From contig JAJDCE010000061.1 of the NCBI GenBank assembly GCA_029260985.1, forward strand, positions 1 through 36,855: DNA of 36,855 bases. Direction: 5' to 3'. The notes below the pieces were generated by a model. That model was not told where the DNA came from, made no database searches, and worked only from the letters and a program-made list of their open reading frames with translations. This DNA comes from Patescibacteria group bacterium (GTDB taxonomy: Bacteria > Patescibacteriota > Gracilibacteria > UM-FILTER-43-11). Made by a program: the position numbers and the translations under genes. Positions 1 to 36,855 of the stretch are shown here, one piece after another (within the stretch, counting starts at the first letter, position 1; every line of letters begins with the position of its first letter).

Positions 1-58
1 AGCAGAAACTCTCCCCGTCTACAGCCAGCCAAACCTCCAAAGTCCTGCCAACTTCTCA

Positions 59-805
59 ATGACAAAAGGGATGCGTGTAAACCCACTCGAAACCCTTATA
101 GATAATGGAATCCGATGGTTTAAGATAAATAGCCGCTATTGGCTGCCAGCCATCGAGCCCATGGGCAAGGTAAATGTGGAACAAAAAGCTAAATCTACTT
201 ACATCGAAGACCTATATGGCATCTTCAGCATATCCCATCGCTACGCGGTAAAAATGGTGAAATATCCAGGGGCAAAAGGAAGAATGGAAACCTATAAGAA
301 AATTGGAAGTGAATATGTTATGCAAAACTCATACCCTATTTCATACCGAAAAGAAGGTTTAAAAACGAAATACGGTGACCTGAAAAGCCCGGGGGGAAAT
401 GTAGTCCGCTACCTTTATCGAACCACCAGAAGCGGCATGAACGGATGGGATAAAGAAGGAAAACATTTCGGAGTTTATAAAGTGAGTTTTCCAATGCCGC
501 ATGACGCATTGCCTCATCTAATGGCTGGACGAATCACAAATTATCAATACAACAAAATCCCTACCATCAACTGGAGAGGTGAAGGTGAAAACCGTATGCT
601 CTACCCACACCCACCTAGTTACATGGGAGCAGACATCGTCCTTCATACTGGACGTAAGGGATCAAGGGGTTGTATCAATATCGAAAATGAACAAATGAGC
701 TTTTTCTACCACGAAGATGTGGTCACCGAAAACGACAAAGAAATCATCCCATTAGTAATCTATGATGAGGATGTAATCGCACCGCCAATTGGTGAGCTCC
801 TCTAA
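59..805 (+). CDS. hypothetical protein with a YkuD/Tlde1-like (L,D-transpeptidase-fold) H...S-x-G-C-I motif; possibly 5'-truncated by the window edge
   Basis: 248-aa ORF. The C-terminal segment IVLHTGRKGSRGCINIENEQ resembles the His...Ser-x-Gly-Cys-Ile/Val catalytic signature of YkuD-type domains. The same frame is open from nt 2 to 58, so the true start may lie upstream of the window. Confidence 0.55.
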   Translation: MTKGMRVNPLETLIDNGIRWFKINSRYWLPAIEPMGKVNVEQKAKSTYIEDLYGIFSISHRYAVKMVKYPGAKGRMETYKKIGSEYVMQNSYPISYRKEGLKTKYGDLKSPGGNVVRYLYRTTRSGMNGWDKEGKHFGVYKVSFPMPHDALPHLMAGRITNYQYNKIPTINWRGEGENRMLYPHPPSYMGADIVLHTGRKGSRGCINIENEQMSFFYHEDVVTENDKEIIPLVIYDEDVIAPPIGELL

Positions 806-824
806 TTCGGCTATTGATTATACA

Positions 825-2090
825 TCACCTTCTCCGACTCCCCTTTCGGCGGAATGATGTACGAGACCCCATCCGTACTCGCTGTGCTTTAGGCGCTTCA
901 TGCTCAGGCTCAGGGAGATCTGCGGGCAAATTCGCCTTAGTTAATCTTGTTTCAATCAAACGCTCAATTTTCTTCAGCTTATCGCTTTGACTGGGCATAA
1001 TAAACGTAATAGCACGTCCAACCTTGCCAGCCCTCCCGGTACGACCTATGCGATGAACATAGTCTTCAGCATACTCAGGAACATCATAATTGATCACCAG
1101 GGCAATCCCCTGCACATCAATGCCACGGGCAGCAATATCTGTTGCTACCAGCACCCGATATTTCCCTTTCTTAAAACCCTCCAATGCCTCCCTTCGCTGG
1201 TTCAATGATCGATTGGAATGAATCTCGGCTGCAGTAAGATGTGTTTTTCTCACGTCGCGGCATATCTTTTTAGCACCATATTTAGTACGACTAAAAACAA
1301 GCACTGTGCCTTCGTACTGCTTAAGAAGCTTTTCCAGCAAATGTCTCTTCTGATTCCGCGCGACAATGTAGATTTCCTGATCTACCCCCTCAGCGGTAGT
1401 ACCTTGACGTGCCACCTCCACATGAGTGGGGCGTTTCATATATTGAGTAGCTATTTTTACAATTTCGTTCGGCATTGTGGCCGAAAAGAGCATCGTCTGA
1501 CGATCTTTAGGCACTACATTCAGTATCTTTCTGATCTGAGGTTCAAAACCCATATCGAGCATCCGATCCGCTTCATCAAGCACTAACACACTCACGTCAT
1601 TCAACCGAATCGTTCTCTCTTCAATATGATTGATGATTCGGCCTGGCGTACCGATGATCACATGCGGATTCTTACGAAGATCCTGTATCTGACGCCTCAT
1701 AGGAGCTCCGCCAATAATCAAAGCGGTGCGAAGCCCGAATGACCGAGCAATCTTTTGCAAAGTTTCTTCTACCTGTAAAGCCAATTCACGAGTGGGCAAA
1801 AGAATCAGCCCCCCTCCGCCATGACGGATAAGCCGTTGAATGATGGGCAGGCTGAAAGCCAGCGTTTTACCGGTACCGGTTTGTGCGACACCAATAATAT
1901 CCTCCCCCTTTAATCCATCAGGTATGGCCTGAGCCTGAATAGGGGTAGGTATATGAAATTTGAGTTGATCCAGCACTTTCAGAATAGGATCATCAAGTCC
2001 TAAATTGTGAAAACTTGGTTTATTGGAATTCTCTCTTCGAGCCTGAGAGATGGCCTCAGAGCCGAAGGCAGTATCTTTTTGTTTATTCAT
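825..2090 (-). CDS. rhlE: DEAD-box ATP-dependent RNA helicase (RhlE-like, basic C-terminal tail)
   Basis: Q-motif (F..L.L...PTPIQ), motif I AQTGTGKT, motif II DEAD, motif III SAT, motif VI HRIGRTGRAG, and an Arg/Lys-rich tail. Uses a TGA stop. Confidence 0.93.
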   Translation of the reverse strand: MNKQKDTAFGSEAISQARRENSNKPSFHNLGLDDPILKVLDQLKFHIPTPIQAQAIPDGLKGEDIIGVAQTGTGKTLAFSLPIIQRLIRHGGGGLILLPTRELALQVEETLQKIARSFGLRTALIIGGAPMRRQIQDLRKNPHVIIGTPGRIINHIEERTIRLNDVSVLVLDEADRMLDMGFEPQIRKILNVVPKDRQTMLFSATMPNEIVKIATQYMKRPTHVEVARQGTTAEGVDQEIYIVARNQKRHLLEKLLKQYEGTVLVFSRTKYGAKKICRDVRKTHLTAAEIHSNRSLNQRREALEGFKKGKYRVLVATDIAARGIDVQGIALVINYDVPEYAEDYVHRIGRTGRAGKVGRAITFIMPSQSDKLKKIERLIETRLTKANLPADLPEPEHEAPKAQRVRMGSRTSFRRKGSRRR

Positions 2091-2114
2091 TAGGGTTTTA
2101 ACTTTATAAAATTA

Positions 2115-2561
2115 TTATACATCATCTCTTGCTGTAAGGTGAATTAAATCTGGCGGTATTTTTCTGACCTGAACCGTATTAGCGCCAGCTAATACCAATT
2201 GAACAAATCTATGGAGACCATCTAAAGTCAGCCATTTTCCCCTCCTGTTTTTCATAACATCAAGTGGATACGAGGTATCTCCGCCATTAATTCTATCGCG
2301 ATGCTCAGGATATTGATCTGCATTCTGGATAACCTCATTCGGCGTAATCACTATGTCACCTCGCTCATTTTCCCAAAATGGAACATCAAGTATCCACAAC
2401 AATTCATCTATCTCCATTTCTTCAACAGGAACATCTAATGCCCATAATTTTTCATTATCTCTCCAAAACGGCAAATCAAAGGCATGCTCAGTATGTCTCG
2501 GATCAACATATATATCCCTCTCCGTATCGGCCTGTGATGAACTTTCAGGTGACTGAATCAT
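2115..2561 (-). CDS. hypothetical protein with a ParB/sulfiredoxin-like nuclease-domain motif
   Basis: 148-aa ORF lying 24 nt upstream of the helicase. The C-terminal WLTLDGLHRFVQLVLAG resembles the DGxHR core of ParB N-terminal domains. Has a duplicated LDVPxxE/LDVPFW motif. Confidence 0.6.
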   Translation of the reverse strand: MIQSPESSSQADTERDIYVDPRHTEHAFDLPFWRDNEKLWALDVPVEEMEIDELLWILDVPFWENERGDIVITPNEVIQNADQYPEHRDRINGGDTSYPLDVMKNRRGKWLTLDGLHRFVQLVLAGANTVQVRKIPPDLIHLTARDDV

Positions 2562-2567
2562 AATATT

Positions 2568-2595
2568 ATTATATATAATAATTTAAATTTGTCAA
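2568..2595 (-). promoter_or_regulatory. sigma70-type promoter, TTGACA-N16-TATAAT (exact consensus); predicts a leaderless mRNA
   Basis: Reverse complement of 2590-2595 is TTGACA and of 2568-2573 is TATAAT, with a 16-nt spacer. The A of the ATG at 2561 lies 7 nt downstream of the -10 element. Confidence 0.7.
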
Positions 2596-2632
2596 TACAC
2601 TGAAATAAGCCAAAAACAAGCTAATGGTAAAG

Positions 2633-2717
2633 TGGTGAGCGATGGAAGACTTGAACTTCCGACCTCTACATTATCAGTGTAGCGCTCTAACCATCCGCCT
2701 AAGGCGGATAATCGCTG
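2633..2717 (-). pseudogene. tRNA-Ile-like duplicate with its D-arm replaced by a 7-bp hairpin (att-like repeat or degenerate tRNA)
   Basis: 2633-2693 matches 2972-3032 at 60 of 61 nt (anticodon arm, T-arm, 3' acceptor strand, CCA). The 5' D-stem strand GCTCAGC is replaced by TCCGCCTTAGGCGGA. The acceptor stem has a C1-C72 mismatch. Confidence 0.6.
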
Positions 2718-2953
2718 AGTATTTGCTTTAAGTATTCACGACCTTTTCCTGACTTCAAAAATTTTTCTCTTCTTCTGGCATCATTTTGAATTTCATATTC
2801 CTCAAAATAGACAAGAGACCACGGACCTCTTTTTTGAGTATAGGAGCTAAAGCCATCTATCAAGGTGTGCTTTATTATTCTTTTTTTCAAATTACTCGTA
2901 AAACCTTTATATAGAATTCCTTTAGAATTCCTCATTACGTATACAAAATACAT
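2699..2953 (-). CDS. small GIY-YIG nuclease superfamily protein (UPF0213/YhbQ-like)
   Basis: 84 aa. N-terminal YFVYVMRN..GILYKGFTSNLKKRIIKH is the GIY...YxG...R..xH pattern. The TAG stop lies at the apex of the 2693-2709 hairpin. Confidence 0.85.
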   Translation of the reverse strand: MYFVYVMRNSKGILYKGFTSNLKKRIIKHTLIDGFSSYTQKRGPWSLVYFEEYEIQNDARRREKFLKSGKGREYLKQILSDYPP

Positions 2954-2971
2954 TCTAAATACAAAAATAGA

Positions 2972-3048
2972 TGGTGGGCGATGGAAGACTTGAACTTCCG
3001 ACCTCTACATTATCAGTGTAGCGCTCTAACCAGCTGAGCTAATCGCCC
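2972..3048 (-). tRNA. tRNA-Ile (anticodon GAU), CCA encoded
   Basis: Hand-folded cloverleaf: GGGCGAT/ATCGCCC acceptor, GCTC/GAGC D-stem, CTACA/TGTAG anticodon stem with loop CTGATAA, GGAAG/CTTCC T-stem with TTCAAGT loop, then ACCA. Total 77 nt. Confidence 0.93.
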
Positions 3049-3060
3049 TTTGATTTTAGA

Positions 3061-3093
3061 CTCTAACCATCTGCCTGAGGCAGATAATCGCCC
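3061..3093 (-). repeat. orphan tRNA 5'-fragment carrying the same hairpin-type D-arm as 2686-2717
   Basis: The reverse complement GGGCGATTATCTGCCTCAGGCAGATGGTTAGAG parallels the 5' part of the 2633-2717 copy. The hairpin 3069-3085 differs from 2693-2709 by a compensatory C-G to T-A pair change. Confidence 0.6.
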
Positions 3094-3142
3094 TCTTAAA
3101 TTGACGAGAAGAAAGATACCGAAGCCCTGAAAACAAGTCAAA

Positions 3143-5350
3143 TTATTTTTCTTCAAAATCGATATCTGGATTACTCGGAATCGCTATTGAGCCTGTCATT
3201 TTACCCTTCTCAATAGAACCGACCACATTAAATGGGCCATCTGCAGAAACTTTCTGACCCGCCGCATCAATAGTTGCATCAAGACTTCCGCTCAAAACAA
3301 ATACCCCCGTGATCTGATCAATAGAACCCGTACAGCGGGTCGAATTCGCAGAACCGGAACCTGTTGAAGAATTACCGGCAAAAGTCGTAGTAAACGAAGT
3401 ATTCATAGCTGTGGTACAAGTAGCAGACCCATCTTCGTTAAAAGTGATCGCTATAGTCCCGGACGTTGTCTCAGTCACCGAAATTGTCATCCCTTGCTCA
3501 GAATGAGTTTGGGTATTAGGGCGGCTAAAGCTGGCTGTTTTTGTGCCGACAAAAACCGTGTTAACAATCTCTTCATCCTCTTCTTCAGCCTCCTCCTCAG
3601 ACGGTGTTAATCTGATCATTCCGTCCCAAGAACCTACAATATACTCATCAGTGTAATCTTTAATCGCGTAAGTAAACGGAGACGTCACCGATCCAGACTC
3701 ATAACCCTTGGCCGTCACCGAAATCGTAATATTAAGTGGCGTAGGTTCAATCGTTGGTTTTACCAAAAAAGTTCCATCATCAACCGTTCGGTCTGAACCT
3801 AAACTTTTCCCCCCACTGGTTTTGATAGTCACCACCGCATTTTCAATTGATTCCCCCTCAACAGCATCAATCACCTCCCCGGTAATATAGGCATCAGGAT
3901 CAAGCTCAAAATTGTAAGGAATGTCTAAATAATCCTTTCCGCCAACGGGCATTTCAAAAACATCCGCACCATTGGTTATTTGAATTTTTCCGGATGACAT
4001 GGAAATGTCGTAACTGGCGTCTTCAAAACCTTGGGCCTTAAAAGTAACCGTGTAAGCTCCTCCATTCTGAAAATAAACTTCGTAGGCCGCCCCCTTATTC
4101 CATTCCCCCCTAATATCTTCCTTGATACCTTTACTCTTTGCACTAATTGTTCCCACGCCAATCAGCGCCTTGGTAGCGCTATTTTTCAACGTTCCTTTTA
4201 CGCGAAAACCTTCACTTAAAAAACCGGGTAAATAATCAAATCCCTCTTCTTGGATTGTATCAAGGATCGCCCCCATTCCGCAGTTAAGGAGATCTCCTTT
4301 GCAAGGGCCAATTTCGGAATCAATAGTGGCAAATCGAGTTGCCAGCTGTGCGCAGCCTAAATAAGCAAGGGGAGATGAAGCTCCGCCTGTAAATAAAATA
4401 CTCCCTAGGCCAATACCGCATCCAATCACACTCATAGAAGTTCCAAAATCAGGCATTTCTTTCAAAAAACAATCAAATTCTTCATTTTTACAGAATTCAT
4501 CAACTGCCAAACCAATTCCCAACTTCAACAGTTTAACATCAGGAGGAAGAGCTGCGTCAAATGCGTCATATAAAGTTTCAGAAGTGATGCGATCTTCATC
4601 AATTGTTGAAGCATTAGCTGAAGGGAAAAACCAGTTATATATAACCGCCTGAAATTTAGAAGAATCTAGAGTTCTGGTTAAAGTTTCTTTTGTTCCATCA
4701 GGCTTTGTAATGGTTAAATCCACCGTCGTTTCAGTATAGTTACTAAAATTTACAATCGTTCCGTTAAAAGTAAATGTTCCCGGAAGTCCATAATCATTTA
4801 TTTTCATCAGCCCTTCTGTGCCATCATTACCTCTTATCACCACCGCATCAGGGTATTTTTTACCATCAACTGTTTTAGTCATAAACGCCATTCCCTCACG
4901 GTTTTCAGAAACAACTACCGAATGAACATTGCTATTTGGATCTGTATTTCTATGAATCACAGTTTTCCCAATTTCTGTCACAGGCTTCCCTACACCGCAC
5001 TTAAGTTTGTAAAACAATTCAGTCTGGCAGCGAATTCCATCCTTGCCATCGTTTATAAAACATACATCAAAAGCTTTCCCTTCAAACTCTTCCTGATGAA
5101 CAGTGCCCTTCTTCTCCTTACAATAATTAGCCCACTTTTGCTTATCTGGAAACCTGACTATATCTGACGCCTCTTTCGCAGGCGTTTTCATCACCCCTCC
5201 TTCACTCTTCTCAGCTTCTACCAGTTCTGTTTTTTCAAAGCGCTCAAGAATCTGATCAACCAAAGGATCAGAAGATGTTGAGTAATCATAAACCAAGTAG
5301 CTCCCTCCGATAAAAAGAAGGGCAAAGATGAGTTTAAATAGGTTTTTCAT
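3143..5350 (-). CDS. large membrane-anchored/secreted hypothetical protein with carboxypeptidase-regulatory-like (Ig/PEGA-type) beta domains
   Basis: 735 aa. N-terminal TM/signal anchor (LFKLIFALLFIGGSYLV), Cys-rich segments, and a GEVIDAVEGESIENAVVTIKT..DDGTFLV segment typical of CarboxypepD_reg-like folds. Confidence 0.75.
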   Translation of the reverse strand: MKNLFKLIFALLFIGGSYLVYDYSTSSDPLVDQILERFEKTELVEAEKSEGGVMKTPAKEASDIVRFPDKQKWANYCKEKKGTVHQEEFEGKAFDVCFINDGKDGIRCQTELFYKLKCGVGKPVTEIGKTVIHRNTDPNSNVHSVVVSENREGMAFMTKTVDGKKYPDAVVIRGNDGTEGLMKINDYGLPGTFTFNGTIVNFSNYTETTVDLTITKPDGTKETLTRTLDSSKFQAVIYNWFFPSANASTIDEDRITSETLYDAFDAALPPDVKLLKLGIGLAVDEFCKNEEFDCFLKEMPDFGTSMSVIGCGIGLGSILFTGGASSPLAYLGCAQLATRFATIDSEIGPCKGDLLNCGMGAILDTIQEEGFDYLPGFLSEGFRVKGTLKNSATKALIGVGTISAKSKGIKEDIRGEWNKGAAYEVYFQNGGAYTVTFKAQGFEDASYDISMSSGKIQITNGADVFEMPVGGKDYLDIPYNFELDPDAYITGEVIDAVEGESIENAVVTIKTSGGKSLGSDRTVDDGTFLVKPTIEPTPLNITISVTAKGYESGSVTSPFTYAIKDYTDEYIVGSWDGMIRLTPSEEEAEEEDEEIVNTVFVGTKTASFSRPNTQTHSEQGMTISVTETTSGTIAITFNEDGSATCTTAMNTSFTTTFAGNSSTGSGSANSTRCTGSIDQITGVFVLSGSLDATIDAAGQKVSADGPFNVVGSIEKGKMTGSIAIPSNPDIDFEEK

Positions 5351-5412
5351 AAATTTATTTTAAGGTCTTCGTAGAGTCTAACACGAAAAACCTATCATGA
5401 AAATCATGAGTC

Positions 5413-6930
5413 CTATTTGACCAATTCACCCGTATAAACCACCTCGAAAGCAGAACCGGGAACCGATTTGAGCTGTCCCAGATCGTCATCATCCCACTTA
5501 GCATTGGTCTCACCCGTAATAAACCAATCGGAACCATTATCAGCCACAATCATCCCATACTTTTTCAAAGCCTTCAAAATCACCAAAGCATCACCGGTAA
5601 AACCGGAAAGATCATAACTGGCTTTCAATCGCAAACGAAGCCCCATGGGTGAATGATTGGGATTGGTGGAAGAACTTGCATAATGAGTAGCGGGCTTGAT
5701 GTAAGCACGTTGGGATTCGCTAACGGTAAATCGAAGGGCGTGATTAATTTCACCCGATTTCACCTCATCGTATCGAACCAAACCTGGGAAAATCGGTAAA
5801 CCTGCCGCGTCAGCAGACGTCCAGCCGTCGGGTCGAAGGGCATTAGAATTGAGATCAAAAATGGCTCCTGATCCAACCTCCCATCTTGAACCTGACCAGG
5901 TAGAATCAAACGTTTCGTAAAGCTTACAGGCATCGGTATCAATCACCAGAATATGCCCGTCACTCCCCGCTTCAATCTCGGCACCGGAAGGAATAGGATA
6001 TCCTTCAGCAGGAAGATCGCTTTCATCATCATAATAAGCGCTAATCGGCACTTTCTTTTGACTGCTATCCACAGTCATCCACGGAATTCCGTAATCCGGA
6101 TTAGAACCGAAATCAGGGTGAATATTAGAACGGCCAGATAGAATTGAATTGATATAGCCGTCTGAGTTTTCATGAAGAGAATAGCCTGAAACATCAGTAT
6201 TCCAAGGATTGTCCGCAGGGAAGACCTGACACGATCCGACCTTCGGCGCGTCAACAGAGTTTTGAGTTTTCTCCTCCACCTCTTGGCTCTCTACATATTG
6301 GTGGGCTTTAGCAATAATCTTAGCTGCTTCACCTCGAGTGATTTTATTTCCAGGGCCAAACCGACCATCATTATAACCCTGAACATACCCCTTCATTACT
6401 GCAAACTGGATGTATTTTTTAAACCATTGATTCGACACATCAGAAAAATTTGAAAAACCACCCTTAATATCTGCATCAGAAAAAGCTGACAGCAAAATCA
6501 TTTTTAAAGCTTCAGCACGGTTCACTGATGTATTTGGCCTAAAGGAGCCGTTTGCATATCCCTTCACCCAACCCATTTTTTTTGCCTTATAAACCGCTGG
6601 AGCATACCAGGCAGATTCACTCACATCATAAAAATCATCCGAAGTGGTCGTTAAATCGCTCCCAAATTTACATTGAGTGAGCATCTTCGCAAGTTCAGCC
6701 CGAGTAATGGGTGTATCAGGTCTGAATTCCCCCAAATATTCACCATCTGCATTCTTAAAGCCATAAATTTGACACTCAGTTTTCAACTTATCTGCAAATG
6801 CCTTAGACCAATGAGAAGAGGTATCCCTAAAATCACTAGGAGGAGTTGCTGCAAACGCCATCGTAAAATAAACCGCCGTTAAAAGTATAGCGACAATAAT
6901 CGACAGAAGAATATGTATCGGCTTTTTCAT
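5413..6930 (-). CDS. S-layer-homology (3x SLH) domain cell-wall protein with an uncharacterised conserved C-terminal domain
   Basis: Signal peptide followed by three SLH repeats (F.D......W....I........G.v.Gy.dG.FrP...itR.E.a.mi). The C-terminal ~280 aa contains TSADAAGLPIFPGLVRYDEV...HALRFT. Confidence 0.85.
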   Translation of the reverse strand: MKKPIHILLSIIVAILLTAVYFTMAFAATPPSDFRDTSSHWSKAFADKLKTECQIYGFKNADGEYLGEFRPDTPITRAELAKMLTQCKFGSDLTTTSDDFYDVSESAWYAPAVYKAKKMGWVKGYANGSFRPNTSVNRAEALKMILLSAFSDADIKGGFSNFSDVSNQWFKKYIQFAVMKGYVQGYNDGRFGPGNKITRGEAAKIIAKAHQYVESQEVEEKTQNSVDAPKVGSCQVFPADNPWNTDVSGYSLHENSDGYINSILSGRSNIHPDFGSNPDYGIPWMTVDSSQKKVPISAYYDDESDLPAEGYPIPSGAEIEAGSDGHILVIDTDACKLYETFDSTWSGSRWEVGSGAIFDLNSNALRPDGWTSADAAGLPIFPGLVRYDEVKSGEINHALRFTVSESQRAYIKPATHYASSSTNPNHSPMGLRLRLKASYDLSGFTGDALVILKALKKYGMIVADNGSDWFITGETNAKWDDDDLGQLKSVPGSAFEVVYTGELVK

Positions 6931-6961
6931 GACAACGTTTTATTTTATAAAAGAGGTCTGA

Positions 6962-6990
6962 ATTATAACGAAAATAATGCAAGAAGTTAA
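6962..6990 (-). promoter_or_regulatory. promoter TTAACT-N17-TATAAT for the SLH gene
   Basis: Reverse complement of 6985-6990 is TTAACT (overlapping the TAA stop of the upstream ORF) and of 6962-6967 is TATAAT, with a 17-nt spacer. Lies ~30 nt upstream of the ATG at 6930. Confidence 0.5.
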
Positions 6991-7796
6991 CCCGCCATTC
7001 CATCTGCATAAGCCTGCATTTTGGGGAAAGCCCTCTCAACCAAATAACGAACCATTCTGCGCAAACGATTAGCATCGCAATTAAAACCGGTTTCGAATCC
7101 AAATTTCTTAAGCAAAGTGCTTATGGTAGCATCCTGAGCATCCTGAAATCTGAGTAAAATTGCCCTAATATACCCCCTTCTGTCGTCCAAATTATACAAA
7201 CGGGTATCAATCTGAGTTAACTTACCCTCTCTTGCAATAACATCACCTACCTCAACACCACATTTCGACATTTCTATTTTGGAATGTATATCGGCATCTG
7301 GGAGCTTTAGATTGCTAATGCTGGGATTCAAAGTTTTCTTTCTAGGGTTTAAAACAGCACCAAACTCACCCAATAACTGACCCCCTACAATATCCAAACC
7401 TCTGCTATCGGACTGTCTAATAACCTGACCAATGCTAAAAATATCAAGCAATTGCCGCCTCACCTCTTCAGAATGGAATAAATGAGCCACTCTCAAAGTC
7501 TCAGCATCTAGATAGCCCTGACGTAAATAATATTCTGCCACCTCATGATGAACTTTGCCATTTCTAACCAACGTCTCACCATGATTCTCAGTGGGAGTTA
7601 CTGTAAGACCATGCCGACACTGAGTTTCATAATCAAATTCAGCCGCTTCAGGGCGAGGATCCTGCCAAATTTTACCAAACCAATTTGGTATTTTATGAAC
7701 CTCCCCTCTTTCTTCATCTAGCCAAACACTATGTTCAGCACCGGATGTCTGACGACCTTTTAACCTGACTATATCTGGATTACTGGATTTATTCAT
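6987..7796 (-). CDS. hypothetical protein, translationally coupled to queG
   Basis: 269-aa ORF. Its ATG overlaps the queG stop (ATGA, 7793-7796). I recognise no family. Confidence 0.7.
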   Translation of the reverse strand: MNKSSNPDIVRLKGRQTSGAEHSVWLDEERGEVHKIPNWFGKIWQDPRPEAAEFDYETQCRHGLTVTPTENHGETLVRNGKVHHEVAEYYLRQGYLDAETLRVAHLFHSEEVRRQLLDIFSIGQVIRQSDSRGLDIVGGQLLGEFGAVLNPRKKTLNPSISNLKLPDADIHSKIEMSKCGVEVGDVIAREGKLTQIDTRLYNLDDRRGYIRAILLRFQDAQDATISTLLKKFGFETGFNCDANRLRRMVRYLVERAFPKMQAYADGMAG

Positions 7797-8872
7797 GAAC
7801 AGTTCAAAGATAATTGATCAATAGCCCAACGGGCGTGGTCTACAAGCATATCATCAGATTCTCGATCCACAAAATCTTGAAGTAATGGGGTTAAGCTGAC
7901 ATCTCCTGAATTCCCAGCCACAACGCAAGCATTTCGGAGAAGGCCTCTCCGCTTCGCGCGCATTAATGGAGTACCCGCAAACTTTTCCAAAAACTCCTCA
8001 TCCGTTTTGATAGATAAAAGTTCTTTCAAATCTAAAGAACTCCCAACTCCTGACTCCGGACTAAGAACTTTTATAGTGACTGTCTGATGATGAGCTCTGC
8101 CAACATTAAAAGGACAAACCTCTTGGCAGATATCGCACCCGAACAAACGATTGCCGATTTTAGACCGAAGCTCTACCGGAATCCCCTCTTTATTTTCAAT
8201 CGTTAAATAAGATATACACTTCCGCGCATCAATCTGACCAGGTTTCACGATAGCACCGGTAGGACACGCCATCTGACACTTTTGGCAGTCTCCGCAATTC
8301 GGAAAATGCCGTTTTTCAGTCGGCCTAAGTTCTAAATTTGTATAAAGCGACGCTATAAAAAAGAAACTCCCCTTCGAAGGATCAATCAAACAGGAATTTT
8401 TACCAAAAAAACCAAGCCCAGCTGTCTCCGCCAACACCCGATCCACCGTCGGCCCACTATCGACCGAAACATACGTTTCGATTTCAGATTTCACATTTCT
8501 GATTTCAGATTTCAGCCAATCAGATAATTCAATAAGTCTTTTTTTAAGAACTTTGTGATAATCCTTCCCTCTCGCATACCGAGAAACAACTCCACTATTT
8601 GAGCCACGCGACGAAGGAGCTGAGCCACAATTGGAATATATCGCCCCCAATACAATCACTGATTTAATATCAGCCAATTTGTTCTCAGGATGAAATCGAT
8701 CCTCCTTCATCCGCTCCAAATAGTCTAAATCAGCTGAGAATCCTCTCTTCATCCAATCATCAAAAACCGCTTCATGTTTCTTCAAATTCTTCCTAATTTC
8801 CTCAAGCGAAACTACGCCATGAGTAGACCATCCTTGCCCTTCGATAAATTGTTCTAATTTTTTCGGATTCAT
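7793..8872 (-). CDS. queG: epoxyqueuosine reductase (tRNA queuosine biosynthesis)
   Basis: Two 4Fe-4S ferredoxin motifs (CGDCQKCQMACPTGAI; CDICQEVCPFN), GLGFFGKNSCLI, and a HEAT-like C-terminus. Length is typical of QueG. Confidence 0.9.
   Translation of the reverse strand: MNPKKLEQFIEGQGWSTHGVVSLEEIRKNLKKHEAVFDDWMKRGFSADLDYLERMKEDRFHPENKLADIKSVIVLGAIYSNCGSAPSSRGSNSGVVSRYARGKDYHKVLKKRLIELSDWLKSEIRNVKSEIETYVSVDSGPTVDRVLAETAGLGFFGKNSCLIDPSKGSFFFIASLYTNLELRPTEKRHFPNCGDCQKCQMACPTGAIVKPGQIDARKCISYLTIENKEGIPVELRSKIGNRLFGCDICQEVCPFNVGRAHHQTVTIKVLSPESGVGSSLDLKELLSIKTDEEFLEKFAGTPLMRAKRRGLLRNACVVAGNSGDVSLTPLLQDFVDRESDDMLVDHARWAIDQLSLNCS
8474..8515. repeat. six tandem heptamers (ATTTCAG family) in frame inside queG
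   Basis: cgtttcg atttcag atttcac atttctg atttcag atttcag gives 42 nt, or 14 codons (KSEIRNVKSEIET), in a variable loop of QueG. Confidence 0.85.
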
Positions 8873-8928
8873 AATATTACTTCTTCTGCCATTTTACCCC
8901 ATAAAACATTCCAAAAAAATGCAAAATA

Positions 8929-8937
8929 TGATATAAT
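8929..8937 (+). promoter_or_regulatory. extended -10 promoter (TGaTATAAT) for the K+ channel gene
   Basis: tgatataat at 8929-8937. The -35 is weak (TTCCAA at 8909-8914, 17-nt spacer). The predicted TSS near 8944 gives a ~129-nt leader. Confidence 0.4.
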
Positions 8938-8946
8938 ATAATAAAC

Positions 8947-8981
8947 ATTTCAGAATTCGCATTTCTGATTTGGCATTCAAT
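8947..8981. repeat. degenerate tandem heptamer array (ATTTCAG AATTCGC ATTTCTG ATTTGGC ATTCAAT)
   Basis: Seven-nt periodicity seen directly. Same unit family as inside queG. Confidence 0.7.
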
Positions 8982-9037
8982 CTTATACTTGAGAATTCTT
9001 ACATTCATTGCTAAATGAATAAATACTAAATGACATT

Positions 9038-9065
9038 ACGAAATCTGAAATCAGAAATACTAAAT
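9038..9065. repeat. inverted copy of the ATTTCWG heptamer array (ACGAAAT CTGAAAT CAGAAAT ACTAAAT)
   Basis: 9048-9058 (aaatcagaaat) is the exact complement of 8961-8971 (atttctgattt). The array ends 7 nt before the GTG start at 9073. Confidence 0.7.
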
Positions 9066-9072
9066 AAATAAC

Positions 9073-9648
9073 GTGGCTCAAACAAAAAAATTAAAAGAAA
9101 GCATCAAACTTCTCATAACCGCCATTTTCGCATTACTAGCTTTGGGCACCGTGGTTTTTAGCTATATTGAAGGTTGGAATTTAGTCGATTCTTTCTACTT
9201 TGTAACCATGACGGCTACCACAGTAGGCTACGGCGATTTCACCCCCACCCATGCACTGAGTAAAATAATCACGGTAATTTATTCTCTGGCCATCATCCCC
9301 TTTATCCTCTACGCCTTCACCGCCATCGCCAAATATGAAGTGGAACGGGTAAATAAACAAATTCATGGAATTGCTCTTAAACAAAAGGAAAATAAAGAAG
9401 AGATAGAAAAAGCAGAACGCAAGCTTCGTGATCAAAAACAACTAATGAAAGAGCAGGAAGAAATTCTGGAAAAACAGGAAAAACAACTTAAAAAACAGGT
9501 TGTAATCAATAAAGAACAGGAGGAAGAACTTGAAGGGCATCAGAAAAAAATCAGAAAGGCGGAAAAAGAACTAAAAGAGCATGATGAAGAACTGGAGGTT
9601 GTAGAGGAGGTTGTAGAGGAGCAAATAGCTAAAAAAATAAAAAAATAA
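9073..9648 (+). CDS. minimal two-TM potassium channel with a long charged coiled-coil C-terminal tail
   Basis: GTG start. Two TM helices flank the selectivity filter TTVGYGD. The C-terminal ~100 aa is K/E/Q-rich with heptad-like spacing. No RCK domain. Confidence 0.85.
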   Translation: MAQTKKLKESIKLLITAIFALLALGTVVFSYIEGWNLVDSFYFVTMTATTVGYGDFTPTHALSKIITVIYSLAIIPFILYAFTAIAKYEVERVNKQIHGIALKQKENKEEIEKAERKLRDQKQLMKEQEEILEKQEKQLKKQVVINKEQEEELEGHQKKIRKAEKELKEHDEELEVVEEVVEEQIAKKIKK

Positions 9649-9649
9649 A

Positions 9650-9677
9650 TTGACAACTTTTAAGAAGGCACTATATT
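9650..9677 (+). promoter_or_regulatory. promoter TTGACA-N16-TATATT
   Basis: TTGACA at 9650-9655 (2 nt after the channel stop codon) and TATATT at 9672-9677. Predicted TSS near 9684. Confidence 0.6.
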
Positions 9678-9866
9678 GTTCTCAGCCAATGTGGAGTTTT
9701 TAGGGTGCTTTTTTGCAGTCCAGACTCCCATTATGATCTTTAGTAGTCCTTTTATAATTGTTGCCCGCTAAAAGCCAGTATTAATATGCTGATTTCTGAC
9801 GGGTAACAATGCTCGTAAACCGCCGCACGATGCGGCAAATGCGTTAACGCGAAAGCACAAGGAGAG

Positions 9867-10406
9867 ATGAGTATGGAGTTAAGCCTATCAATGAAAAGGT
9901 TTCTGGAAAAGGCAAGAGCCTGGCTGCTTCAGGGGATCGATATGATCGACGATCTCCTGGGAGCTAACGAAGCTGCCGACGAAGAAGGTCAGGCTGCTGG
10001 GGATCCACCGTCCGAAGAGCCTGCTCTCGCAGCAGCATCTGAGGAGGCCACAGCACCCGCCGAAGAGCCTGCAGCGGAAGAACCTGCCGTTGAGGAAGCC
10101 GAAGCCGAGGGTGAAGCCGATGATGAAGGCAACACCGAGACCGATGGTGACGGTGAAAGCGACGACGCCGATGGCGACACCGCCGATGGCGACACCGCCG
10201 AGACCGATGAAGGCAAAGGCGGCGGCGAGGCAGAAGAGCCTGATGCCGAGGGCGACGGCGAAAAGTCCGACGACGCTGAGGCCGAAGCCAAAGATGGTGA
10301 AGGCGACAGCAGCAACGATGGTGACGGCGAAGCCGAAGCCGACGCTGCACCCGCCGAAGAAACTGCAGCCGAAAAGGCCGAAGCAGAGGCCGCAACCCCT
10401 GCCTAA
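9867..10406 (+). CDS. extremely acidic low-complexity (E/A/D/G-rich) protein, compositionally atypical
   Basis: 179-aa ORF preceded by AGGAGA 7 nt upstream of the ATG. Amphipathic N-terminus, then a long Glu/Asp/Ala/Gly tract with a 15-nt tandem duplication (gccgatggcgacacc x2). About 65% G+C with C-ending codons. Confidence 0.65.
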   Translation: MSMELSLSMKRFLEKARAWLLQGIDMIDDLLGANEAADEEGQAAGDPPSEEPALAAASEEATAPAEEPAAEEPAVEEAEAEGEADDEGNTETDGDGESDDADGDTADGDTAETDEGKGGGEAEEPDAEGDGEKSDDAEAEAKDGEGDSSNDGDGEAEADAAPAEETAAEKAEAEAATPA

Positions 10407-10477
10407 AAAACAGCGAAAAGGCGCAGGGTCAGCGAGCGAAGGGCGACTAGAACTTATTGGGTGCTCCGTGTAACAGC

Positions 10478-10491
10478 GGGGCCCCTTTTTT
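10478..10491 (+). terminator. possible terminator: GGGGCCCC palindrome followed by T6
   Basis: ggggcccctttttt, 70 nt after the acidic ORF stop. The stem is short, so the call is weak. Confidence 0.35.
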
Positions 10492-10513
10492 AAATATAAA
10501 AATTTTACAAACC

Positions 10514-10544
10514 AAAAAATCCAATCGTATCCACAACTGGATTT
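10514..10544 (-). terminator. intrinsic terminator closing the 16S transcription unit
   Basis: Minus strand reads AATCCA-N14-TGGATT followed by a T-run (TGGATTTTTTGG), ~145 nt downstream of the 16S 3' end. Confidence 0.55.
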
Positions 10545-10688
10545 ACTATTGGATCTGCGATGGAACCTCCATCGGTATTATGTACTAAATGCAGTAAAGA
10601 ATTCTTAGAGTTCACGACCGTATGTAAGTCTCGCCTTGAATTAAACACAAGCTTTAATTCACGATGAGCAAACATTGCTTTCTCCTTT

Positions 10689-12152
<1,464 letters not shown>

Positions 12153-12304
12153 AAGTTTGAATTCCGATAAATCGGAATTAATTGTTTTTGCAATTATAAT
12201 TAGCTCTAAGAATATTCGGAATTAAGAAATAGATTCATTTCTGCAAAGAAAATAAATTCTATCTGTTAACCTTACTTTACTGCATTCAAAACATAATTTT
12301 GAAT

Positions 12305-12332
12305 ATCGTATAAATTTCGTAGTAATTGTCAA
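12305..12332 (-). promoter_or_regulatory. candidate rRNA promoter TTGACA-N16-TACGAT
   Basis: Reverse complement of 12327-12332 is TTGACA and of 12305-12310 is TACGAT. Lies ~150 nt upstream of the 16S 5' end. Confidence 0.35.
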
Positions 12333-12606
12333 AACCGAAGCCTATATATCGGACAATGACTAATTAAAACGCTTTGTTGTTAATGAACAAACCGCTTACT
12401 TAAGAGTTAATTTCTGTGTATCTCTCAGTATAAGCAAAAGGATTCTATCGAAGCTGGTAATTGAAGTCAAGAAAAAAAACAGGGTTTTTTATAGTATGCT
12501 TTTAAGTAAAATTACAATTATGTCAATTTATCGGACAAAAAGCTAAACTCTAAAAATTTGCGAACTAATTTAATCATTAGACTCTAAGTAGAATGCAGAG
12601 TATAAT

Positions 12607-13797
12607 ATGACAAACCAAAATAAAATGACGATTCTGCTCACCATCACCATCGCTTTATTTGTCACGTTTGTGGGTTCCCGAGTTGCCTCTTATTTTAAAT
12701 ACCCCCCAATTCTTGGACAATTCATCGCCAGTCTGCTTTTAGCCATACCCATCGTCAAAACCACAGTTTTCACTAAAGAATCACTGGAAGTGATTAAGAT
12801 CTTTTCAGAATTAGCTGTTATTTTCCTGCTCCTGCTTACAGGCCTAAAATCAAATGTTGAACGCATCAATCAAAGTAAAAAAGATGTAATCCTGATTGCC
12901 GCCTTCGGCTTCCTGACGCCCATGATTTTAGGCATCGCTGTCGGCCTACTGTTGGGCTTTAACCTAACAGTAAGCTTTATACTGGGTGTTAGCCTTTCTA
13001 TTACAGCTGAAGGAACTAACCTTGCGATTCTGCTTCAGCTCAAAAAGCTGAGAACCAAAGTAGGCTCAATCGTTATCAGCGCCGGAATGATCAACGATGT
13101 ATTCGGTGTTATTTTTCTATCCTTTATTCTCGTTTTGGCTCACAAAAATGGATTGGAGAGCTTGGCCCTTTTCCCCGTTAAACTCATTGCTTTTATAGGG
13201 ATCATCTGGATCGCCTCCATTTTAATTCCAAAGGCTCTCAGGTATTTAGAAGAGCAAAAAAAAGAAGTAGCTATGTTCAACCTGGTTATCTTGGTAGCCT
13301 TGATGCTGGCGATCCTCTCAGAGCTCCTCAGCTTAAGTTCTATTGTCGGTGCCTTCATCGCCGGTGTTATTCTGCAGAACTCATTTGAACTGAAGCGGGA
13401 TGAAAAACACGAAGAGCACGAAATTGAGACCTTATTATTTGGTATTATTATCCCATTTTTCTTCATCAATATCGCTCTCAACTTCGATTTCACCAGTCTA
13501 ACTGACTACCCCCTTCTCATCCTTATTGTATTAGTAACCGCCATCGTCGGGAAATTACTAGGAGTCTTACTCACTAAACCGTTCACAAAACTAAAATGGA
13601 AGAAGCTCTATTTGATTGGATGGGAAATGAATTCCCGGGGAATGATTGAATTGATCATCGCTAATATCGCCCTCACTGCAGGACTCATTTCAACCCCACT
13701 CTATTCAGCCATCGTATTTACCGCCATAGTCACTTCCCTGATTTCCCCCTTCATTATTCGTGGTATGATCAAACGCCATCCGCGTATTATGGGCTAA
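12607..13797 (+). CDS. cation:proton antiporter (Na+/H+ exchanger family, CPA2-like)
   Basis: 396 aa with ~11-12 hydrophobic helices and a typical Na_H_exchanger layout. A TATAAT at 12601-12606 abuts the ATG, so the Met at 12625 is an alternative start. Confidence 0.8.
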   Translation: MTNQNKMTILLTITIALFVTFVGSRVASYFKYPPILGQFIASLLLAIPIVKTTVFTKESLEVIKIFSELAVIFLLLLTGLKSNVERINQSKKDVILIAAFGFLTPMILGIAVGLLLGFNLTVSFILGVSLSITAEGTNLAILLQLKKLRTKVGSIVISAGMINDVFGVIFLSFILVLAHKNGLESLALFPVKLIAFIGIIWIASILIPKALRYLEEQKKEVAMFNLVILVALMLAILSELLSLSSIVGAFIAGVILQNSFELKRDEKHEEHEIETLLFGIIIPFFFINIALNFDFTSLTDYPLLILIVLVTAIVGKLLGVLLTKPFTKLKWKKLYLIGWEMNSRGMIELIIANIALTAGLISTPLYSAIVFTAIVTSLISPFIIRGMIKRHPRIMG

Positions 13798-13804
13798 CCA
13801 CCAT

Positions 13805-13861
13805 CTATTTTCTATTTGGCTATCTGCTGTCAAAAAATAGCGATTAACAAATAGAAAATAG
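13805..13861. repeat. perfect 14-bp inverted repeat with a 29-nt spacer
   Basis: ctattttctatttg (13805-13818) and caaatagaaaatag (13848-13861), with an inner 5-bp gctat/atagc pair. Located between the antiporter and the small membrane ORF. Confidence 0.8.
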
Positions 13862-13872
13862 CAAATAATATT

Positions 13873-14094
13873 ATGACCCTTATTCAAAACCTGACCGCCA
13901 CCGAAATCAGCCTCCTCATTCCTATGCTCATCTGGACGTTAATCTGGAAAGGAATCGCCCTATGGAAATGCGGAAGAAACAATCAACTCTATTGGTTCAT
14001 TGCTATTCTCATCCTAAACACTTTAGGTGTCTTGGATATTACTTACTTCATTTGGTTTCAGAAGAAAACAAAAACTAAGAGACTATCAAAGTAG
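13873..14094 (+). CDS. small two-TM membrane protein (hypothetical)
   Basis: 73-aa ORF with two hydrophobic helices (LLIPMLIWTLIW; WFIAILILNTLGVLDITYFIW). Confidence 0.6.
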   Translation: MTLIQNLTATEISLLIPMLIWTLIWKGIALWKCGRNNQLYWFIAILILNTLGVLDITYFIWFQKKTKTKRLSK

Positions 14095-14106
14095 TAGTTA
14101 AAAAAC

Positions 14107-14760
14107 CTACTTATCCCCCTTAGATGCCTCAGCTTCTACTACCTTAAATTTAAAACCCCCTTTACTTGCATCATCCACAACTTCCATTCTAAGCAATGTA
14201 CCAGTAGGGCTTTCTAAATATACTAATCTGTCCGGCCAGTAATTAATAACATCCAGATCTCCGGGAACTATCGTCAGCCCTATATCTGCATGTCGCTCAA
14301 AAGCAATACCACCAGACATTAACTGAGAATATTGCTCAGGCGTTAATTTTATAGGATTAATTTTATCATCTACCTCAGCAAGTTCTCGTCTACAATGATC
14401 AACAAATTCTTTCTGACTGCCAAAAGAAACTGAATTACCATTATTAATGACCGATTGCATCTGTCCAAAAAAACCTTGCCCCATATCCACACTTTCTGCA
14501 GGCTTTACTGCCTGAGAAGGTTCAGATACAGCATGTAATGCAGCTTTTTGCCCCTGCGCCAACCCTATAAGCTCATCTAAAGCCTTGGGATTTTCCAAGC
14601 CTTCAATATACTCTCTTACATGAGCAGGTACTAAATCGACTAACGTACTACCGACATCAAGCCTTGTTTGGGGTATATTGTCAGCTGCATCCTCATCTAA
14701 AATCCCATTAGCCTCCACAACAACATCGCCAAGCCTCTTTGGTTTTTCTCTGTCAGACAT
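14107..14760 (-). CDS. hypothetical acidic protein
   Basis: 217-aa ORF with its own consensus promoter. No recognisable motif. Confidence 0.65.
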   Translation of the reverse strand: MSDREKPKRLGDVVVEANGILDEDAADNIPQTRLDVGSTLVDLVPAHVREYIEGLENPKALDELIGLAQGQKAALHAVSEPSQAVKPAESVDMGQGFFGQMQSVINNGNSVSFGSQKEFVDHCRRELAEVDDKINPIKLTPEQYSQLMSGGIAFERHADIGLTIVPGDLDVINYWPDRLVYLESPTGTLLRMEVVDDASKGGFKFKVVEAEASKGDK

Positions 14761-14800
14761 AATTAAAAGTATACTTAATATTATTGATAACTATAGTATA

Positions 14801-14829
14801 ATTATAATATTAATTAACTATATTGTCAA
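14801..14829 (-). promoter_or_regulatory. promoter TTGACA-N17-TATAAT (exact consensus)
   Basis: Reverse complement of 14824-14829 is TTGACA (overlapping the TGA stop of aroA-aroK) and of 14801-14806 is TATAAT. Confidence 0.65.
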
Positions 14830-16721
14830 CTAAAAACCCTCTCTAAGCTATCCCCCACCACCTTACCCGTCGTATTATCCCAAACATAGTCGGCATATCT
14901 AAGGTATAAATCACGTCGCTCCTGCCATATATCGTGAATTTCGGATATTGCCCCCTCACCCGTTAAACTAGGCCGTGTATTCGAATGTTTTTCAACACGT
15001 TCAGCCAAAACATTTGGATCAGCAAATATAAAAACATTCACTCCGTTTTTCTTCAAATTCTTCATATTTTCCTCATCCATCACAACCCCACCACCCGTAG
15101 CAATCACCAAGCCAGATTGATCAGCAAATTCCTGACACACCCGACTTTCTAATTTGCGAAAATGATCCCAACTTTTCTGCTCCACAATCTGATTAATAGA
15201 AAGTCCTGCCACCTTCTCAGTCTCATGATCCAGATCCACAAATGGTCGTTTAAGCAATTTAGCTATTTTCTTGCCGTGTCGCGTCTTTCCACTGCATCGC
15301 ATCCCCGTAAGTACCAAATTCTTATTTCCGAGCTTTATAGGCTTTGATAAATACATCCTCTCCAAGTCTTCCCAGAACTCTGGATAGGTTTTATCAGTAC
15401 ACCCAGGGTTTTCGATTCGGATTCCGGGTATTTTAGTCCCCACAACCGCAAAACACATTGCCATCCTGTGATCGTTATATGTATTAATCAAAACCTTCCC
15501 CTTGCCTTGAAGGCTGGATTGGCCAATCCAGCCTTCGGTACGAAGGGTATCGTTTGTTGTTTTCACCTTCACACCGATCTTCCCCAACTCTTTCTCCAAT
15601 GCGGCAAGTCGGTCGGTTTCCTTAATCCGTAAAGTTGATAAACCAGTAATCTTAATTTGACCTTTTATAAACGGAACCGTGCATGCCAATGTCATCGCAA
15701 CATCCGGCATATCTTCCATATCAATTTCGAGCTTTGAATTCAGATTTTTGAGATTTTTTAGAATAAAACCGTATCTCTCGTCACCTTGAATACTTTTTTT
15801 ATTCAACTTTTCAGTTTTAACTGAATTTAAAGCCAAATTCTCTTTATGAACAAGTTTTTTACTCAAACTTGGCGTCAAAAGGTTCGAAAATCCGACCTTT
15901 CCATCATGCAGATAAGCCATCGAAATCCAGTAACTGGACGCCGACGCATCACCTTCAATCCAATAATCACAAGCTTTGTAAGTTTGAGGTTTGATCTCAA
16001 AAGATCGGTAATTATTATTCTTAACCTTAACTCCAAAAGCCTTCATCACCTCAATAGTCGTATCAATATAGGGTTTACTCACCAATTCCCCTATCACCTC
16101 TATCTTAAGTGGTTTTGGCAGTAACGGCCCAAGCATTAGAAGTGCCGAGAAATACTGACTACTCTTATCCCCCTTCATCTGAACCGCAAGCTTAGTCCTT
16201 AGCCTGCCTGTCCGGTAGGCAGGTCCATAGTCCTTAGTCCTAATTATTTTAAGAGGTGGATAACCGGTTTTATTTAAATATTCAACCTGAACGCCAATCT
16301 GCCGTAAACCTTCCACCAAGTCCTTTATTGGTCGCTCCTGCATGCGCCTATCACCCGTAATGGTAGTTGTACCCTCCCTAATAGCCATAACGGCCGTTAA
16401 AAAGCGTGTAGCCGTCCCAGCATTATGCAGATCAAACATAAAATCCCCTTTCTCAAACCTTCCCCCACATCCTTCAATCCCTATTCCATTTCTTAATTCA
16501 CCTGTACTGAGCACGGTCGAAGTATAACTCTTAATTTTTAATTGCCGTAAGGCTTTCAGCATTACGACCGTATCATCCGATTCCAAAGCCCCATACAGCC
16601 CACTCTTCCCTTTCGCCAAAGCCGCACACAAAAAAGCACGATTGGTAATAGACTTGGATCCCGGCAGGGTAAGGAAAAAATCCAAGCTTTGCTTCAGTGG
16701 AATAACTTCTCTAAATTTCAT
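14826..16721 (-). CDS. aroA: bifunctional 3-phosphoshikimate 1-carboxyvinyltransferase (EPSP synthase) / shikimate kinase fusion
   Basis: N-terminal ~450 aa is class-I EPSPS-like (LPGSKSITNRA, SSQYFSALLM, LVSKPYIDTT, EGDASSASY, DHRMAM). The C-terminal ~170 aa has the shikimate-kinase P-loop GMRCSGKT plus a DLD motif. Confidence 0.88.
   Translation of the reverse strand: MKFREVIPLKQSLDFFLTLPGSKSITNRAFLCAALAKGKSGLYGALESDDTVVMLKALRQLKIKSYTSTVLSTGELRNGIGIEGCGGRFEKGDFMFDLHNAGTATRFLTAVMAIREGTTTITGDRRMQERPIKDLVEGLRQIGVQVEYLNKTGYPPLKIIRTKDYGPAYRTGRLRTKLAVQMKGDKSSQYFSALLMLGPLLPKPLKIEVIGELVSKPYIDTTIEVMKAFGVKVKNNNYRSFEIKPQTYKACDYWIEGDASASSYWISMAYLHDGKVGFSNLLTPSLSKKLVHKENLALNSVKTEKLNKKSIQGDERYGFILKNLKNLNSKLEIDMEDMPDVAMTLACTVPFIKGQIKITGLSTLRIKETDRLAALEKELGKIGVKVKTTNDTLRTEGWIGQSSLQGKGKVLINTYNDHRMAMCFAVVGTKIPGIRIENPGCTDKTYPEFWEDLERMYLSKPIKLGNKNLVLTGMRCSGKTRHGKKIAKLLKRPFVDLDHETEKVAGLSINQIVEQKSWDHFRKLESRVCQEFADQSGLVIATGGGVVMDEENMKNLKKNGVNVFIFADPNVLAERVEKHSNTRPSLTGEGAISEIHDIWQERRDLYLRYADYVWDNTTGKVVGDSLERVFS
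16191..16245. repeat. TAGTCCT-heptamer / GC-hairpin element inserted in frame in aroA
   Basis: cttagtcct tagcctg-cctgcc tgtccggta ggcagg-tcca tagtcct tagtcct. Encodes RTKDYGPAYRTGRLRTK in a loop ~12 aa longer than the corresponding E. coli AroA loop as I recall it. Confidence 0.8.
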
Positions 16722-16727
16722 AAAGGA

Positions 16728-16838
16728 CTATCCGCTAAGACCAGCTAAAAGCGGTGCAAACGAAGTGAGCAATAAGGTAGCAATCGCAGCGATCACCACA
16801 AACTTAATTAGTTTTTTTTGTCGGTCTCGACGATTCAT
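16728..16838 (-). CDS. 36-aa single-TM micro-protein (hypothetical)
   Basis: MNRRDRQKKLIKFVVIAAIATLLLTSFAPLLAGLSG has a basic N-terminus plus one TM helix. It is packed 14 nt after the PKD gene and 6 nt before aroA. Below the ORF-track length cutoff. Confidence 0.45.
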   Translation of the reverse strand: MNRRDRQKKLIKFVVIAAIATLLLTSFAPLLAGLSG

Positions 16839-16852
16839 AGTGTAAACGTTAA

Positions 16853-19108
16853 TTACTGTAATTCACCCTTAGCAACAATCACATCACTAAATGAGTGTAC
16901 ATTATTTTTATCATCTGTTACCTCCAATGTCACGCTATAAGTCCCAGGATTTTCAAAAGTATGAGAAGGTTTTCGACTATCACTCGTCTCCCCATCTCCA
17001 AAATCCCAACTATACTCACTCACCGCGCCGGTAGAACATTTAGAATCAAAAGTGACCGCTAAAGGAGCATTGCCTTCTTTTCGACTTGGCTCAAAACAAG
17101 CCCTGAGGGGAATTTCACGCACATAAATCGTTTGAATGGTTTCTGCGGACTCATTGTTATCCGTAGTTATTTTCAGCGTCACCTCGTAAGTTCCTACATT
17201 GTCGTATTTATGAGAAATTCGGGCGCTTGTAATGGATTTAGGCGACTCATCGCCAAAGTCCCATTCATAGCTCACAATACTGCCCTTATAAGCGCTAGAG
17301 GCAGAGCCGTCAAAGTTAACCGTAAGCGGAGCTGTCCCCTCTCCCGGATCAGCTGAAATAGACGCCTTTACGCCAGGCTCTTCAACGGTAACGGCAAGCA
17401 TAGTATTGTGCTTCTGATCCTCAGAATCTTTCACGGTAAGCGTTACCGTATAAGTACCCGCTTCTTCGTAAGTGTAATCAACTTTCTGACCCACCTGAGT
17501 CGCATCCTCTCGTCCAAAATCCCAGTTATACTCCACAATATCATCATCAGAATCAGTAGAAGTAGAGGCATCAAATGAAATCTTAAGGGGAAGTTCACCG
17601 GACAATGTTCCTTCAGCAGTTGCTGCCGGAGTAGTTGTGATGCGGGCTTCCGGAACAGAAGAGATAGAACTGGTTTCTACATCCACCGATACTACAGCCT
17701 CATTGCCGGTATCTTCAGTAACAGTAAGGGTAACCTTATAAGATCCTGGATTGCTGTAAACATGAGAAACTGATTTGCCTTTTGAAACCTGCGAACCATC
17801 TCCAAAATCCCATTTATAGCCAGTGATTGAACCTTTTAAACTTTTGCTCTTCTCCCCATCAAACCGCACCTGAAATGGAATAACACCGGTTAACCCTGGA
17901 GTCGCCTCAATATCAGCGCTCAGCAATGGCTGACCTGCCTTAGTGATTTCAACATCCCGGTAAAAATTCTTAACTAAGTTCTGCTCATCCACAAAACGAA
18001 GGTGAACTGCAAATGTGCCTATCTGTTCAAATTTATGAGAAGGCTTAAGATTGTCTTTACCAGTCAATTCATAAATACCATCACCATCAAAATCCCAGTC
18101 GAGACTTTTTACTTTAGCCCCCTGAGGAATCAAATTACTGGCATCAAATTGAACCTCAAGTGGCGCCGTGCCACTTGCGGGACTCGCTTCAAACAGGGCG
18201 TCTTCAATCGAAAGTAGATAATTATACTGCCGACGAGCGTCTTCACCTGTAATCGTTACTTCCACCCCTACATTATAATTACCTTGTAAATTATAGAGAT
18301 AGGAGATTTCAAGATCAGTGGCTGGAGTATTAAACGAACCGTCCCCTTCAAAATCCCAATTAAGAGCCGTGACTTGAAGTTTACTATTTTGAAGAGATTT
18401 TACGATATTCTCAGCGCTAAAAGTAACTTCAAGCGGAGCCTTAAGACCAGTCAATTCAGTGGGTTTGACCACGGTGATCTCAGCCAGCACTTTTTCAGCA
18501 GCAATTTCAATCTTACCGATAAAATTGTAGAGAAATAACCAGATAAACATCACAAGAATCATGGGAAGAACACCTACCAAAGTCATCTTTATGCCGCTCT
18601 TTTTAGCATCCTTATCTCCTTTCTTGGCAAAAAGAATTTTAAACACACCAATAACGGAGAGGACAAAGAAAAGGAGAGCCAGCAAGCCAAATGAGAGATT
18701 TACAATGGTTAAAAGAAAACGCTTTATGCCCGCCGCATCAATACCAAACGTGGCCAAAATAGGACTTTGCTCCCCGCCCGCAGCAATCACCAGCACCATC
18801 AGTACCACAAACACAACAAACAGACCTGCTAAACTCAAACCAATAATTGAAAGAAATTTGGCATTGCTCTTACGCTTCGCATTCTCCTTTCCGATTTTTG
18901 TTGGCGCAGGAGCAGGGGGTGGGGCAGGCTTAGTTTCTTCTGCACCTCCAGAGGGCTTGGGAGCAATGGGCTGCGCTTCGGAAGAGGGTTGATTAGCCTG
19001 AACAGTCTCAGCCTCAGGAGAAACTTGAGGTTGGTTTTCTGCAGGAACACCCTGAGAATTCTGACCTTCAGGCTGCTGCACATCATTTGGTAGATTTTCG
19101 TCTGACAT
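16853..19108 (-). CDS. multi-pass membrane protein with six extracellular PKD-type repeats
   Basis: 751 aa. Pro/Gln/Ala-rich N-terminus and ~4 TM helices, then six repeats each carrying WDFxGDG-type motifs (WDFEGDG, WDFDGDG, WDFGDGS, WDFGRED, WDFGDES, WDFGDGE). Confidence 0.85.
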   Translation of the reverse strand: MSDENLPNDVQQPEGQNSQGVPAENQPQVSPEAETVQANQPSSEAQPIAPKPSGGAEETKPAPPPAPAPTKIGKENAKRKSNAKFLSIIGLSLAGLFVVFVVLMVLVIAAGGEQSPILATFGIDAAGIKRFLLTIVNLSFGLLALLFFVLSVIGVFKILFAKKGDKDAKKSGIKMTLVGVLPMILVMFIWLFLYNFIGKIEIAAEKVLAEITVVKPTELTGLKAPLEVTFSAENIVKSLQNSKLQVTALNWDFEGDGSFNTPATDLEISYLYNLQGNYNVGVEVTITGEDARRQYNYLLSIEDALFEASPASGTAPLEVQFDASNLIPQGAKVKSLDWDFDGDGIYELTGKDNLKPSHKFEQIGTFAVHLRFVDEQNLVKNFYRDVEITKAGQPLLSADIEATPGLTGVIPFQVRFDGEKSKSLKGSITGYKWDFGDGSQVSKGKSVSHVYSNPGSYKVTLTVTEDTGNEAVVSVDVETSSISSVPEARITTTPAATAEGTLSGELPLKISFDASTSTDSDDDIVEYNWDFGREDATQVGQKVDYTYEEAGTYTVTLTVKDSEDQKHNTMLAVTVEEPGVKASISADPGEGTAPLTVNFDGSASSAYKGSIVSYEWDFGDESPKSITSARISHKYDNVGTYEVTLKITTDNNESAETIQTIYVREIPLRACFEPSRKEGNAPLAVTFDSKCSTGAVSEYSWDFGDGETSDSRKPSHTFENPGTYSVTLEVTDDKNNVHSFSDVIVAKGELQ

Positions 19109-19196
19109 TTTATTTTATTTTAAGTCGAAAATATTTTATCATAATACTAGACTTTTCAACAAGCTTAGTCCGCCTGCACTGAGCGCAACCGAAGTA

Positions 19197-19245
19197 TAGT
19201 CCCTAGTCCCTAGTCCCTAGTCCTTAGTCCTTAGTCCTTAGTCCC
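19197..19245. repeat. seven perfect-register tandem heptamers (TAGTCCC x3, TAGTCCT x3, TAGTCCC)
   Basis: Read directly. The array ends at the base before the TTG start at 19246. TAG/TAA appear in all frames on both strands. Confidence 0.95.
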
Positions 19246-20085
19246 TTGCTAATAGATTACCACCTACACAATCACTTCTCCCCAGACAGCGAAACTGACA
19301 CTACGCAACTGATTGAACATATGAGAGATTTGGGGATCAATCATCTCTGTATCACCAATCACGGGGAGTTTTTTATTCACGAAGAGGAAATTGTTGGAGT
19401 GTTTGAATATGCCGAAGCCCACAACCGCTTTCAGAAAGACAAAAATGAACTCGATGAGATAAGATCGAAATATCCTGATATGGACATCCGTTTTGGCATT
19501 GAGCTCCAATATCAGCCAGAATGTCACGACGATATAAAAAAATTGATGAACGAACTTCCCTTTGATTTTGCCCTGGGCTCCGTCCACTTCATCGACAATA
19601 TCATTATTTCAGGAGGAAAAAACGCCGGCCAGGCTTTTGAGAAAATGGATGAAGAAACCGCCTACAATAAATACTTCAACTCCATGCTCGAATGGGTTGA
19701 GTTAGCCTATTTTGATGTCGTCGCCCATTTCGATATCATCAAAAAGTTCGGCGTAAATTACTACGGGCCCTTTCAGCCCGAAAAATACAAAACAATCATC
19801 CAAAAGATCATCCAAAGCATGAAGGAAAAAGGAATTGGAATGGAACTGAATGCTGCCACTTTGCACAAACGCTGCAACGAAATAATGCCCCATCCTCAAA
19901 TCCTAAAATGGTGCCTGGAAGCTGGAATCGAAACCTTTACCCTCGGCACCGATGCCCATAATCTCGAAACCGCCGGAAAACTGATCCCCGAAGCCCTACA
20001 AATAGCCAAAGACGTGGGTATCACACATCTTTCCACCTTTAAGAATCGTCAACCAGTACGACATGAAATCCAAAGCGCAGAGTAG
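19246..20085 (+). CDS. PHP-domain phosphoesterase (HisJ-family histidinol-phosphatase-like)
   Basis: N-terminal DYHLHNHFSPDS metal-binding motif, with later GSVHF and GTDAHN motifs. TTG is the only plausible start upstream of DYHLH (in-frame TAG at 19225). Confidence 0.8.
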   Translation: MLIDYHLHNHFSPDSETDTTQLIEHMRDLGINHLCITNHGEFFIHEEEIVGVFEYAEAHNRFQKDKNELDEIRSKYPDMDIRFGIELQYQPECHDDIKKLMNELPFDFALGSVHFIDNIIISGGKNAGQAFEKMDEETAYNKYFNSMLEWVELAYFDVVAHFDIIKKFGVNYYGPFQPEKYKTIIQKIIQSMKEKGIGMELNAATLHKRCNEIMPHPQILKWCLEAGIETFTLGTDAHNLETAGKLIPEALQIAKDVGITHLSTFKNRQPVRHEIQSAE

Positions 20086-20115
20086 GTTTTCCAACCTGCG
20101 ATGCGTTTATTGGAT

Positions 20116-23100
20116 TTATTGCGGTTTTATCCAATCCGGCGTAGGTCCTTTTTCATCAGCCCCTGCACTTGTATCACCTTCAGAAAGTGGAGGTGTTTCT
20201 TGTACAGGTGGGGTTTCAGACTGAGGTGCTTCTGGTGTTGGATCAACTGGTGTTTCAGGCTGATCGCTTATCGCTGCCTGCCCGCCTTCTGGCGCGAACT
20301 GCTGATCGCTTTCAGCAGCAGGTTTCTTCTTCTTTCGGCGTCTTCGTCGTCTTTTTTTCTTCTTTGGAGCTTCGCCTTCTGGAGTTTCAACAGGAGGAAC
20401 AACAGGAGCCTTGGGCATTTCTGGTGCTGGCTCCTCTGCCGGAACTTCATCAGTTTTTTCCTCAACAGGAACTTCTTCAGTTAAGGGTTCAGAAACCTCC
20501 TCCGTTGGCATTTCCTCTGGCATTACCTCCTCAGTTGTTGGCTCTGAAGTCTCTGGAGCTACAGGAACCTCCTCAATTATTTCCTCAGCAGCTTCATCCA
20601 CTGGCAACTCTTCATCCAAGGATGGTTCAGAATAGCCCTCACCCAATATATCAAGAGGTTCTTCAGCAGGCATTGGAGTTTCAATTCCCTCCTCAGGCGA
20701 AGAATAATCTTCAGAAAACTCTGGAGATTCATCGGACAAAGGTTCAGGAGATTCATCTTCAACAGGAAGCTCGAATGATTCTTCATCGATAGACTCCGCA
20801 TTGTCCAAAGAAATTTCCTCTTCCGCTTCCCCTTCAATCACCTCAGTTCCCTTTAACCACTCAGGCACAGGGCCTTCCGCTTCAGTCGTAAAATCAGCTT
20901 CGACTGGCTCACTGCCTACGGCAGGTTCGGCAGGTGCCTCTTCCTGAGCAGGCTCAGGCGCTTCAGTTGTTTCTGCAAAAGTCTGTGGAGCAGTGGGTTC
21001 TGCAACCACTTCCGCAGCTGAATCATCCGTAGCCTTAACAGAGGGTTGATCAGTAGGCGTAGGCACATCCGCAGAGGGAGCTTCGGTAGCCTGAGGCGTA
21101 ACAGGAGGCGCTTCATGCGCTCCGATCATCGTCAAAACCTTCGCTTTAAATTCATCAATCAGCTCTTCAAAAGTTAGGTCTGGATGCTGAACTTTAAGGT
21201 AGGCAAGAAAACCGCCAACAATAAGAAGAATAAGACCAAGCACAATTACAATCAGTAAAAAGAATATCTTCAGAAGCCGGATAAACACATTTGATTTCTT
21301 GACCTCTTGCTCCTCACCACCAGTAACCATCATTGCGCCATCTTCAGCACCCACCACATCAGCCGCGTCAGCAATCTCAATTTCAGTGGATTTAGTATCC
21401 GTTACCTGATCTGAATCCGTAATAGTCAAAGTCACCAAATACTTACCCTTAACGGTATAACTATAGGTAGGATTCTCCCCCCCTATTTCAGCGATCTGAT
21501 TCTGATAATTTGAATCATCAGTATCTCCAAAACTCCACTGATAGAAAAGATTTTTATCAGTCAAATTATAGGAAGCTGAAGAAAGATTAGTGAAACTCAC
21601 CGTAGAACCTGAAACCTCATAAGAAAAATTAGCTTTAGTGAGCTCAACATCTTTTGCAACAATATCTAAAGTCCGCTCAGCAGAATTACCCGCTTTATCA
21701 GAAATCTTCGCTGTAACGGTAAAAGCGCCTGGCTCATCATATATATATTGGGTTGTATTATCGCCTTCAATTTCTTTATCGAATGTTCCATCTCCATCAT
21801 AATCCCATTCAAAAGAATACTGACCCAAACCTTGTTGAAGTCCTTGAACCGTAAACAAAATAGGATCTCCCTTAACCACAAAATCTTTGTCAGCTGTTAA
21901 CTGAATACCACCCGCTTGCTCTACATCTTTAATAGAAGGGGCAGGTGAAGCTGGCTTATCCCCAAATGTGATTTCTTTCTGAACCCGGCTCCCTTTACCC
22001 TCTTCACCCACTACAATAAGCTGGGCAATGATCTGTTCTTCTGTTTTTGCATAATCAACATCAAAAACGTCACCGGTCTTAAAAGAAAGGTCGTTGAGAT
22101 TATCAATGTCATTTTTAGGATCACCATCACCGTCACTGTCTTCAAAAATATTCTTATCGAGTCGATATTCCAGTATCCTTCCTTCCGAAGGACGGGCATA
22201 AAAAGAAACAGTATGAGAATCTTCCCATAAATGAATTATACTATCGGTTTCATCGGCCTTAGGCAGCGTCTGGAGGATTGCTGTGGGATCACCGGTAGTC
22301 CGATGTTCCTCAAACAAAATTTCAACCTGCTTCTTAACCTTTTTACCACTCTTATCTACTAAAGTCACCTCAGCAACAGTTTTAGCTGAATCACCCTGTT
22401 TATAATCAGCCGACCAAGCCGTGCCTGTTAAATACGAGTTGTCAGAAGCATTGTCGATATCGTTATTGGCAGTACCGTTATCATCGCTATCTTCATATAT
22501 ATTCTGATCAATACGATATTCCAATATATCCCCATAAGAATCAGCCAGTTCAAATTGAACCTTGCCGTCACCCAGTAACGTCACTTGATCCGAACCATTC
22601 ATCGGAGGAAGCGTTTTGAGATGAATAGAAATCAATGATTCACTCGCTCCGGTAGCCACCGTCGCCTTACCTAAAACTTCACCGTCTTTCGAGACCACTT
22701 CACCAGAGTCATTCAACGTTCCAATTACCTTACCGGTCTCATCGACTACAACATTATTTCTACCAACCGTTCCAAGCGCCTTCCCGTCTTCATCCCGAAG
22801 GATATCCCCCAGCTTCGCGTCAGAAACAGGTGTGGCGGAAAGACGGCTGTAACGGTCTCCGGATAGAACATTTATTGTTGTGGATTCAACTTCATTACCA
22901 AAAGTGGCGGTTAAATTGATTTTAAATTCACCTTGGCTATTAAAGGTATAGCTAAAATTACGCCCGGCTTGAGTCGCTAAAATTTCAGTTCCCTTTGCCA
23001 CTGTCCATTTATAGTTAGCAGCCGAATTCTTACTGTCTGCGATTAAATCAGCTCGCTCACCGATTTTGACTTCCATCTTCCCACTCGCCATCACCAGACC

Positions 23101-23160
23101 ACTTCCGATCAGGAAGGTTCCGAGGAGAACAGCCACTGCTTTTTTTAACTTTATAAACAT
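20116..23160 (-). CDS. type-I membrane surface protein: signal peptide, PKD-like repeats, DxDxDG Ca-binding-like modules, one TM helix, ~350-aa acidic Pro/Glu-rich cytoplasmic tail
   Basis: 1014 aa. Repeats contain YKWTV, FEWDYDGDG and YQWSFGD. A duplicated module has EYR[IL]D.NI[YF]EDSD.[ND]G..NDIDN. TM helix is IFFLLIVIVLGLILLIVGGFLAYL. The tail carries a KKKKRRRRRRKKKK patch. Confidence 0.85.
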   Translation of the reverse strand: MFIKLKKAVAVLLGTFLIGSGLVMASGKMEVKIGERADLIADSKNSAANYKWTVAKGTEILATQAGRNFSYTFNSQGEFKINLTATFGNEVESTTINVLSGDRYSRLSATPVSDAKLGDILRDEDGKALGTVGRNNVVVDETGKVIGTLNDSGEVVSKDGEVLGKATVATGASESLISIHLKTLPPMNGSDQVTLLGDGKVQFELADSYGDILEYRIDQNIYEDSDDNGTANNDIDNASDNSYLTGTAWSADYKQGDSAKTVAEVTLVDKSGKKVKKQVEILFEEHRTTGDPTAILQTLPKADETDSIIHLWEDSHTVSFYARPSEGRILEYRLDKNIFEDSDGDGDPKNDIDNLNDLSFKTGDVFDVDYAKTEEQIIAQLIVVGEEGKGSRVQKEITFGDKPASPAPSIKDVEQAGGIQLTADKDFVVKGDPILFTVQGLQQGLGQYSFEWDYDGDGTFDKEIEGDNTTQYIYDEPGAFTVTAKISDKAGNSAERTLDIVAKDVELTKANFSYEVSGSTVSFTNLSSASYNLTDKNLFYQWSFGDTDDSNYQNQIAEIGGENPTYSYTVKGKYLVTLTITDSDQVTDTKSTEIEIADAADVVGAEDGAMMVTGGEEQEVKKSNVFIRLLKIFFLLIVIVLGLILLIVGGFLAYLKVQHPDLTFEELIDEFKAKVLTMIGAHEAPPVTPQATEAPSADVPTPTDQPSVKATDDSAAEVVAEPTAPQTFAETTEAPEPAQEEAPAEPAVGSEPVEADFTTEAEGPVPEWLKGTEVIEGEAEEEISLDNAESIDEESFELPVEDESPEPLSDESPEFSEDYSSPEEGIETPMPAEEPLDILGEGYSEPSLDEELPVDEAAEEIIEEVPVAPETSEPTTEEVMPEEMPTEEVSEPLTEEVPVEEKTDEVPAEEPAPEMPKAPVVPPVETPEGEAPKKKKRRRRRRKKKKPAAESDQQFAPEGGQAAISDQPETPVDPTPEAPQSETPPVQETPPLSEGDTSAGADEKGPTPDWIKPQ

Positions 23161-23200
23161 TTAATCTTCTAATCTTTTAATCTTGAATCTTGTAATTTAA
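23161..23200. repeat. tandem 7-8-nt repeats (TAATCTTN x3, AATCTTG) filling the gap between the two giant genes
   Basis: t taatcttc taatcttt taatcttg aatcttg taattta, immediately upstream (minus strand) of the ATG at 23160. Confidence 0.8.
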
Positions 23201-23204
23201 TAAA

Positions 23205-26200
23205 TTATTTAACCTGAAGAACAGCGTCTTCAGTTAACTCTCCGTAAACGGTATTGGTCGCGCGTACCTTAATACGCACCCTACCGGAATCAACACCGGT
23301 AAAAACAGATGAAGCCTTGGAATCTTCGGCCGTCACTGGATTTGGAGTGAATTGACCACTGCCATCTGCAACTTCAAAGTAAACAATACCTTTATAAGGA
23401 GTTCCATCTGCATTCAAAACCGTAACATTCACATCAGCCGTACCCCCTTTCTGAACCGTTGAAGGAGCAACCTCAATATCCACGGTTGTAAGTGGATTCC
23501 GGGGTGCCGTTACCTTTAAGGATTGATAAGTATTTCTTAAACGATCCTCATCGGTCAAACTTAGGTTAATATCCCGAACCACAACGCCTTCTGACCCCAA
23601 TGAGTCCTTTACTTTCAGGCGCACTCGGTAATTAGCTTTAGCATCATAAATAAAACCTGGCTGCATTTCAGTCGATTGCACATCATCATCCTTCGTTCCA
23701 TTTCCATTAGCATCATCATCAATATCAAAATCCCATTCATACCGAAGGGTAGTGTCAGAAAGAGAGGGGTCAAAGCGCGAATGACCGCCATCAAAAGTCA
23801 CTTTGGTTTCATCAATAGAATAAGTAAAAGCGGCTTGAGGTAATGAATCGGTTGATTCCACAAAAACTGCTTTAGTCGCGCTACTCGATAGTCCTCGATG
23901 CACCACTTTAAGGCGTACATCGTATTCTCCCGGTGTATTGAACTGCCGGTTCACCTGAGCACCCGAAGTTGTATCATCAAATTCGCCATCGCCGTCAAAA
24001 TCCCATCGGAAAGCGTCGGAAGGGAGTTCTTCACCTTGAGGGTCATAAGACTTTGAGATAAAAGTAATGCTATCTCCTGTGCTAATAGTGGTTTTATCTA
24101 GAGTAAACTCAGCCACTGGCGACAGATTCGGACCATTTTTTACATCCATATAGCTGACTTCACCAAAGCGTTCAACAGTGCTATACACCCCGTTATCATT
24201 ATCGGTAACCTCCACCACAAAGAAGTAGCGATTAACAATGTCAGCCTCTCCAAAAGACGTAATGGTCATATTCGTTTCAGAAGTCGAAGTACTATGAGTT
24301 CCAAGCTTTGCGCCTTCGAATCCATCCCGATAATACCACCAACGGTATTTTTTAATCGTACCATCCAAATCTTTTGGATTGATGACCTTAAGTTTTATTT
24401 TGGTTGGCGTGACAAGTTCATCAATCGCATCTGCCAAAATAGGTGGAGTAATCACAAAATCCTTAATCTCAGGAAGCTGATTGATCACTTTAAAATAAGC
24501 AATATCCTCCTGACTCAAACTCCCTTTCAGTTGGTCTTTAACCACCAGGCTAACTGAGAAACATTCCCCCTCACGGTTAATCTCATCAAATTTATAACGG
24601 GTCTGTTTCTGACTGCTCTTTTCACCACCAGGAAGCTTCCAGTCATACAGTAACAAACGGGATGATCCATCGGTATTAATGGAATCTTTTGCATCCAAAA
24701 GGATGCTGTCCATTCGAGTCACTACTGCCGCATCCTTTCCCTCACCACAAAGATCTTCTACCAATAGTGGCTGCCGACCATTCGTTGTATGAGTGATTGC
24801 TGCCACAGGCTCATCGGTAGAACCGACCAGAATCCGAAGCGTATCGACATTATCATTATCATCTTTGTCGAAGAAGTTCATTCGAACCGTGAATTTACCC
24901 GTCTTATCATAAGTATGTGAAATAGTTGTTTCTTCTGTACTATCGGTTTCATCATCTCCAAATTCCCAAAGGTAGGCTACAGAATTGGAACTCTCGGCGG
25001 TAAACTGGATAGGTTCACCCACTCGGGTGGCACGCTTATCCACTTTAATATCACCTACTAAAACCGATTGAATGGAAACGTTCTTATTTACCTGACGGTG
25101 TTTACCAAAAGCATCTTTGACTTGAAGCACCACATTGTATTCACCTACCTGCAGGTACTCATGAGTCGCCAAAGCCTCTTTCTTATCAACGAGTTCAAAA
25201 TCGCCATCCCCGTCAAAATCCCATGAAAACGTGATCACATCACCGGAATCCGGGTCATAACTGTTGATCGCATTAAACTCAACCCGATTAGGGTGATTTT
25301 TTTCCGGGATATTATAGTTAAAACTGGCCACAGGATCTCTGGAAAGCACTTTAAGAACATCAACAAATTTATCCTGAGTTCCAAGAATATCGGTTACCAC
25401 TAACGTGATTTTATAATCACCGGGCTTAGCAAAGCGATGAGTAAAACTGCTTTCACTGTTATCCAGCACTTTTTTACCGTCAGCATCTTCAATCTTCCAA
25501 TCAAAACTCTTGATCACTCCATCGTCACTTCGTGAGCCGGCTCCTGAGAATTTAAACTCTGTATTCACATTAGACGAAGGTGGAGAAACCGTAATATCCG
25601 CTGCAAGTGATTTAACATTCAATTTAACCACTGCTGAATCCTTGGTTCCCAGATTATCGGTGACAGTAAGCTTGAGGGTATATTCCCCTTTCTTAGCATA
25701 CGTATGAACCACCGTCGTTGGGCTATTCCGAACATCGAGAGTTGCATCACCAAAATTCCATTCATACTTTTCAATTTTACGACCCAAAGACGCCTTAGTG
25801 GGCGAAGGGTCAATCGAAAGACCTGCCTGGGCTTCCTTTAACGTTACATTAAAGAAATCCTTAGCTTGTTTTCCGTTGATTCTAAACGCTACATTCGATG
25901 TAGGAGGTTGAGCCTTGATCCGAACCACCGAAACGCCGTCAGCAGCCGTTTTATAGCCATCAGCATCCTTCTGAGAAGTAGAAGCTCTGAGACGAACCGC
26001 ATACGAATTCGGTTTAGTGAATTCATGAAGCACTACGGGATCTGACCCAAGTGACACTTCATTGCCTGAATTATCAAGGAATGACCATTTGTATTCACTG
26101 ATCGTTCCACCCGTTGGATCCACACTATCAAGTCCATCCAACTGAACCGTAAAAGGCACATTGCCAACCCCGGGAGTCGCTGTTATTCGGGCTTTAACAA

Positions 26201-27197
26201 TAGGATATTTGCGAATCAGTTCTTTGAGCTTTTTATATTTAGCCTCAAAGCGCCTGTATTTAACCTGATCAGCTGGGCTATCGATCACATCATCAAGAGC
26301 TTTTGAAGTTTCATCATAAGAAGTAATGATTTCCTTAGATTCAGGCATATTCTTTCTGAGTTCATCCAGCTGATCCCTGAGTATCTTAAGTCGAGTCAGG
26401 CCGCTTAAAAATTGTTCTAAACGCACCACTTCTTCCGGAGTCAAGCCATACTTTCCTGGATTGTTAATCATGTCTCGGATGTTCTCGATTTTTTTATCGA
26501 TCGTATTGCCATTTTTTAGTGCTTCATCAACCTTTTTCTTTGCGGCTTCAGATAGCTTTTTGTCGTTTAGATTAAGGTCATTCTCAAGCCCCTTCATCGT
26601 TTCATCCATCTTATCTGTGTTCTTTTTAGAGGCTGGCTCTGCCTCACTGCCTGTCACAGAATTCTTATCTTTCACTGGATCCTCCTTAAGGGCTTCACAA
26701 ACACTGTTTAAACAGTTGTAGCCTCCAGGACAATCAGCGCTAGTGGTACACGCAATGGCAGAACTCGGTGGAGTAACTGTTTCAGTCCCTGCAGAAGAAG
26801 TAATAAATCTTACAATTGAAAAAGAAAGAATTACCACTACAATCCCCAAAGCAGCATAGGTCATAATTTTCTTCGCCTTCGTAATCATCTCCTCATTCCC
26901 ACCGCTAAGCACCCAAAGTACACCCGCATAGATGAACGCTAAAGTGGCAAAGAAGCCCAGGAAGCTGATAAAATAATTCACCATAGCCAGCAAGGTATCT
27001 CCAAATGATTTCTTAGAGATTGACGAGCTGATTTCTACCGTACCAGAGCCCTGTGGTATTGAAAGCCCTGAACCTCCTGTAGAAAGATTACCCGCTAACG
27101 CTTCAGGAACAGTATTCACTAAAACCACAGCCAATATCATCATTATAAAAACGACTGAAAAAGATTTTAGCCAGTGCTTTAGATTAAAACATTTCAT
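23205..27197 (-). CDS. giant surface protein: N-terminal VirB2/TrbC-like pilin domain fused to a Cys motif, a coiled coil, at least 9 PKD-like repeats and a C-terminal Big-like domain
   Basis: 1330 aa. Residues ~60-130 (FGDTLLAMVNYFISFLGFFATLAFIYAGVLWVLSGGNEEMITKAKKIMTYAALGIVVVILSFSIVRFI) are paralogous to the adjacent 144-aa protein. Repeated [YF].W.F.D motifs occur throughout. Confidence 0.88.
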   Translation of the reverse strand: MKCFNLKHWLKSFSVVFIMMILAVVLVNTVPEALAGNLSTGGSGLSIPQGSGTVEISSSISKKSFGDTLLAMVNYFISFLGFFATLAFIYAGVLWVLSGGNEEMITKAKKIMTYAALGIVVVILSFSIVRFITSSAGTETVTPPSSAIACTTSADCPGGYNCLNSVCEALKEDPVKDKNSVTGSEAEPASKKNTDKMDETMKGLENDLNLNDKKLSEAAKKKVDEALKNGNTIDKKIENIRDMINNPGKYGLTPEEVVRLEQFLSGLTRLKILRDQLDELRKNMPESKEIITSYDETSKALDDVIDSPADQVKYRRFEAKYKKLKELIRKYPIVKARITATPGVGNVPFTVQLDGLDSVDPTGGTISEYKWSFLDNSGNEVSLGSDPVVLHEFTKPNSYAVRLRASTSQKDADGYKTAADGVSVVRIKAQPPTSNVAFRINGKQAKDFFNVTLKEAQAGLSIDPSPTKASLGRKIEKYEWNFGDATLDVRNSPTTVVHTYAKKGEYTLKLTVTDNLGTKDSAVVKLNVKSLAADITVSPPSSNVNTEFKFSGAGSRSDDGVIKSFDWKIEDADGKKVLDNSESSFTHRFAKPGDYKITLVVTDILGTQDKFVDVLKVLSRDPVASFNYNIPEKNHPNRVEFNAINSYDPDSGDVITFSWDFDGDGDFELVDKKEALATHEYLQVGEYNVVLQVKDAFGKHRQVNKNVSIQSVLVGDIKVDKRATRVGEPIQFTAESSNSVAYLWEFGDDETDSTEETTISHTYDKTGKFTVRMNFFDKDDNDNVDTLRILVGSTDEPVAAITHTTNGRQPLLVEDLCGEGKDAAVVTRMDSILLDAKDSINTDGSSRLLLYDWKLPGGEKSSQKQTRYKFDEINREGECFSVSLVVKDQLKGSLSQEDIAYFKVINQLPEIKDFVITPPILADAIDELVTPTKIKLKVINPKDLDGTIKKYRWWYYRDGFEGAKLGTHSTSTSETNMTITSFGEADIVNRYFFVVEVTDNDNGVYSTVERFGEVSYMDVKNGPNLSPVAEFTLDKTTISTGDSITFISKSYDPQGEELPSDAFRWDFDGDGEFDDTTSGAQVNRQFNTPGEYDVRLKVVHRGLSSSATKAVFVESTDSLPQAAFTYSIDETKVTFDGGHSRFDPSLSDTTLRYEWDFDIDDDANGNGTKDDDVQSTEMQPGFIYDAKANYRVRLKVKDSLGSEGVVVRDINLSLTDEDRLRNTYQSLKVTAPRNPLTTVDIEVAPSTVQKGGTADVNVTVLNADGTPYKGIVYFEVADGSGQFTPNPVTAEDSKASSVFTGVDSGRVRIKVRATNTVYGELTEDAVLQVK

Positions 27198-27201
27198 AAA
27201 T

Positions 27202-27636
27202 TTACTGTTTCTGAATACCCGTTACCAGCTCCTGGGTAAGGAGTTGGACAATGCTGTAAGAAAGAATCACAACAATCAGGCCGAGTACCGCATAAATCAT
27301 CACCTTCTTGGCCTTCTGAACCTGCTCATCATTACCATAAGCCGTGATATACAAAACCCCAGCGTAAACAAAGCCGACAAAAGCCGCAATCGCCAGGAAC
27401 GGTAAGGCAAAATTCACATATTTTAGCACCAAATCTCCTACATCACTCGTTCCAGTCACCCCACTACCCTCAAGAGAACCTTTAATATTATCCACTCCCG
27501 ACTGAGTATCTGTCTTTGTTTTATCTTCAGAGCCCTTAAAGATCTGAGCCAACCCCTTAGGCGCAAAAGCAAAAAACAGCACCATCACTGAGATGATTCT
27601 GCTATAAACATTTTGAATTATTTGTGCAATTTTCAT
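27202..27636 (-). CDS. VirB2/TrbC-like (T4SS-pilin-type) small membrane protein
   Basis: 144 aa. Signal peptide ending GLAQ, then two TM helices joined by a short basic loop (YGNDEQVQKAKK). This architecture matches conjugative-pilin-like proteins abundant in CPR genomes. Confidence 0.75.
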   Translation of the reverse strand: MKIAQIIQNVYSRIISVMVLFFAFAPKGLAQIFKGSEDKTKTDTQSGVDNIKGSLEGSGVTGTSDVGDLVLKYVNFALPFLAIAAFVGFVYAGVLYITAYGNDEQVQKAKKVMIYAVLGLIVVILSYSIVQLLTQELVTGIQKQ

Positions 27637-27669
27637 TTTTATTTCTGAACCTTAAGTGCGTGTAATTGG

Positions 27670-27704
27670 GCTTAAAGCTTAAAGCTTACTGCTTACGGCT
27701 TTTT
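27670..27704. repeat. tandem heptamers GCTTAAA GCTTAAA GCTTACT GCTTACG GCTTTTT in the pilin-gene leader
   Basis: Read directly. Lies between the predicted TSS (~27710) and the ATG at 27636. Confidence 0.85.
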
Positions 27705-27716
27705 ATGTTTCTTTAT

Positions 27717-27745
27717 ATTATAGCAAATTTGACCCAGATTTGCAA
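27717..27745 (-). promoter_or_regulatory. promoter TTGCAA-N17-TGcTATAAT (extended -10) for the pilin/PKD operon
   Basis: Reverse complement of 27740-27745 is TTGCAA and of 27717-27722 is TATAAT, preceded by TGc. Confidence 0.65.
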
Positions 27746-27877
27746 GATTTCTACCCTCCTTGGAGCTAGCCCCTAATGATTCTCATGATTCCAATTGTAT
27801 TTTGACAGCATATGTAAACCCTTTCAAATCCTGCTAATCAATCCTGAAAATCCGCTAAATCAAGAGGATCAACGGTC

Positions 27878-27904
27878 AAAAACCCACCCTCAATTGAGAG
27901 CGGG
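27878..27904 (-). terminator. intrinsic terminator after the sigma-r4/HARE-HTH gene
   Basis: Minus strand reads CCCGCTCTC-AATT-GAGGGTGGG (9 bp including 2 G-U pairs) followed by TTTTT, 24 nt after the stop at 27928. Confidence 0.65.
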
Positions 27905-27927
27905 CTTCTTTAATTTAAAACAAATGA

Positions 27928-29076
27928 TTATTTAAGTTTCAGGTCTAGATCATAAACAGCGCGACCAACACGGATAAAGTGTGGATTTTTCTGAAGATTT
28001 AGACTGATAGTGCCGATTTTAACCTTACGCTGCTTTAACACCATTTCAACGATCTTCTTTTTAGGCATCGCTCCGTTTTTCTCGAGTAATTTCTCGATAA
28101 CATCAGAAACCGTTCCGGGCTCATAACCCCAGGTAGAAAGGGCGTAAAGTCCGCGTCCGACCAAAACGAATTGGTCATAACGGATCAGTTCGTTGTGAAC
28201 CGCTTGAACCGTTACCATTTTCTTATCAAAACCGGTTTCAGCAATACGATTCGCAATCTCAACAAAGTGAAGTGGCTTTTTAGACTTTTCCAGAACGATA
28301 ATAGCCTTATCACGAATAGATCGAGGATTCACATGTCTCCATTCCATCAAGCCCCATTTTCCGTCTACATTGCGGGCTCTTTTATCAGTTTTGAGACAAG
28401 AGATAATCAATTGACTTGAAACAGCTTTCTCTTTGAATAAATTGAGGTTTTTGACCACAGAAATAATCTGATCTTCTGTCATAACATCCCCTGTTTTCTT
28501 CAAAGTACTGATAGAAGCTTCGGCGATCTTTCGAACCTCCTTAAGGGCAATTTCTTTAAACATCCAGAACGCTTCAGAAGTAGCCGTTCGAGGAGATTTT
28601 CGAAGCTCTGAATCGCAGTTTAATGATAGAACAATAATACTGCCATCTACTTGAGATTTGCTATAAATGCTTTGAAGCATCTTATTGATGATCTCAGATT
28701 CAAGCATCACGCCTCCTTCTTCTTCAATAAATTGCTTAGCAAGACGGTTTACAAGTCTAAGTTTAGTATTGCTAACCGTTCGGCGAAGCTTATTCAAAGC
28801 AATATTCTCAATCTGGCGAATTCGTTCTCGGGTAACAGAATAATGACGACCAATCTTATCAAGGGTCTGCCTTGGTTTATTATTAAGACTGAAACGCTTA
28901 ATAATAACGTCTTTTTCTTTGTCCGTTAAAACCAAGAACATATCATCAATCACTTCCTTAAGGTCAAGATCATTTTCTTGAAGGACTGCCAGTGCTGGAT
29001 TTACCTTGGAATCCTGTTGGTTCGATGTACTTTGCATAAAATCTAAAGGGTTATGACTTATTTGTTTGGAGGACAA
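27928..29076 (-). CDS. sigma-70 region-4 domain plus HARE-HTH domain DNA-binding protein
   Basis: LTDKEKDVIIKRFSL...QTLDKIGRHYSVTRERIRQIENIALNKLRR is sigma region 4 (HTH). The C-terminal HFVEIANRI.....VHNELIRYDQFVLVGRGLYAL..WGY resembles the HARE-HTH of the RNAP delta subunit. TTG start, with an alternative ATG at 29037. Confidence 0.8.
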   Translation of the reverse strand: MSSKQISHNPLDFMQSTSNQQDSKVNPALAVLQENDLDLKEVIDDMFLVLTDKEKDVIIKRFSLNNKPRQTLDKIGRHYSVTRERIRQIENIALNKLRRTVSNTKLRLVNRLAKQFIEEEGGVMLESEIINKMLQSIYSKSQVDGSIIVLSLNCDSELRKSPRTATSEAFWMFKEIALKEVRKIAEASISTLKKTGDVMTEDQIISVVKNLNLFKEKAVSSQLIISCLKTDKRARNVDGKWGLMEWRHVNPRSIRDKAIIVLEKSKKPLHFVEIANRIAETGFDKKMVTVQAVHNELIRYDQFVLVGRGLYALSTWGYEPGTVSDVIEKLLEKNGAMPKKKIVEMVLKQRKVKIGTISLNLQKNPHFIRVGRAVYDLDLKLK

Positions 29077-29203
29077 ATGAATGTAGACAAACCTTATCTT
29101 AATAAAGTTTTTTTGGAGGCGTCAAGTAGATCATTTTAAGCCGAATGAATCCTGACGATCTGTCTCCTACAAATACCAATTAATAACGGTTAAAAAGGTA
29201 CTT

Positions 29204-29231
29204 ATTATATATCAATTAAATAATTTGTCAA
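29204..29231 (-). promoter_or_regulatory. promoter TTGACA-N16-TATAAT (exact consensus)
   Basis: Reverse complement of 29226-29231 is TTGACA (abutting the TAG of the upstream mini-ORF) and of 29204-29209 is TATAAT. Gives a ~120-nt leader before 29076. Confidence 0.65.
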
Positions 29232-29378
29232 CTATTTTTCTGACTTTATTAATTCACGGCGTTCTGCTTTACGTAAACGAGCCTTTTCCTTATTGCGGCG
29301 AACGCGCAATTTACTCTTAGGGCGTTGAACGGCGGCAGAACTCAAACCATGCTGTTTACTGGAAGATTTATTAGACAT
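29232..29378 (-). CDS. 48-aa highly basic small protein (hypothetical, possibly ribosome- or nucleic-acid-associated)
   Basis: MSNKSSSKQHGLSSAAVQRPKSKLRVRRNKEKARLRKAERRELIKSEK. Below the ORF-track cutoff. Candidate promoter TTGACA-N18-TAAGCT at 29407-29436. Confidence 0.45.
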   Translation of the reverse strand: MSNKSSSKQHGLSSAAVQRPKSKLRVRRNKEKARLRKAERRELIKSEK

Positions 29379-29515
29379 AAAAGAAAACATGTAAAAACTG
29401 GAACTAAGCTTAACGGGTAATTACCCTACCTGTCAAGGGCCAAGTTAAATCGTAATAAAACATCTAAATATGTCTTGTTTAAGCCATTTTTAGATAAAAG
29501 AGCCTTGAAGTTTAT

Positions 29516-30295
29516 CTAAAATTCCATCTGAATTCCAACCGGGCAATGATCAGAACCCATCACTTCAGGGAGAATAAAAGCGTCCTTGAGGTTCTTTTTG
29601 AGTGCCTCCTGCACAAAAAAGTAATCAATTCTCCAGCCCACATTCCGTTCTCGAGCTCGAGTCTTTAAATCCCACCATGAATAAAGCTCAGGCTCAGGGT
29701 GAAATTCCCGAAGACTATCAATAAACCCCTTTTCTACGACTCTATCAATCCATTTACGCTCAATCGGCAAAAAACCAGACACCTTTTCATTTGATTTAGG
29801 GCGAGCCAAATCGATCTCTTTATGAGCTGTATTCACATCACCGCAAAAAATAACCTTCTTCCGCTGCCTTCTTAAATGTTCTACATGTTCCAAAAAAGCA
29901 TCGTAAAATTCCAATTTATAGTTAAGGCGGTCCGAATCCTTCTTTCCATTTGGAAAATAAACATTCAATAAGATAAAATCCTTGAATTCAGTACTCACCA
30001 CTCGCCCCTCACAGTCAAATTTCTCCACTCCAAAACCGACTTCTACCGAAATAGGCTCTTCCTTTGTAAACGTTGCCACACCGCTATACCCCTTTCTGGT
30101 CGTAGCAGAATGCCAAAAAGAATGATATTTCTTATGATCCGTCACCTCCCTCGTCAATTGCCCCCTCTCTGCCTTAGTTTCCTGTAAACAAAGTACATCA
30201 GGCTTTTCTTTGTCCAGCCATTCTAAAAAGCCTTTTTTGAGTTGGGCTCTTATGCCATTAACGTTCCAGCTTAAAATTTTTATTTTTTTAGTCAT
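29516..30295 (-). CDS. xth: exodeoxyribonuclease III (AP endonuclease)
   Basis: SWNVNGIRA, CLQETK, NAG-like and GSDHCPV motifs. 259 aa. Confidence 0.92.
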   Translation of the reverse strand: MTKKIKILSWNVNGIRAQLKKGFLEWLDKEKPDVLCLQETKAERGQLTREVTDHKKYHSFWHSATTRKGYSGVATFTKEEPISVEVGFGVEKFDCEGRVVSTEFKDFILLNVYFPNGKKDSDRLNYKLEFYDAFLEHVEHLRRQRKKVIFCGDVNTAHKEIDLARPKSNEKVSGFLPIERKWIDRVVEKGFIDSLREFHPEPELYSWWDLKTRARERNVGWRIDYFFVQEALKKNLKDAFILPEVMGSDHCPVGIQMEF

Positions 30296-30374
30296 TTTAC
30301 TTGGTTAAATCCAATTCAATATAACACAAACTAATCCCACCACTATAATTGAGAAATTAGTAGGCTTGAAAAAT

Positions 30375-30409
30375 AAAAAAAAGCCCGAATCCGGTACGGC
30401 AGGCTTTTT
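30375..30409. terminator. bidirectional-looking intrinsic terminator (A8 - GC hairpin - T5)
   Basis: aaaaaaaa gcccgaatccggtacggcaggc ttttt. On the minus strand the stem AGCCTG/CGGGCT is followed by T8. Confidence 0.55.
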
Positions 30410-30506
30410 AAGGAGGGTGGTTCGTAGCACATCCTTGCTACTATCTACGACCTATTAACTATTTGTTTTAACAGGTTCGTAGTAGCCTTCTGTACTATCT
30501 ACGACC
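30375..30506 (-). ncRNA. candidate ~130-nt small RNA: two homologous stem-loops, a CCUCCUU single-stranded tract, and a terminator
   Basis: Direct repeats 30419-30452 and 30474-30506 share ggttcgtag...tactatctacgacc and each folds (GGTCGTAG/CTACGAACC). A promoter lies 7 nt upstream and the terminator lies at the 3' end. Confidence 0.4.
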
Positions 30507-30512
30507 ACCCAC

Positions 30513-30541
30513 AATTTACCATGTATAAATTTTGTATGCAA
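30513..30541 (-). promoter_or_regulatory. promoter TTGCAT-N17-TAAATT
   Basis: Reverse complement of 30536-30541 is TTGCAT and of 30513-30518 is TAAATT. Lies 59 nt downstream of the thioredoxin-like gene stop. Confidence 0.4.
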
Positions 30542-30599
30542 GCCCTTTTTAGTTAAAATGATCCTTATATTAAAGACTTAGACTTGCAATAGAAATAAA

Positions 30600-31094
30600 T
30601 TATGTCGAAAGAAAAGTTTTGAAATCGCCTACAGACTTTGGCCCCATGGTTCGTTTCACCTCCTTTCCATCCTTCAAAAGGATGAGGGTAGATTGAGAAT
30701 TAACCCCAAATTCCCTCTTTTGAGCCGTAGCCTTATCGTAATTCAGCTTAAAACCAACAATATCCTTATTATTTAGCTCTTTAAAAGCTGCTTTTGCTTT
30801 AGGCTCGTTTCCGATACAAACTGAACACCAGTCCGCATGAAAATCCAGCATCACGGTTTTTCCGTCTTCAAGAGCGCTTGCATACGCTGAAGGAGTAAAA
30901 GCCTGAAGAATACCAGCAACGTAACCGCTATCAGATTTTTCAACCGCTACGGTATTAGCATTCGCTTCAGAGTCTGACGTTGAAACGCGGGAAGTGTTAT
31001 AGATGGCAACAGCCACGACTCCGATAATAAATAAAACCACAAGCGGAGTAACAAAGCCCTGTGGTTTACATGATTTCGATTGTGCGTTTTTCAT
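30600..31094 (-). CDS. membrane-anchored thioredoxin-fold thiol:disulfide oxidoreductase (TlpA-like)
   Basis: N-terminal TM anchor and a WCSVC active site (FHADWCSVC). 164 aa. Confidence 0.8.
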   Translation of the reverse strand: MKNAQSKSCKPQGFVTPLVVLFIIGVVAVAIYNTSRVSTSDSEANANTVAVEKSDSGYVAGILQAFTPSAYASALEDGKTVMLDFHADWCSVCIGNEPKAKAAFKELNNKDIVGFKLNYDKATAQKREFGVNSQSTLILLKDGKEVKRTMGPKSVGDFKTFLST

Positions 31095-31136
31095 AATTTT
31101 ATTAGGTTAAAGAATAATCACACGAGCCCACTTTAA

Positions 31137-31892
31137 ATGGAATCAAAAAACCCTTCAGTAGCCTTCGCTACATCCATCAATTGTGCCTTTAATCAAACAT
31201 TGATATTATTAAATCAACTTAATCAACGAATCATGTCAAATAGTCAGCCAATGATCTTAAGGGACATCAACATATATGAAGGAATCCCTGAAAGGAGCTT
31301 TTGTAAACTAGCCCCCAATTCCTTTGAAGATAATTTTTCGAAAGGCTCACAGCTATACACTCCTCATAAAGACGATGGAAAAATCTATGTCATACACAGA
31401 GGTGAGGTAGTGCTTTATCATTCAAAAGATGGTAAACGGGCCATTTTTGATACTCTCGGACCCGGAACAGTGTTCGGCACCTTTGATCCAGCCAGCCCAA
31501 AACCCAATCATTTTGCGCAAACCACCAAAAACAGTTACTTATGTGTGACTCCAGTAGACGAATTTTTGAAAGTAATATCAGCACACCCTGAAGCCATGCT
31601 GAAATTCATGCAAAAAATGGCCAATCGAATCAATGATTATGAGGAAAAAATATCCACCAATATTGATACAGCTTCAGAAAAAATTTATCAGGAATTGAAC
31701 CGATTGAACAAAAAGCGAAGTAGTTTTATGGGAAAATTGATAAAAATCCCCCTTCAGATCACCCATGAGCAAATCGCTGAACGAACGAACCTAAACCGTG
31801 TCACCGTCACAAGATCTCTCAAGAAACTCAAAACAGATGGCTTGGTGAGTATTGAGGAAGGGACGGGAATCATCGACTTAAAACAGAATTGA
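31137..31892 (+). CDS. Crp/Fnr-family transcriptional regulator
   Basis: cNMP-binding beta-roll (IYVIHRGEVVLY...GPGTVFG) plus a C-terminal HTH (THEQIAERTNLNRVTVTRSLKKLKTDGLV). The Met at 31233 gives a more typical 219-aa product and a longer divergent promoter region. Confidence 0.8.
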   Translation: MESKNPSVAFATSINCAFNQTLILLNQLNQRIMSNSQPMILRDINIYEGIPERSFCKLAPNSFEDNFSKGSQLYTPHKDDGKIYVIHRGEVVLYHSKDGKRAIFDTLGPGTVFGTFDPASPKPNHFAQTTKNSYLCVTPVDEFLKVISAHPEAMLKFMQKMANRINDYEEKISTNIDTASEKIYQELNRLNKKRSSFMGKLIKIPLQITHEQIAERTNLNRVTVTRSLKKLKTDGLVSIEEGTGIIDLKQN

Positions 31893-31998
31893 TAGGCCCC
31901 ATCTTCCATCATTCTCAATGTCATCTCCGAGCCCCATCGGAGATCTATAGATTCCCGATCGGAGTCGAGAATGACAGAGGGGTTACATTTAGGAAAAG

Positions 31999-32027
31999 TT
32001 GAATCGTTATTGAGGTTAAGGTAAAAT
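31999..32027 (+). promoter_or_regulatory. promoter TTGAAT-N17-TAAAAT for the ferredoxin gene
   Basis: TTGAAT at 31999-32004 and TAAAAT at 32022-32027. The ATG at 32052 lies ~18 nt after the predicted TSS. Confidence 0.5.
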
Positions 32028-32051
32028 CGGATCAATGTAACCAAAAATAAG

Positions 32052-32318
32052 ATGTATAAGATAAAATTAAATGAGAAAGAATATGAAATTGACCCCAAAA
32101 GCGACGATCATCTGATGCAGCAACTCGTTGCACAAGGAGTTGAGATTGTCGCCGCCTGCGGCGGTGCCGGCATTTGCCAAACCTGCGCTTTTAAACCTGT
32201 TAAAGGTAAGTTTACTGCCCTTACAGAAACCGAAAAAATGATGGACTTACCCGACGGCCAACGCCTCTGCTGCCAAACCATGCCGGAAAGCGACGGAGAA
32301 ATCGAACTCGTTTACTAA
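32052..32318 (+). CDS. 2Fe-2S ferredoxin
   Basis: 88 aa with a C-x4-C-x2-C...C pattern (AACGGAGICQTCAF ... QRLCCQ). Confidence 0.8.
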   Translation: MYKIKLNEKEYEIDPKSDDHLMQQLVAQGVEIVAACGGAGICQTCAFKPVKGKFTALTETEKMMDLPDGQRLCCQTMPESDGEIELVY

Positions 32319-32320
32319 TA

Positions 32321-32398
32321 GAACTAAGGGCTAGGGATTAAGGACTAAGTTGCATTTTTTTAATAAGACCTAGTCCCTAGTCCTTAGTCCCTAGTCCC
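32321..32398. repeat. long imperfect hairpin built from inverted TAGTCCY heptamer arrays
   Basis: The left arm 32321-32349 (..ctaagggctagggattaaggactaag) is the inverted complement of the right arm 32371-32398 (tagtccc tagtcct tagtccc tagtccc). About 27 paired positions counting G-U, with a 21-nt loop. Confidence 0.85.
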
Positions 32399-32404
32399 AA
32401 TTGA

Positions 32405-33493
32405 ATGTTACCTAAAGTTATTTTAGTCGACATCATCGCCCCCGACACTACCCCGGAAGACAGCCTAGCCAGACTCACAGAGCTCGACCGGCTGGTTTCA
32501 ACGTACGGTGGTTTTGTGATCATCCGAAAGATTCAGCGCAGGCAGCTGCCCAACTACAAAACTTTTGTTGGAAAAGGGAAATTGGATGAAATCGAAGAAA
32601 CTGCTCTCAAGGAAAAGGTAGATTTTATCATCATCAACAATCTTCTAAAACCCGAACAGCTCTACAATTTAGAAAAACGATTCGAAAAAGCAGGAATAAA
32701 AGTATGGGATAAAATCGATCTCATTCTAGAGATCTTTGCCAAGCACGCCACCACAAAGGAGGCGAAACTCCAGATTGAACTCGCCAAACTGCGTCATCTG
32801 GGTCCGCGCATCGCCAAAATGGGTACGGAACTGATGAGGCAGGCGGGTGGAATCGGAACAAGAGGTAAAGGGGAAACCAATATTGAAATAATGAAACGGC
32901 ATATTAGGTCCCGTGAACAGCACATCAAAAAACAGCTCAAGAAAATTGAGAAAAACCAGGAAGGGCAGCGTAAAAAACGAAGAAACACAGGCTTTAAAAC
33001 CGCCGCCATCGTCGGCTACACCAATGCCGGCAAATCACAACTGCTCACGAGTCTCACCAACAAAAAAGTAAAAGTAAAAGATGAGCTGTTTGCAACCTTG
33101 GATAGCCGAATCGGGAAAGTTTATCTGCCCGAAAAAAACGCCTGCTGCCTGCTGAGCGATACCATTGGCTTCATCCGGAATCTTCCGCCCGAGCTTGTAG
33201 AAGCCTTCCACTCAACCCTGGCCGAAACCATTCACGCCGATCTAATTCTTCATGTTATCGATGCAGATGATTTAGACATGGAATGGAAAATTAAAGTGGT
33301 TGATGAAGTTTTAAAGAAACTAAACTGTGAAACTAAAAAAACCATCTATATTTTCAATAAAATAGACCTCTTAAAAGACGTACAAGTCGATGAGCTGGCT
33401 GAGGATTTTAAGAAGCTAAGCCCAGTATTTGTATCCGCTTCAGAAAAGAAAAATCTGAATGAATTAAAATCGAAACTTGCGCTACACCTTTAA
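32405..33493 (+). CDS. hflX: GTPase HflX
   Basis: HflX N-terminal domain with a coiled linker. G1 GYTNAGKS, G3 DTIGF, G4 NKID. Confidence 0.9.
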   Translation: MLPKVILVDIIAPDTTPEDSLARLTELDRLVSTYGGFVIIRKIQRRQLPNYKTFVGKGKLDEIEETALKEKVDFIIINNLLKPEQLYNLEKRFEKAGIKVWDKIDLILEIFAKHATTKEAKLQIELAKLRHLGPRIAKMGTELMRQAGGIGTRGKGETNIEIMKRHIRSREQHIKKQLKKIEKNQEGQRKKRRNTGFKTAAIVGYTNAGKSQLLTSLTNKKVKVKDELFATLDSRIGKVYLPEKNACCLLSDTIGFIRNLPPELVEAFHSTLAETIHADLILHVIDADDLDMEWKIKVVDEVLKKLNCETKKTIYIFNKIDLLKDVQVDELAEDFKKLSPVFVSASEKKNLNELKSKLALHL

Positions 33494-33495
33494 AT

Positions 33496-33518
33496 AACCC
33501 CAGCTCCGGAGGGTTTTT
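33496..33518. terminator. weak shared terminator between convergent genes (AACCC-N10-GGGTT-TTT)
   Basis: aacccc agctccgga gggttttt, between the hflX stop and the stop of the 96-aa ORF. Confidence 0.3.
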
Positions 33519-33807
33519 AATGCTCTTCTTCTGGATATTCTGTACAATCTAATAATGTTTGCATTGCCTTTTGCAAATCAACTCCCAAATCCTCATTAGT
33601 TTCTGCCTCTCTCCAATGTTTTTGTTCGTCTAAGCGTAGTCTGTGGGCGCTTGTTGCCATAAAAACGTTTTCTACTTCAGTTCTAAATAGACCGATAGAA
33701 TATAAACGTTTTTTAAACACACATTCAACTTTGAAGTCCGCACTGGGAAAATTTGTATGATTTTCATCATTTTCTAATGAAGCTAATGCTCCTGGTTCAG
33801 TTTCCAT
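33517..33807 (-). CDS. hypothetical 96-aa protein
   Basis: ORF with its own consensus promoter. No recognisable motif. Confidence 0.55.
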   Translation of the reverse strand: METEPGALASLENDENHTNFPSADFKVECVFKKRLYSIGLFRTEVENVFMATSAHRLRLDEQKHWREAETNEDLGVDLQKAMQTLLDCTEYPEEEH

Positions 33808-33837
33808 AGTTTTTAAATTAATAGATTAAGAGGGGCT

Positions 33838-33866
33838 ATTATATATTATATTAGTAATATTGTCAA
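33838..33866 (-). promoter_or_regulatory. promoter TTGACA-N17-TATAAT (exact consensus)
   Basis: Reverse complement of 33861-33866 is TTGACA and of 33838-33843 is TATAAT. Lies ~24 nt upstream of the ATG at 33807. Confidence 0.65.
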
Positions 33867-33990
33867 TATTATAGTTTCGTTATTTTCTACAATTCGGGCT
33901 AGTAAGAAGTTGCGTAGTATTAAAATATCTGCGAGCGCTAGCGAGTCAAACACTGCGCAATTTGGATGAGCGAGCGTTAAGAATAAAATA

Positions 33991-34512
33991 TCATAACAAT
34001 TTTTTTGCCCTAATGATAATCTTTTGAATATAATCGGCCTTTTCCTTCGTGTATTGTTTACGATTATCAGAATACTCTTTTTCTAACTGTTTCTTAAGTT
34101 CGCCATATTCATCTCTTGCGTCTTTGTGCTGTCTGAGATAATCGCGGAACAGTATGTGCTCAATCCAAAAGCCACTATTCTTTTTTGTGACATGTAGATA
34201 ATGTGTTCGATTATCCTCAGCCCCTTTAACAAAAAGACGTCTCTCAAATACACCTTGTTCACCTCTATCCTTGTACCCCATTTCACTTAATATTTTATAT
34301 ATTTCTTTTGCTTGCCTCATTTTAGAAAAACCAATCATTATATCGATTATCGGTTTTGCAGGCACATTTGGAATGGCGGTACTTCCTACATGCTCGATAT
34401 CTATTGTGTTATCAAGTGTAGCTGTAAGTAACTGTTTTTCTTTTTCAAACAGTTTCTCCCATCGAATATGGTCAGACGATAATTTAACAGTACCTCTTTT
34501 TAAGCCGATCAT
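33991..34512 (-). CDS. GrpB-family (UPF0157) nucleotidyltransferase-fold protein
   Basis: HVGSTAIPNVPAKPIIDIMI and RTHYLHV motifs. 173 aa. Confidence 0.85.
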   Translation of the reverse strand: MIGLKRGTVKLSSDHIRWEKLFEKEKQLLTATLDNTIDIEHVGSTAIPNVPAKPIIDIMIGFSKMRQAKEIYKILSEMGYKDRGEQGVFERRLFVKGAEDNRTHYLHVTKKNSGFWIEHILFRDYLRQHKDARDEYGELKKQLEKEYSDNRKQYTKEKADYIQKIIIRAKKLL

Positions 34513-34586
34513 AAAGATTGTTATGATATTTTATTTAGTGAGTGAATCTTATAGCCCGTGCTGTGTGATGATACTCTATAGGTTTT

Positions 34587-34615
34587 TTGAATTATCTTCA
34601 ATATTATGCTATAAT
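34587..34615 (+). promoter_or_regulatory. promoter TTGAAT-N17-TGcTATAAT (extended -10)
   Basis: TTGAAT at 34587-34592, TG at 34607-34608, TATAAT at 34610-34615. The ATG at 34634 lies ~12 nt after the predicted TSS. Confidence 0.6.
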
Positions 34616-34633
34616 GTCAAGAATATTATATTT

Positions 34634-35551
34634 ATGTCATTCGAAAAATCTGAAATTTCAATCGAGACACTTCCGGAGAACCATCTGGTTATGCAATTAA
34701 TTCACGAAAGGGAAGATCTTCGCTATATTTTAAAAGGTGGTACTATTGAAGTTGAACAGGCTAAACAGGGTGATGGTGTGAATGTTGTTCAAATTTACAC
34801 CATTGGTGATAAGAAATACGTTCATAAAGAATCTGAATTACCTCAGAATATTGTGAGTGAGAGAATTGGCACAAGTCTTTGTCGACAGGCTGGTATTAAT
34901 GCACCTGTAGTACAGTTTTCAGATGAAACAGGAATGCTCGAAACTTTTGTCGACGGAGTCCCTCTTAATTCTGAGACTTTGGATCAGGAGGAAGTTCGTG
35001 CGGGCTGCCATGATTTAGGTAAGGTTTTTAAAAAACTTCATTCCGTGAAGGCAGACGGCTTTGGTCTTTTCCGTAGCAAAAATCAAAATGAATACAATAC
35101 GTTAGCGGAGTATTATAGCCGCCTTAAAGAACGTAATCTTTCTCGGGCAATCAAATCCGACCTATTTTCTGAAGATCAAACTCAAAAAATAGCACGCATA
35201 TTTGATGGGTATATAGAGAGCTCAAGCGATCAACAGCCCGTTCTAACACATCAGGATATTGGATTGCAAAATGTACATGTGCAAAATGGTCGTGTGACTG
35301 GCTTGATTGATTTTGCTGATTGCCAAGGCAGTATTCCTGTCGCTGATTTTGCACGGCTCTATGTTCAACAGCGTTTACAACCAGAAAAGCCACCTTATTT
35401 CGATTGGGTTACGGAAAGTTATGGTGAAGTTAATTTTGAAGGACTAAAGCCCTTTGTAATAGTGATTTTGATTAAATATATCCTTTCCAATCCCCTAAAG
35501 ATTGATGTGAATAAGATGAAGCAAGTTCTCGATGAAATTTTAGAAAACTAA
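34634..35551 (+). CDS. aminoglycoside-phosphotransferase-fold (APH/choline-kinase-like) kinase
   Basis: Catalytic HQDIGLQNVHV (HxDxxxxN) and the metal-binding IDFADC motif. The ORF-track start at 34271 runs antisense through GrpB and across the promoter, so the Met at 34634 (MSFEKSEI..) is taken as the start. Confidence 0.8.
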   Translation: MSFEKSEISIETLPENHLVMQLIHEREDLRYILKGGTIEVEQAKQGDGVNVVQIYTIGDKKYVHKESELPQNIVSERIGTSLCRQAGINAPVVQFSDETGMLETFVDGVPLNSETLDQEEVRAGCHDLGKVFKKLHSVKADGFGLFRSKNQNEYNTLAEYYSRLKERNLSRAIKSDLFSEDQTQKIARIFDGYIESSSDQQPVLTHQDIGLQNVHVQNGRVTGLIDFADCQGSIPVADFARLYVQQRLQPEKPPYFDWVTESYGEVNFEGLKPFVIVILIKYILSNPLKIDVNKMKQVLDEILEN

Positions 35552-35600
35552 TTTACATATAGAGTAATTTCACACAACGTCTGCATGTCCGTAATTATAA

Positions 35601-36855
35601 TCAGATTTGCTGGATTTTAACCCACTCCTTTTCACTAAAATCAAACCTTAATTCGATAGTCTTATTATTGTTTTTAAAGCTGATATCAACGACATCTCCG
35701 ATATTGAAATCATAGGGAAATGTATGAGACGTTATTTCCCACCCATTATAAGAAGAGGTGTTAGCGCTGACATAAGCATCATCAAATTCTATAGTCGTGT
35801 AACCGTAAATATTGCTCGTATAATTTAAATTGATTAAAAGATTTTCAGATACTTCATCGGGCATCACACTAAATCCTGAGCTACCATCCGGATTAATAGC
35901 AAGTTCGTAAATAGTACAATTGTCATTATCAAGATACACACCGGAATCAATAAAGTATTTTAAACGAACACGGTCATTATTACACCCCTGAACGGTCGTA
36001 AATGTATATTCACCTCCATCATCGATCATAACATCGTATTTGGAACCAGAATATTCTTCGGGAACTGCCATGCCTGGATTATCAGTAGACACGGAGGATT
36101 CACCTGTTGTGAAGTCTTCCGTAAAATACATCTTGCCGTCTTTCACATAAACTCCAATCCCCACGTCAGTGAACTTAAGACAAGTTGCCAGAATCGTAGT
36201 GCGGTGATTATGACACTCATGAGGTTCGGGCATAAATATATTGGTATGAACGTCCTTCACGGCCTGATAAGGGCTTCGATATTTTGAAACGACCCCTTTT
36301 CCCACATTCTCCCCTGCCCTGCCGGGATAATTATAATATTTCTTTATTCTGTCCCAGGATTGACTGCCATCAGAACCCTGATGGCTCATATCACCTATAT
36401 TTTCAGCCATATCCTTTGCATGATCTCTGGCTGACATGGTCAGTTCCTTTTTCAATCTGAGCTCAGTCGTGACTCCATTATCTTTTCGTAATTTTAGAAG
36501 TAATAGAAAAGTCGAAAATTCCGCGCCAATCTCTTCCGTCCATACAGGATCATCCATATAATCGATCTGCATTATGCGCGCCACCATTTCCGCAACCTCA
36601 CCTCTGGTACGGTCATTTGACGGGTAAAAATAATTACCTGATTCTTCAAGAAAGTTTTTCTGTTTAGCGGATTCAAGATATGGCGCGTACCAAGCATCGA
36701 AAGGGGTGTCCTTAAACAGCGCTTTATTGGGAGTCCCCTGCTTTATCTCAAAAGCATTCAGAATGATTTTTAATGCCTCAACCCTATTCACATTCTGAGA
36801 GGGTTGATAGGTTCCATCTGGATACCCCTTCACCCAATCTTGATCGAGCGCATAA
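35601..36855 (-). CDS. SLH-domain / CAP (SCP, YkwD-like) domain secreted protein, N-terminus outside the window
   Basis: SLH repeats (VKGYPDGTYQPSQNVNRVEALKII; FKDTPFDAWYAPYLESAK...RGEVAEMVAR), then a CAP/YkwD-like core (ARDHAKDM...MSHQGSDGS...AGENVG...H..NI). The frame stays open to the window edge. Confidence 0.8.
   Translation of the reverse strand, partial: YALDQDWVKGYPDGTYQPSQNVNRVEALKIILNAFEIKQGTPNKALFKDTPFDAWYAPYLESAKQKNFLEESGNYFYPSNDRTRGEVAEMVARIMQIDYMDDPVWTEEIGAEFSTFLLLLKLRKDNGVTTELRLKKELTMSARDHAKDMAENIGDMSHQGSDGSQSWDRIKKYYNYPGRAGENVGKGVVSKYRSPYQAVKDVHTNIFMPEPHECHNHRTTILATCLKFTDVGIGVYVKDGKMYFTEDFTTGESSVSTDNPGMAVPEEYSGSKYDVMIDDGGEYTFTTVQGCNNDRVRLKYFIDSGVYLDNDNCTIYELAINPDGSSGFSVMPDEVSENLLINLNYTSNIYGYTTIEFDDAYVSANTSSYNGWEITSHTFPYDFNIGDVVDISFKNNNKTIELRFDFSEKEWVKIQQI

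Follow-up and report, generated by a model that had tools for sequence, protein, structure and literature searches.

A hairpin-bearing GIY-YIG cassette on bacterial tRNA genes, a candidate selfish element with no integrase of its own

Among the described systems closest to the locus reported here, the mobile endonuclease ORF atp6-ORF360 of Allomyces mitochondria reportedly carries a substitute piece of its target gene, with the displaced piece left as a pseudogene. Short GC-rich palindromes in structural RNA genes or beside endonuclease ORFs are familiar from the Rickettsia palindromic elements, the mitochondrial GC clusters and the double-hairpin elements. The cis elements of the IS200/IS605-TnpA, REP-RAYT and integron attC systems are short imperfect palindromes that act as a folded single strand with strand polarity, and their enzymes are HUH or tyrosine recombinases that work through covalent intermediates. 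Among GIY-YIG genes, SegB of phage T4 is a free-standing homing endonuclease gene in the T4 tRNA gene cluster, and spreads through gene conversion induced by a break, in which flanking markers are co-converted (PMC2330249). In integrase islands and prophages, a complete and a partial tRNA gene form direct repeats that bracket the insert, with the repeat ending at the tRNA 3′ end (bioRxiv 10.1101/2022.07.05.498093). The bacterial UPF0213/Slx1-like family of GIY-YIG proteins, in turn, has been described as vertically inherited, and the same study records a GIY-YIG/TrmH fusion while reporting no link of this family to tRNA genes or hairpins (PMC1564403); the literature that we searched assigns these bacterial proteins no function.

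The locus considered here lies on the minus strand of a 36.8-kb stretch of DNA from a Patescibacteria group bacterium, the whole of which was analysed and is called the window below. As the preliminary description had it, the order is a tRNA fragment, an intact tRNA-Ile, an 84-aa GIY-YIG ORF and a second tRNA copy. The fragment, of 33 nt and without an ORF (3061-3093), consists of GGGCGATT, ATCTGCCTCAGGCAGAT and GGTTAGAG, i.e., tRNA-Ile nt 1-8 (3093-3086), the variant hairpin ATCTGCC-TCA-GGCAGAT (3085-3069) and tRNA nt 17-24 (3068-3061), and is separated by the 12-nt spacer TCTAAAATCAAA (3049-3060) from the intact tRNA-Ile(GAU) with its encoded CCA (2972-3048; called by ARAGORN, 74.3 bits against Rfam RF00005). 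A further spacer of 18 nt (2954-2971) leads from the tRNA 3′ end to the ATG of the ORF (2699-2953; Pfam PF01541, Slx1/UPF0213 type), which runs into a disabled full-length copy of the tRNA-Ile (2633-2717). This disabled copy is composed of CAGCGATT (its nt 1-8), ATCCGCCTTAGGCGGAT and tRNA nt 17-77, with its 3′ end exactly at the CCA, and the element hairpin ATCCGCC-TTA-GGCGGAT (2693-2709) takes the place of tRNA nt 10-16, the same segment that is swapped for a hairpin in the upstream fragment.

Repeat comparison bears out the direct repeat that had been proposed, which spans 61 nt (2633-2693 and 2972-3032), is identical at 60/61 positions and ends at the CCA; a second repeat of 31 nt (2685-2715 and 3061-3091) is identical at 28/31. 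The two D-arm hairpins do differ by the reported compensatory change, one C-G to T-A double substitution that keeps the pairing, plus one loop base. The stop codon was likewise placed correctly at the hairpin apex: TAG spans the loop (CCT TAG), and the ORF takes its last six codons and its stop from the disabled copy, whose 5′ acceptor strand and hairpin encode them. The hairpin joined to GGTTAGAG occurs at only two sites in the window against 0.00 expected (100 shuffles), and the observation is far beyond chance. A third exact match to the hairpin core turned up at 32152 in a window-wide scan; it lies inside a ferredoxin-like CDS (codons AACGG) and was set aside as a chance match.

A promoter-like site, TTGACT-17-TATCTT (3113-3141, minus strand; 9/12 consensus), lies upstream of the whole cassette and, judged by this consensus match, is the likely start of a transcript that would run from the fragment through the tRNA and the ORF into the disabled copy. 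The 18-nt spacer between tRNA and ORF has no promoter and no evident ribosome-binding site, no terminator-like sites were reported in the intergenic spacers or after the disabled copy, and the only such site between 2400 and 3400 (2831-2813) falls inside the ORF. RNA runs share only generic tRNA words with the window. The description of the unit as integrase-free also holds, in that none of the 24 window ORFs scanned against Pfam has a recombinase or transposase domain; the GIY-YIG protein is the only ORF of the unit, which has no HUH (Y1) transposase.

By its sequence, the ORF product of about 85 aa is little more than a GIY-YIG catalytic domain, the match to PF01541 covering residues 1-71 (45.1 bits against a cut-off of 22.6, E = 1.2e-11). 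Across 21 homologues, Y15, G17, R25, H29 and E63 are invariant and Y5 nearly so (at least 90%). Profile searches matched PDB 1zg2 (5e-16), 1ywl (5e-14) and SLX1 chains, and the top Foldseek matches of the AlphaFold model (pLDDT 84.9) are BH0048, Slx1 and EF2693 (TM 0.56-0.64). In sequence and modelled fold the protein is thus of the Slx1/UPF0213 lineage, not of the UvrC/I-TevI one, and is a predicted nuclease; it has the same fold and catalytic residues as BH0048, EF2693, E. coli YhbQ and eukaryotic Slx1. The E. coli yhbQ gene is presumably not adjacent to a tRNA gene. NCBIfam and PADLOC have no match for the cassette protein. The likeness to SegB lies in the presence of GIY-YIG genes among tRNA genes with neither intron nor intein, whereas the Seg enzymes are much larger, possess DNA-binding modules, belong to the I-TevI/UvrC branch and are phage-borne, in contrast to the bare 84-aa Slx1-type protein of the chromosomal cassette.

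The architecture recurs widely. A genome scan returned 304 relatives, of which 80 loci were fetched, and the analysed set comprises 88 homologous ORFs in 81 loci from phyla that include Patescibacteria, Bacteroidota, Ignavibacteria and Acidobacteriota. Of the 88 ORFs, 69 have an intact co-oriented tRNA gene at a distance of up to 150 nt, with about 15 isotypes represented; on the same strand and within this distance, the tRNA is upstream for 38/88 ORFs and downstream for 31/88. The ORF is always on the tRNA strand, either a few nucleotides after the tRNA 3′ end (with gaps of 4-126 nt in the relatives) or, on the other side, abutting or overlapping tRNA nt 1; 12 ORFs overlap the downstream tRNA by exactly 9 nt, their stop codon being tRNA U8-A9-G10. 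Partial copies of the neighbouring tRNA, joined to hairpins, sit across the ORF, and where the working tRNA is downstream the disabled copy is cut short on its 3′ side. Further GIY-YIG ORFs beside hairpin-bearing tRNA fragments, for which the preliminary description suggested a search, are plentiful: a hairpin lies within 150 nt of 70/88 ORFs (background, 4 per 173 kb), joined to pieces of the same tRNA. The architecture is present in independent assemblies, including isolate genomes and the chromosome-titled contigs OY760935.1, OZ252287.1 and OY775914.1. Cultured bacteria with the cassette are Sediminibacterium goheungense DSM 28323, which has two units in tandem, Winogradskyella immobilis, Marixanthotalea marina and a Psychroserpens sp.

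As reported for atp6-ORF360, an essential gene is thus kept by way of the element's own partial copy, with a non-functional partial duplicate beyond the ORF; the cassette differs in having a bacterial tRNA as its target, in a duplicate that keeps both gene ends and is interrupted by a hairpin, in an ORF on either side of the working copy, and in its tandem arrays and ORF-less remnants. The conserved hairpin and disabled tRNA duplicate that always accompany it also set it apart from SegB. Among 2.9 million viral contigs there were 0 relatives, and a phage search gave just 2 weak matches. The literature that we searched does not describe small tRNA-adjacent GIY-YIG genes with a hairpin, nor does the preprint on tRNA fragments (bioRxiv 10.1101/2022.07.05.498093) mention such cassettes, and the cassette points to a kind of selfish element that is apparently undescribed.

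The second tRNA copy of the window (2633-2717), which might have proved to be a functional tRNA, is not one of the normal kind. ARAGORN makes no call there, and its Rfam score of 38.1 bits, set against a gathering score of 29, comes from an alignment that begins within the hairpin, lacks the D arm (13 positions skipped) and has mismatched acceptor pairs, defects that mark it as no normal tRNA. Rfam has no family for the hairpin unit. The copy has its own 5′ acceptor strand, CAGCGAT, which pairs with ATCGCTC at 6/7 positions. This strand, together with three close relatives (L004, L005 and L006) that have the full cassette and no upstream fragment, tells against regarding 3093-3061 and 2685-2633, which when joined had been said to restore a tRNA-like molecule, as the two parts of a split original tRNA in the general anatomy. 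The upstream fragment instead resembles the remnants without an ORF that have accumulated next to these tRNA genes: they are found upstream of the tRNA at L016 (three), L007 (two), L012, L022 and L009, and in peribacterial loci just 8 + 8 nt are left around the hairpin. The window remnant has a predicted fold of -13.5 kcal/mol (z = -3.0), and since the spacer on its side starts with TCTA, like that between tRNA and ORF, it would fit a unit that has lost its ORF. Among the relatives we encountered neither the window's arrangement without its ORF nor an absence of the hairpin from other GIY-YIG loci, which, with a normal tRNA score for the second copy, were the observations named beforehand as telling against the initial interpretation.

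The hairpin is conserved in the cassette and constrained in its structure. Its family consensus is R-TCCGCC-N2-4-GGCGGA-T, with a length of 14-15 nt, and the exact core is found 1.24 times per kb at up to 400 nt from the ORFs but 0.022 times per kb farther out in the flanks (about 56-fold). Selection maintains the pairing of its stem: at 31 stem positions both partners have changed and still pair, in at least 8 distinct types, one of which is the TCTGCC/GGCAGA of the window. The loop is of 2-4 nt and free in sequence, with non-palindromic loops common, and the outer pair, G..T in 18 loci and A..C in 6, gives the hairpin a strand polarity. Variation in loop length, loops that are not palindromic and this polarity all make it more likely that the hairpin acts as a folded single strand than as a duplex site to which a protein dimer binds. 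The variants are inherited with ORF clades, as in the GTCGCC common to L077 and L078, which have opposite arrangements and proteins with 74% amino-acid identity. In being a short imperfect palindrome that would act in cis as a folded strand with polarity, the hairpin resembles those of IS200/IS605-TnpA, REP-RAYT and attC; however, the cassette has no HUH or tyrosine recombinase, and those elements do not duplicate their target gene. It is also a short GC-rich palindrome, like the Rickettsia palindromic elements and mitochondrial GC clusters, from which it differs in its 14-15 nt, its near-confinement to spare tRNA copies beside a nuclease gene and its replacement of about 7 nt in place of a simple insertion.

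The cassette is transferred between lineages, tandemly amplified and decaying. At L011, the disabled copy matches the tRNA-Val of a different genome (L007) at 60/61 positions and differs from its own neighbouring tRNA with fully compensated stems, while at L006 the T arm of the disabled copy is the window-type allele; ORF clades, moreover, keep their tRNA type across phyla. Along with the decayed or truncated ORFs of L016, L027, L034, L048, L038 and L057, these foreign alleles and clade-linked tRNA types indicate horizontal spread with co-conversion-like flanks, which matches the co-conversion of markers flanking SegB. Identical tandem units are present at L017, L043, L067 and L079, and related tRNA-Gly and tRNA-Cys loci vary in the number and side of their ORFs. 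In lake metagenomes, the 389-nt unit of disabled copy and ORF appears as a cyclic 419-nt unitig at 3.4x and 4.0x the depth of its flanks. These observations of foreign alleles, amplification, decay and clade-bound tRNA type carry the earlier view of a selfish cassette part of the way. A retro-copy of the mature tRNA was considered, as the repeats run from nt 1 to the CCA; it is ruled out by the inclusion of the tRNA terminator in the L043 duplication, which implies a DNA-level origin, and by there being no reverse transcriptase.

Cassettes also persist. They occupy syntenic positions in genera whose flanking protein is only 71-79% identical, which points to long vertical persistence under purifying selection and would also fit a host function. 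No empty site was found through relatives of the flanking genes, which are either non-syntenic or without the tRNA: the 148-aa downstream protein has close relatives in 8 metagenome loci, none with tRNA or synteny, and for the 735-aa upstream protein there is a single syntenic relative, L093 (ion channel, QueG, 291- and 340-aa ORFs, homologue), in which no tRNA-Ile follows the 735-aa homologue. Logan contigs over the window reach only 2-4x and are mixed with tRNA matches of other organisms.

Hence, we propose, with slightly better than even confidence, that this is a selfish, promoter-less cassette of a putative nuclease that lives on tRNA genes, spreads by way of tRNA homology and uses the hairpin as its cis element. 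Its three parts would be the ORF of about 85 aa, the conserved hairpin and pieces of the neighbouring tRNA, the last two making up a disabled tRNA across the ORF from the working one. Having no promoter of its own, the ORF would be expressed by read-through of the tRNA operon, with its mRNA bounded, and probably limited, by tRNA processing. Entry into a tRNA gene and movement between genomes would proceed by recombination through the conserved tRNA sequence that the cassette carries, in the form of homing-like gene conversion or of integration, and the side of the hairpin that recombines may decide whether the working tRNA ends up upstream, as in the window, or downstream. The nuclease could aid this movement by cutting a DNA structure, as opposed to a long sequence, with the hairpin folded from the sense strand as its probable cis site. 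The hairpin may at the same time be the lesion by which the spare tRNA copy stays disabled, and may interrupt a direct repeat that would otherwise delete the ORF; the 33-nt fragment of the window would be the remnant of an earlier unit without its ORF. Classical homing fits less well, since the presumed target sequence is also that of the working tRNA next to the ORF, so that the enzyme would cut its own genome. Both tRNA copies at L011 are, furthermore, internally consistent and not chimeric, which is not what one simple crossover within the tRNA would lead one to expect, and homing leaves unexplained a conserved hairpin that replaces about 7 nt at many positions of many tRNAs.

The foremost alternative, which we consider improbable, is that the nuclease has its functional partner in the tRNA-like transcript with the hairpin, the tRNA linkage then reflecting function and not parasitism; this transcript might be a decoy or antitoxin, as in type III toxin-antitoxin systems, or a processing or stability element, or the protein might act on the tRNA or its gene for the cell. 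The strict co-orientation of the ORF with the tRNA, its 3′ end overlapping the tRNA or disabled copy, and the sense-strand polarity of the hairpin would agree with this. So would the four-way, tRNA-like folds predicted for full-length disabled copies, in which the hairpin forms an arm (-30.8 kcal/mol and z = -2.9 for the copy in the window), and the A2-T71 pair of the window copy, which is compensated relative to the G2-C71 of the intact tRNA-Ile. Arrays of hairpins and tRNA fragments in some loci recall repeat-RNA antitoxins, intact ORFs persist at the syntenic loci, and the GIY-YIG/TrmH fusion hints at a tRNA link (PMC1564403). However, where the working tRNA is downstream, the 3′-shortened copy cannot fold like a tRNA, the peribacterial remnants retain just the 8 + 8 nt noted above, and the hairpins replace different arms in different clades. 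G.U and A.C occur almost equally often among the inner stem pairs (10 against 9), so that by this measure the hairpin could be RNA or DNA. Nor is there a PADLOC or NCBIfam match, and decay of ORFs, amplification in tandem and alleles of foreign origin are what parasites typically show.

Somewhat less probable, in our estimate, is the idea that the hairpin itself is the mobile unit, a minimal palindrome of the MITE or RPE kind that the GIY-YIG protein installs in single-stranded loops of tRNA genes. Only dispensable tRNA copies would survive such insertion, hence the accumulation of hairpins in the spares, and the tRNA duplications would be secondary events, for example when a fork stalls at the hairpin and switches template. 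In accordance with this, a single disabled copy can hold two or three hairpins in its D, anticodon and T arms (L022, L007, L043 and L083), and the replaced tRNA segment is usually of 6-8 nt, in or beside a loop. Since the hairpins of a single locus differ in loop and stem variant, they have not been copied recently from one another. Some hairpin units have no ORF (L027, and the remnants in L016 and L007), and flavobacterial loci show a second hairpin class, CCTGCCTGCC(G)GCAGGCAGG, added at nt 22/23 as a pure insertion. Yet there is no flanking target duplication and target bases are lost, unlike in known transposition, and hairpins are near-absent away from the ORFs. The inheritance of hairpin variant and position with the ORF clade further implies that most hairpins are old parts of cassettes and not new hits. 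We know of no chemistry by which a GIY-YIG hydrolase inserts DNA, nor, to our knowledge, does one join DNA. Slx1, for its part, is a structure-specific nuclease of branched DNA. This ability to cut branched DNA, to which the titles of PDB entries 6seh and 7cq4 refer, would suit an action of the protein on such loops.

Slightly more doubtful again is a further possibility, namely that the hairpin and its tRNA-derived flanks are the active nucleic-acid partner of a minimal GIY-YIG enzyme, which would make the cassette a new kind of element. In one version, the protein would recognise single-stranded tRNA-gene DNA folded as a cloverleaf and swap about 7 nt of a loop for the hairpin, which would amount to an insertion chemistry of a new kind, confined to tRNA genes. 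In the other, the transcripts of hairpin and tRNA fragment would be handle-plus-guide RNAs that steer the nuclease to tRNA genes, comparable to the guide RNAs that transposons encode in overlap with the 3′ end of the nuclease gene.

Two remaining explanations can be treated briefly. That the locus is the leftover of an integrase-borne island or prophage in the tRNA-Ile, with attL and attR still visible and the GIY-YIG gene as its sole surviving cargo, is very improbable and already contradicted by the data. A tRNA 3′ direct repeat that ends at the tRNA end is indeed the classic signature of tRNA integration (bioRxiv 10.1101/2022.07.05.498093), and the bracketing of an insert by a complete and a partial tRNA is common to islands and cassette. 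In contrast to the 5-100 kb of islands, however, the insert is of about 0.3 kb, with the repeat bracketing only 339 nt; there is no integrase or recombinase in the window or among the called genes around the relatives; a conserved hairpin sits at the junction and the partial copy includes the tRNA 5′ strand; and about 70 loci with the same tight anatomy, on one side of the tRNA or the other, are not what random decay would yield. Chance similarity or an assembly artefact merits practically no credence, for although tRNA repeats do confuse short-read assemblers, and the MAG contig L002/L062 ends inside one, zero matches are expected by chance and the independent assemblies listed above, isolates and chromosome-titled contigs among them, have the same architecture.

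If the selfish-cassette reading is true, the UPF0213/Slx1-like GIY-YIG proteins of about 85 aa would gain a biological role and a testable substrate, namely the 14-15-nt hairpin and tRNA-gene DNA. It would also bring to light a new strategy of selfish DNA, in which an essential and universally conserved gene is occupied with neither intron nor integrase, by maintaining one working and one hairpin-disabled copy, using the tRNA as portable homology and the tRNA promoter for expression. For annotation, these loci yield tRNA-like pseudogenes that score above the Rfam threshold and break short-read assemblies. The regular replacement of about 7 nt by a hairpin, which no known mechanism explains, could reveal one. 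More generally, the way in which tRNA loci evolve in reduced genomes, those of the Patescibacteria for instance, may be influenced by elements of this type.

The cassette of the window, read on the minus strand, opens with a short tRNA 5' fragment (3093-3061; GGGCGATT-ATCTGCCTCAGGCAGAT-GGTTAGAG), followed after a 12-nt spacer by an intact tRNA-Ile(GAU) (3048-2972; called by ARAGORN, 74.3 bits in Rfam), and after a further 18 nt by an 84-aa ORF with a GIY-YIG domain (2953-2699). A hairpin-disabled second copy of the tRNA, hereinafter tRNA*, completes it, with CAGCGATT-ATCCGCCTTAGGCGGAT overlapping the end of the ORF and tRNA nt 17-77 continuing down to 2633. A repeat finder matched 2633-2693 to 2972-3032 at 60 of 61 positions and recovered a hairpin-containing 31-mer repeat (28/31 identity), while the hairpin plus GGTTAGAG pattern occurs at these two sites only, in the 5' fragment and in tRNA*, against none expected from shuffles. 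The two hairpins are a paired C-G to T-A change apart, the ORF's stop codon lies within the hairpin loop, and tRNA* receives no ARAGORN call and aligns in Rfam only with the D arm skipped. The preliminary description had proposed a selfish nuclease cassette with a compensated hairpin; its factual statements on this locus all hold, and the finding is real.

The tRNA-Ile(GAU) (2972-3048, minus strand) is the sole tRNA of the 36.8-kb window and lies 7.6 kb from a complete, solitary 16S rRNA gene (10689-12152, minus) on the same strand, with protein genes between. The window holds neither tRNA-Ile/tRNA-Ala spacer genes nor a 23S rRNA; hence, the rRNA operon is unlinked. Just 3' of the 16S gene, positions 10000-10689 are GC-rich (about 0.53), have no Rfam match and are overlapped by a 179-aa ORF (9867-10406) with no Pfam domain. 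Elsewhere, a long near-perfect palindrome (32322-32396; …CTAAGGGCTAGGGATTAAGGACTAAG…CTTAGTCCCTAGTCCC) after a small ferredoxin-like ORF gives only spurious microRNA-type Rfam matches and is probably a large terminator hairpin, and PKD-repeat surface proteins of very large size (751, 1014 and 1330 aa) cluster at 16853-27636 (minus) alongside two further proteins that bear a type IV secretion pilin-like domain, as is typical for Patescibacteria with an episymbiotic lifestyle. A distant relative (L093, 1-6210) keeps the order of window 3143-9648, namely an ion channel, QueG, two ORFs and a homologue of the 735-aa protein, after which it has no tRNA-Ile or cassette; therefore, the window cassette sits at a synteny break.

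The window locus is the tip of a large, coherent class. The closest homologues of its ORF (57-75% identity) come from Peribacteria-like Patescibacteria, and the same anatomy was already present in the first three relative loci examined. Scanning a single genome for each species brought up 304 relatives, of which 80 loci were kept, covering many Patescibacteria classes, Bacteroidota, Ignavibacteria, Calditrichia, Acidobacteriota and others. An intact same-strand tRNA lies 4-126 nt upstream of 38 of the 88 ORFs and just downstream of another 31; most of the other 19 lie at contig ends or in the interior of tandem arrays. The tRNAs belong to about fifteen isotypes. Partial copies of the working tRNA, usually 100% identical to it and joined to a hairpin CCGCC-N2-4-GGCGG, lie across the ORF from it and often on both sides. 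The conserved ORF end, …GKGREFLKxxL, abuts nt 1 of whichever tRNA comes next, and in 12 loci the TAG stop falls inside the downstream working tRNA (e.g., L073, 2234-2243), being the tRNA's own U8-A9-G10, so that normal 5' processing of the tRNA would remove the stop codon. The class is apparently undescribed: the literature searched contained no account of a GIY-YIG/tRNA/hairpin association, an absence that is not in itself proof of novelty.

The protein is a catalytic domain with nothing beyond it. A profile built from 21 homologues hits the Slx1 nuclease domain as well as BH0048 and EF2693, two UPF0213 proteins of solved structure, the same structures rank first with an AlphaFold model (pLDDT 84.9), and the homologues keep the catalytic Tyr, Arg, His and Glu. 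Neither NCBIfam nor PADLOC has a model for it. The C-terminal residues are translated from the 5' strand of the tRNA and from the hairpin, and this explains why relatives end in either …GRLSAxADG or …G(A/D)YPPxADG. The bacterial Slx1-like family has been described as stand-alone, vertically inherited and of unknown function (PMC1564403).

The hairpin is under structural constraint. Its exact core occurs 108 times in the 87 kb within 400 nt of the ORFs versus five times in 229 kb elsewhere, a 56-fold enrichment, and under a slightly looser definition it lies at most 150 nt from 70 of the 88 ORFs, with a background of 4 per 173 kb. Stem variants of at least eight distinct types include 31 positions changed on both sides with pairing kept, and the compensatory change first noticed in the window proves to be one instance of this family-wide rule: at stem position three, peribacterial reference-set loci use three of the four possible Watson-Crick pairs, and the window's own TCTGCC/GGCAGA supplies the fourth. 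Other clades have GTCGCC/GGCGAC or CCCGCC/GGCGGG stems, each inherited with its own ORF clade. The loops (2-4 nt, free in sequence) vary in length and are often non-palindromic, which argues for a folded single strand rather than the duplex site of a dimer. The hairpin is polar relative to the ORF/tRNA strand, given that its outermost pair is G..T in 18 loci and A..C in only 6 and that 77 of 109 loops begin with T. Inner-stem G.U (10) and A.C (9) are nearly equal in number, and thus do not separate an RNA hairpin from one in sense-strand DNA.

In flavobacterial tRNA-Arg loci (L073, 1940-1990; also L048, L060, L069 and L076), the hairpin gives way to another palindrome of greater length, CCTGCCTGCC(G)GCAGGCAGG, a pure insertion that separates tRNA nt 22 from nt 23, and this palindrome recurs within the anticodon loop of the tRNA* of the peribacterial locus L006 (2270-2290). 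Its core is similar to the variant stem CTGCC/GGCAG of the window. Among 67 hairpins with pieces of one tRNA on both sides, the hairpin usually stands in place of 6-8 nt, located within or beside one of the loops (D, anticodon, variable or T), and none has a target duplication. Two or three hairpins may lie in one disabled copy (L022, L007, L043, L083). An upstream remnant in L009 (1850-1885) has a hairpin nested within a partial hairpin, and those of L008 (1700-1740 and 1805-1845) carry a twice-repeated 105-nt unit in which tRNA nt 1-13 are followed by a longer stem, CCCGCC…GGCGGG.

The cassettes are horizontally transferred, amplified and subject to decay. The tRNA* of L011 is identical at 60 of 61 positions to the working tRNA-Val of another genome (L007) and departs from its own neighbor by compensated changes in three stems (acceptor, anticodon and T), and the T arm of the L006 tRNA* is the window-type allele; therefore, one of the two copies, disabled or working, derives from another lineage. 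The tRNA type goes with the ORF clade even across phyla: the tRNA-Cys clade takes in loci labeled Ignavibacteria, Calditrichaceae and Bacteroidetes, and the tRNA-Pro(GGG) clade joins two MAGs, one of Paceibacteria and one labeled 'Gammaproteobacteria', whose proteins share 74% identity, a pair which shows that tRNA-upstream and tRNA-downstream arrangements interconvert. Tandem units of identical sequence are present in L017 (on a contig titled whole chromosome), in the isolate L043, and in L067 and L079. The duplication in L043 takes in the tRNA terminator and therefore arose at the DNA level. For one relative protein, P0002, one assembly reads ORF then working tRNA, and a MAG contig ends with ORF, tRNA* and the ORF start again; in two lake metagenomes its 389-nt tRNA*-ORF unit forms a single cyclic 419-nt unitig (L062, 1903-2321, the same region as L001, 2903-3321) at depths of 92.5x and 78.7x versus 27.5x and 19.7x in the flanks. 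This 3.4-4x excess implies about 3-4 tandem copies or free circles. Several ORFs have stops or are truncated, and their number and side vary among related tRNA-Gly/tRNA-Cys loci. Between the same two flanking genes, L008 has the entire cassette, working tRNA-Ile and upstream remnants included, inverted with respect to L006 and L016; these genes encode a 309-aa protein and a second protein, and the inversion separates one genus from two others. It seems not to be phage-borne, as 2.9 million viral contigs yielded no copy of the ORF.

We lean, if only slightly, towards a selfish nuclease element that spreads via tRNA homology with the hairpin as a cis element. The ORF would be co-transcribed from the tRNA promoter: a promoter-like site (3141-3113) lies upstream of the whole window cassette, and no terminator-like site occurs in the spacers between its parts or after tRNA*. 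End-processing of the tRNA would then set the mRNA ends, truncating the message where the stop lies inside the tRNA, and may thereby keep a dangerous enzyme scarce. The nuclease, a member of a structure-specific lineage that lacks any DNA-binding module, probably cuts a folded structure; a cut at the hairpin, its putative cis site, or at the cloverleaf-prone tRNA gene would probably start recombination through the carried tRNA sequence, the only sequence conserved between distant genomes. Long homology 3' of the hairpin (in the window, 8 nt versus 61 nt) would leave the working tRNA upstream, and long homology 5' of it would leave it downstream. The hairpin may also inactivate the spare tRNA and break up the direct repeat, and the upstream fragment of the window would be an ORF-less remnant like those of L016, L007, L012, L022 and L009.

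Several points weigh against such an element and hold our overall statement to this strength: the working tRNA is without protection from a tRNA-specific cut; the two tRNA copies of L011 are non-chimeric, which a simple internal crossover does not predict; cassettes persist long at syntenic loci, and relatives of the window's flanking genes yielded no empty site; and de novo hairpin placement is not accounted for. Of the rival readings, a role for the cassette at the RNA level or in a host function is unlikely, and that the hairpin itself is the mobile unit is somewhat less likely still.

Among known systems, such a cassette would work most like a free-standing homing endonuclease gene (the T4 SegB gene lies in a tRNA cluster; PMC2330249), and it is also similar to those organellar endonuclease ORFs that supply a replacement for part of their target gene. 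However, it differs from both in nuclease lineage, size and host, and the obligatory hairpin and disabled duplicate are its own. It reproduces the attL/attR signature known from integrase islands but has no integrase, and it follows the same folded-hairpin logic as IS200/IS605, REP/RAYT and attC in the absence of the recombinases of those systems. We class the cassette among selfish nuclease-gene elements, as a variant that is new, and see a non-trivial chance of a mechanism new in kind.

Follow-up and report, generated by a model that had tools for sequence, protein, structure and literature searches.

An imperfect heptanucleotide array in frame within queG of a CPR bacterium, and heptamer arrays across its clade

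In the window, the whole 36,855-nt stretch of DNA that was analyzed from a Patescibacteria group bacterium, the gene for the tRNA epoxyqueuosine(34) reductase QueG contains six consecutive 7-nt slots that are read in frame. The period belongs to the DNA and not to the protein, the unit is part of a family dispersed in nearby non-coding DNA, and arrays of other units occur at the same protein site in related species. We consider it probable that this is an STRR-like, degenerate heptanucleotide microsatellite, kept up by slippage and recombination within a permissive QueG linker and filtered for an open frame.

The queG array and its surroundings

The ORF at 7793–8872 on the minus strand is predicted to encode a full-length QueG. 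It matched the TIGR00276 equivalog at 3.4e-92 (309 bits against a curated cut-off of 200) and the B. subtilis QueG structure 5d08 at 8e-55, and the cysteines of its two 4Fe-4S motifs (C193/C196/C199/C203 and C246/C249/C253) are invariant in the QueG alignment. The closest QueG match to the window protein was 75%, and no close relative of the window organism was found. The TGA stop of queG overlaps the ATG of the following gene. Genetic code 25, in which TGA is read as Gly, is used by some Gracilibacteria; it was rejected here, since 10 of the 33 long frames in the window end at TGA, including queG, which ends where its homologs end. A K+ channel-like gene diverges from queG, and this synteny is conserved across the clade. 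The features of the locus are:

7793–8872, minus strand: queG, tRNA epoxyqueuosine(34) reductase, 359 aa (TIGR00276, PDB 5d08, Cys motifs)
8474–8515, minus strand: in-frame heptamer array, six 7-nt slots, L120–T133 of QueG (TRF, unit-by-unit reading)
8888–8939, minus strand: conserved non-repeat part of the queG/channel spacer, with motifs GGGGTAAAATGGC and ATATTATATCATATTTT on the queG strand (spacer comparison)
8946–8977, no strand assigned: spacer array 1, ATTTCAG AATTCGC ATTTCTG ATTTGGC on the plus strand (TRF)
9037–9065, no strand assigned: spacer array 2, CGAAAT CTGAAAT CAGAAAT ACTAAAT on the plus strand (TRF)
9073–9648, plus strand: K+ channel-like gene (Ion_trans_2), two-TM, divergent from queG (profile match, gene calls)

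On the coding strand the slots of the genic array read CTGAAAT CTGAAAT CAGAAAT GTGAAAT CTGAAAT CGAAACG, and their peptide is L120-KSEIRNVKSEIET-133. TRF reported 8476–8515 as a period-7 repeat of 5.9 copies with 85% matches. No perfect run exceeds 15 nt (2.1 units), and the units differ from each other at one to four positions. The sequence-only reading had placed six units in frame in a variable loop of QueG, with the TGA slot falling in frame in units 3 and 6 alone, and this held in each respect. The sequence and the equivalog match agree on the first point; an independent frame calculation gave phases of 1, 2, 0, 1, 2 and 0 for the TGA slot of units 1 to 6, the in-frame slots reading AGA and GAA; and in the AF2 model the array spans the end of helix 105–123, loop 124–132 and the start of strand 133–137, a linker of variable length. 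A slip of a single unit would also frameshift queG as had been proposed, with immediate stops, since a TGA lies inside the array in both alternative frames.

Other parts of that reading needed revision. Unit 4 does keep its TGA but is GTGAAAT and not a consensus copy. The slot at 8509–8515 (unit 1, CTG AAA T) consists of the codons for the invariant Leu120 and a conserved Lys. The slot at 8474–8480 (unit 6, C GAA ACG), taken as a mutated repeat unit, corresponds to conserved Glu-Thr codons that are present in orthologs without any array. The derived repeat units are the middle four slots. Unit 3 had been read as an in-place change destroying a stop, and this is not demonstrable because the same CAGAAAT variant, with the same neighboring units, is found in both non-coding spacer arrays. 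The position of the substitutions exactly where TGA would be in frame is likewise not independent evidence, because an intact ORF can be observed only if it has no in-frame stops. Six of the eight arrays at the QueG site in the clade use units without a stop in any frame.

Peptide-fixed codon resampling with the window's own codon usage reached the observed 7-nt periodicity in 6 of 20,000 resamples, and the periodicity is therefore a feature of the DNA and not of the protein.

The same unit family had also been noted in the adjacent spacer, and we could confirm this. Spacer array 1 has the orientation of the genic array and lies about 75–105 nt upstream of the queG ATG, while spacer array 2 is inverted relative to both and ends 8 nt before the channel GTG. 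The genic segment 8481–8505 and the spacer segment 8947–8971 are identical at 23 of 25 positions, with the variant units in the same order; genic 8488–8513 is 88% complementary to spacer 9040–9065 over 26 nt; and spacer array 2 is 92% complementary to 8947–8959 over 13 nt. For most other species we saw no relation between genic and spacer units and no second copy of the genic unit nearby, while inverted heptamer pairs are found beside the channel start in several species and the spacer of locus L166 also uses ATTTCAG/CAGAAAT. The conserved non-repeat part at 8888–8939, common to the window, L082, L165, L166 and L167, is probably the promoter region of the spacer. A consensus sigma-70 promoter and terminator scan of 8400–9150 gave no signal, and an Rfam search gave no family matching at the arrays.

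Heptamer arrays in relatives and across the clade

Related loci were gathered by single-protein look-ups, and a metagenome scan gave at least four close relatives among the matches listed. The event is not confined to this genome; heptamer arrays of other units occupy the same QueG site in at least seven other species (L001, L002, L003, L081, L082, L165 and L167). The units, among them CCAATGW, CAATCAR, GTCAAAK and ATCATAA, differ entirely from species to species. Periodicity at the site is interrupted in L005, L084 and L166, and was not seen in L168 or in any of the eight short-linker orthologs (L004, L006, L007 and L085–L088 among them). In all eight array species the synonymous codon choice is near-maximal for the lag-7 match (reached in 6–163 of 20,000 resamples), and synonymous divergence is saturated among the species sharing an array at this site. 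Specificity to the lineage was supported: none of 60 distant QueG linkers is 7-nt periodic (p7 at most 0.44).

Alignment also reduced the supposed 14-codon insert. From L to Y the linker spans 11 aa in clade relatives without an array and 15 aa in the window, a net +4 aa; when its limits are drawn slightly differently, the typical length is 14 aa for distant QueGs and 17 aa for the window (about +3 aa). Orthologs thus already have a linker of 11–14 aa, and the net gain is 3–4 codons. Over the short linker, net gains across the clade are +6, +12, +15 and +21 nt, most of which are not multiples of 7, and five QueG arrays have an a-b-a-b (14-nt) structure. All arrays start at the conserved Leu-Lys/Asn codons, and those of the GAAAT type end in the conserved Glu-Thr codons. 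A two-unit proto-repeat is already present in the short orthologs L086 (CCGAAGG CCGAAAC) and L087 (TCCGACA TCCGAAA). Extra tracts, of period 7 and 11, were found at two other queG loops in relatives, so that three separate loops carry such tracts in different species.

The queG frame was intact in 20 of 20 full-length loci, including seven found by tblastn regardless of ORF integrity. An N-terminal-only protein search for truncated OFF alleles returned three proteins, one of them ending in the linker. This allele (P0121/L170, on a 617-nt scaffold) carries a TGA in frame, two codons inside the linker, but the next 28 nt match queG in no frame and the scaffold end may be chimeric; with this ambiguous exception, 20 of 21 alleles are intact. 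The loci L168 and L169 are at least 97% identical except for a cassette of about 280 nt, from loop 1 to the linker, that is only 56–67% identical, and they differ at the linker and at other arrays by segment replacement and not by clean copy-number change, a pattern that indicates recombination at the loop 1-to-linker region. Short and array-bearing linkers are interspersed in an NJ tree of QueG, which is too weak to tell one origin with losses from several origins and is blurred further by recombination.

Further arrays lie elsewhere in the window:

13805–13861, no strand assigned: CTATTTT-type inverted pair just past a Na+/H+ exchanger gene, with 14-nt perfect arms at 13805–13818 and 13848–13861 (TRF)
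16223–16241, minus strand: mini-array AGGACTA AGGACTA TGGAC in frame in the aroA-aroK fusion gene, peptide RTKDYG (TRF)
19197–19246, no strand assigned: TAGTCCY, 7.1 copies, intergenic, immediately upstream of a PHP-domain ORF (unit family shared with 16223 and 32369)
23160–23196, no strand assigned: TTTAATC-type array that takes up the 44-nt spacer separating two PKD-domain surface-protein genes (TRF)
27669–27701, no strand assigned: GCTTAAA/GCTTACN, 4.7 copies, intergenic, upstream of the ORF at 27202–27636 on the minus strand (TRF)
32322–32398, no strand assigned: TAGTCCY-family inverted pair directly upstream of an hflX-like GTPase gene, with GGACTAA-type units at 32322–32349 and 4.3 copies of CCTAGTC at 32369–32398 (TRF)

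Within these 36.9 kb, CWGAAAT is dispersed over 8476–8515, 8946–8977 and 9037–9065, and TAGTCCY over 16223, 19197, 32322 and 32369. Among species, AAATCWG occurs at unrelated loci in at least seven and TAGTCCY/AGGACTA in three, a family being defined by exact canonical units common to loci (single-linkage clustering chained all A/T-rich units). The L169 ortholog carries a 77-nt AAACTCC/AAGTTCC array at the site of the 16223–16241 mini-array, and its aroA-aroK gene has three heptamer arrays; the idea that genic heptamer arrays are confined to queG was therefore dropped, and the phenomenon is a general one. One 19-mer, AGGACTAAGGACTATGGAC (AGGACTA family, with the same TAA-to-TAT change), is found at non-orthologous aroA sites in two species.

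The census used TRF with a second-order Markov null, under which arrays as strong as the one in queG are expected about 0.2 times per 92 kb, and lag-match windows; a strict perfect-run detector misses imperfect arrays. In 92 kb of the clade, 22 period-7 arrays were observed against 0.2 expected, and period 7 dominates the tandem-repeat spectrum. Per 100 kb, the clade has 27.9 period-7 arrays, compared with 4.4 in other phyla (971 kb) and 2.0 in AT-rich controls. Array density within the clade is 34.6 per 100 kb in intergenic DNA versus 7.1 in CDS, where among periods not divisible by 3 only 7 is well represented, and the intergenic arrays are often in inverted pairs. Seven of the nine genic lag-7 arrays in the sampled DNA are in queG, which is the only gene present in every sampled locus; this share could reflect something specific to queG.

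Origin of the array

According to the microsatellite reading, slipped-strand mispairing would have grown the QueG array from its flanking codons (5′ CTG AAA T and 3′ C GAA ACN), which already resemble the unit and could have served as the seed, possibly with sequence exchange with the same-family spacer arrays about 450–550 nt away. Only alleles with a total length that is a multiple of 3 and no in-frame stop would have been retained, giving the observed pattern. Out-of-frame intermediates may have been survivable and later corrected, given that the linker is tolerant of length and sequence changes and that model bacteria can dispense with queG. A non-triplet repeat could thus persist and turn over at one site across species, and the encoded peptide (KSEIRNVKSEIE) would need no function of its own. 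Of the repeat expansion and domestication first proposed, a DNA-level, lineage-specific repeat in a permissive linker remains; the 14-codon insert does not, and the stop-destroying substitutions are not demonstrable. Since the length gains are mostly not multiples of 7, adding whole units cannot by itself explain them, and compensating indels or recombination have to be assumed. Against local growth, the last duplication step of the a-b-a-b arrays would be out of frame.

These observations also bear on the import of a pre-formed block, copied from a same-family array through ectopic gene conversion, through template switching in repair or by way of a small mobile repeat, and overwriting the ancestral linker. 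Import would account for the net length changes, for the near-identity of genic and spacer segments with the order of variants kept as well as the inverted match, and for unit families at unrelated loci of several species. The AGGACTA-family 19-mers shared by non-orthologous aroA sites would fit the copying of pre-formed arrays better than local growth, and the L168/L169 cassette points to recombination in the right region of queG. However, no defined termini, target-site duplications or flanking or terminal inverted repeats were seen by inspection and repeat search of 8400–9100, and in most other species the genic unit is not repeated nearby. Moreover, every array starts in register with the conserved Leu-Lys codons, as local seeding predicts, and convergence can produce matches between low-complexity arrays of one family. 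We regard import as unlikely.

A contingency locus, in which the heptamer tract is a programmed neuO-like slippage switch turning queG ON or OFF in some cells and the imperfect units tune the rate, would place the last step of queuosine-tRNA synthesis under the switch. Model bacteria can do without the gene, a 7-nt unit is not divisible by 3 and the tract lies inside the reading frame, where a slip of seven nucleotides in either direction would truncate the product at once. Continuing homogenization is implied by the presence of arrays at one site in deeply diverged species whose synonymous divergence is saturated, and the further tracts at two other queG loops and the in-frame TGA of the L170 allele are also consistent with switching. 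On the other hand, the tracts are short (4–6 units) with no perfect run in the window longer than 15 nt, all full-length loci are in frame, L170 is possibly a chimeric contig end, and aroA-aroK, where switching would hardly be expected, has in-frame arrays of a similar kind. Phase variation of queG is disfavored by the shortness and imperfection of the tracts and by the intact frame of 20 of the 21 alleles, and a contingency locus seems rather improbable. It is distinctly doubtful that the queG and aroA-aroK tracts are maintained switches, or that the lineage has a dedicated process making and spreading 7-nt arrays. If such switches were real, tRNA-modification and biosynthetic enzymes would be reversibly inactivated in subpopulations, and an episymbiotic small-genome bacterium would phase-vary core translation and metabolism instead of the usual surface antigens; for queG, microsatellite switching would be linked to queuosine-dependent translation.

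The GAAATCNGAAATC repeats might also be DNA or RNA sites for a regulator that coordinates queG and the K+ channel, the genic copy being an internal operator or mRNA site. Both the queG mRNA and the 5′ leader of the channel would contain the 19-nt GAAATCTGAAATCAGAAAT in sense orientation, the synteny of the two genes is conserved, and inverted heptamer pairs lie beside the channel start in several species, with related units in the L166 spacer. The units at the genic site are, however, wholly different among species, so that there is no conserved sequence-specific site, and in most species they are unrelated to those of the spacer. With no Rfam match and no promoter- or terminator-like signal, and a seven-base spacing that is atypical of helix-face-aligned protein binding, we find a cis-acting element very improbable.

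Finally, a seven-residue duplication (KSEIRNV/KSEIETY) selected for protein structure with an incidental 7-nt period, or chance, is effectively refuted: TRF does give a 21-nt period at 94% match and several orthologs have period-7-residue peptides, but peptide-fixed resampling reaches the lag-7 match as rarely as stated above for the window QueG and no more than 163 times in 20,000 for the seven other array species, about 0.2 such arrays are expected per 92 kb, and the same unit is present in non-coding DNA.

Meaning and comparison with known systems

The heptamer microsatellite excess known from cyanobacteria and xanthomonads is also present, and strong, in this Peregrinibacteria (CPR) clade. 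It suggests that non-triplet repeats can live for long evolutionary times in housekeeping enzymes, at one permissive loop, while the unit turns over, and it offers a natural system for studying the birth, frame-keeping and exchange of frame-breaking repeats. Lineage-specific low-complexity peptides such as KSEIRN... and RTKDYG... would then be translated repeat DNA and not functional motifs, and QueG residues 121–132 are marked as a putatively dispensable surface linker. Repeat loops of this kind can also break assemblies and gene calls.

The window QueG has the fold of B. subtilis QueG (PDB 5d08, 5t8y), with the helix (KDYH...L..FLK), linker and strand (..VDTG) kept, whereas the B. subtilis linker (SKHEDIRT) lacks nucleotide periodicity and is 4 residues shorter, aligning with a 4-residue gap at the array.

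In Haemophilus influenzae, the repeat number of a 7-bp SSR in the hmw1A and hmw2A promoters grades adhesin transcription (PMC8262952). The window spacer arrays at 8946–9065 are comparably placed in an intergenic region upstream of a gene, but they are short, imperfect and in inverted pairs.

The neuO gene of the E. coli K1 prophage CUS-3 contains a heptanucleotide VNTR (5′-AAGACTC-3′) of 3–53 perfect units and is OFF in 66% of genomes (PMC13001214). As in queG, the repeat lies in the CDS and is translated in all three frames in turn, a full-length product is made only if the total is in frame, and a slip of one unit abolishes it. In neuO, however, the tract is at the 5′ end of a surface-modification gene, whereas here the four derived, imperfect units are internal to the gene, in a linker of a housekeeping enzyme; neuO is mostly OFF while queG is ON in all alleles but the ambiguous L170.

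The closest resemblance is to the heptameric SSRs of other bacteria, which are over-represented in many genomes as dispersed, mainly intergenic families, sometimes in inverted pairs, and for which polymerase slippage has been proposed as the cause (PMC4692102). Intragenic copies make up 7–11% in Xanthomonas and roughly 32% (not intergenic) in Nostoc (PMC4692102). The named systems (PMC4692102, which cites Mrazek 2007) are the cyanobacterial STRR/GGGGAYT repeats of Calothrix and Nostoc and the Xanthomonas GGGAATC repeats. Our literature search found no report of such repeats in this small-genome CPR lineage. The units described here differ in being A/T-rich (CWGAAAT, TAGTCCY and others) and unable to form G-quadruplexes, several unrelated units are present per genome, and one protein site has different units in different species. 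In common with those systems are the 7-nt unit in tandem (few to tens of copies), the dispersal of a unit family over many loci, and the period-7 excess, mainly intergenic near gene ends, with occasional hairpin-capable inverted pairs and a minority in ORFs. Loci are likewise retained among related species with differing array length and sequence. The queG array, one instance of the lineage-wide heptamer excess, is a known kind of repeat in a new lineage, not a new mechanism.

The heptamer array in QueG

The ORF at 7793-8872 (- strand) encodes a QueG equivalog (TIGR00276, 3.4e-92; score 309 bits, cut-off 200), matched by PDB 5d08 (B. subtilis QueG) at 8e-55. The six-unit heptamer array noted earlier inside this gene, at 8474-8515, was recovered both by re-reading the sequence and by TRF (period 7, 5.9 copies). 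On the coding strand units 1, 2 and 5 read CTGAAAT, unit 3 CAGAAAT, unit 4 GTGAAAT and unit 6 CGAAACG, and the encoded peptide is L120-KSEIRNVKSEIET-133. A second-order Markov null predicts only ~0.2 arrays of such strength per 92 kb. The heptamer arrays reported in the adjoining spacer, between queG and the divergent K+ channel gene, are also real (8946-8977 and 9037-9065).

With the peptide held fixed and codons drawn by the window's own usage, the lag-7 match (the share of nucleotides identical to the nucleotide 7 positions away) of 0.66 was equalled in 6 of 20,000 synonymous resamples. The periodicity therefore resides in the nucleotide sequence, and the 7-residue peptide repeat KSEIRNV/KSEIETY is a by-product of it.

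An alignment of 34 QueGs (61-75% identity) places the array between the invariant L120 of 'DWLK' and the conserved 'ETY.SVDSGP'. In the AlphaFold model (pTM 0.75), it spans the end of helix 105-123, loop 124-132 and the start of strand 133-137. The sequence-only reading had described an insert of 14 codons, which proved too large. From L to Y there are 11 residues in array-less clade relatives against 15 in the window, 44 of 60 distant QueGs have 14 (with the linker delimited slightly differently), and the B. subtilis protein aligns with a 4-residue gap at the site. The net gain is therefore 3-4 codons. Moreover, unit 1 (CTG AAA T) corresponds to conserved Leu-Lys codons and unit 6 (C GAA ACG) to conserved Glu-Thr codons, present in orthologs without any repeat; only the middle four units are derived.

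TGA is a genuine stop in the source organism, since it closes 10 of 33 long frames, including queG, where it coincides with the homologs' ends. Counted from the ATG at 8872, the TGA slots of units 1-6 fall in phases 1, 2, 0, 1, 2 and 0. This independent calculation agrees with the earlier one that only units 3 and 6 have the slot in frame, reading AGA and GAA.

Repeats at the same site in related species

The DNA of 20 further clade queG loci was compared (L083 duplicates L082). Besides the window's own species, seven show clear 7-nt periodicity at precisely the array site, each with different units:

L001: TTCGAAR
L002: WCCAATG
L003: CGNNAAT
L081: ATCATAA
L082: CSAGAAT/CGAAAAT
L165: AATCARC
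L167: KGTCAAA

All seven pass the synonymous-codon test (12-163 of 20,000 resamples reach the observed value). Interrupted array remnants occupy the site in L005, L084 and L166; all eight short-linker orthologs (L004, L006, L007, L085-L088, L169) and L168 are aperiodic there. For the 60 distant QueG loci the lag-7 match averages 0.27, with a maximum of 0.44. The proposed lineage specificity thus stands with respect to distant QueGs, which are aperiodic, but not within the clade, where these seven species also carry arrays.

The earlier emphasis on stop-destroying substitutions exactly where TGA would be in frame was only partly borne out. AGA and GAA do fill those slots, but an intact ORF cannot hold in-frame stops, so their absence is required and not informative alone. 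Unit 6 represents conserved codons, and an in-place mutation of unit 3 is weakened because CAGAAAT (+ strand ATTTCTG) sits beside the same neighbour units in both non-coding spacer arrays. The informative point is that the window array keeps all four out-of-frame TGAs. L081, whose unit contains TAA, behaves likewise: both in-frame slots are GAA and three of five out-of-frame stops are kept; the units of the remaining six arrays are stop-free in every frame. This is the pattern left when selection filters the arrays that can survive within a gene.

Short linkers and array-bearing ones are mixed across a rough NJ tree, and the unit type KSNVKGQMSNVE spans several branches; arrays thus persist but also turn over, being gained, lost or exchanged repeatedly. 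Exchange does occur. Over most of a 2-kb comparison L168 and L169 share at least 97% identity, yet this falls to 56-67% in a ~280-nt stretch of queG (L168 10225-10500) that runs from loop 1 to the linker and so takes in the two loops with repeats as well as the conserved helix that separates them. Recombination seems to have brought in a segment of a divergent allele.

Two observations concern the flanking DNA. The channel gene, too, differs at its 3' end between L168 and L169, and L169 has an inverted GAAATYC heptamer pair 3' of that gene. The non-repeat part of the window spacer (8888-8939, queG strand) holds the cross-species motifs ATATTATATCATATTTT and GGGGTAAAATGGC, which are likely promoter elements; a sigma-70 consensus scan flagged neither.

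Arrays in other genes and across the clade

The queG array exemplifies a general behaviour, because the EPSP-synthase/shikimate-kinase fusion gene aroA-aroK (window 14826-16721, - strand) carries in-frame heptamer arrays too. L169 has three in this gene, at 1887-1915, 2161-2232 and 2856-2886, composed of TCGAAAA x4 (KLEIRKSKIEN), 77 nt of AAACTCC/AAGTTCC and AGGACTA x4.4 (GLRTKDYGL). The 19-mer AGGACTAAGGACTATGGAC (RTKDYG), which includes a TAA-to-TAT change at an in-frame slot, is common to the AGGACTA arrays of the window and L169, at non-orthologous sites in different species. Further repeats in the relatives' queG lie in regions with pLDDT <50 in the AlphaFold model. These are period-7 arrays in a second loop (residues ~246-279; L081 4786-4817, L166 10870-10895) and, in loop 1 (window residues ~82-93), arrays of period 11 (L085 1537-1614, L005 2318-2356) and period 12 (L086 564-613, L166 10230-10339, L168 10235-10279). 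The 11-nt units also cycle through three frames.

In 179 kb of clade DNA there are 50 period-7 arrays, a density of 27.9 per 100 kb; the corresponding value is 4.4 for 971 kb from other phyla and 2.0 for AT-rich controls. Period 7 dominates the clade's tandem-repeat spectrum and is likewise commonest in the other phyla, in line with the literature. Array density is ~5x higher between genes than within CDS; in coding DNA, lag 7 is the only well-represented period not divisible by 3. Inverted pairs are frequent (window 13805/13848 and 32322/32369; spacers of L084, L166 and L168). Unit families are common to several loci and species, for example AAATCWG in at least seven species and TAGTCCY/AGGACTA in the window, L084 and L169. 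Window arrays of the latter family, and other window features, are:

16223-16241, - strand: AGGACTA x2.7 mini-array (RTKDYG), orthologous in site to the 77-nt array of L169
19197-19246: 7-copy TAGTCCY array immediately upstream of a PHP-domain ORF
32322-32398: TAGTCCY inverted pair, with GGACTAA-type units followed after ~19 nt by CCTAGTC-type units, immediately upstream of an hflX-like GTPase gene
2972-3048, - strand: tRNA-Ile(GAT)
10689-12152, - strand: complete 16S rRNA gene
9867-10406: acidic Ala/Glu/Asp/Gly-rich low-complexity ORF with a perfect 15-nt repeat at 10166-10201

The arrangements at 19197-19246 and 32322-32398 are hairpin-capable and lie at gene starts. The low-complexity ORF adjoins the 16S gene, has a G+C content far above the window's 42% and gave no family match. 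The 16S gene lies ~7.6 kb from tRNA-Ile(GAT), with queG, the K+ channel, SLH and other surface-protein genes between. With no 23S detected in the window, the rRNA operon seems to be unlinked. Another tRNA-like Rfam match (2636-2696) was weak and was not confirmed by ARAGORN.

In some unrelated lineages of the distant QueG set, dense heptamer arrays of up to 22 copies lie just downstream of queG (L094, L097, L098 at ~6480-6610, L147, L160, L060); heptamer-rich genomes thus occur in several phyla of these data.

Explanations and known heptamer repeats

With moderate confidence, we take the queG array to be a STRR-like microsatellite (short tandemly repeated repeats of the cyanobacterial heptamer type). 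Slippage and recombination would maintain it there, the linker being permissive and the enzyme dispensable, while arrays that break the open frame would be filtered out by selection.

That the array was imported ready-made from the spacer family is unlikely. In favour of import, positions 8481-8505 and 8947-8971 are identical at 23 of 25, and 8488-8513 and 9040-9065 show 88% complementarity. Against it, all arrays at the site begin in register with Leu-Lys/Asn codons and two short orthologs already have two-unit proto-repeats (L086 CCGAAGG CCGAAAC; L087 TCCGACA TCCGAAA), both predictions of locally seeded slippage.

A phase-variation switch of queG is slightly more doubtful still. The clade does have long perfect heptamer tracts, since the L085 contig ends in a perfect 18-copy CAAATCT array (1-127), and these probably break assemblies; the queG array has no such tract, and 20/20 full-length clade alleles are in frame. 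In the only truncated allele found, L170 (protein P0121), a QueG N-terminal ORF stops inside the linker (578-589) at an in-frame TGA, two codons past 'HFLK'. Its scaffold, however, is 617 nt long, and the final 28 nt fit queG in none of the frames; either the allele is broken or the contig end is chimeric. That the array serves as a cis-acting binding element is very improbable, and a protein-level repeat or chance is effectively refuted.

Seen against the clade-wide pattern, the queG case by itself is ordinary. Worth recording are the recurrence of arrays with unit turnover at one protein site and their presence in a CPR lineage. No report of heptamer repeats in Peregrinibacteria was found in the literature, and the paper on the Peribacteria genome is silent on them.

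Heptameric SSRs (simple sequence repeats) are reported to be over-represented in many bacteria, and slippage tied to the polymerase footprint has been proposed as the cause (PMC4692102). Both the GGGAATC family of Xanthomonas and the GGGGAYT family of Nostoc are dispersed and lie mainly between genes, sometimes in inverted pairs, with an intragenic share of 7-11% in Xanthomonas and, in Nostoc, roughly the 32% not intergenic; their loci are conserved and their lengths variable among relatives (PMC4692102). With its tandem units, a unit family dispersed over several loci, the clade-wide excess of period 7 and the mainly intergenic location of the clade's arrays, the queG array has the features that define heptameric SSRs. 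In contrast, it lacks the long perfect tract of a contingency locus such as neuO, a true in-frame heptanucleotide switch with 3-53 perfect units that is OFF in 66% of genomes (PMC13001214).

Follow-up and report, generated by a model that had tools for sequence, protein, structure and literature searches.

The window analysed here, a stretch of 36.9 kb, encodes on its minus strand an aroA–aroK fusion gene (EPSP synthase plus shikimate kinase; positions 14826–16721, an ORF of 631 aa), and this gene is the host of an in-frame insert. The Pfam domains EPSP_synthase and SKI were found at residues 17–453 (E 7.5e-94) and 475–618, respectively, and the comparison with the PDB returned EPSP synthases at E 1.8e-73. 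The fusion has more than 100 orthologs, and those with a named source belong to Patescibacteria or Peregrinibacteria. A first-pass annotation of this DNA had reported a repeat sequence in frame in the EPSP-synthase half of aroA; the sequence is indeed present at the coordinates given there, and it lies in frame.

The whole insert lies at 16191–16241 on the minus strand and consists of a heptamer array split by a 21-nt hairpin. The codons on the coding strand are ATT AGG ACT AAG GAC TAT GGA CCT GCC TAC CGG ACA GGC AGG CTA AGG ACT AAG CTT, which are translated into I RTKDYGPAYRTGRLRTK L, the 17 residues of RTKDYGPAYRTGRLRTK being residues 161–177 of the protein. The segment string printed in the first-pass annotation carries four letters too many (a surplus 'cctg'), reading 'ttagcctg CCTGCC' for the actual 'ttag CCTGCC', and the 59 nt as they stand in the DNA end in 'aatt'. 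The span from YPPL to SSQ comprises 36 aa in the window AroA versus 24 aa in that of E. coli, in agreement with the earlier estimate of a loop about 12 aa longer. The predicted fold of 16191–16241 has an energy of -20.4 kcal/mol (z -3.4).

The insert is made of two nested repeats and is not a single element. The first of them is an array of four units, AGGACTA AGGACTA TGGACTA AGGACTA on the coding strand. Units 1 and 2 (AGGACTA AGGACTA) occupy 16228–16241 and the 5' part of the split unit 3 (TGGA) occupies 16224–16227, while the 3' part of this unit (CTA), unit 4 (AGGACTA), and a partial unit (AG) are found at 16191–16202, all on the minus strand. The plus-strand A at 16227 is the T that makes the sole unit junction read in the aroA frame GAC TAT (Tyr), as had been read correctly in the first pass. 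With the usual A, this junction codon would be TAA, and with the G of the intergenic arrays, it would be TAG. Once an array has four or more perfect AGGACTA units, every forward frame contains a TAA, and three such units are enough to place TAG in every reverse frame; an array can thus persist in coding DNA only if the unit at its in-frame junction is a variant. A T-variant unit was found exactly at this junction in four independent arrays, namely in the window, L001, loop 3 of L002 (TGGACTA in these two orthologs as well), and loop 1 of L127 (TGAATTA). Meanwhile, TGGACTA was seen in 0 of the 11 intergenic units of the window. The coding arrays avoid stops at the in-frame junction.

The second repeat, CCTGCCTACCGGACAGGCAGG (16203–16223, minus strand), is a palindromic mini-element of 21 nt nested in unit 3. 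It has a 7-bp stem (CCTGCCT/AGGCAGG), a 7-nt loop, and a predicted fold of -10.6 kcal/mol (z -3.2). Its insertion point lies between GGA and CTA of unit 3 and, as 21 equals 3 × 7, the insertion leaves the reading frame as well as the phase of the heptamers unchanged. The window without 16203–16223 reads AGGACTA AGGACTA TGGACTA AGGACTA AG, which is exactly the sequence of the same loop in the ortholog P0005 (locus L001). The DNA identity between the window aroA and L001 is 66.8% overall and 31/31 across the array, with a single clean 21-nt gap. The P0005 array lacking the 21-mer therefore looks like the empty site of the hairpin.

The AGGACTA/GGGACTA unit forms TAGTCCY arrays at three separate sites within 37 kb. 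TAGTCCY was counted 22 times in the window against an expectation of 5.7 ± 2.5, and no shuffle reached 22. On the plus strand, the intergenic region 19166–19245 contains a lone TAGTCC unit, a 25-nt spacer (19172–19196), and seven TAGTCCY units (19197–19245) that abut the TTG start of a PHP-domain gene. The spacer resembles the aroA hairpin only in GCCTGC(A)CTG, folds weakly, and has no exact match in viral contigs. The intergenic region 32323–32398, which is not assigned to a strand, comprises a degenerate inverted heptamer array (32323–32350), a 20-nt spacer, and four TAGTCCY units (32369–32398), and forms a long hairpin with a predicted fold of -35.2 kcal/mol (z -5.3). The queG gene of the window holds one more coding period-7 array. 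Across 94.6 kb of related DNA, we counted 18 period-7 arrays of at least three units, while periods 5, 6, and 8–12 gave 0–2 and shuffles gave 0. Twelve of 27 period-7 arrays lie inside long ORFs and 15 outside; since the DNA is mostly coding, this indicates intergenic enrichment. The scan of genome contigs with GGACTANGGACTANGGACTA gave at least 120 matches, including Acidobacteriaceae, Planctomycetes, cyanobacteria, Bacteroidales, and others, with no Peregrinibacteria among the matches listed. Matches in so many groups indicate that the heptamer unit is not lineage-specific.

The first-pass annotation had taken the aroA insert and the sequence near 19160 for copies of a single dispersed element with caagcttagtcc as its boundary. 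The shared 12-mer CAAGCTTAGTCC indeed has no occurrences other than those at 16187 and 19160 (chance expectation about 0.09; 1 of 100 shuffles reached two). The 'gcctgc' said to follow both copies does so directly at 19172, but three bases (tta) intervene at 16199–16201. Eight nucleotides of the 12-mer (CTTAGTCC) are heptamer array and only CAAG (CTTG on the coding strand) is outside it; the otherwise identical P0005 array is followed by CAAAAA rather than CTTG. Since the part beyond the heptamer amounts to just 4 nt, which P0005 lacks, the 'CAAGCT' boundary is suggestive at best, and the caagcttagtcc boundary as proposed is weak. Related copies do exist elsewhere, as had been proposed: heptamer arrays in the window and the 21-mer in other metagenome and viral contigs. 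However, these are two nested entities with separate distributions, because P0005 has the same-loop array without the hairpin and because the 21-mer sits at many unrelated sites without TAGTCC units. The earlier interpretation as a whole is thus partly supported.

CCTGCCTACCGGACAGGCAGG belongs to a widespread, self-nesting family with the consensus CCTGCCTGCCGGCAGGCAGG, whose members are 20–21 nt long with stems of 7–8 bp. The CCTGCCTGCCGGCAGGCAGG pattern was found in at least 120 metagenome stretches. In viral contigs it matched 35 stretches, versus 0 and 0 for two composition-matched control palindromes. Four metagenome loci and a further 18 sites in viral contigs carry the exact CCTGCCTACCGGACAGGCAGG, with six of the viral-contig sites falling in one 28.8-kb contig; the window contained no second copy. 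The hosts are Patescibacteria/Peregrinibacteria and one Acidoferrales-like contig, and the palindrome is identical in contigs with a GC content of 0.30 to 0.71. A search of 877 kb flanking the heptamer arrays in named genomes, Nostoc and Anabaena among them, detected no copy. The palindrome occurs in intergenic DNA, in any reading frame, and in the variable arm of a tRNA-Met. In-frame copies lie in the genes for PheS, Mur ligases, UvrC, GH115, and DinB, the PheS copy accounting for six extra residues compared with PDB 4p71. Across its coding copies, the element is read, depending on the frame, as PAYRTGR, LPAGRQ, CLPAGR, or PACRQAG.

The palindrome is nested in itself in L286 (two cases), L292, L188, and L195, and it is embedded in heptamer arrays in the window, in loop 1 of L125, and in the N-terminal loop of L127. 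Heptamer-periodic flanks were seen at 11 of 86 sites versus 2% in the controls. The strict test, in which the removal of the palindrome should restore the heptamer phase, had two qualifying sites only and a mixed outcome; the evidence used here is that of the individually inspected cases. In L268, the 20-mer is placed at the apex of a REP-like hairpin, and filled and empty copies of a REP-like hairpin within one contig show a clean 20-nt difference. A rule that the palindrome always occupies the apex of a longer hairpin was rejected, since the in-register complementarity of the flanks was 3.59 of 14 versus 3.61 in the controls; the apex position holds for some copies only. MITEs have terminal inverted repeats and a target-site duplication and are roughly 50–500 bp long. 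This class fails for a palindrome of 20–21 nt with no target-site duplication in either of the two filled/empty comparisons. No transposase, reverse transcriptase, or RAYT-like gene was found in the window.

The aroA loop itself is a repeat hot spot among the nine orthologs read at the DNA level, seven of which have period-7 arrays there. Six different units were distinguished: AGGACTA, ACTCGAA-like, xAGATTC, AGGACTC, AGAATTA, and AATCAGC. P0002, the sister of P0001, carries another unit in this position, whereas the identical array is found in P0005, which is more distant; simple vertical inheritance of the array is not easily reconciled with this pattern. The loop contains a homologous 21-mer in L125, a compound palindrome of roughly 60 nt in L298, and a hairpin with an 8-bp stem in L299. 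The in-frame hairpin of L126 has a predicted fold of -56 kcal/mol, and in loop 3 of L126, a stop-avoiding variant in one arm is mirrored in the other arm, which keeps the stem intact. In loop 3 of L125, the palindromic mini-element is split by an additional 28-nt insert; a search of viral contigs for the 28-nt palindrome of aroA loop 3 gave no exact match. Wherever ortholog aroA arrays are present, all of them are in frame, and inserts of the same kind occur in independent assemblies from other samples.

At the protein level, the alignment of 40 AroA orthologs showed that the insert loop is hypervariable in both length and sequence and that the insert is not conserved as protein. This supports the initial reading of the insert as in-frame repeat DNA; the loop that holds it is a surface loop of the EPSP synthase. 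The AlphaFold model gave a pLDDT below 50 at residues 167–174, between the strands 157–161 and 178–183, and thus places the insert in a low-confidence loop at the tip of a predicted beta-hairpin. The 17-residue extension is probably disordered. The read-level material consisted of Logan contigs at 2–4x from three biofilm metagenome runs. Contigs from two of the runs covered the insert with zero differences, indicating that it is real and not an assembly error, and contigs matched to the 71-nt insert alone came from the home locus only. No aroA allele variants with or without the insert were seen in these 2–4x contigs.

The pairing of a small hairpin with heptamer arrays resembles the small dispersed repeats (SDR1–8) that Elhai et al. 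reportedly described in 2008 in Nostoc punctiforme and its relatives. The SDRs are said to be 21–27 nt long with a hairpin, to be dispersed, often inside tandem heptameric repeats, and to nest in themselves or in other small palindromes. They are not known to encode an enzyme, and they reportedly are confined to one cyanobacterial subgroup, the heterocystous one. Like the SDRs, the CCTGCCTGCCGGCAGGCAGG family has 20–21-nt hairpin members in many dispersed copies with unrelated flanks, is embedded in heptameric arrays, and nests in its own copies. Unlike them, it has many in-frame copies in essential genes and its hosts are Peregrinibacteria-like (CPR) and Acidoferrales-like; the likeness to SDR1–8 drawn here concerns their description.

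Several other systems share part of these features. In the summary given in PMC4692102 (Mrazek 2007, Mazel 1990), the STRR/heptanucleotide SSRs of cyanobacteria and Xanthomonas are characterised by a period-7 excess, a mostly intergenic location, and variation between relatives, and sometimes form inverted pairs able to make stem-loops. The window arrays agree with this description in having at least three head-to-tail units, a specific period-7 excess, and a unit present at several loci; they differ in being also in frame in conserved enzymes (aroA, queG), in their stop-removing variant units, and in belonging to another phylum. Rickettsia palindromic elements, as outlined in PMC10969869 (Ogata 2000, 2002), lie in frame in unrelated housekeeping genes at fold-compatible positions, measure about 100–150 bp, and are found in Rickettsia only. 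The tolerated in-frame insertion in aroA, PheS, Mur ligases, UvrC, DinB, and GH115 is common to both, whereas the CCTGCCTGCCGGCAGGCAGG family is 20–21 nt long, has no conserved peptide (all frames are used), occurs in other phyla, and is microsatellite-nested in aroA. The within-ORF repeats of Borgs are said to have unit lengths divisible by 3, unlike the 7-nt aroA-type units, of which only certain lengths and variant units are viable. According to PMC9879509, Borg tandem repeats evolve fast and add disordered segments to proteins, and the aroA-type repeats are likewise fast-evolving tandem DNA that adds such segments. REP/REPIN sequences are short, abundant extragenic palindromes, which typically show a conserved 5' tetranucleotide and a link to a RAYT gene (PMC3116915, which also cites Elhai et al. 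2008, Genome Res 18:1484). The CCTGCCTGCCGGCAGGCAGG palindrome is also short and abundant and occurs within the REP-like hairpin apex of L268; however, many of its copies are intragenic, no conserved 5' tetranucleotide was seen, and the window contains no RAYT gene.

We consider it probable that the aroA insert is a composite of a heptamer microsatellite and a 21-nt palindrome, both of them translated as part of a permissive EPSP-synthase surface loop that tolerates them. The ([A/T]GGACTA)4 microsatellite would be part of the period-7 population that, between genes and within a few protein loops, pervades Peregrinibacteria-like genomes, and a palindrome of the CCTGCCTGCCGGCAGGCAGG family would have been inserted between GGA and CTA of its third unit. 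The arrays would grow by replication slippage and perhaps also by exchange between arrays. The palindrome may be moved in trans by an activity favouring single-stranded loops or slipped repeats; we infer this movement from its distribution and the two filled/empty comparisons. For EPSP synthase, the insert would be a neutral passenger, and the enzyme most likely works normally with it.

An unlikely alternative is that the array and the hairpin were both born in place by slippage or template switching, with nothing mobile or dispersed. Template switching in quasi-palindromes would produce mirrored variants such as the one in L126 loop 3, and the six units at one loop would reflect repeated local birth or turnover. 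The over-representation of heptamer repeats in many bacteria has also been attributed to polymerase slippage (PMC4692102). For the hairpin, this origin is already largely refuted by the exact 21-mer at no fewer than 22 unrelated sites with unrelated flanks, by the 20-mer in well over 100 stretches versus 0 for the two matched control palindromes, and by the clean filled/empty pairs; the presence of the AGGACTA/GGGACTA unit at three sites within 37 kb argues in the same direction. We regard it as quite improbable that the DNA or RNA structure itself is functional, be it a ribosome-slowing mRNA hairpin, a protein or methyltransferase site (core GCCGGC/CCGG), or an uptake-signal-like motif under non-transposition drive. 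The stable folds of the window and of L126, the compensatory mirrored variant that preserves the L126 stem, and the identity of the palindrome across the whole range of contig GC are consistent with such a function. However, the motif arrives as a discrete length-changing insertion and not via point changes, its copies lie in any reading frame, between genes, within a tRNA arm, and inside one another, and orthologs manage without it.

A change of one unit in a tract that is not a multiple of 3 is a frameshift, and the locus could in principle switch aroA–aroK by slippage, much as hmw1A of Haemophilus influenzae varies in phase through heptanucleotide tracts (PMC8262952, PMC12721329). Such a contingency locus is very unlikely here, given that the aroA tract is short and imperfect, is broken up by the hairpin, lies in the middle of a housekeeping gene, agrees with the window in the insert-covering run contigs (2–4x), and has only in-frame counterparts among the orthologs. 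Finally, the insert keeps the frame and contains no stop codon, as a conserved functional peptide loop of an EPSPS subfamily would be, and an assembly artefact might be invoked instead, but this pair of readings is hardly credible. The peptide loop is already refuted by the hypervariability among the 40 orthologs, by the low pLDDT, and by the DNA-level repeat structure that accounts for the peptide, and the artefact by the exact match of contigs from two runs and the same kind of insert in independently assembled samples. The CRISPR repeat, MITE, and intein readings of the insert were excluded by size and architecture.

The composite of microsatellite and palindrome in aroA is apparently an undescribed example of coding sequence colonised by very small repeats; our literature search found neither the palindrome in such a context nor such inserts in CPR. 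More tentatively, and with more doubt than confidence, we suggest that CCTGCCTGCCGGCAGGCAGG and its 21-nt variants may be undescribed, currently active insertional elements, the smallest known, crossing phyla (CPR, Acidobacteriota-like and phage-like contigs). They would target single-stranded loops (hairpin apexes, tRNA arms, their own loop, and slipped heptamer arrays), share machinery with the period-7 arrays, and together with these remodel the surface loops of essential proteins in small-genome bacteria.

The combination of a heptamer array and a hairpin nested in it now extends beyond cyanobacteria, and the filled/empty pairs, the self-nesting cases, and the defined consensus make the movement of such tiny elements testable. 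A practical consequence for CPR genomes is that repeat inserts inflate and distort gene calls as well as protein alignments, and they account for odd recurring peptides in CPR proteins, such as GLRTQDS, RTKDYGL, and LPAGRQ. Essential enzymes of uncultivated bacteria with reduced genomes carry translated repeat DNA, and surface loops can therefore evolve by the insertion of microsatellites or 20-nt palindromes, beyond point mutation.

The insert (16191-16241, minus strand) lies in an aroA-aroK fusion gene (14826..16721, minus strand) encoding a protein of 631 aa, in which an EPSP synthase domain (Pfam PF00275) covers residues 17-453 and a shikimate kinase domain (PF01202) residues 475-618. The closest solved structures to the fusion protein are E. 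coli-type EPSP synthases (E 1.8e-73). The aroA feature is real: the repeat segment reported in the first-pass annotation was found there as described, except that its segmented string contained four letters (cctg) too many. On the coding strand the insert reads ATT AGG ACT AAG GAC TAT GGA CCT GCC TAC CGG ACA GGC AGG CTA AGG ACT AAG CTT, and the resulting peptide is I-RTKDYGPAYRTGRLRTK-L. The YPPL-to-SSQ interval spans 36 residues here versus 24 in E. coli AroA (HMMER alignment), which agrees with the proposed extension of the loop by about 12 aa. The 12-mer CAAGCTTAGTCC, said to be shared by two sites, is present in the window only at 16187 and 19160; the hexamer gcctgc, said to follow both copies, does occur in aroA, but three bases intervene there. 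The earlier interpretation of the element was partly right.

Written in heptamers, the coding strand of the insert is AGGACTA AGGACTA TGGA-CCTGCCTACCGGACAGGCAGG-CTA AGGACTA AG. A hairpin is nested in the array: the 21 nt CCTGCCTACCGGACAGGCAGG (16203-16223) fold into a 7-bp stem capped by a loop of 7 nt (-10.6 kcal/mol, z -3.2), and without them the insert is a clean array of four heptamer units. Since 7 and 3 have no common factor, four or more perfect AGGACTA units bring TAA into all three forward frames, and with the complementary TAGTCCT, three units are enough to place TAG in every reverse frame. A coding array therefore requires a variant unit at every in-frame junction. As the first-pass annotation had noticed, the stop is avoided in the aroA frame by the variant unit TGGA.., which yields TAT. 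At the same position, the intergenic arrays of the window contain A or G only (C or T on the plus strand), either of which would give a stop codon at the in-frame junction.

More than 100 orthologs of the fusion protein were found, and those with a named source belong to Patescibacteria or Peregrinibacteria. The alignment of 40 of them showed that loop 1, the EPSP-synthase loop with the insert, and three other loops are highly variable in length. The DNA of nine orthologs was read. Loop 1 of P0005 (locus L001) reads AGGACTA AGGACTA TGGACTA AGGACTA AG and equals the window array without the 21-mer; the two genes share 66.8% DNA identity overall, and the array matches at 31/31 positions with one clean 21-nt gap. 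P0005 is the empty site for the 21-mer. In a distance tree, the nearest relative of the window protein (P0001) was P0002 in 98 of 100 resamplings and P0005 was placed elsewhere, so simple descent would not easily explain the array common to the window gene and P0005. Loop 1 is built from ACTCGAA-like units in P0029, xAGATTC units in P0002 and AGGACTC units in P0035, while in P0008 it consists of AGAATTA units and one TGAATTA unit, again giving TAT instead of TAA. In P0039, AATCAGC units surround CCTTACCTACCGGCAGGCAGG, a homolog of the window hairpin, and P0010 has a hairpin with an 8-bp stem. P0025 (L298, about 3450-3520) carries an in-frame compound palindrome of ~60 nt encoding RRRESSLDPRVKPEDD, a peptide that is probably also found in hypothetical proteins from several bacteria with reduced genomes.

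Repeat DNA was also present in the other loops. Loop 3 of P0029 contains three AGGACTA units and TGGACTA, and that of P0035 (L126, 11101-11170) an in-frame inverted pair, (AGGACTC)4-spacer-(GAGTCCT)3, with a fold of -56 kcal/mol. There, one arm has a unit that removes an in-frame TGA, and the opposite arm shows the matching silent change (AGGACAC opposite GTGTCCT). This mirroring may be due to selection for the stem, or one arm may have been copied from its partner. The N-terminal loop of P0008 reads CTCGAAA TCCGAAA CCTGCCTGACCGGCAGGCAGG CCCGAAA CTCGAAA. In the window gene itself, loop 3 holds a perfect in-frame 28-nt palindrome (15509-15536, residues about 396-405; GAAGGCTGGATTGG/CCAATCCAGCCTTC), which had no exact match in viral contigs; its outer stem is common to P0002, where the apex is different. 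Loop 2 (about 15786-15880, residues about 281-310) holds an insert of ~24 aa, TPSLSKKLVHKENLALNSVKTEKLNKK, with three 7-bp mini-hairpins, which is common to P0002, P0003, P0004, P0013, and P0018 and is missing from their close relatives.

The AlphaFold model built from the 40-sequence alignment had a mean pLDDT of 86.7. Residues 167-174 of the insert scored below 50, the lowest of their region, and the insert was placed between strands 157-161 and 178-183, with the SSQ motif (187-189) at the start of the next helix. E. coli EPSPS binds its substrate through S169-S170-Q171, which lie at the N-terminal end of a helix and face the cleft; therefore, the hairpin tip bearing the insert should be directed away from the active site. 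The other low-confidence loops, 298-305 and 401-403 (pLDDT <50 at 401-403), correspond to the 24-aa insert of loop 2 and the 28-nt palindrome of loop 3.

The heptamers are not confined to aroA. The window contains 22 copies of TAGTCCY versus 5.7 +/- 2.5 expected, with arrays outside aroA at 19197-19245 and 32369-32398. Period 7 is in excess: the window and related loci (94.6 kb) contained 18 period-7 arrays of at least three units, versus 0-2 arrays for periods 5, 6, and 8-12 and none in shuffled sequence. At a slightly lower cut-off, 12 of 27 period-7 arrays lay inside long ORFs. One of them, in queG (epoxyqueuosine reductase; 7793-8872, minus strand), consists of five in-frame CTGAAAT units (8476-8515) encoding LKSEIRNVKSEIE; in the L126 ortholog the same loop has a period-7 array built from another unit, and in the L127 ortholog it is shorter. 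Among the matches listed (L004-L123), GGACTAN arrays were also found in Acidobacteriaceae, Planctomycetes, cyanobacteria, Bacteroidales, and Gemmatimonadota, often as inverted pairs with a short spacer and with arrays of related units nearby. The excess of bacterial heptameric repeats, their mainly intergenic location and their inverted pairs are all already known, their function is not (PMC4692102). In the window, inverted heptamer arrays with a 20-nt spacer (32323-32398) form a hairpin (-35 kcal/mol, z -5.3) between a small ORF and an HflX-like GTPase gene. The seven-unit TAGTCCY array at 19197-19246 runs up to the TTG start of a PHP-domain gene and thus leaves no space for its ribosome-binding site; in L002, no array was present in the syntenic region between the genes.

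Other features of the window include tRNA-Ile(GAT) (2972-3048, minus strand) with a partial second copy 339 nt away (61 nt, 98% identical; 2633-2715 and 2972-3091), which may represent the remains of a tandem duplication or a former attachment site. The 16S rRNA gene (10689-12152) is solitary, as the window contains no 23S gene; an acidic ORF of low complexity and 12-nt periodicity (9867-10406) flanks it.

A pattern covering the hairpin variants of the aroA orthologs was used for scanning metagenomes and matched at least 120 stretches. The 86 full-flank sites among the matches listed comprised 54 perfect 20-mers CCTGCCTGCCGGCAGGCAGG, 17 CCTGCCTACCGGCAGGCAGG, and four exact window 21-mers; the median GC of the listed loci was 0.43 (5-95% range 0.33-0.63). 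In viral contigs, the 20-mer occurred in 35 stretches versus 0 for each of two control palindromes of the same composition, and the exact 21-mer had 18 further sites, six of them in a single 28.8-kb contig. The palindrome occurs once in the window and was not found in the 877 kb surrounding heptamer arrays of named genomes. The flanks of its sites are unrelated to one another, and they were heptamer-periodic at 11 of 86 sites versus 2% of random positions in the same loci. The palindrome is dispersed and self-nesting across the family, being nested in itself at differing points in L286 (twice), L292, L188, and L195.

Contig L268 is full of REP-like hairpins (545-600, 2499-2549, 4198-4248, 9926-9976, 10383-10460). 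The palindrome sits in the loop of one of them, and an empty copy is present in the same contig (filled ..GCGGTTTTTG-[20 nt]-CGAGGGTGGG.. versus empty ..GCGGTTTTTGCAAGGGTGGG..); relative to the empty copies, the stem of the filled copy has a compensatory change from T-A to C-G. Two filled/empty comparisons show that the palindrome inserts as a discrete unit. Since the named relatives of the large ORF of L268 are Acidoferrales, the family spans at least two phyla. In L272 (2239-2330), the variable arm of a predicted tRNA-Met consists of the palindrome, with the same context in L249 (8616), and in L279 (515) the palindrome breaks a D-loop-like tRNA sequence, which ARAGORN no longer recognises. 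In-frame copies were found in PheS (six residues more than PDB 4p71), two Mur ligases, UvrC, a GH115 hydrolase, DinB, and an MmeI-like methylase.

The small dispersed repeats of Nostoc are reportedly hairpins of 21-27 nt that lie within heptamer repeats and nest in themselves. By that description, they are the closest likeness in hairpin size, embedding in heptamer arrays and self-nesting, but the hosts differ. Rickettsia palindromic elements (PMC10969869) are likewise translated in frame in housekeeping genes, whereas the palindrome here is about six times smaller. The palindrome lacks the defining characters of a MITE, and no REP/RAYT features were found with it. No account of the palindrome, nor of comparable inserts in the genomes of CPR bacteria, was found in the searchable literature. 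The read data, which were thin, gave no sign of phase variation of the insert.

The heptamer arrays would grow by slippage, and the finding of identical units at separate sites, and in both P0001 and P0005, suggests that arrays exchange sequence. The palindrome would be mobilised in trans, with single-stranded loops or slipped repeats as probable preferred targets; no candidate mobilising enzyme was found in the window. Selection would then retain only stop-free inserts with a length that is a multiple of three, in permissive loops.

Follow-up and report, generated by a model that had tools for sequence, protein, structure and literature searches.

A conserved operon of Patescibacteria that joins a VirB2-like pilin to a pilin::PKD fusion, proposed as a surface adhesion device

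Results

Three co-directional genes, encoding proteins of 144, 1330, and 1014 residues, lie on the minus strand of the window, which here means the whole 37-kb stretch of DNA analyzed (Table 1). The open reading frames and the sequence itself returned the coordinates given in an initial annotation of this DNA, together with its intergenic gaps of 4 nt (genes 1 and 2) and 44 nt (genes 2 and 3). The promoter proposed there was found to be the top-scoring site of the region. Promoter-like sites occur in this region at chance level (15 found versus 15.3 expected), so that the site taken by itself is little proof; the pattern TTGNNN-N17-TATAAT, with a spacer of exactly 17 nt, was present upstream of gene 1 in 19 of 19 orthologous loci, each with a TG before the −10 element (TGC in 17 and TGG in 2). 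The upstream terminator said to insulate the operon was missed by the consensus scanner and is visible in the sequence itself, after a sigma70_r4/HARE-HTH gene, and a hairpin with a T-run, differing in stem sequence, sits at the equivalent place in 18 of the 19 loci. Genes 1–3 are tightly spaced and share one conserved promoter.

Table 1. Features of the pilin/PKD locus, in window coordinates
Feature	Position	Strand	Evidence or content
Promoter	27717..27745	−	−35 TTGCAA, 17-nt spacer, extended −10 TGcTATAAT; top-scoring site of the region, 10/12
Intrinsic terminator	27878..27905	−	Hairpin GCCCGCTCTC-AATT-GAGGGTGGG, then TTTTT; read from sequence
Gene 1, free pilin, 144 aa	27202..27636	−	PF18895 above cut-off
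Gene 2, modular pilin, 1330 aa	23205..27197	−	PF18895, PKD_4, and PKD matches
Gene 2 pilin hairpin, aa 66–134	26796..27002	−	Paralogous to gene 1 hairpin
Four-Cys module, C-x5-C-x5-C-x4-C	26697..26750	−	Gene 2 sequence, C150/C156/C162/C167
Helical bundle, gene 2 aa 186–340	26178..26642	−	AF2, six helices, pLDDT 85–95
Nine PKD/Ig-like repeats, gene 2 aa 350–1212	23562..26150	−	Iterative HMM envelopes; Pfam PKD_4, PKD
Gene 3, type I membrane protein, 1014 aa	20116..23160	−	ORF, Pfam, sequence
Associated 751-aa protein	16853..19108	−	Separate transcription unit beyond convergent PHP gene

Gene 1 encodes a small pilin belonging to the T4SS_pilin family of Patescibacteria, with a signal peptide (residues 1–31), a predicted extracellular N-terminal segment of ∼35 residues, and a helical hairpin (residues 66–135; nt 27232–27441) whose loop reads GNDEQ..KAKK and which the AF2 model resolves into helices 66–100 and 103–143. 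Both gene 1 and gene 2 scored above the 26.6-bit cut-off of PF18895 (37.4 and 30.7 bits, respectively), and PF18895 was matched in all 32 orthologues tested. The signal peptide and two-TM hairpin assigned to gene 1 at the outset therefore stand, but the TrbC/VirB2 label is supported only below threshold, the classical profile (PF04956, cut-off 27.9 bits) scoring 16.3 bits. Weak TrbC/VirB2 matches recur in 16 of the 32 orthologues (best E = 6.4e-6), with scattered matches to other ICE pilin-like families and a match to the Mycoplasma ICE pilin-like family NF045849. No solved pilin structure was found for these pilins by sequence profile or by fold.

Gene 2 begins with a signal peptide (residues 1–35), and its N terminus proved, as had been suggested by eye, to be a paralogue of gene 1 (46% identity over 83 residues, E = 8e-22, BLASTP), with the similarity taking in the polar loop and conserved signature residues. 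Column identity in the gene 2 hairpin is 0.71, the highest of any gene 2 region (signal peptides ∼0.30, linker and helical regions 0.42–0.43), and in gene 1 it is 0.69 in the hairpin versus 0.31 in the signal peptide. In neither protein is any other part as strongly conserved as the hairpin, which is therefore not a generic anchor; each paralogue retains its own signature residues across 17 genomes. Orthologues of gene 1 fall into more than 50 clusters of 131–165 residues, and full-length orthologues of gene 2 in relatives have 1333–1507.

Beyond the hairpin, the cysteine motif noted previously was found with the expected spacing and is predicted to form a small β-hairpin (AF2 model of residues 1–345). 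It occurs in one to about six tandem copies in gene 2 orthologues, 15 of 17 of which contain 4, 8, 12, 20, or 24 cysteines after the hairpin, the others having 22 and an incomplete copy. The segment that follows had been described as a K/E coiled coil, in place of which AF2 gives a multihelix bundle with no significant fold match in the PDB (best E = 0.39). The count of at least nine PKD-like repeats was reproduced by iterative HMM searches, and Pfam placed PKD_4 (2.3e-67) and PKD (5.1e-57) here with seven matched stretches for each model. No family or PDB sequence match was obtained for the C-terminal domain (residues 1213–1330), leaving its description as a Big-like end without support. Topology prediction places the ∼1,200-residue PKD region outside the cell.

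The product of gene 3 carries a signal peptide, three PKD repeats, two Ca-binding-like DxDxDG..NDIDN motifs, and a single TM helix (residues 622–659; nt 21184–21297), in keeping with its earlier description, which omitted an acidic, Pro-rich cytoplasmic tail of 364 residues containing a K/R run and two GPxP[DE]W[IL]K motifs. In all loci of sufficient length, the gene immediately after gene 2 is a gene 3 orthologue. The 751-residue protein comprises a cytoplasmic Pro-rich N terminus, three TM segments, the last two of which form a pilin-like hairpin (residues 127–195; nt 18524–18730), and six PKD repeats. Its window copy is sub-threshold for PF18895 (16.6 bits), which was matched in 10 of 16 orthologues (best E = 2.7e-5), and its hhalign probability against the gene 1 family is only 7.5%. 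No further pilin hairpins were found in the window.

The order sigma/HARE-HTH, pilin, pilin::PKD giant, PKD membrane protein, PHP, second PKD protein is kept in about 20 species-level Peregrinibacteria/Peribacteria genomes, so that the triad of genes 1–3 is syntenic in relatives. Gene order is invariant, and genes 1 and 2 lie 2–38 nt apart in all orthologous loci. Among the genomes scanned, the arrangement is limited to those of the Peregrinibacteria/Peribacteria type. Other Peribacteria have a second, paralogous locus in which pilins are followed by a 1,700-residue hairpin::PKD giant and a protein like the 751-residue one, which is itself syntenic in relatives and also follows the paralogous giant in loci L028–L031.

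The window's ORFs of 100 residues or more include no recognizable VirB4, VirD4, PilB/T, or sortase, and no T4SS genes lie within ±10 kb of the operon in any relative. The initial remark that no secretion machinery is in sight thus holds for the window but not as an oddity, such a setting being normal for Patescibacteria. A pilin lies near virB4 in only 1135 of 1948 pilin-bearing Patescibacteria assemblies (∼40% not), and in the class Gracilibacteria the parts of the T4SS are unlinked and dispersed (PMC12102498). VirB4 is found in 2417 of 3035 Patescibacteria assemblies (∼80%). The nearest pilin arrays of other CPR classes are likewise found next to gyrA, a solute-binding protein, and an SPFH protein, and VirB4 is missing from the 10 kb around them.

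Discussion

We propose that this conserved chromosomal operon of Peregrinibacteria/Peribacteria-type Patescibacteria (CPR), from an ultrasmall bacterium that probably lives attached to a host, encodes a surface adhesion device built around a VirB2-like pilin module. Specifically, a VirB2-type filament assembled by a putative VirB4-type T4SS would carry the pilin::PKD fusion as its adhesin, a tentative reading to which we assign a probability of roughly 0.4. Both pilins would be exported by Sec and cut by signal peptidase, and the hairpins would insert so that their two ends face outwards and the basic KAKK loop faces the cytoplasm, which would make the gene 2 stalk extracellular. The two hairpins may co-assemble, since both are strongly and specifically conserved. 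The free pilin would most likely form the body of the filament, to which a few copies of the fusion would be added, at the tip for instance, presenting the PKD stalk to the host cell. Polymerization would be driven by a VirB4-type T4SS whose genes lie at other chromosomal sites, the usual situation in the class, and gene 3 and the 751-residue protein may belong to the same surface apparatus as additional PKD proteins anchored in the membrane.

The pilins resemble VirB2, TrbC, and TraA (PF04956; T-pilus and F-pilus) in size, leader peptide, two-helix hairpin, and short basic loop. In pili of that type both termini are at the outside of the filament, and a C-terminal fusion would therefore point outwards. 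The proteins studied here differ from them in their sub-threshold profile score, in lacking a match to a solved pilin, and in having no linked VirB4, VirB5, or VirB6, and we know of no natural VirB2 or TraA with a large fused domain. The same design idea of a pilin joined to an adhesin is seen in modular type IV pilins such as Streptococcus sanguinis PilB/PilC and the minor pilins CofB/TcpB, in which a pilin module enters the filament and a C-terminal module acts as the adhesin, the gene lying beside that of the major pilin. However, their fold and machinery are unrelated: type IV pilins have a single N-terminal helix and a class III signal peptide, and they depend on PilD/PilB. The type IV prepilin motif is absent from the present pilins, and no PilB/C/D genes were found in the window. 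The proposed role in host or recipient contact for a T4SS is shared with VirB5 (Gram-negative pilus tip) and PrgB (pCF10, LPXTG), which, unlike gene 2, are separate proteins and not pilin fusions. The helical domain of gene 2 gave no VirB5/TraC-like fold match, and the proteins described here contain no LPXTG motif. PrgB-type adhesins have not been detected in Patescibacteria T4SS (PMC12102498), and the stalk could be the adhesin seemingly missing from these loci.

An adhesive fiber formed by polymerization that incorporates the fusion is what we infer, and a membrane-anchored adhesin complex without a pilus, which we regard as a serious possibility with odds short of even, fits about as well. 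The hairpin would then be a specific membrane-embedded oligomerization or anchoring module: gene 2 would be a fibrillar adhesin held in the cytoplasmic membrane by this hairpin, with gene 1, and perhaps the 751-residue protein, beside it as a hetero-oligomeric base, gene 3 as a co-receptor or spacer, and a ∼50-nm stalk spanning wall and S-layer unaided by any T4SS. The absence of T4SS genes near the operon, here and in about 20 relatives, is consistent with such a complex, as are the predicted membrane anchoring of all four proteins with their PKD parts outside and the presence in the window of SLH-domain wall proteins, which fit a walled, S-layered envelope for a long stalk. Within PF18895, the hairpin often occurs in 2–9 tandem copies in one chain, giving polytopic membrane proteins, and is also fused to SLT and PG_binding_1 domains, which act on the wall beside the membrane; both architectures resemble a membrane-resident module more than an extractable pilus subunit. 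No filament of a PF18895 pilin has been observed in any organism according to the literature, and reviews go no further than a "potential to elaborate conjugative pili" (PMC12857230). Against this, a plain anchor needs no free paralogue that is always adjacent and under the same promoter in about 20 species, and the family is tied to T4SS clusters in other classes, as the 1135 assemblies with a pilin near virB4 indicate. A cultured Saccharibacterium cannot dispense with its VirB2-like pilin genes, and the pilin array of S. epibionticum forms part of an essential T4SS cluster (PMC10633639); in the Paceibacterales such pilins are among the most highly expressed genes of unknown function (PMC10936435), which suits a polymer subunit.

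It is improbable that the pilin pair polymerizes without VirB4, through Sec/YidC insertion and lipid-mediated packing or an unknown machine, by a new route of pilus biogenesis merely descended from VirB2-like pilins. In this lineage the pilin loci consistently lack a linked ATPase, the arrays of other CPR classes noted above likewise lack a nearby VirB4, and CPR already possess the machine-free Pam pilus (bioRxiv 10.64898/2026.03.03.709456). Nevertheless, positive evidence for such a route is lacking, VirB4 is widespread in the phylum and dispersal of T4SS genes is documented for the class, and extraction of a two-TM pilin from the membrane normally takes energy. That the fusion arose by an assembly or gene-calling error, or the paralogy from compositional similarity of hydrophobic helices, is effectively refuted by the comparative data: the homologous genes are in pieces in one relative, CP064978.1, but the frameshifts there hit all five neighboring genes, as is typical of long-read indel errors, the 1330-residue ORF is uninterrupted in the window, intact orthologues whose parts follow the same order come from assemblies made independently in different projects, and the similarity extends to polar and signature residues.

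Returning to the proposed pilin-based device, gene 2 resembles PKD/Ig-stalk fibrillar adhesins in having a stalk of tandem Ig-like repeats between a membrane or wall anchor and a distinct terminal domain, but here anchoring falls to a conserved pilin hairpin, a free paralogue of which is encoded alongside, rather than to a sortase signal, lipobox, SLH domain, or single TM helix. Like the Pam pilus of Ca. Mycosynbacter amalyticus, the system is CPR-specific, uses Ig-like folds, and has no trans-envelope machine nearby, whereas the Ig-fold, donor-strand-exchange pilins of Pam are unrelated. Scores against PamR (30–51 bits versus a cut-off of 300) reflect generic Ig/PKD similarity, and no PapD-like chaperones were found in the window. 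Pam has been reported mainly in the Saccharimonadia and Microgenomatia (bioRxiv 10.64898/2026.03.03.709456).

The closest known counterparts are the VirB2-like pilins and pilin arrays of Patescibacteria, such as those of Ca. Southlakia epibionticum ML1 and Nanosynbacter lyticus TM7x, PF18895 proteins with the same signal peptide and two-helix hairpin. The wide distribution of PF18895, a family of VirB2-like pilins, across Patescibacteria was known before, and the family's arrays of adjacent, divergent paralogues (mean identity 25%, maximum 54%, with the pair described here at 46%) have been described as chromosomal and often not beside virB4 (PMC12102498). Unlike in those arrays, one paralogue here bears a covalent ∼1,200-residue extracellular stalk, and the pair is coupled to PKD membrane proteins instead of T4SS genes. 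The literature on Patescibacteria pilins that could be searched makes no mention of such fusions, and no earlier account of a VirB2-type pilin bearing a covalently attached adhesin stalk was found. The initial annotation, which knew of no characterized fusion of this kind, is partly supported as a whole. The pilin family and its arrays are known, and what seems not to have been described before is the covalent pilin::adhesin fusion alone. A pilin with a built-in adhesin may show how such bacteria grip their hosts.

Results

Membership of the pilin family

The products of genes 1 and 2 belong, as judged by their sequences, to the Patescibacteria "T4SS pilin" family (Pfam PF18895; gathering cut-off 26.6 bits), with scores of 37.4 bits for gene 1 and 30.7 bits for residues 66-132 of gene 2, and the same family was matched by 32 of 32 gene 1 orthologues tested. 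As proposed in the initial annotation, the N-terminus of gene 2 is a paralogue of gene 1 (46% identity over 83 residues, E = 8e-22). In both AF2 models and hydropathy profiles, a signal peptide precedes a hydrophobic hairpin whose two helices are linked by a short basic loop containing the invariant K110/K111; the gene 1 model consists of the signal-peptide helix and a hairpin, H66-100/H103-143. Other traits of the family were also found, namely occurrence in Patescibacteria (Ca. Peregrinibacteria, Peribacteria, and Gracilibacteria MAGs) and adjacent divergent paralogues (cf. PMC12102498).

The more specific identification of a conjugative (TrbC/VirB2) pilin was overstated: both proteins exceed the PF18895 cut-off, but gene 1 falls below that of PF04956 (TrbC/VirB2; 16.3 bits and E = 0.011 against a gathering cut-off of 27.9), and gene 2 has no match. 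PF04956 gave weak matches in 16 of the 32 gene 1 orthologues (best E = 6.4e-6), with scattered matches to other ICE pilin-like families. A search of PDB sequences with the family profile recovered no solved pilin (VirB2, TraA, TrwL, TraM, or archaeal CedA1/TedC), and Foldseek with the gene 1 model returned generic helical hairpins throughout (best E = 2.4), but both searches handle helical hairpins this short poorly, and these weak negatives are uninformative on VirB2 kinship. Kinship of the two proteins with VirB2 proper is plausible.

Several other assignments were rejected. The class III signal peptide of type IV pilins and T2SS pseudopilins (G|F/M-x-x-x-E) is absent from all four proteins (the products of genes 1-3 and the associated 751-aa PKD protein), and no PilB/C/D genes are present in the window. 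A sortase-assembled pilin or adhesin was rejected for the lack of an LPXTG-like motif and of a sortase gene in the window. The Pam pilus of CPR bacteria is an Ig-fold, donor-strand-exchange system unrelated to the pilin pair described here; scores for PamR (NF058578), at 16.6-51 bits, fell far short of the cut-off of 300, and PapD-like chaperone genes were not found.

Gene content and source organism

Genes 1-3 are co-directional ORFs with intergenic gaps of 4 nt and 44 nt, and their coordinates match the initial annotation exactly (see table). The window is chromosomal, containing a 16S rRNA gene, tRNA-Ile, an aroA-aroK fusion, queG, hflX, a DEAD-box helicase, and SLH-domain wall proteins; the SLH-domain and CarboxypepD_reg-domain proteins suggest an envelope that is S-layered and walled. 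The nearest homologues of both pilin proteins are found in MAGs labelled Ca. Peregrinibacteria, Ca. Peribacteria, Ca. Gracilibacteria, or "Patescibacteria group," the best being a Ca. Peribacteria contig, whose gene 2 N-terminus is 80% identical and whose upstream regulator-like gene is 98% identical, which points to a Peribacteria-like CPR bacterium as the source. The regulator-like protein, with a sigma-70 region 4 and a HARE-HTH domain, shows 75-98% identity among relatives, and its gene always lies directly upstream of the pilin operon, set off by a conserved terminator.

Elsewhere in the window, the 16S rRNA gene is present with no 23S gene, and the ~1 kb downstream of it is GC-rich and A-skewed, with just overlapping ORFs on both strands and no Rfam match. 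A 61-nt tRNA called by Rfam (38 bits) was unreported by ARAGORN and may be truncated or unusual.

Features of the window and of the proteins encoded by the pilin operon
Feature	Position	Strand	Description
Gene 1	27202-27636	-	Free pilin, 144 aa
Gene 2	23205-27197	-	Pilin::PKD giant, 1330 aa
Gene 2, signal peptide	aa 1-35		
Gene 2, hairpin	aa 66-134		
Gene 2, four-Cys knot	C150 to C167		C150-x5-C-x5-C-x4-C167
Gene 2, helix bundle	aa 186-340		Predicted
Gene 2, PKD/Ig repeats	aa 350-1212		Nine repeats
Gene 2, C-terminal end			118 residues
Gene 3	20116-23160	-	PKD/TM protein, 1014 aa
Gene 3, TM helix	aa 622-659		
Gene 3, tail	20119-21183 (aa 660-1014)	-	364 aa, predicted cytoplasmic
Associated PKD gene	16853-19108	-	751-aa protein
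Upstream terminator	27878-27905		
Regulator-like gene	27928-29076	-	Sigma-70 region 4 + HARE-HTH, 382 aa
aroA-aroK fusion	14826-16721	-	EPSP synthase + shikimate kinase, 631 aa
16S rRNA gene	10689-12152	-	
GC-rich region	9650-10688		
Rfam tRNA call	2636-2696	-	
SLH and CarboxypepD_reg genes	3143-6930; 35601-36833	-	Two SLH-domain proteins + 735-aa CarboxypepD_reg-domain protein

Conservation of the locus

The three-gene arrangement, whose synteny in relatives the initial annotation had proposed as a test, recurs in ~20 species-level genomes. The conserved order runs from the sigma70_r4/HARE-HTH gene through the pilin, the pilin::PKD giant, and the PKD/TM protein to PHP (on the opposite strand), a 750-aa PKD protein, and aroA-aroK, and was seen in CP064978.1 (a complete Peregrinibacteria genome), in three long metagenomic contigs, and in every long-enough locus of ~20 species-level GTDB representatives. 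The gap between genes 1 and 2 is 2-38 nt across all loci, and in all relatives the 751-aa protein keeps its synteny with the operon; an artefactual fusion is excluded by these comparative data. In CP064978.1 (L001 coordinates 9450-19934), the homologues of genes 1, 2, and 3, PHP, and the 751-aa protein are each split by frameshifts, which are probably long-read indel errors rather than marks of pseudogenes. A second, paralogous locus in other Peribacteria (L028-L031, e.g. L029:8359-17649) encodes two ~315-aa three-hairpin proteins followed by a hairpin::PKD giant of 1,680-1,714 aa and a protein related to the 751-aa one, indicating that the association of a pilin hairpin with a giant PKD protein is a repeated, selected design.

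In each protein, conservation across 17 orthologues peaks in the hairpin, with pairwise column identities of 0.71 in gene 2 and 0.69 in gene 1 compared with 0.29-0.31 for the signal peptides and 0.42-0.43 for the linker and helical regions of gene 2, and paralogue-specific signature residues are retained in gene 1 and in gene 2. Such conservation, together with the separate signatures, favours specific protein-protein contacts, between the two hairpins or with a machine, over a generic hydrophobic anchor.

The promoter-like sequence upstream of gene 1, TTGCAA-N17-TATAAT with TG preceding the -10 element, is the top-scoring site of the region; 15 such sites were observed where 15.3 would be expected by chance, so that the match alone proves little. 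All 19 orthologous intergenic regions contain TTGNNN and TATAAT at a spacing of exactly 17 nt, with TG ahead of the -10, the TG being extended to TGC in 17 loci and to TGG in 2, and a GC-rich hairpin with a T-run lies just 3' of the upstream gene in 18 of 19 loci, with differing stem sequences. Conservation across orthologous loci thus bears out both the promoter and the insulating terminator claimed from the window alone as real features.

Architecture of the fusion and its associated proteins

Tandem Ig-like/PKD stalks, a trait of fibrillar adhesins, are shared by gene 2 (nine repeats), the 751-aa protein (six), and gene 3 (three). Hydropathy and charge suggest that the stalk of gene 2 is outside the cell: with the KAKK loop inside, both hairpin ends would face outward and the whole ~1,200-residue region would be extracellular. 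Orthologues of gene 2 keep the order of its parts, with the four-Cys modules varying from one to about six. Cys-containing inserts were also observed in the extracellular N-terminal segment of eight gene 1 orthologues (P0025, P0030, P0046, P0050, P0053, P0056, P0060, and P0062 in alignment A2), some resembling the four-Cys module that follows the gene 2 hairpin, and these are consistent with both hairpin ends being extracellular. Where a single coiled coil had been read from the sequence of gene 2, residues 186-340 are instead confidently predicted as a multi-helix bundle (pLDDT 85-95). A fold search with this domain gave no significant match, returning generic bundles only (best E = 0.39), and a VirB5-like identity was rejected on that basis. 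The C-terminal 118 aa matched no Pfam family and no PDB sequence, and have a column identity of 0.61 among orthologues.

Gene 3 encodes a type I membrane protein with PKD and Ca-motif modules outside, the latter region finding nothing in a PDB sequence search, and one TM helix. Its tail is acidic and Pro-rich (98 D/E, 57 P), with a K/R run (KKKKRRRRRRKKKK) and two copies of GPxP[DE]W[IL]K (aa 763 and 1005). This motif, which also stands at the C-terminus of the CP064978.1 orthologue, may dock a cytoplasmic partner. The 751-aa protein has a Pro-rich cytoplasmic N-terminus and three TM segments preceding its repeats, and the last two of these segments resemble a divergent pilin hairpin. No family was matched by more of its orthologues than PF18895 (10 of 16; best E = 2.7e-5), which scored 16.6 bits in the window copy, and hhalign comparison with the pilin hairpin lent weak profile-profile support (2.8% then 7.5% probability); on this evidence the protein probably carries a divergent hairpin of pilin type. 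No further ORF of at least 40 aa in the window carries a pilin hairpin.

The hairpin family at large and linkage to T4SS genes

A profile of the two window hairpins retrieved 40,375 representative clusters at E ≤ 1e-3. Many family proteins are "poly-pilins" with 2-9 tandem hairpins per chain (P0068-P0207, P0010, P0012); at least two hairpins are present in 124 of 207 family proteins, including P0068 (552 aa) and P0179 (1039 aa), and no discussion of this architecture was found in the literature consulted. Two proteins from the representative search carry the hairpin fused to an SLT lytic transglycosylase or PG_binding_1 domain (P0112, 612 aa; P0143, 503 aa), the former domain corresponding to a VirB1-like activity, so that the hairpin serves generally to mount wall-acting domains. 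Among the family proteins examined, extensions of >1,000 residues occur solely in gene 2 orthologues.

The initial annotation had noted that no secretion machinery was in sight. This holds for the window, in which no ORF of at least 100 aa matched VirB4, VirD4, PilB/T, or sortase; VirB4 and mating-pair-formation genes are absent from the 36.9-kb window and from the ±10 kb examined in relatives, but such a separation is not unusual, since according to the literature linkage is not required in this class. Pilin arrays in Peribacteria and other CPR classes are flanked only by murB, gyrA, a solute-binding protein, an SPFH protein, and housekeeping genes. The arrays most similar to the window hairpin (L033, L035, L036, and L037, from Saccharibacteria, Paceibacterota, and other CPR) lie in a conserved context of gyrA, a solute-binding protein, pilins, and an SPFH protein, with no VirB4 found within 10 kb. 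In a published survey, 1948 VirB4-bearing Patescibacteria assemblies had PF18895/VirB2-like pilins, which lay near virB4 in only 1135 of them; the arrays recorded numbered 441, each with 2-11 divergent pilin genes, no PrgB-like adhesin was detected, and in class Gracilibacteria TrsD and VirB3 were unlinked to virB4 (PMC12102498). No literature coupling Peregrinibacteria with VirB4 was found. For this phylum, then, a pilin pair far from any machinery is ordinary, and the unknown machine once considered is not called for.

Ca. Southlakia epibionticum cannot do without its VirB2-like pilins (PMC10633639), and pilins are among the highest-expressed genes of unknown function in Paceibacterales (PMC10936435); reviews still go no further than a "potential to elaborate conjugative pili" (PMC12857230).

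Discussion

The pilin family and its paralogue arrays are already known; a covalent fusion of a VirB2-type pilin to an adhesin appears to be undescribed, with no description found in the literature. The two hairpins would co-assemble and the fusion would display its PKD stalk. Most likely, with a probability of roughly 0.4, the fusion would enter a free-pilin filament as a minor or tip subunit, the filament being built by a T4SS whose genes lie elsewhere. Almost as probable is the chief alternative, a membrane-resident hetero-oligomer that roots a fibrillar adhesin and forms no pilus; it accounts for the observations about equally well. In the literature, an extracellular filament has not yet been shown for any PF18895 pilin, and poly-pilins seem hard to reconcile with the extraction of single subunits into a pilus. 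The tandem and fused architectures, in which the hairpin serves as a module, cast doubt on every member of the family being an extractable pilus subunit. A filament independent of any T4SS is improbable.

Modular type IV pilins occur in Gram-positive type IV pili, and gene 2 would work alike but belongs to a different family. The fuller proposal, in which a conjugation-type pilus of a monoderm CPR bacterium bears a host adhesin covalently on a subunit that is co-polymerised with its free paralogue, is less likely than not. If correct, and taken with the widespread poly-hairpin and hairpin-enzyme fusions, it would make the VirB2 hairpin a general module of Patescibacteria for filament-mounted proteins, and assembly of such a filament might not even require a linked T4SS.

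Patescibacteria may make up at least a quarter of bacterial diversity, and those in cultivation live attached to host cells. Their T4SS and VirB2-like pilins are reportedly essential in the sole genetically tractable species, yet to our knowledge neither a structure built by the pilins nor a T4SS adhesin has been described in the phylum. A pilin hairpin covalently joined to a ~1,200-aa PKD stalk, beside a free paralogue in a conserved operon, is a concrete, testable candidate for the missing adhesin, and the stalk is large enough for labelling or cryo-ET, giving a handle on whether the pilins polymerise. Should the fusion enter a filament, no natural modular pilin of the conjugative (VirB2) type would precede it; should it stay out, the name "T4SS pilin" would mislead for a large share of ~40,000 sequence clusters.
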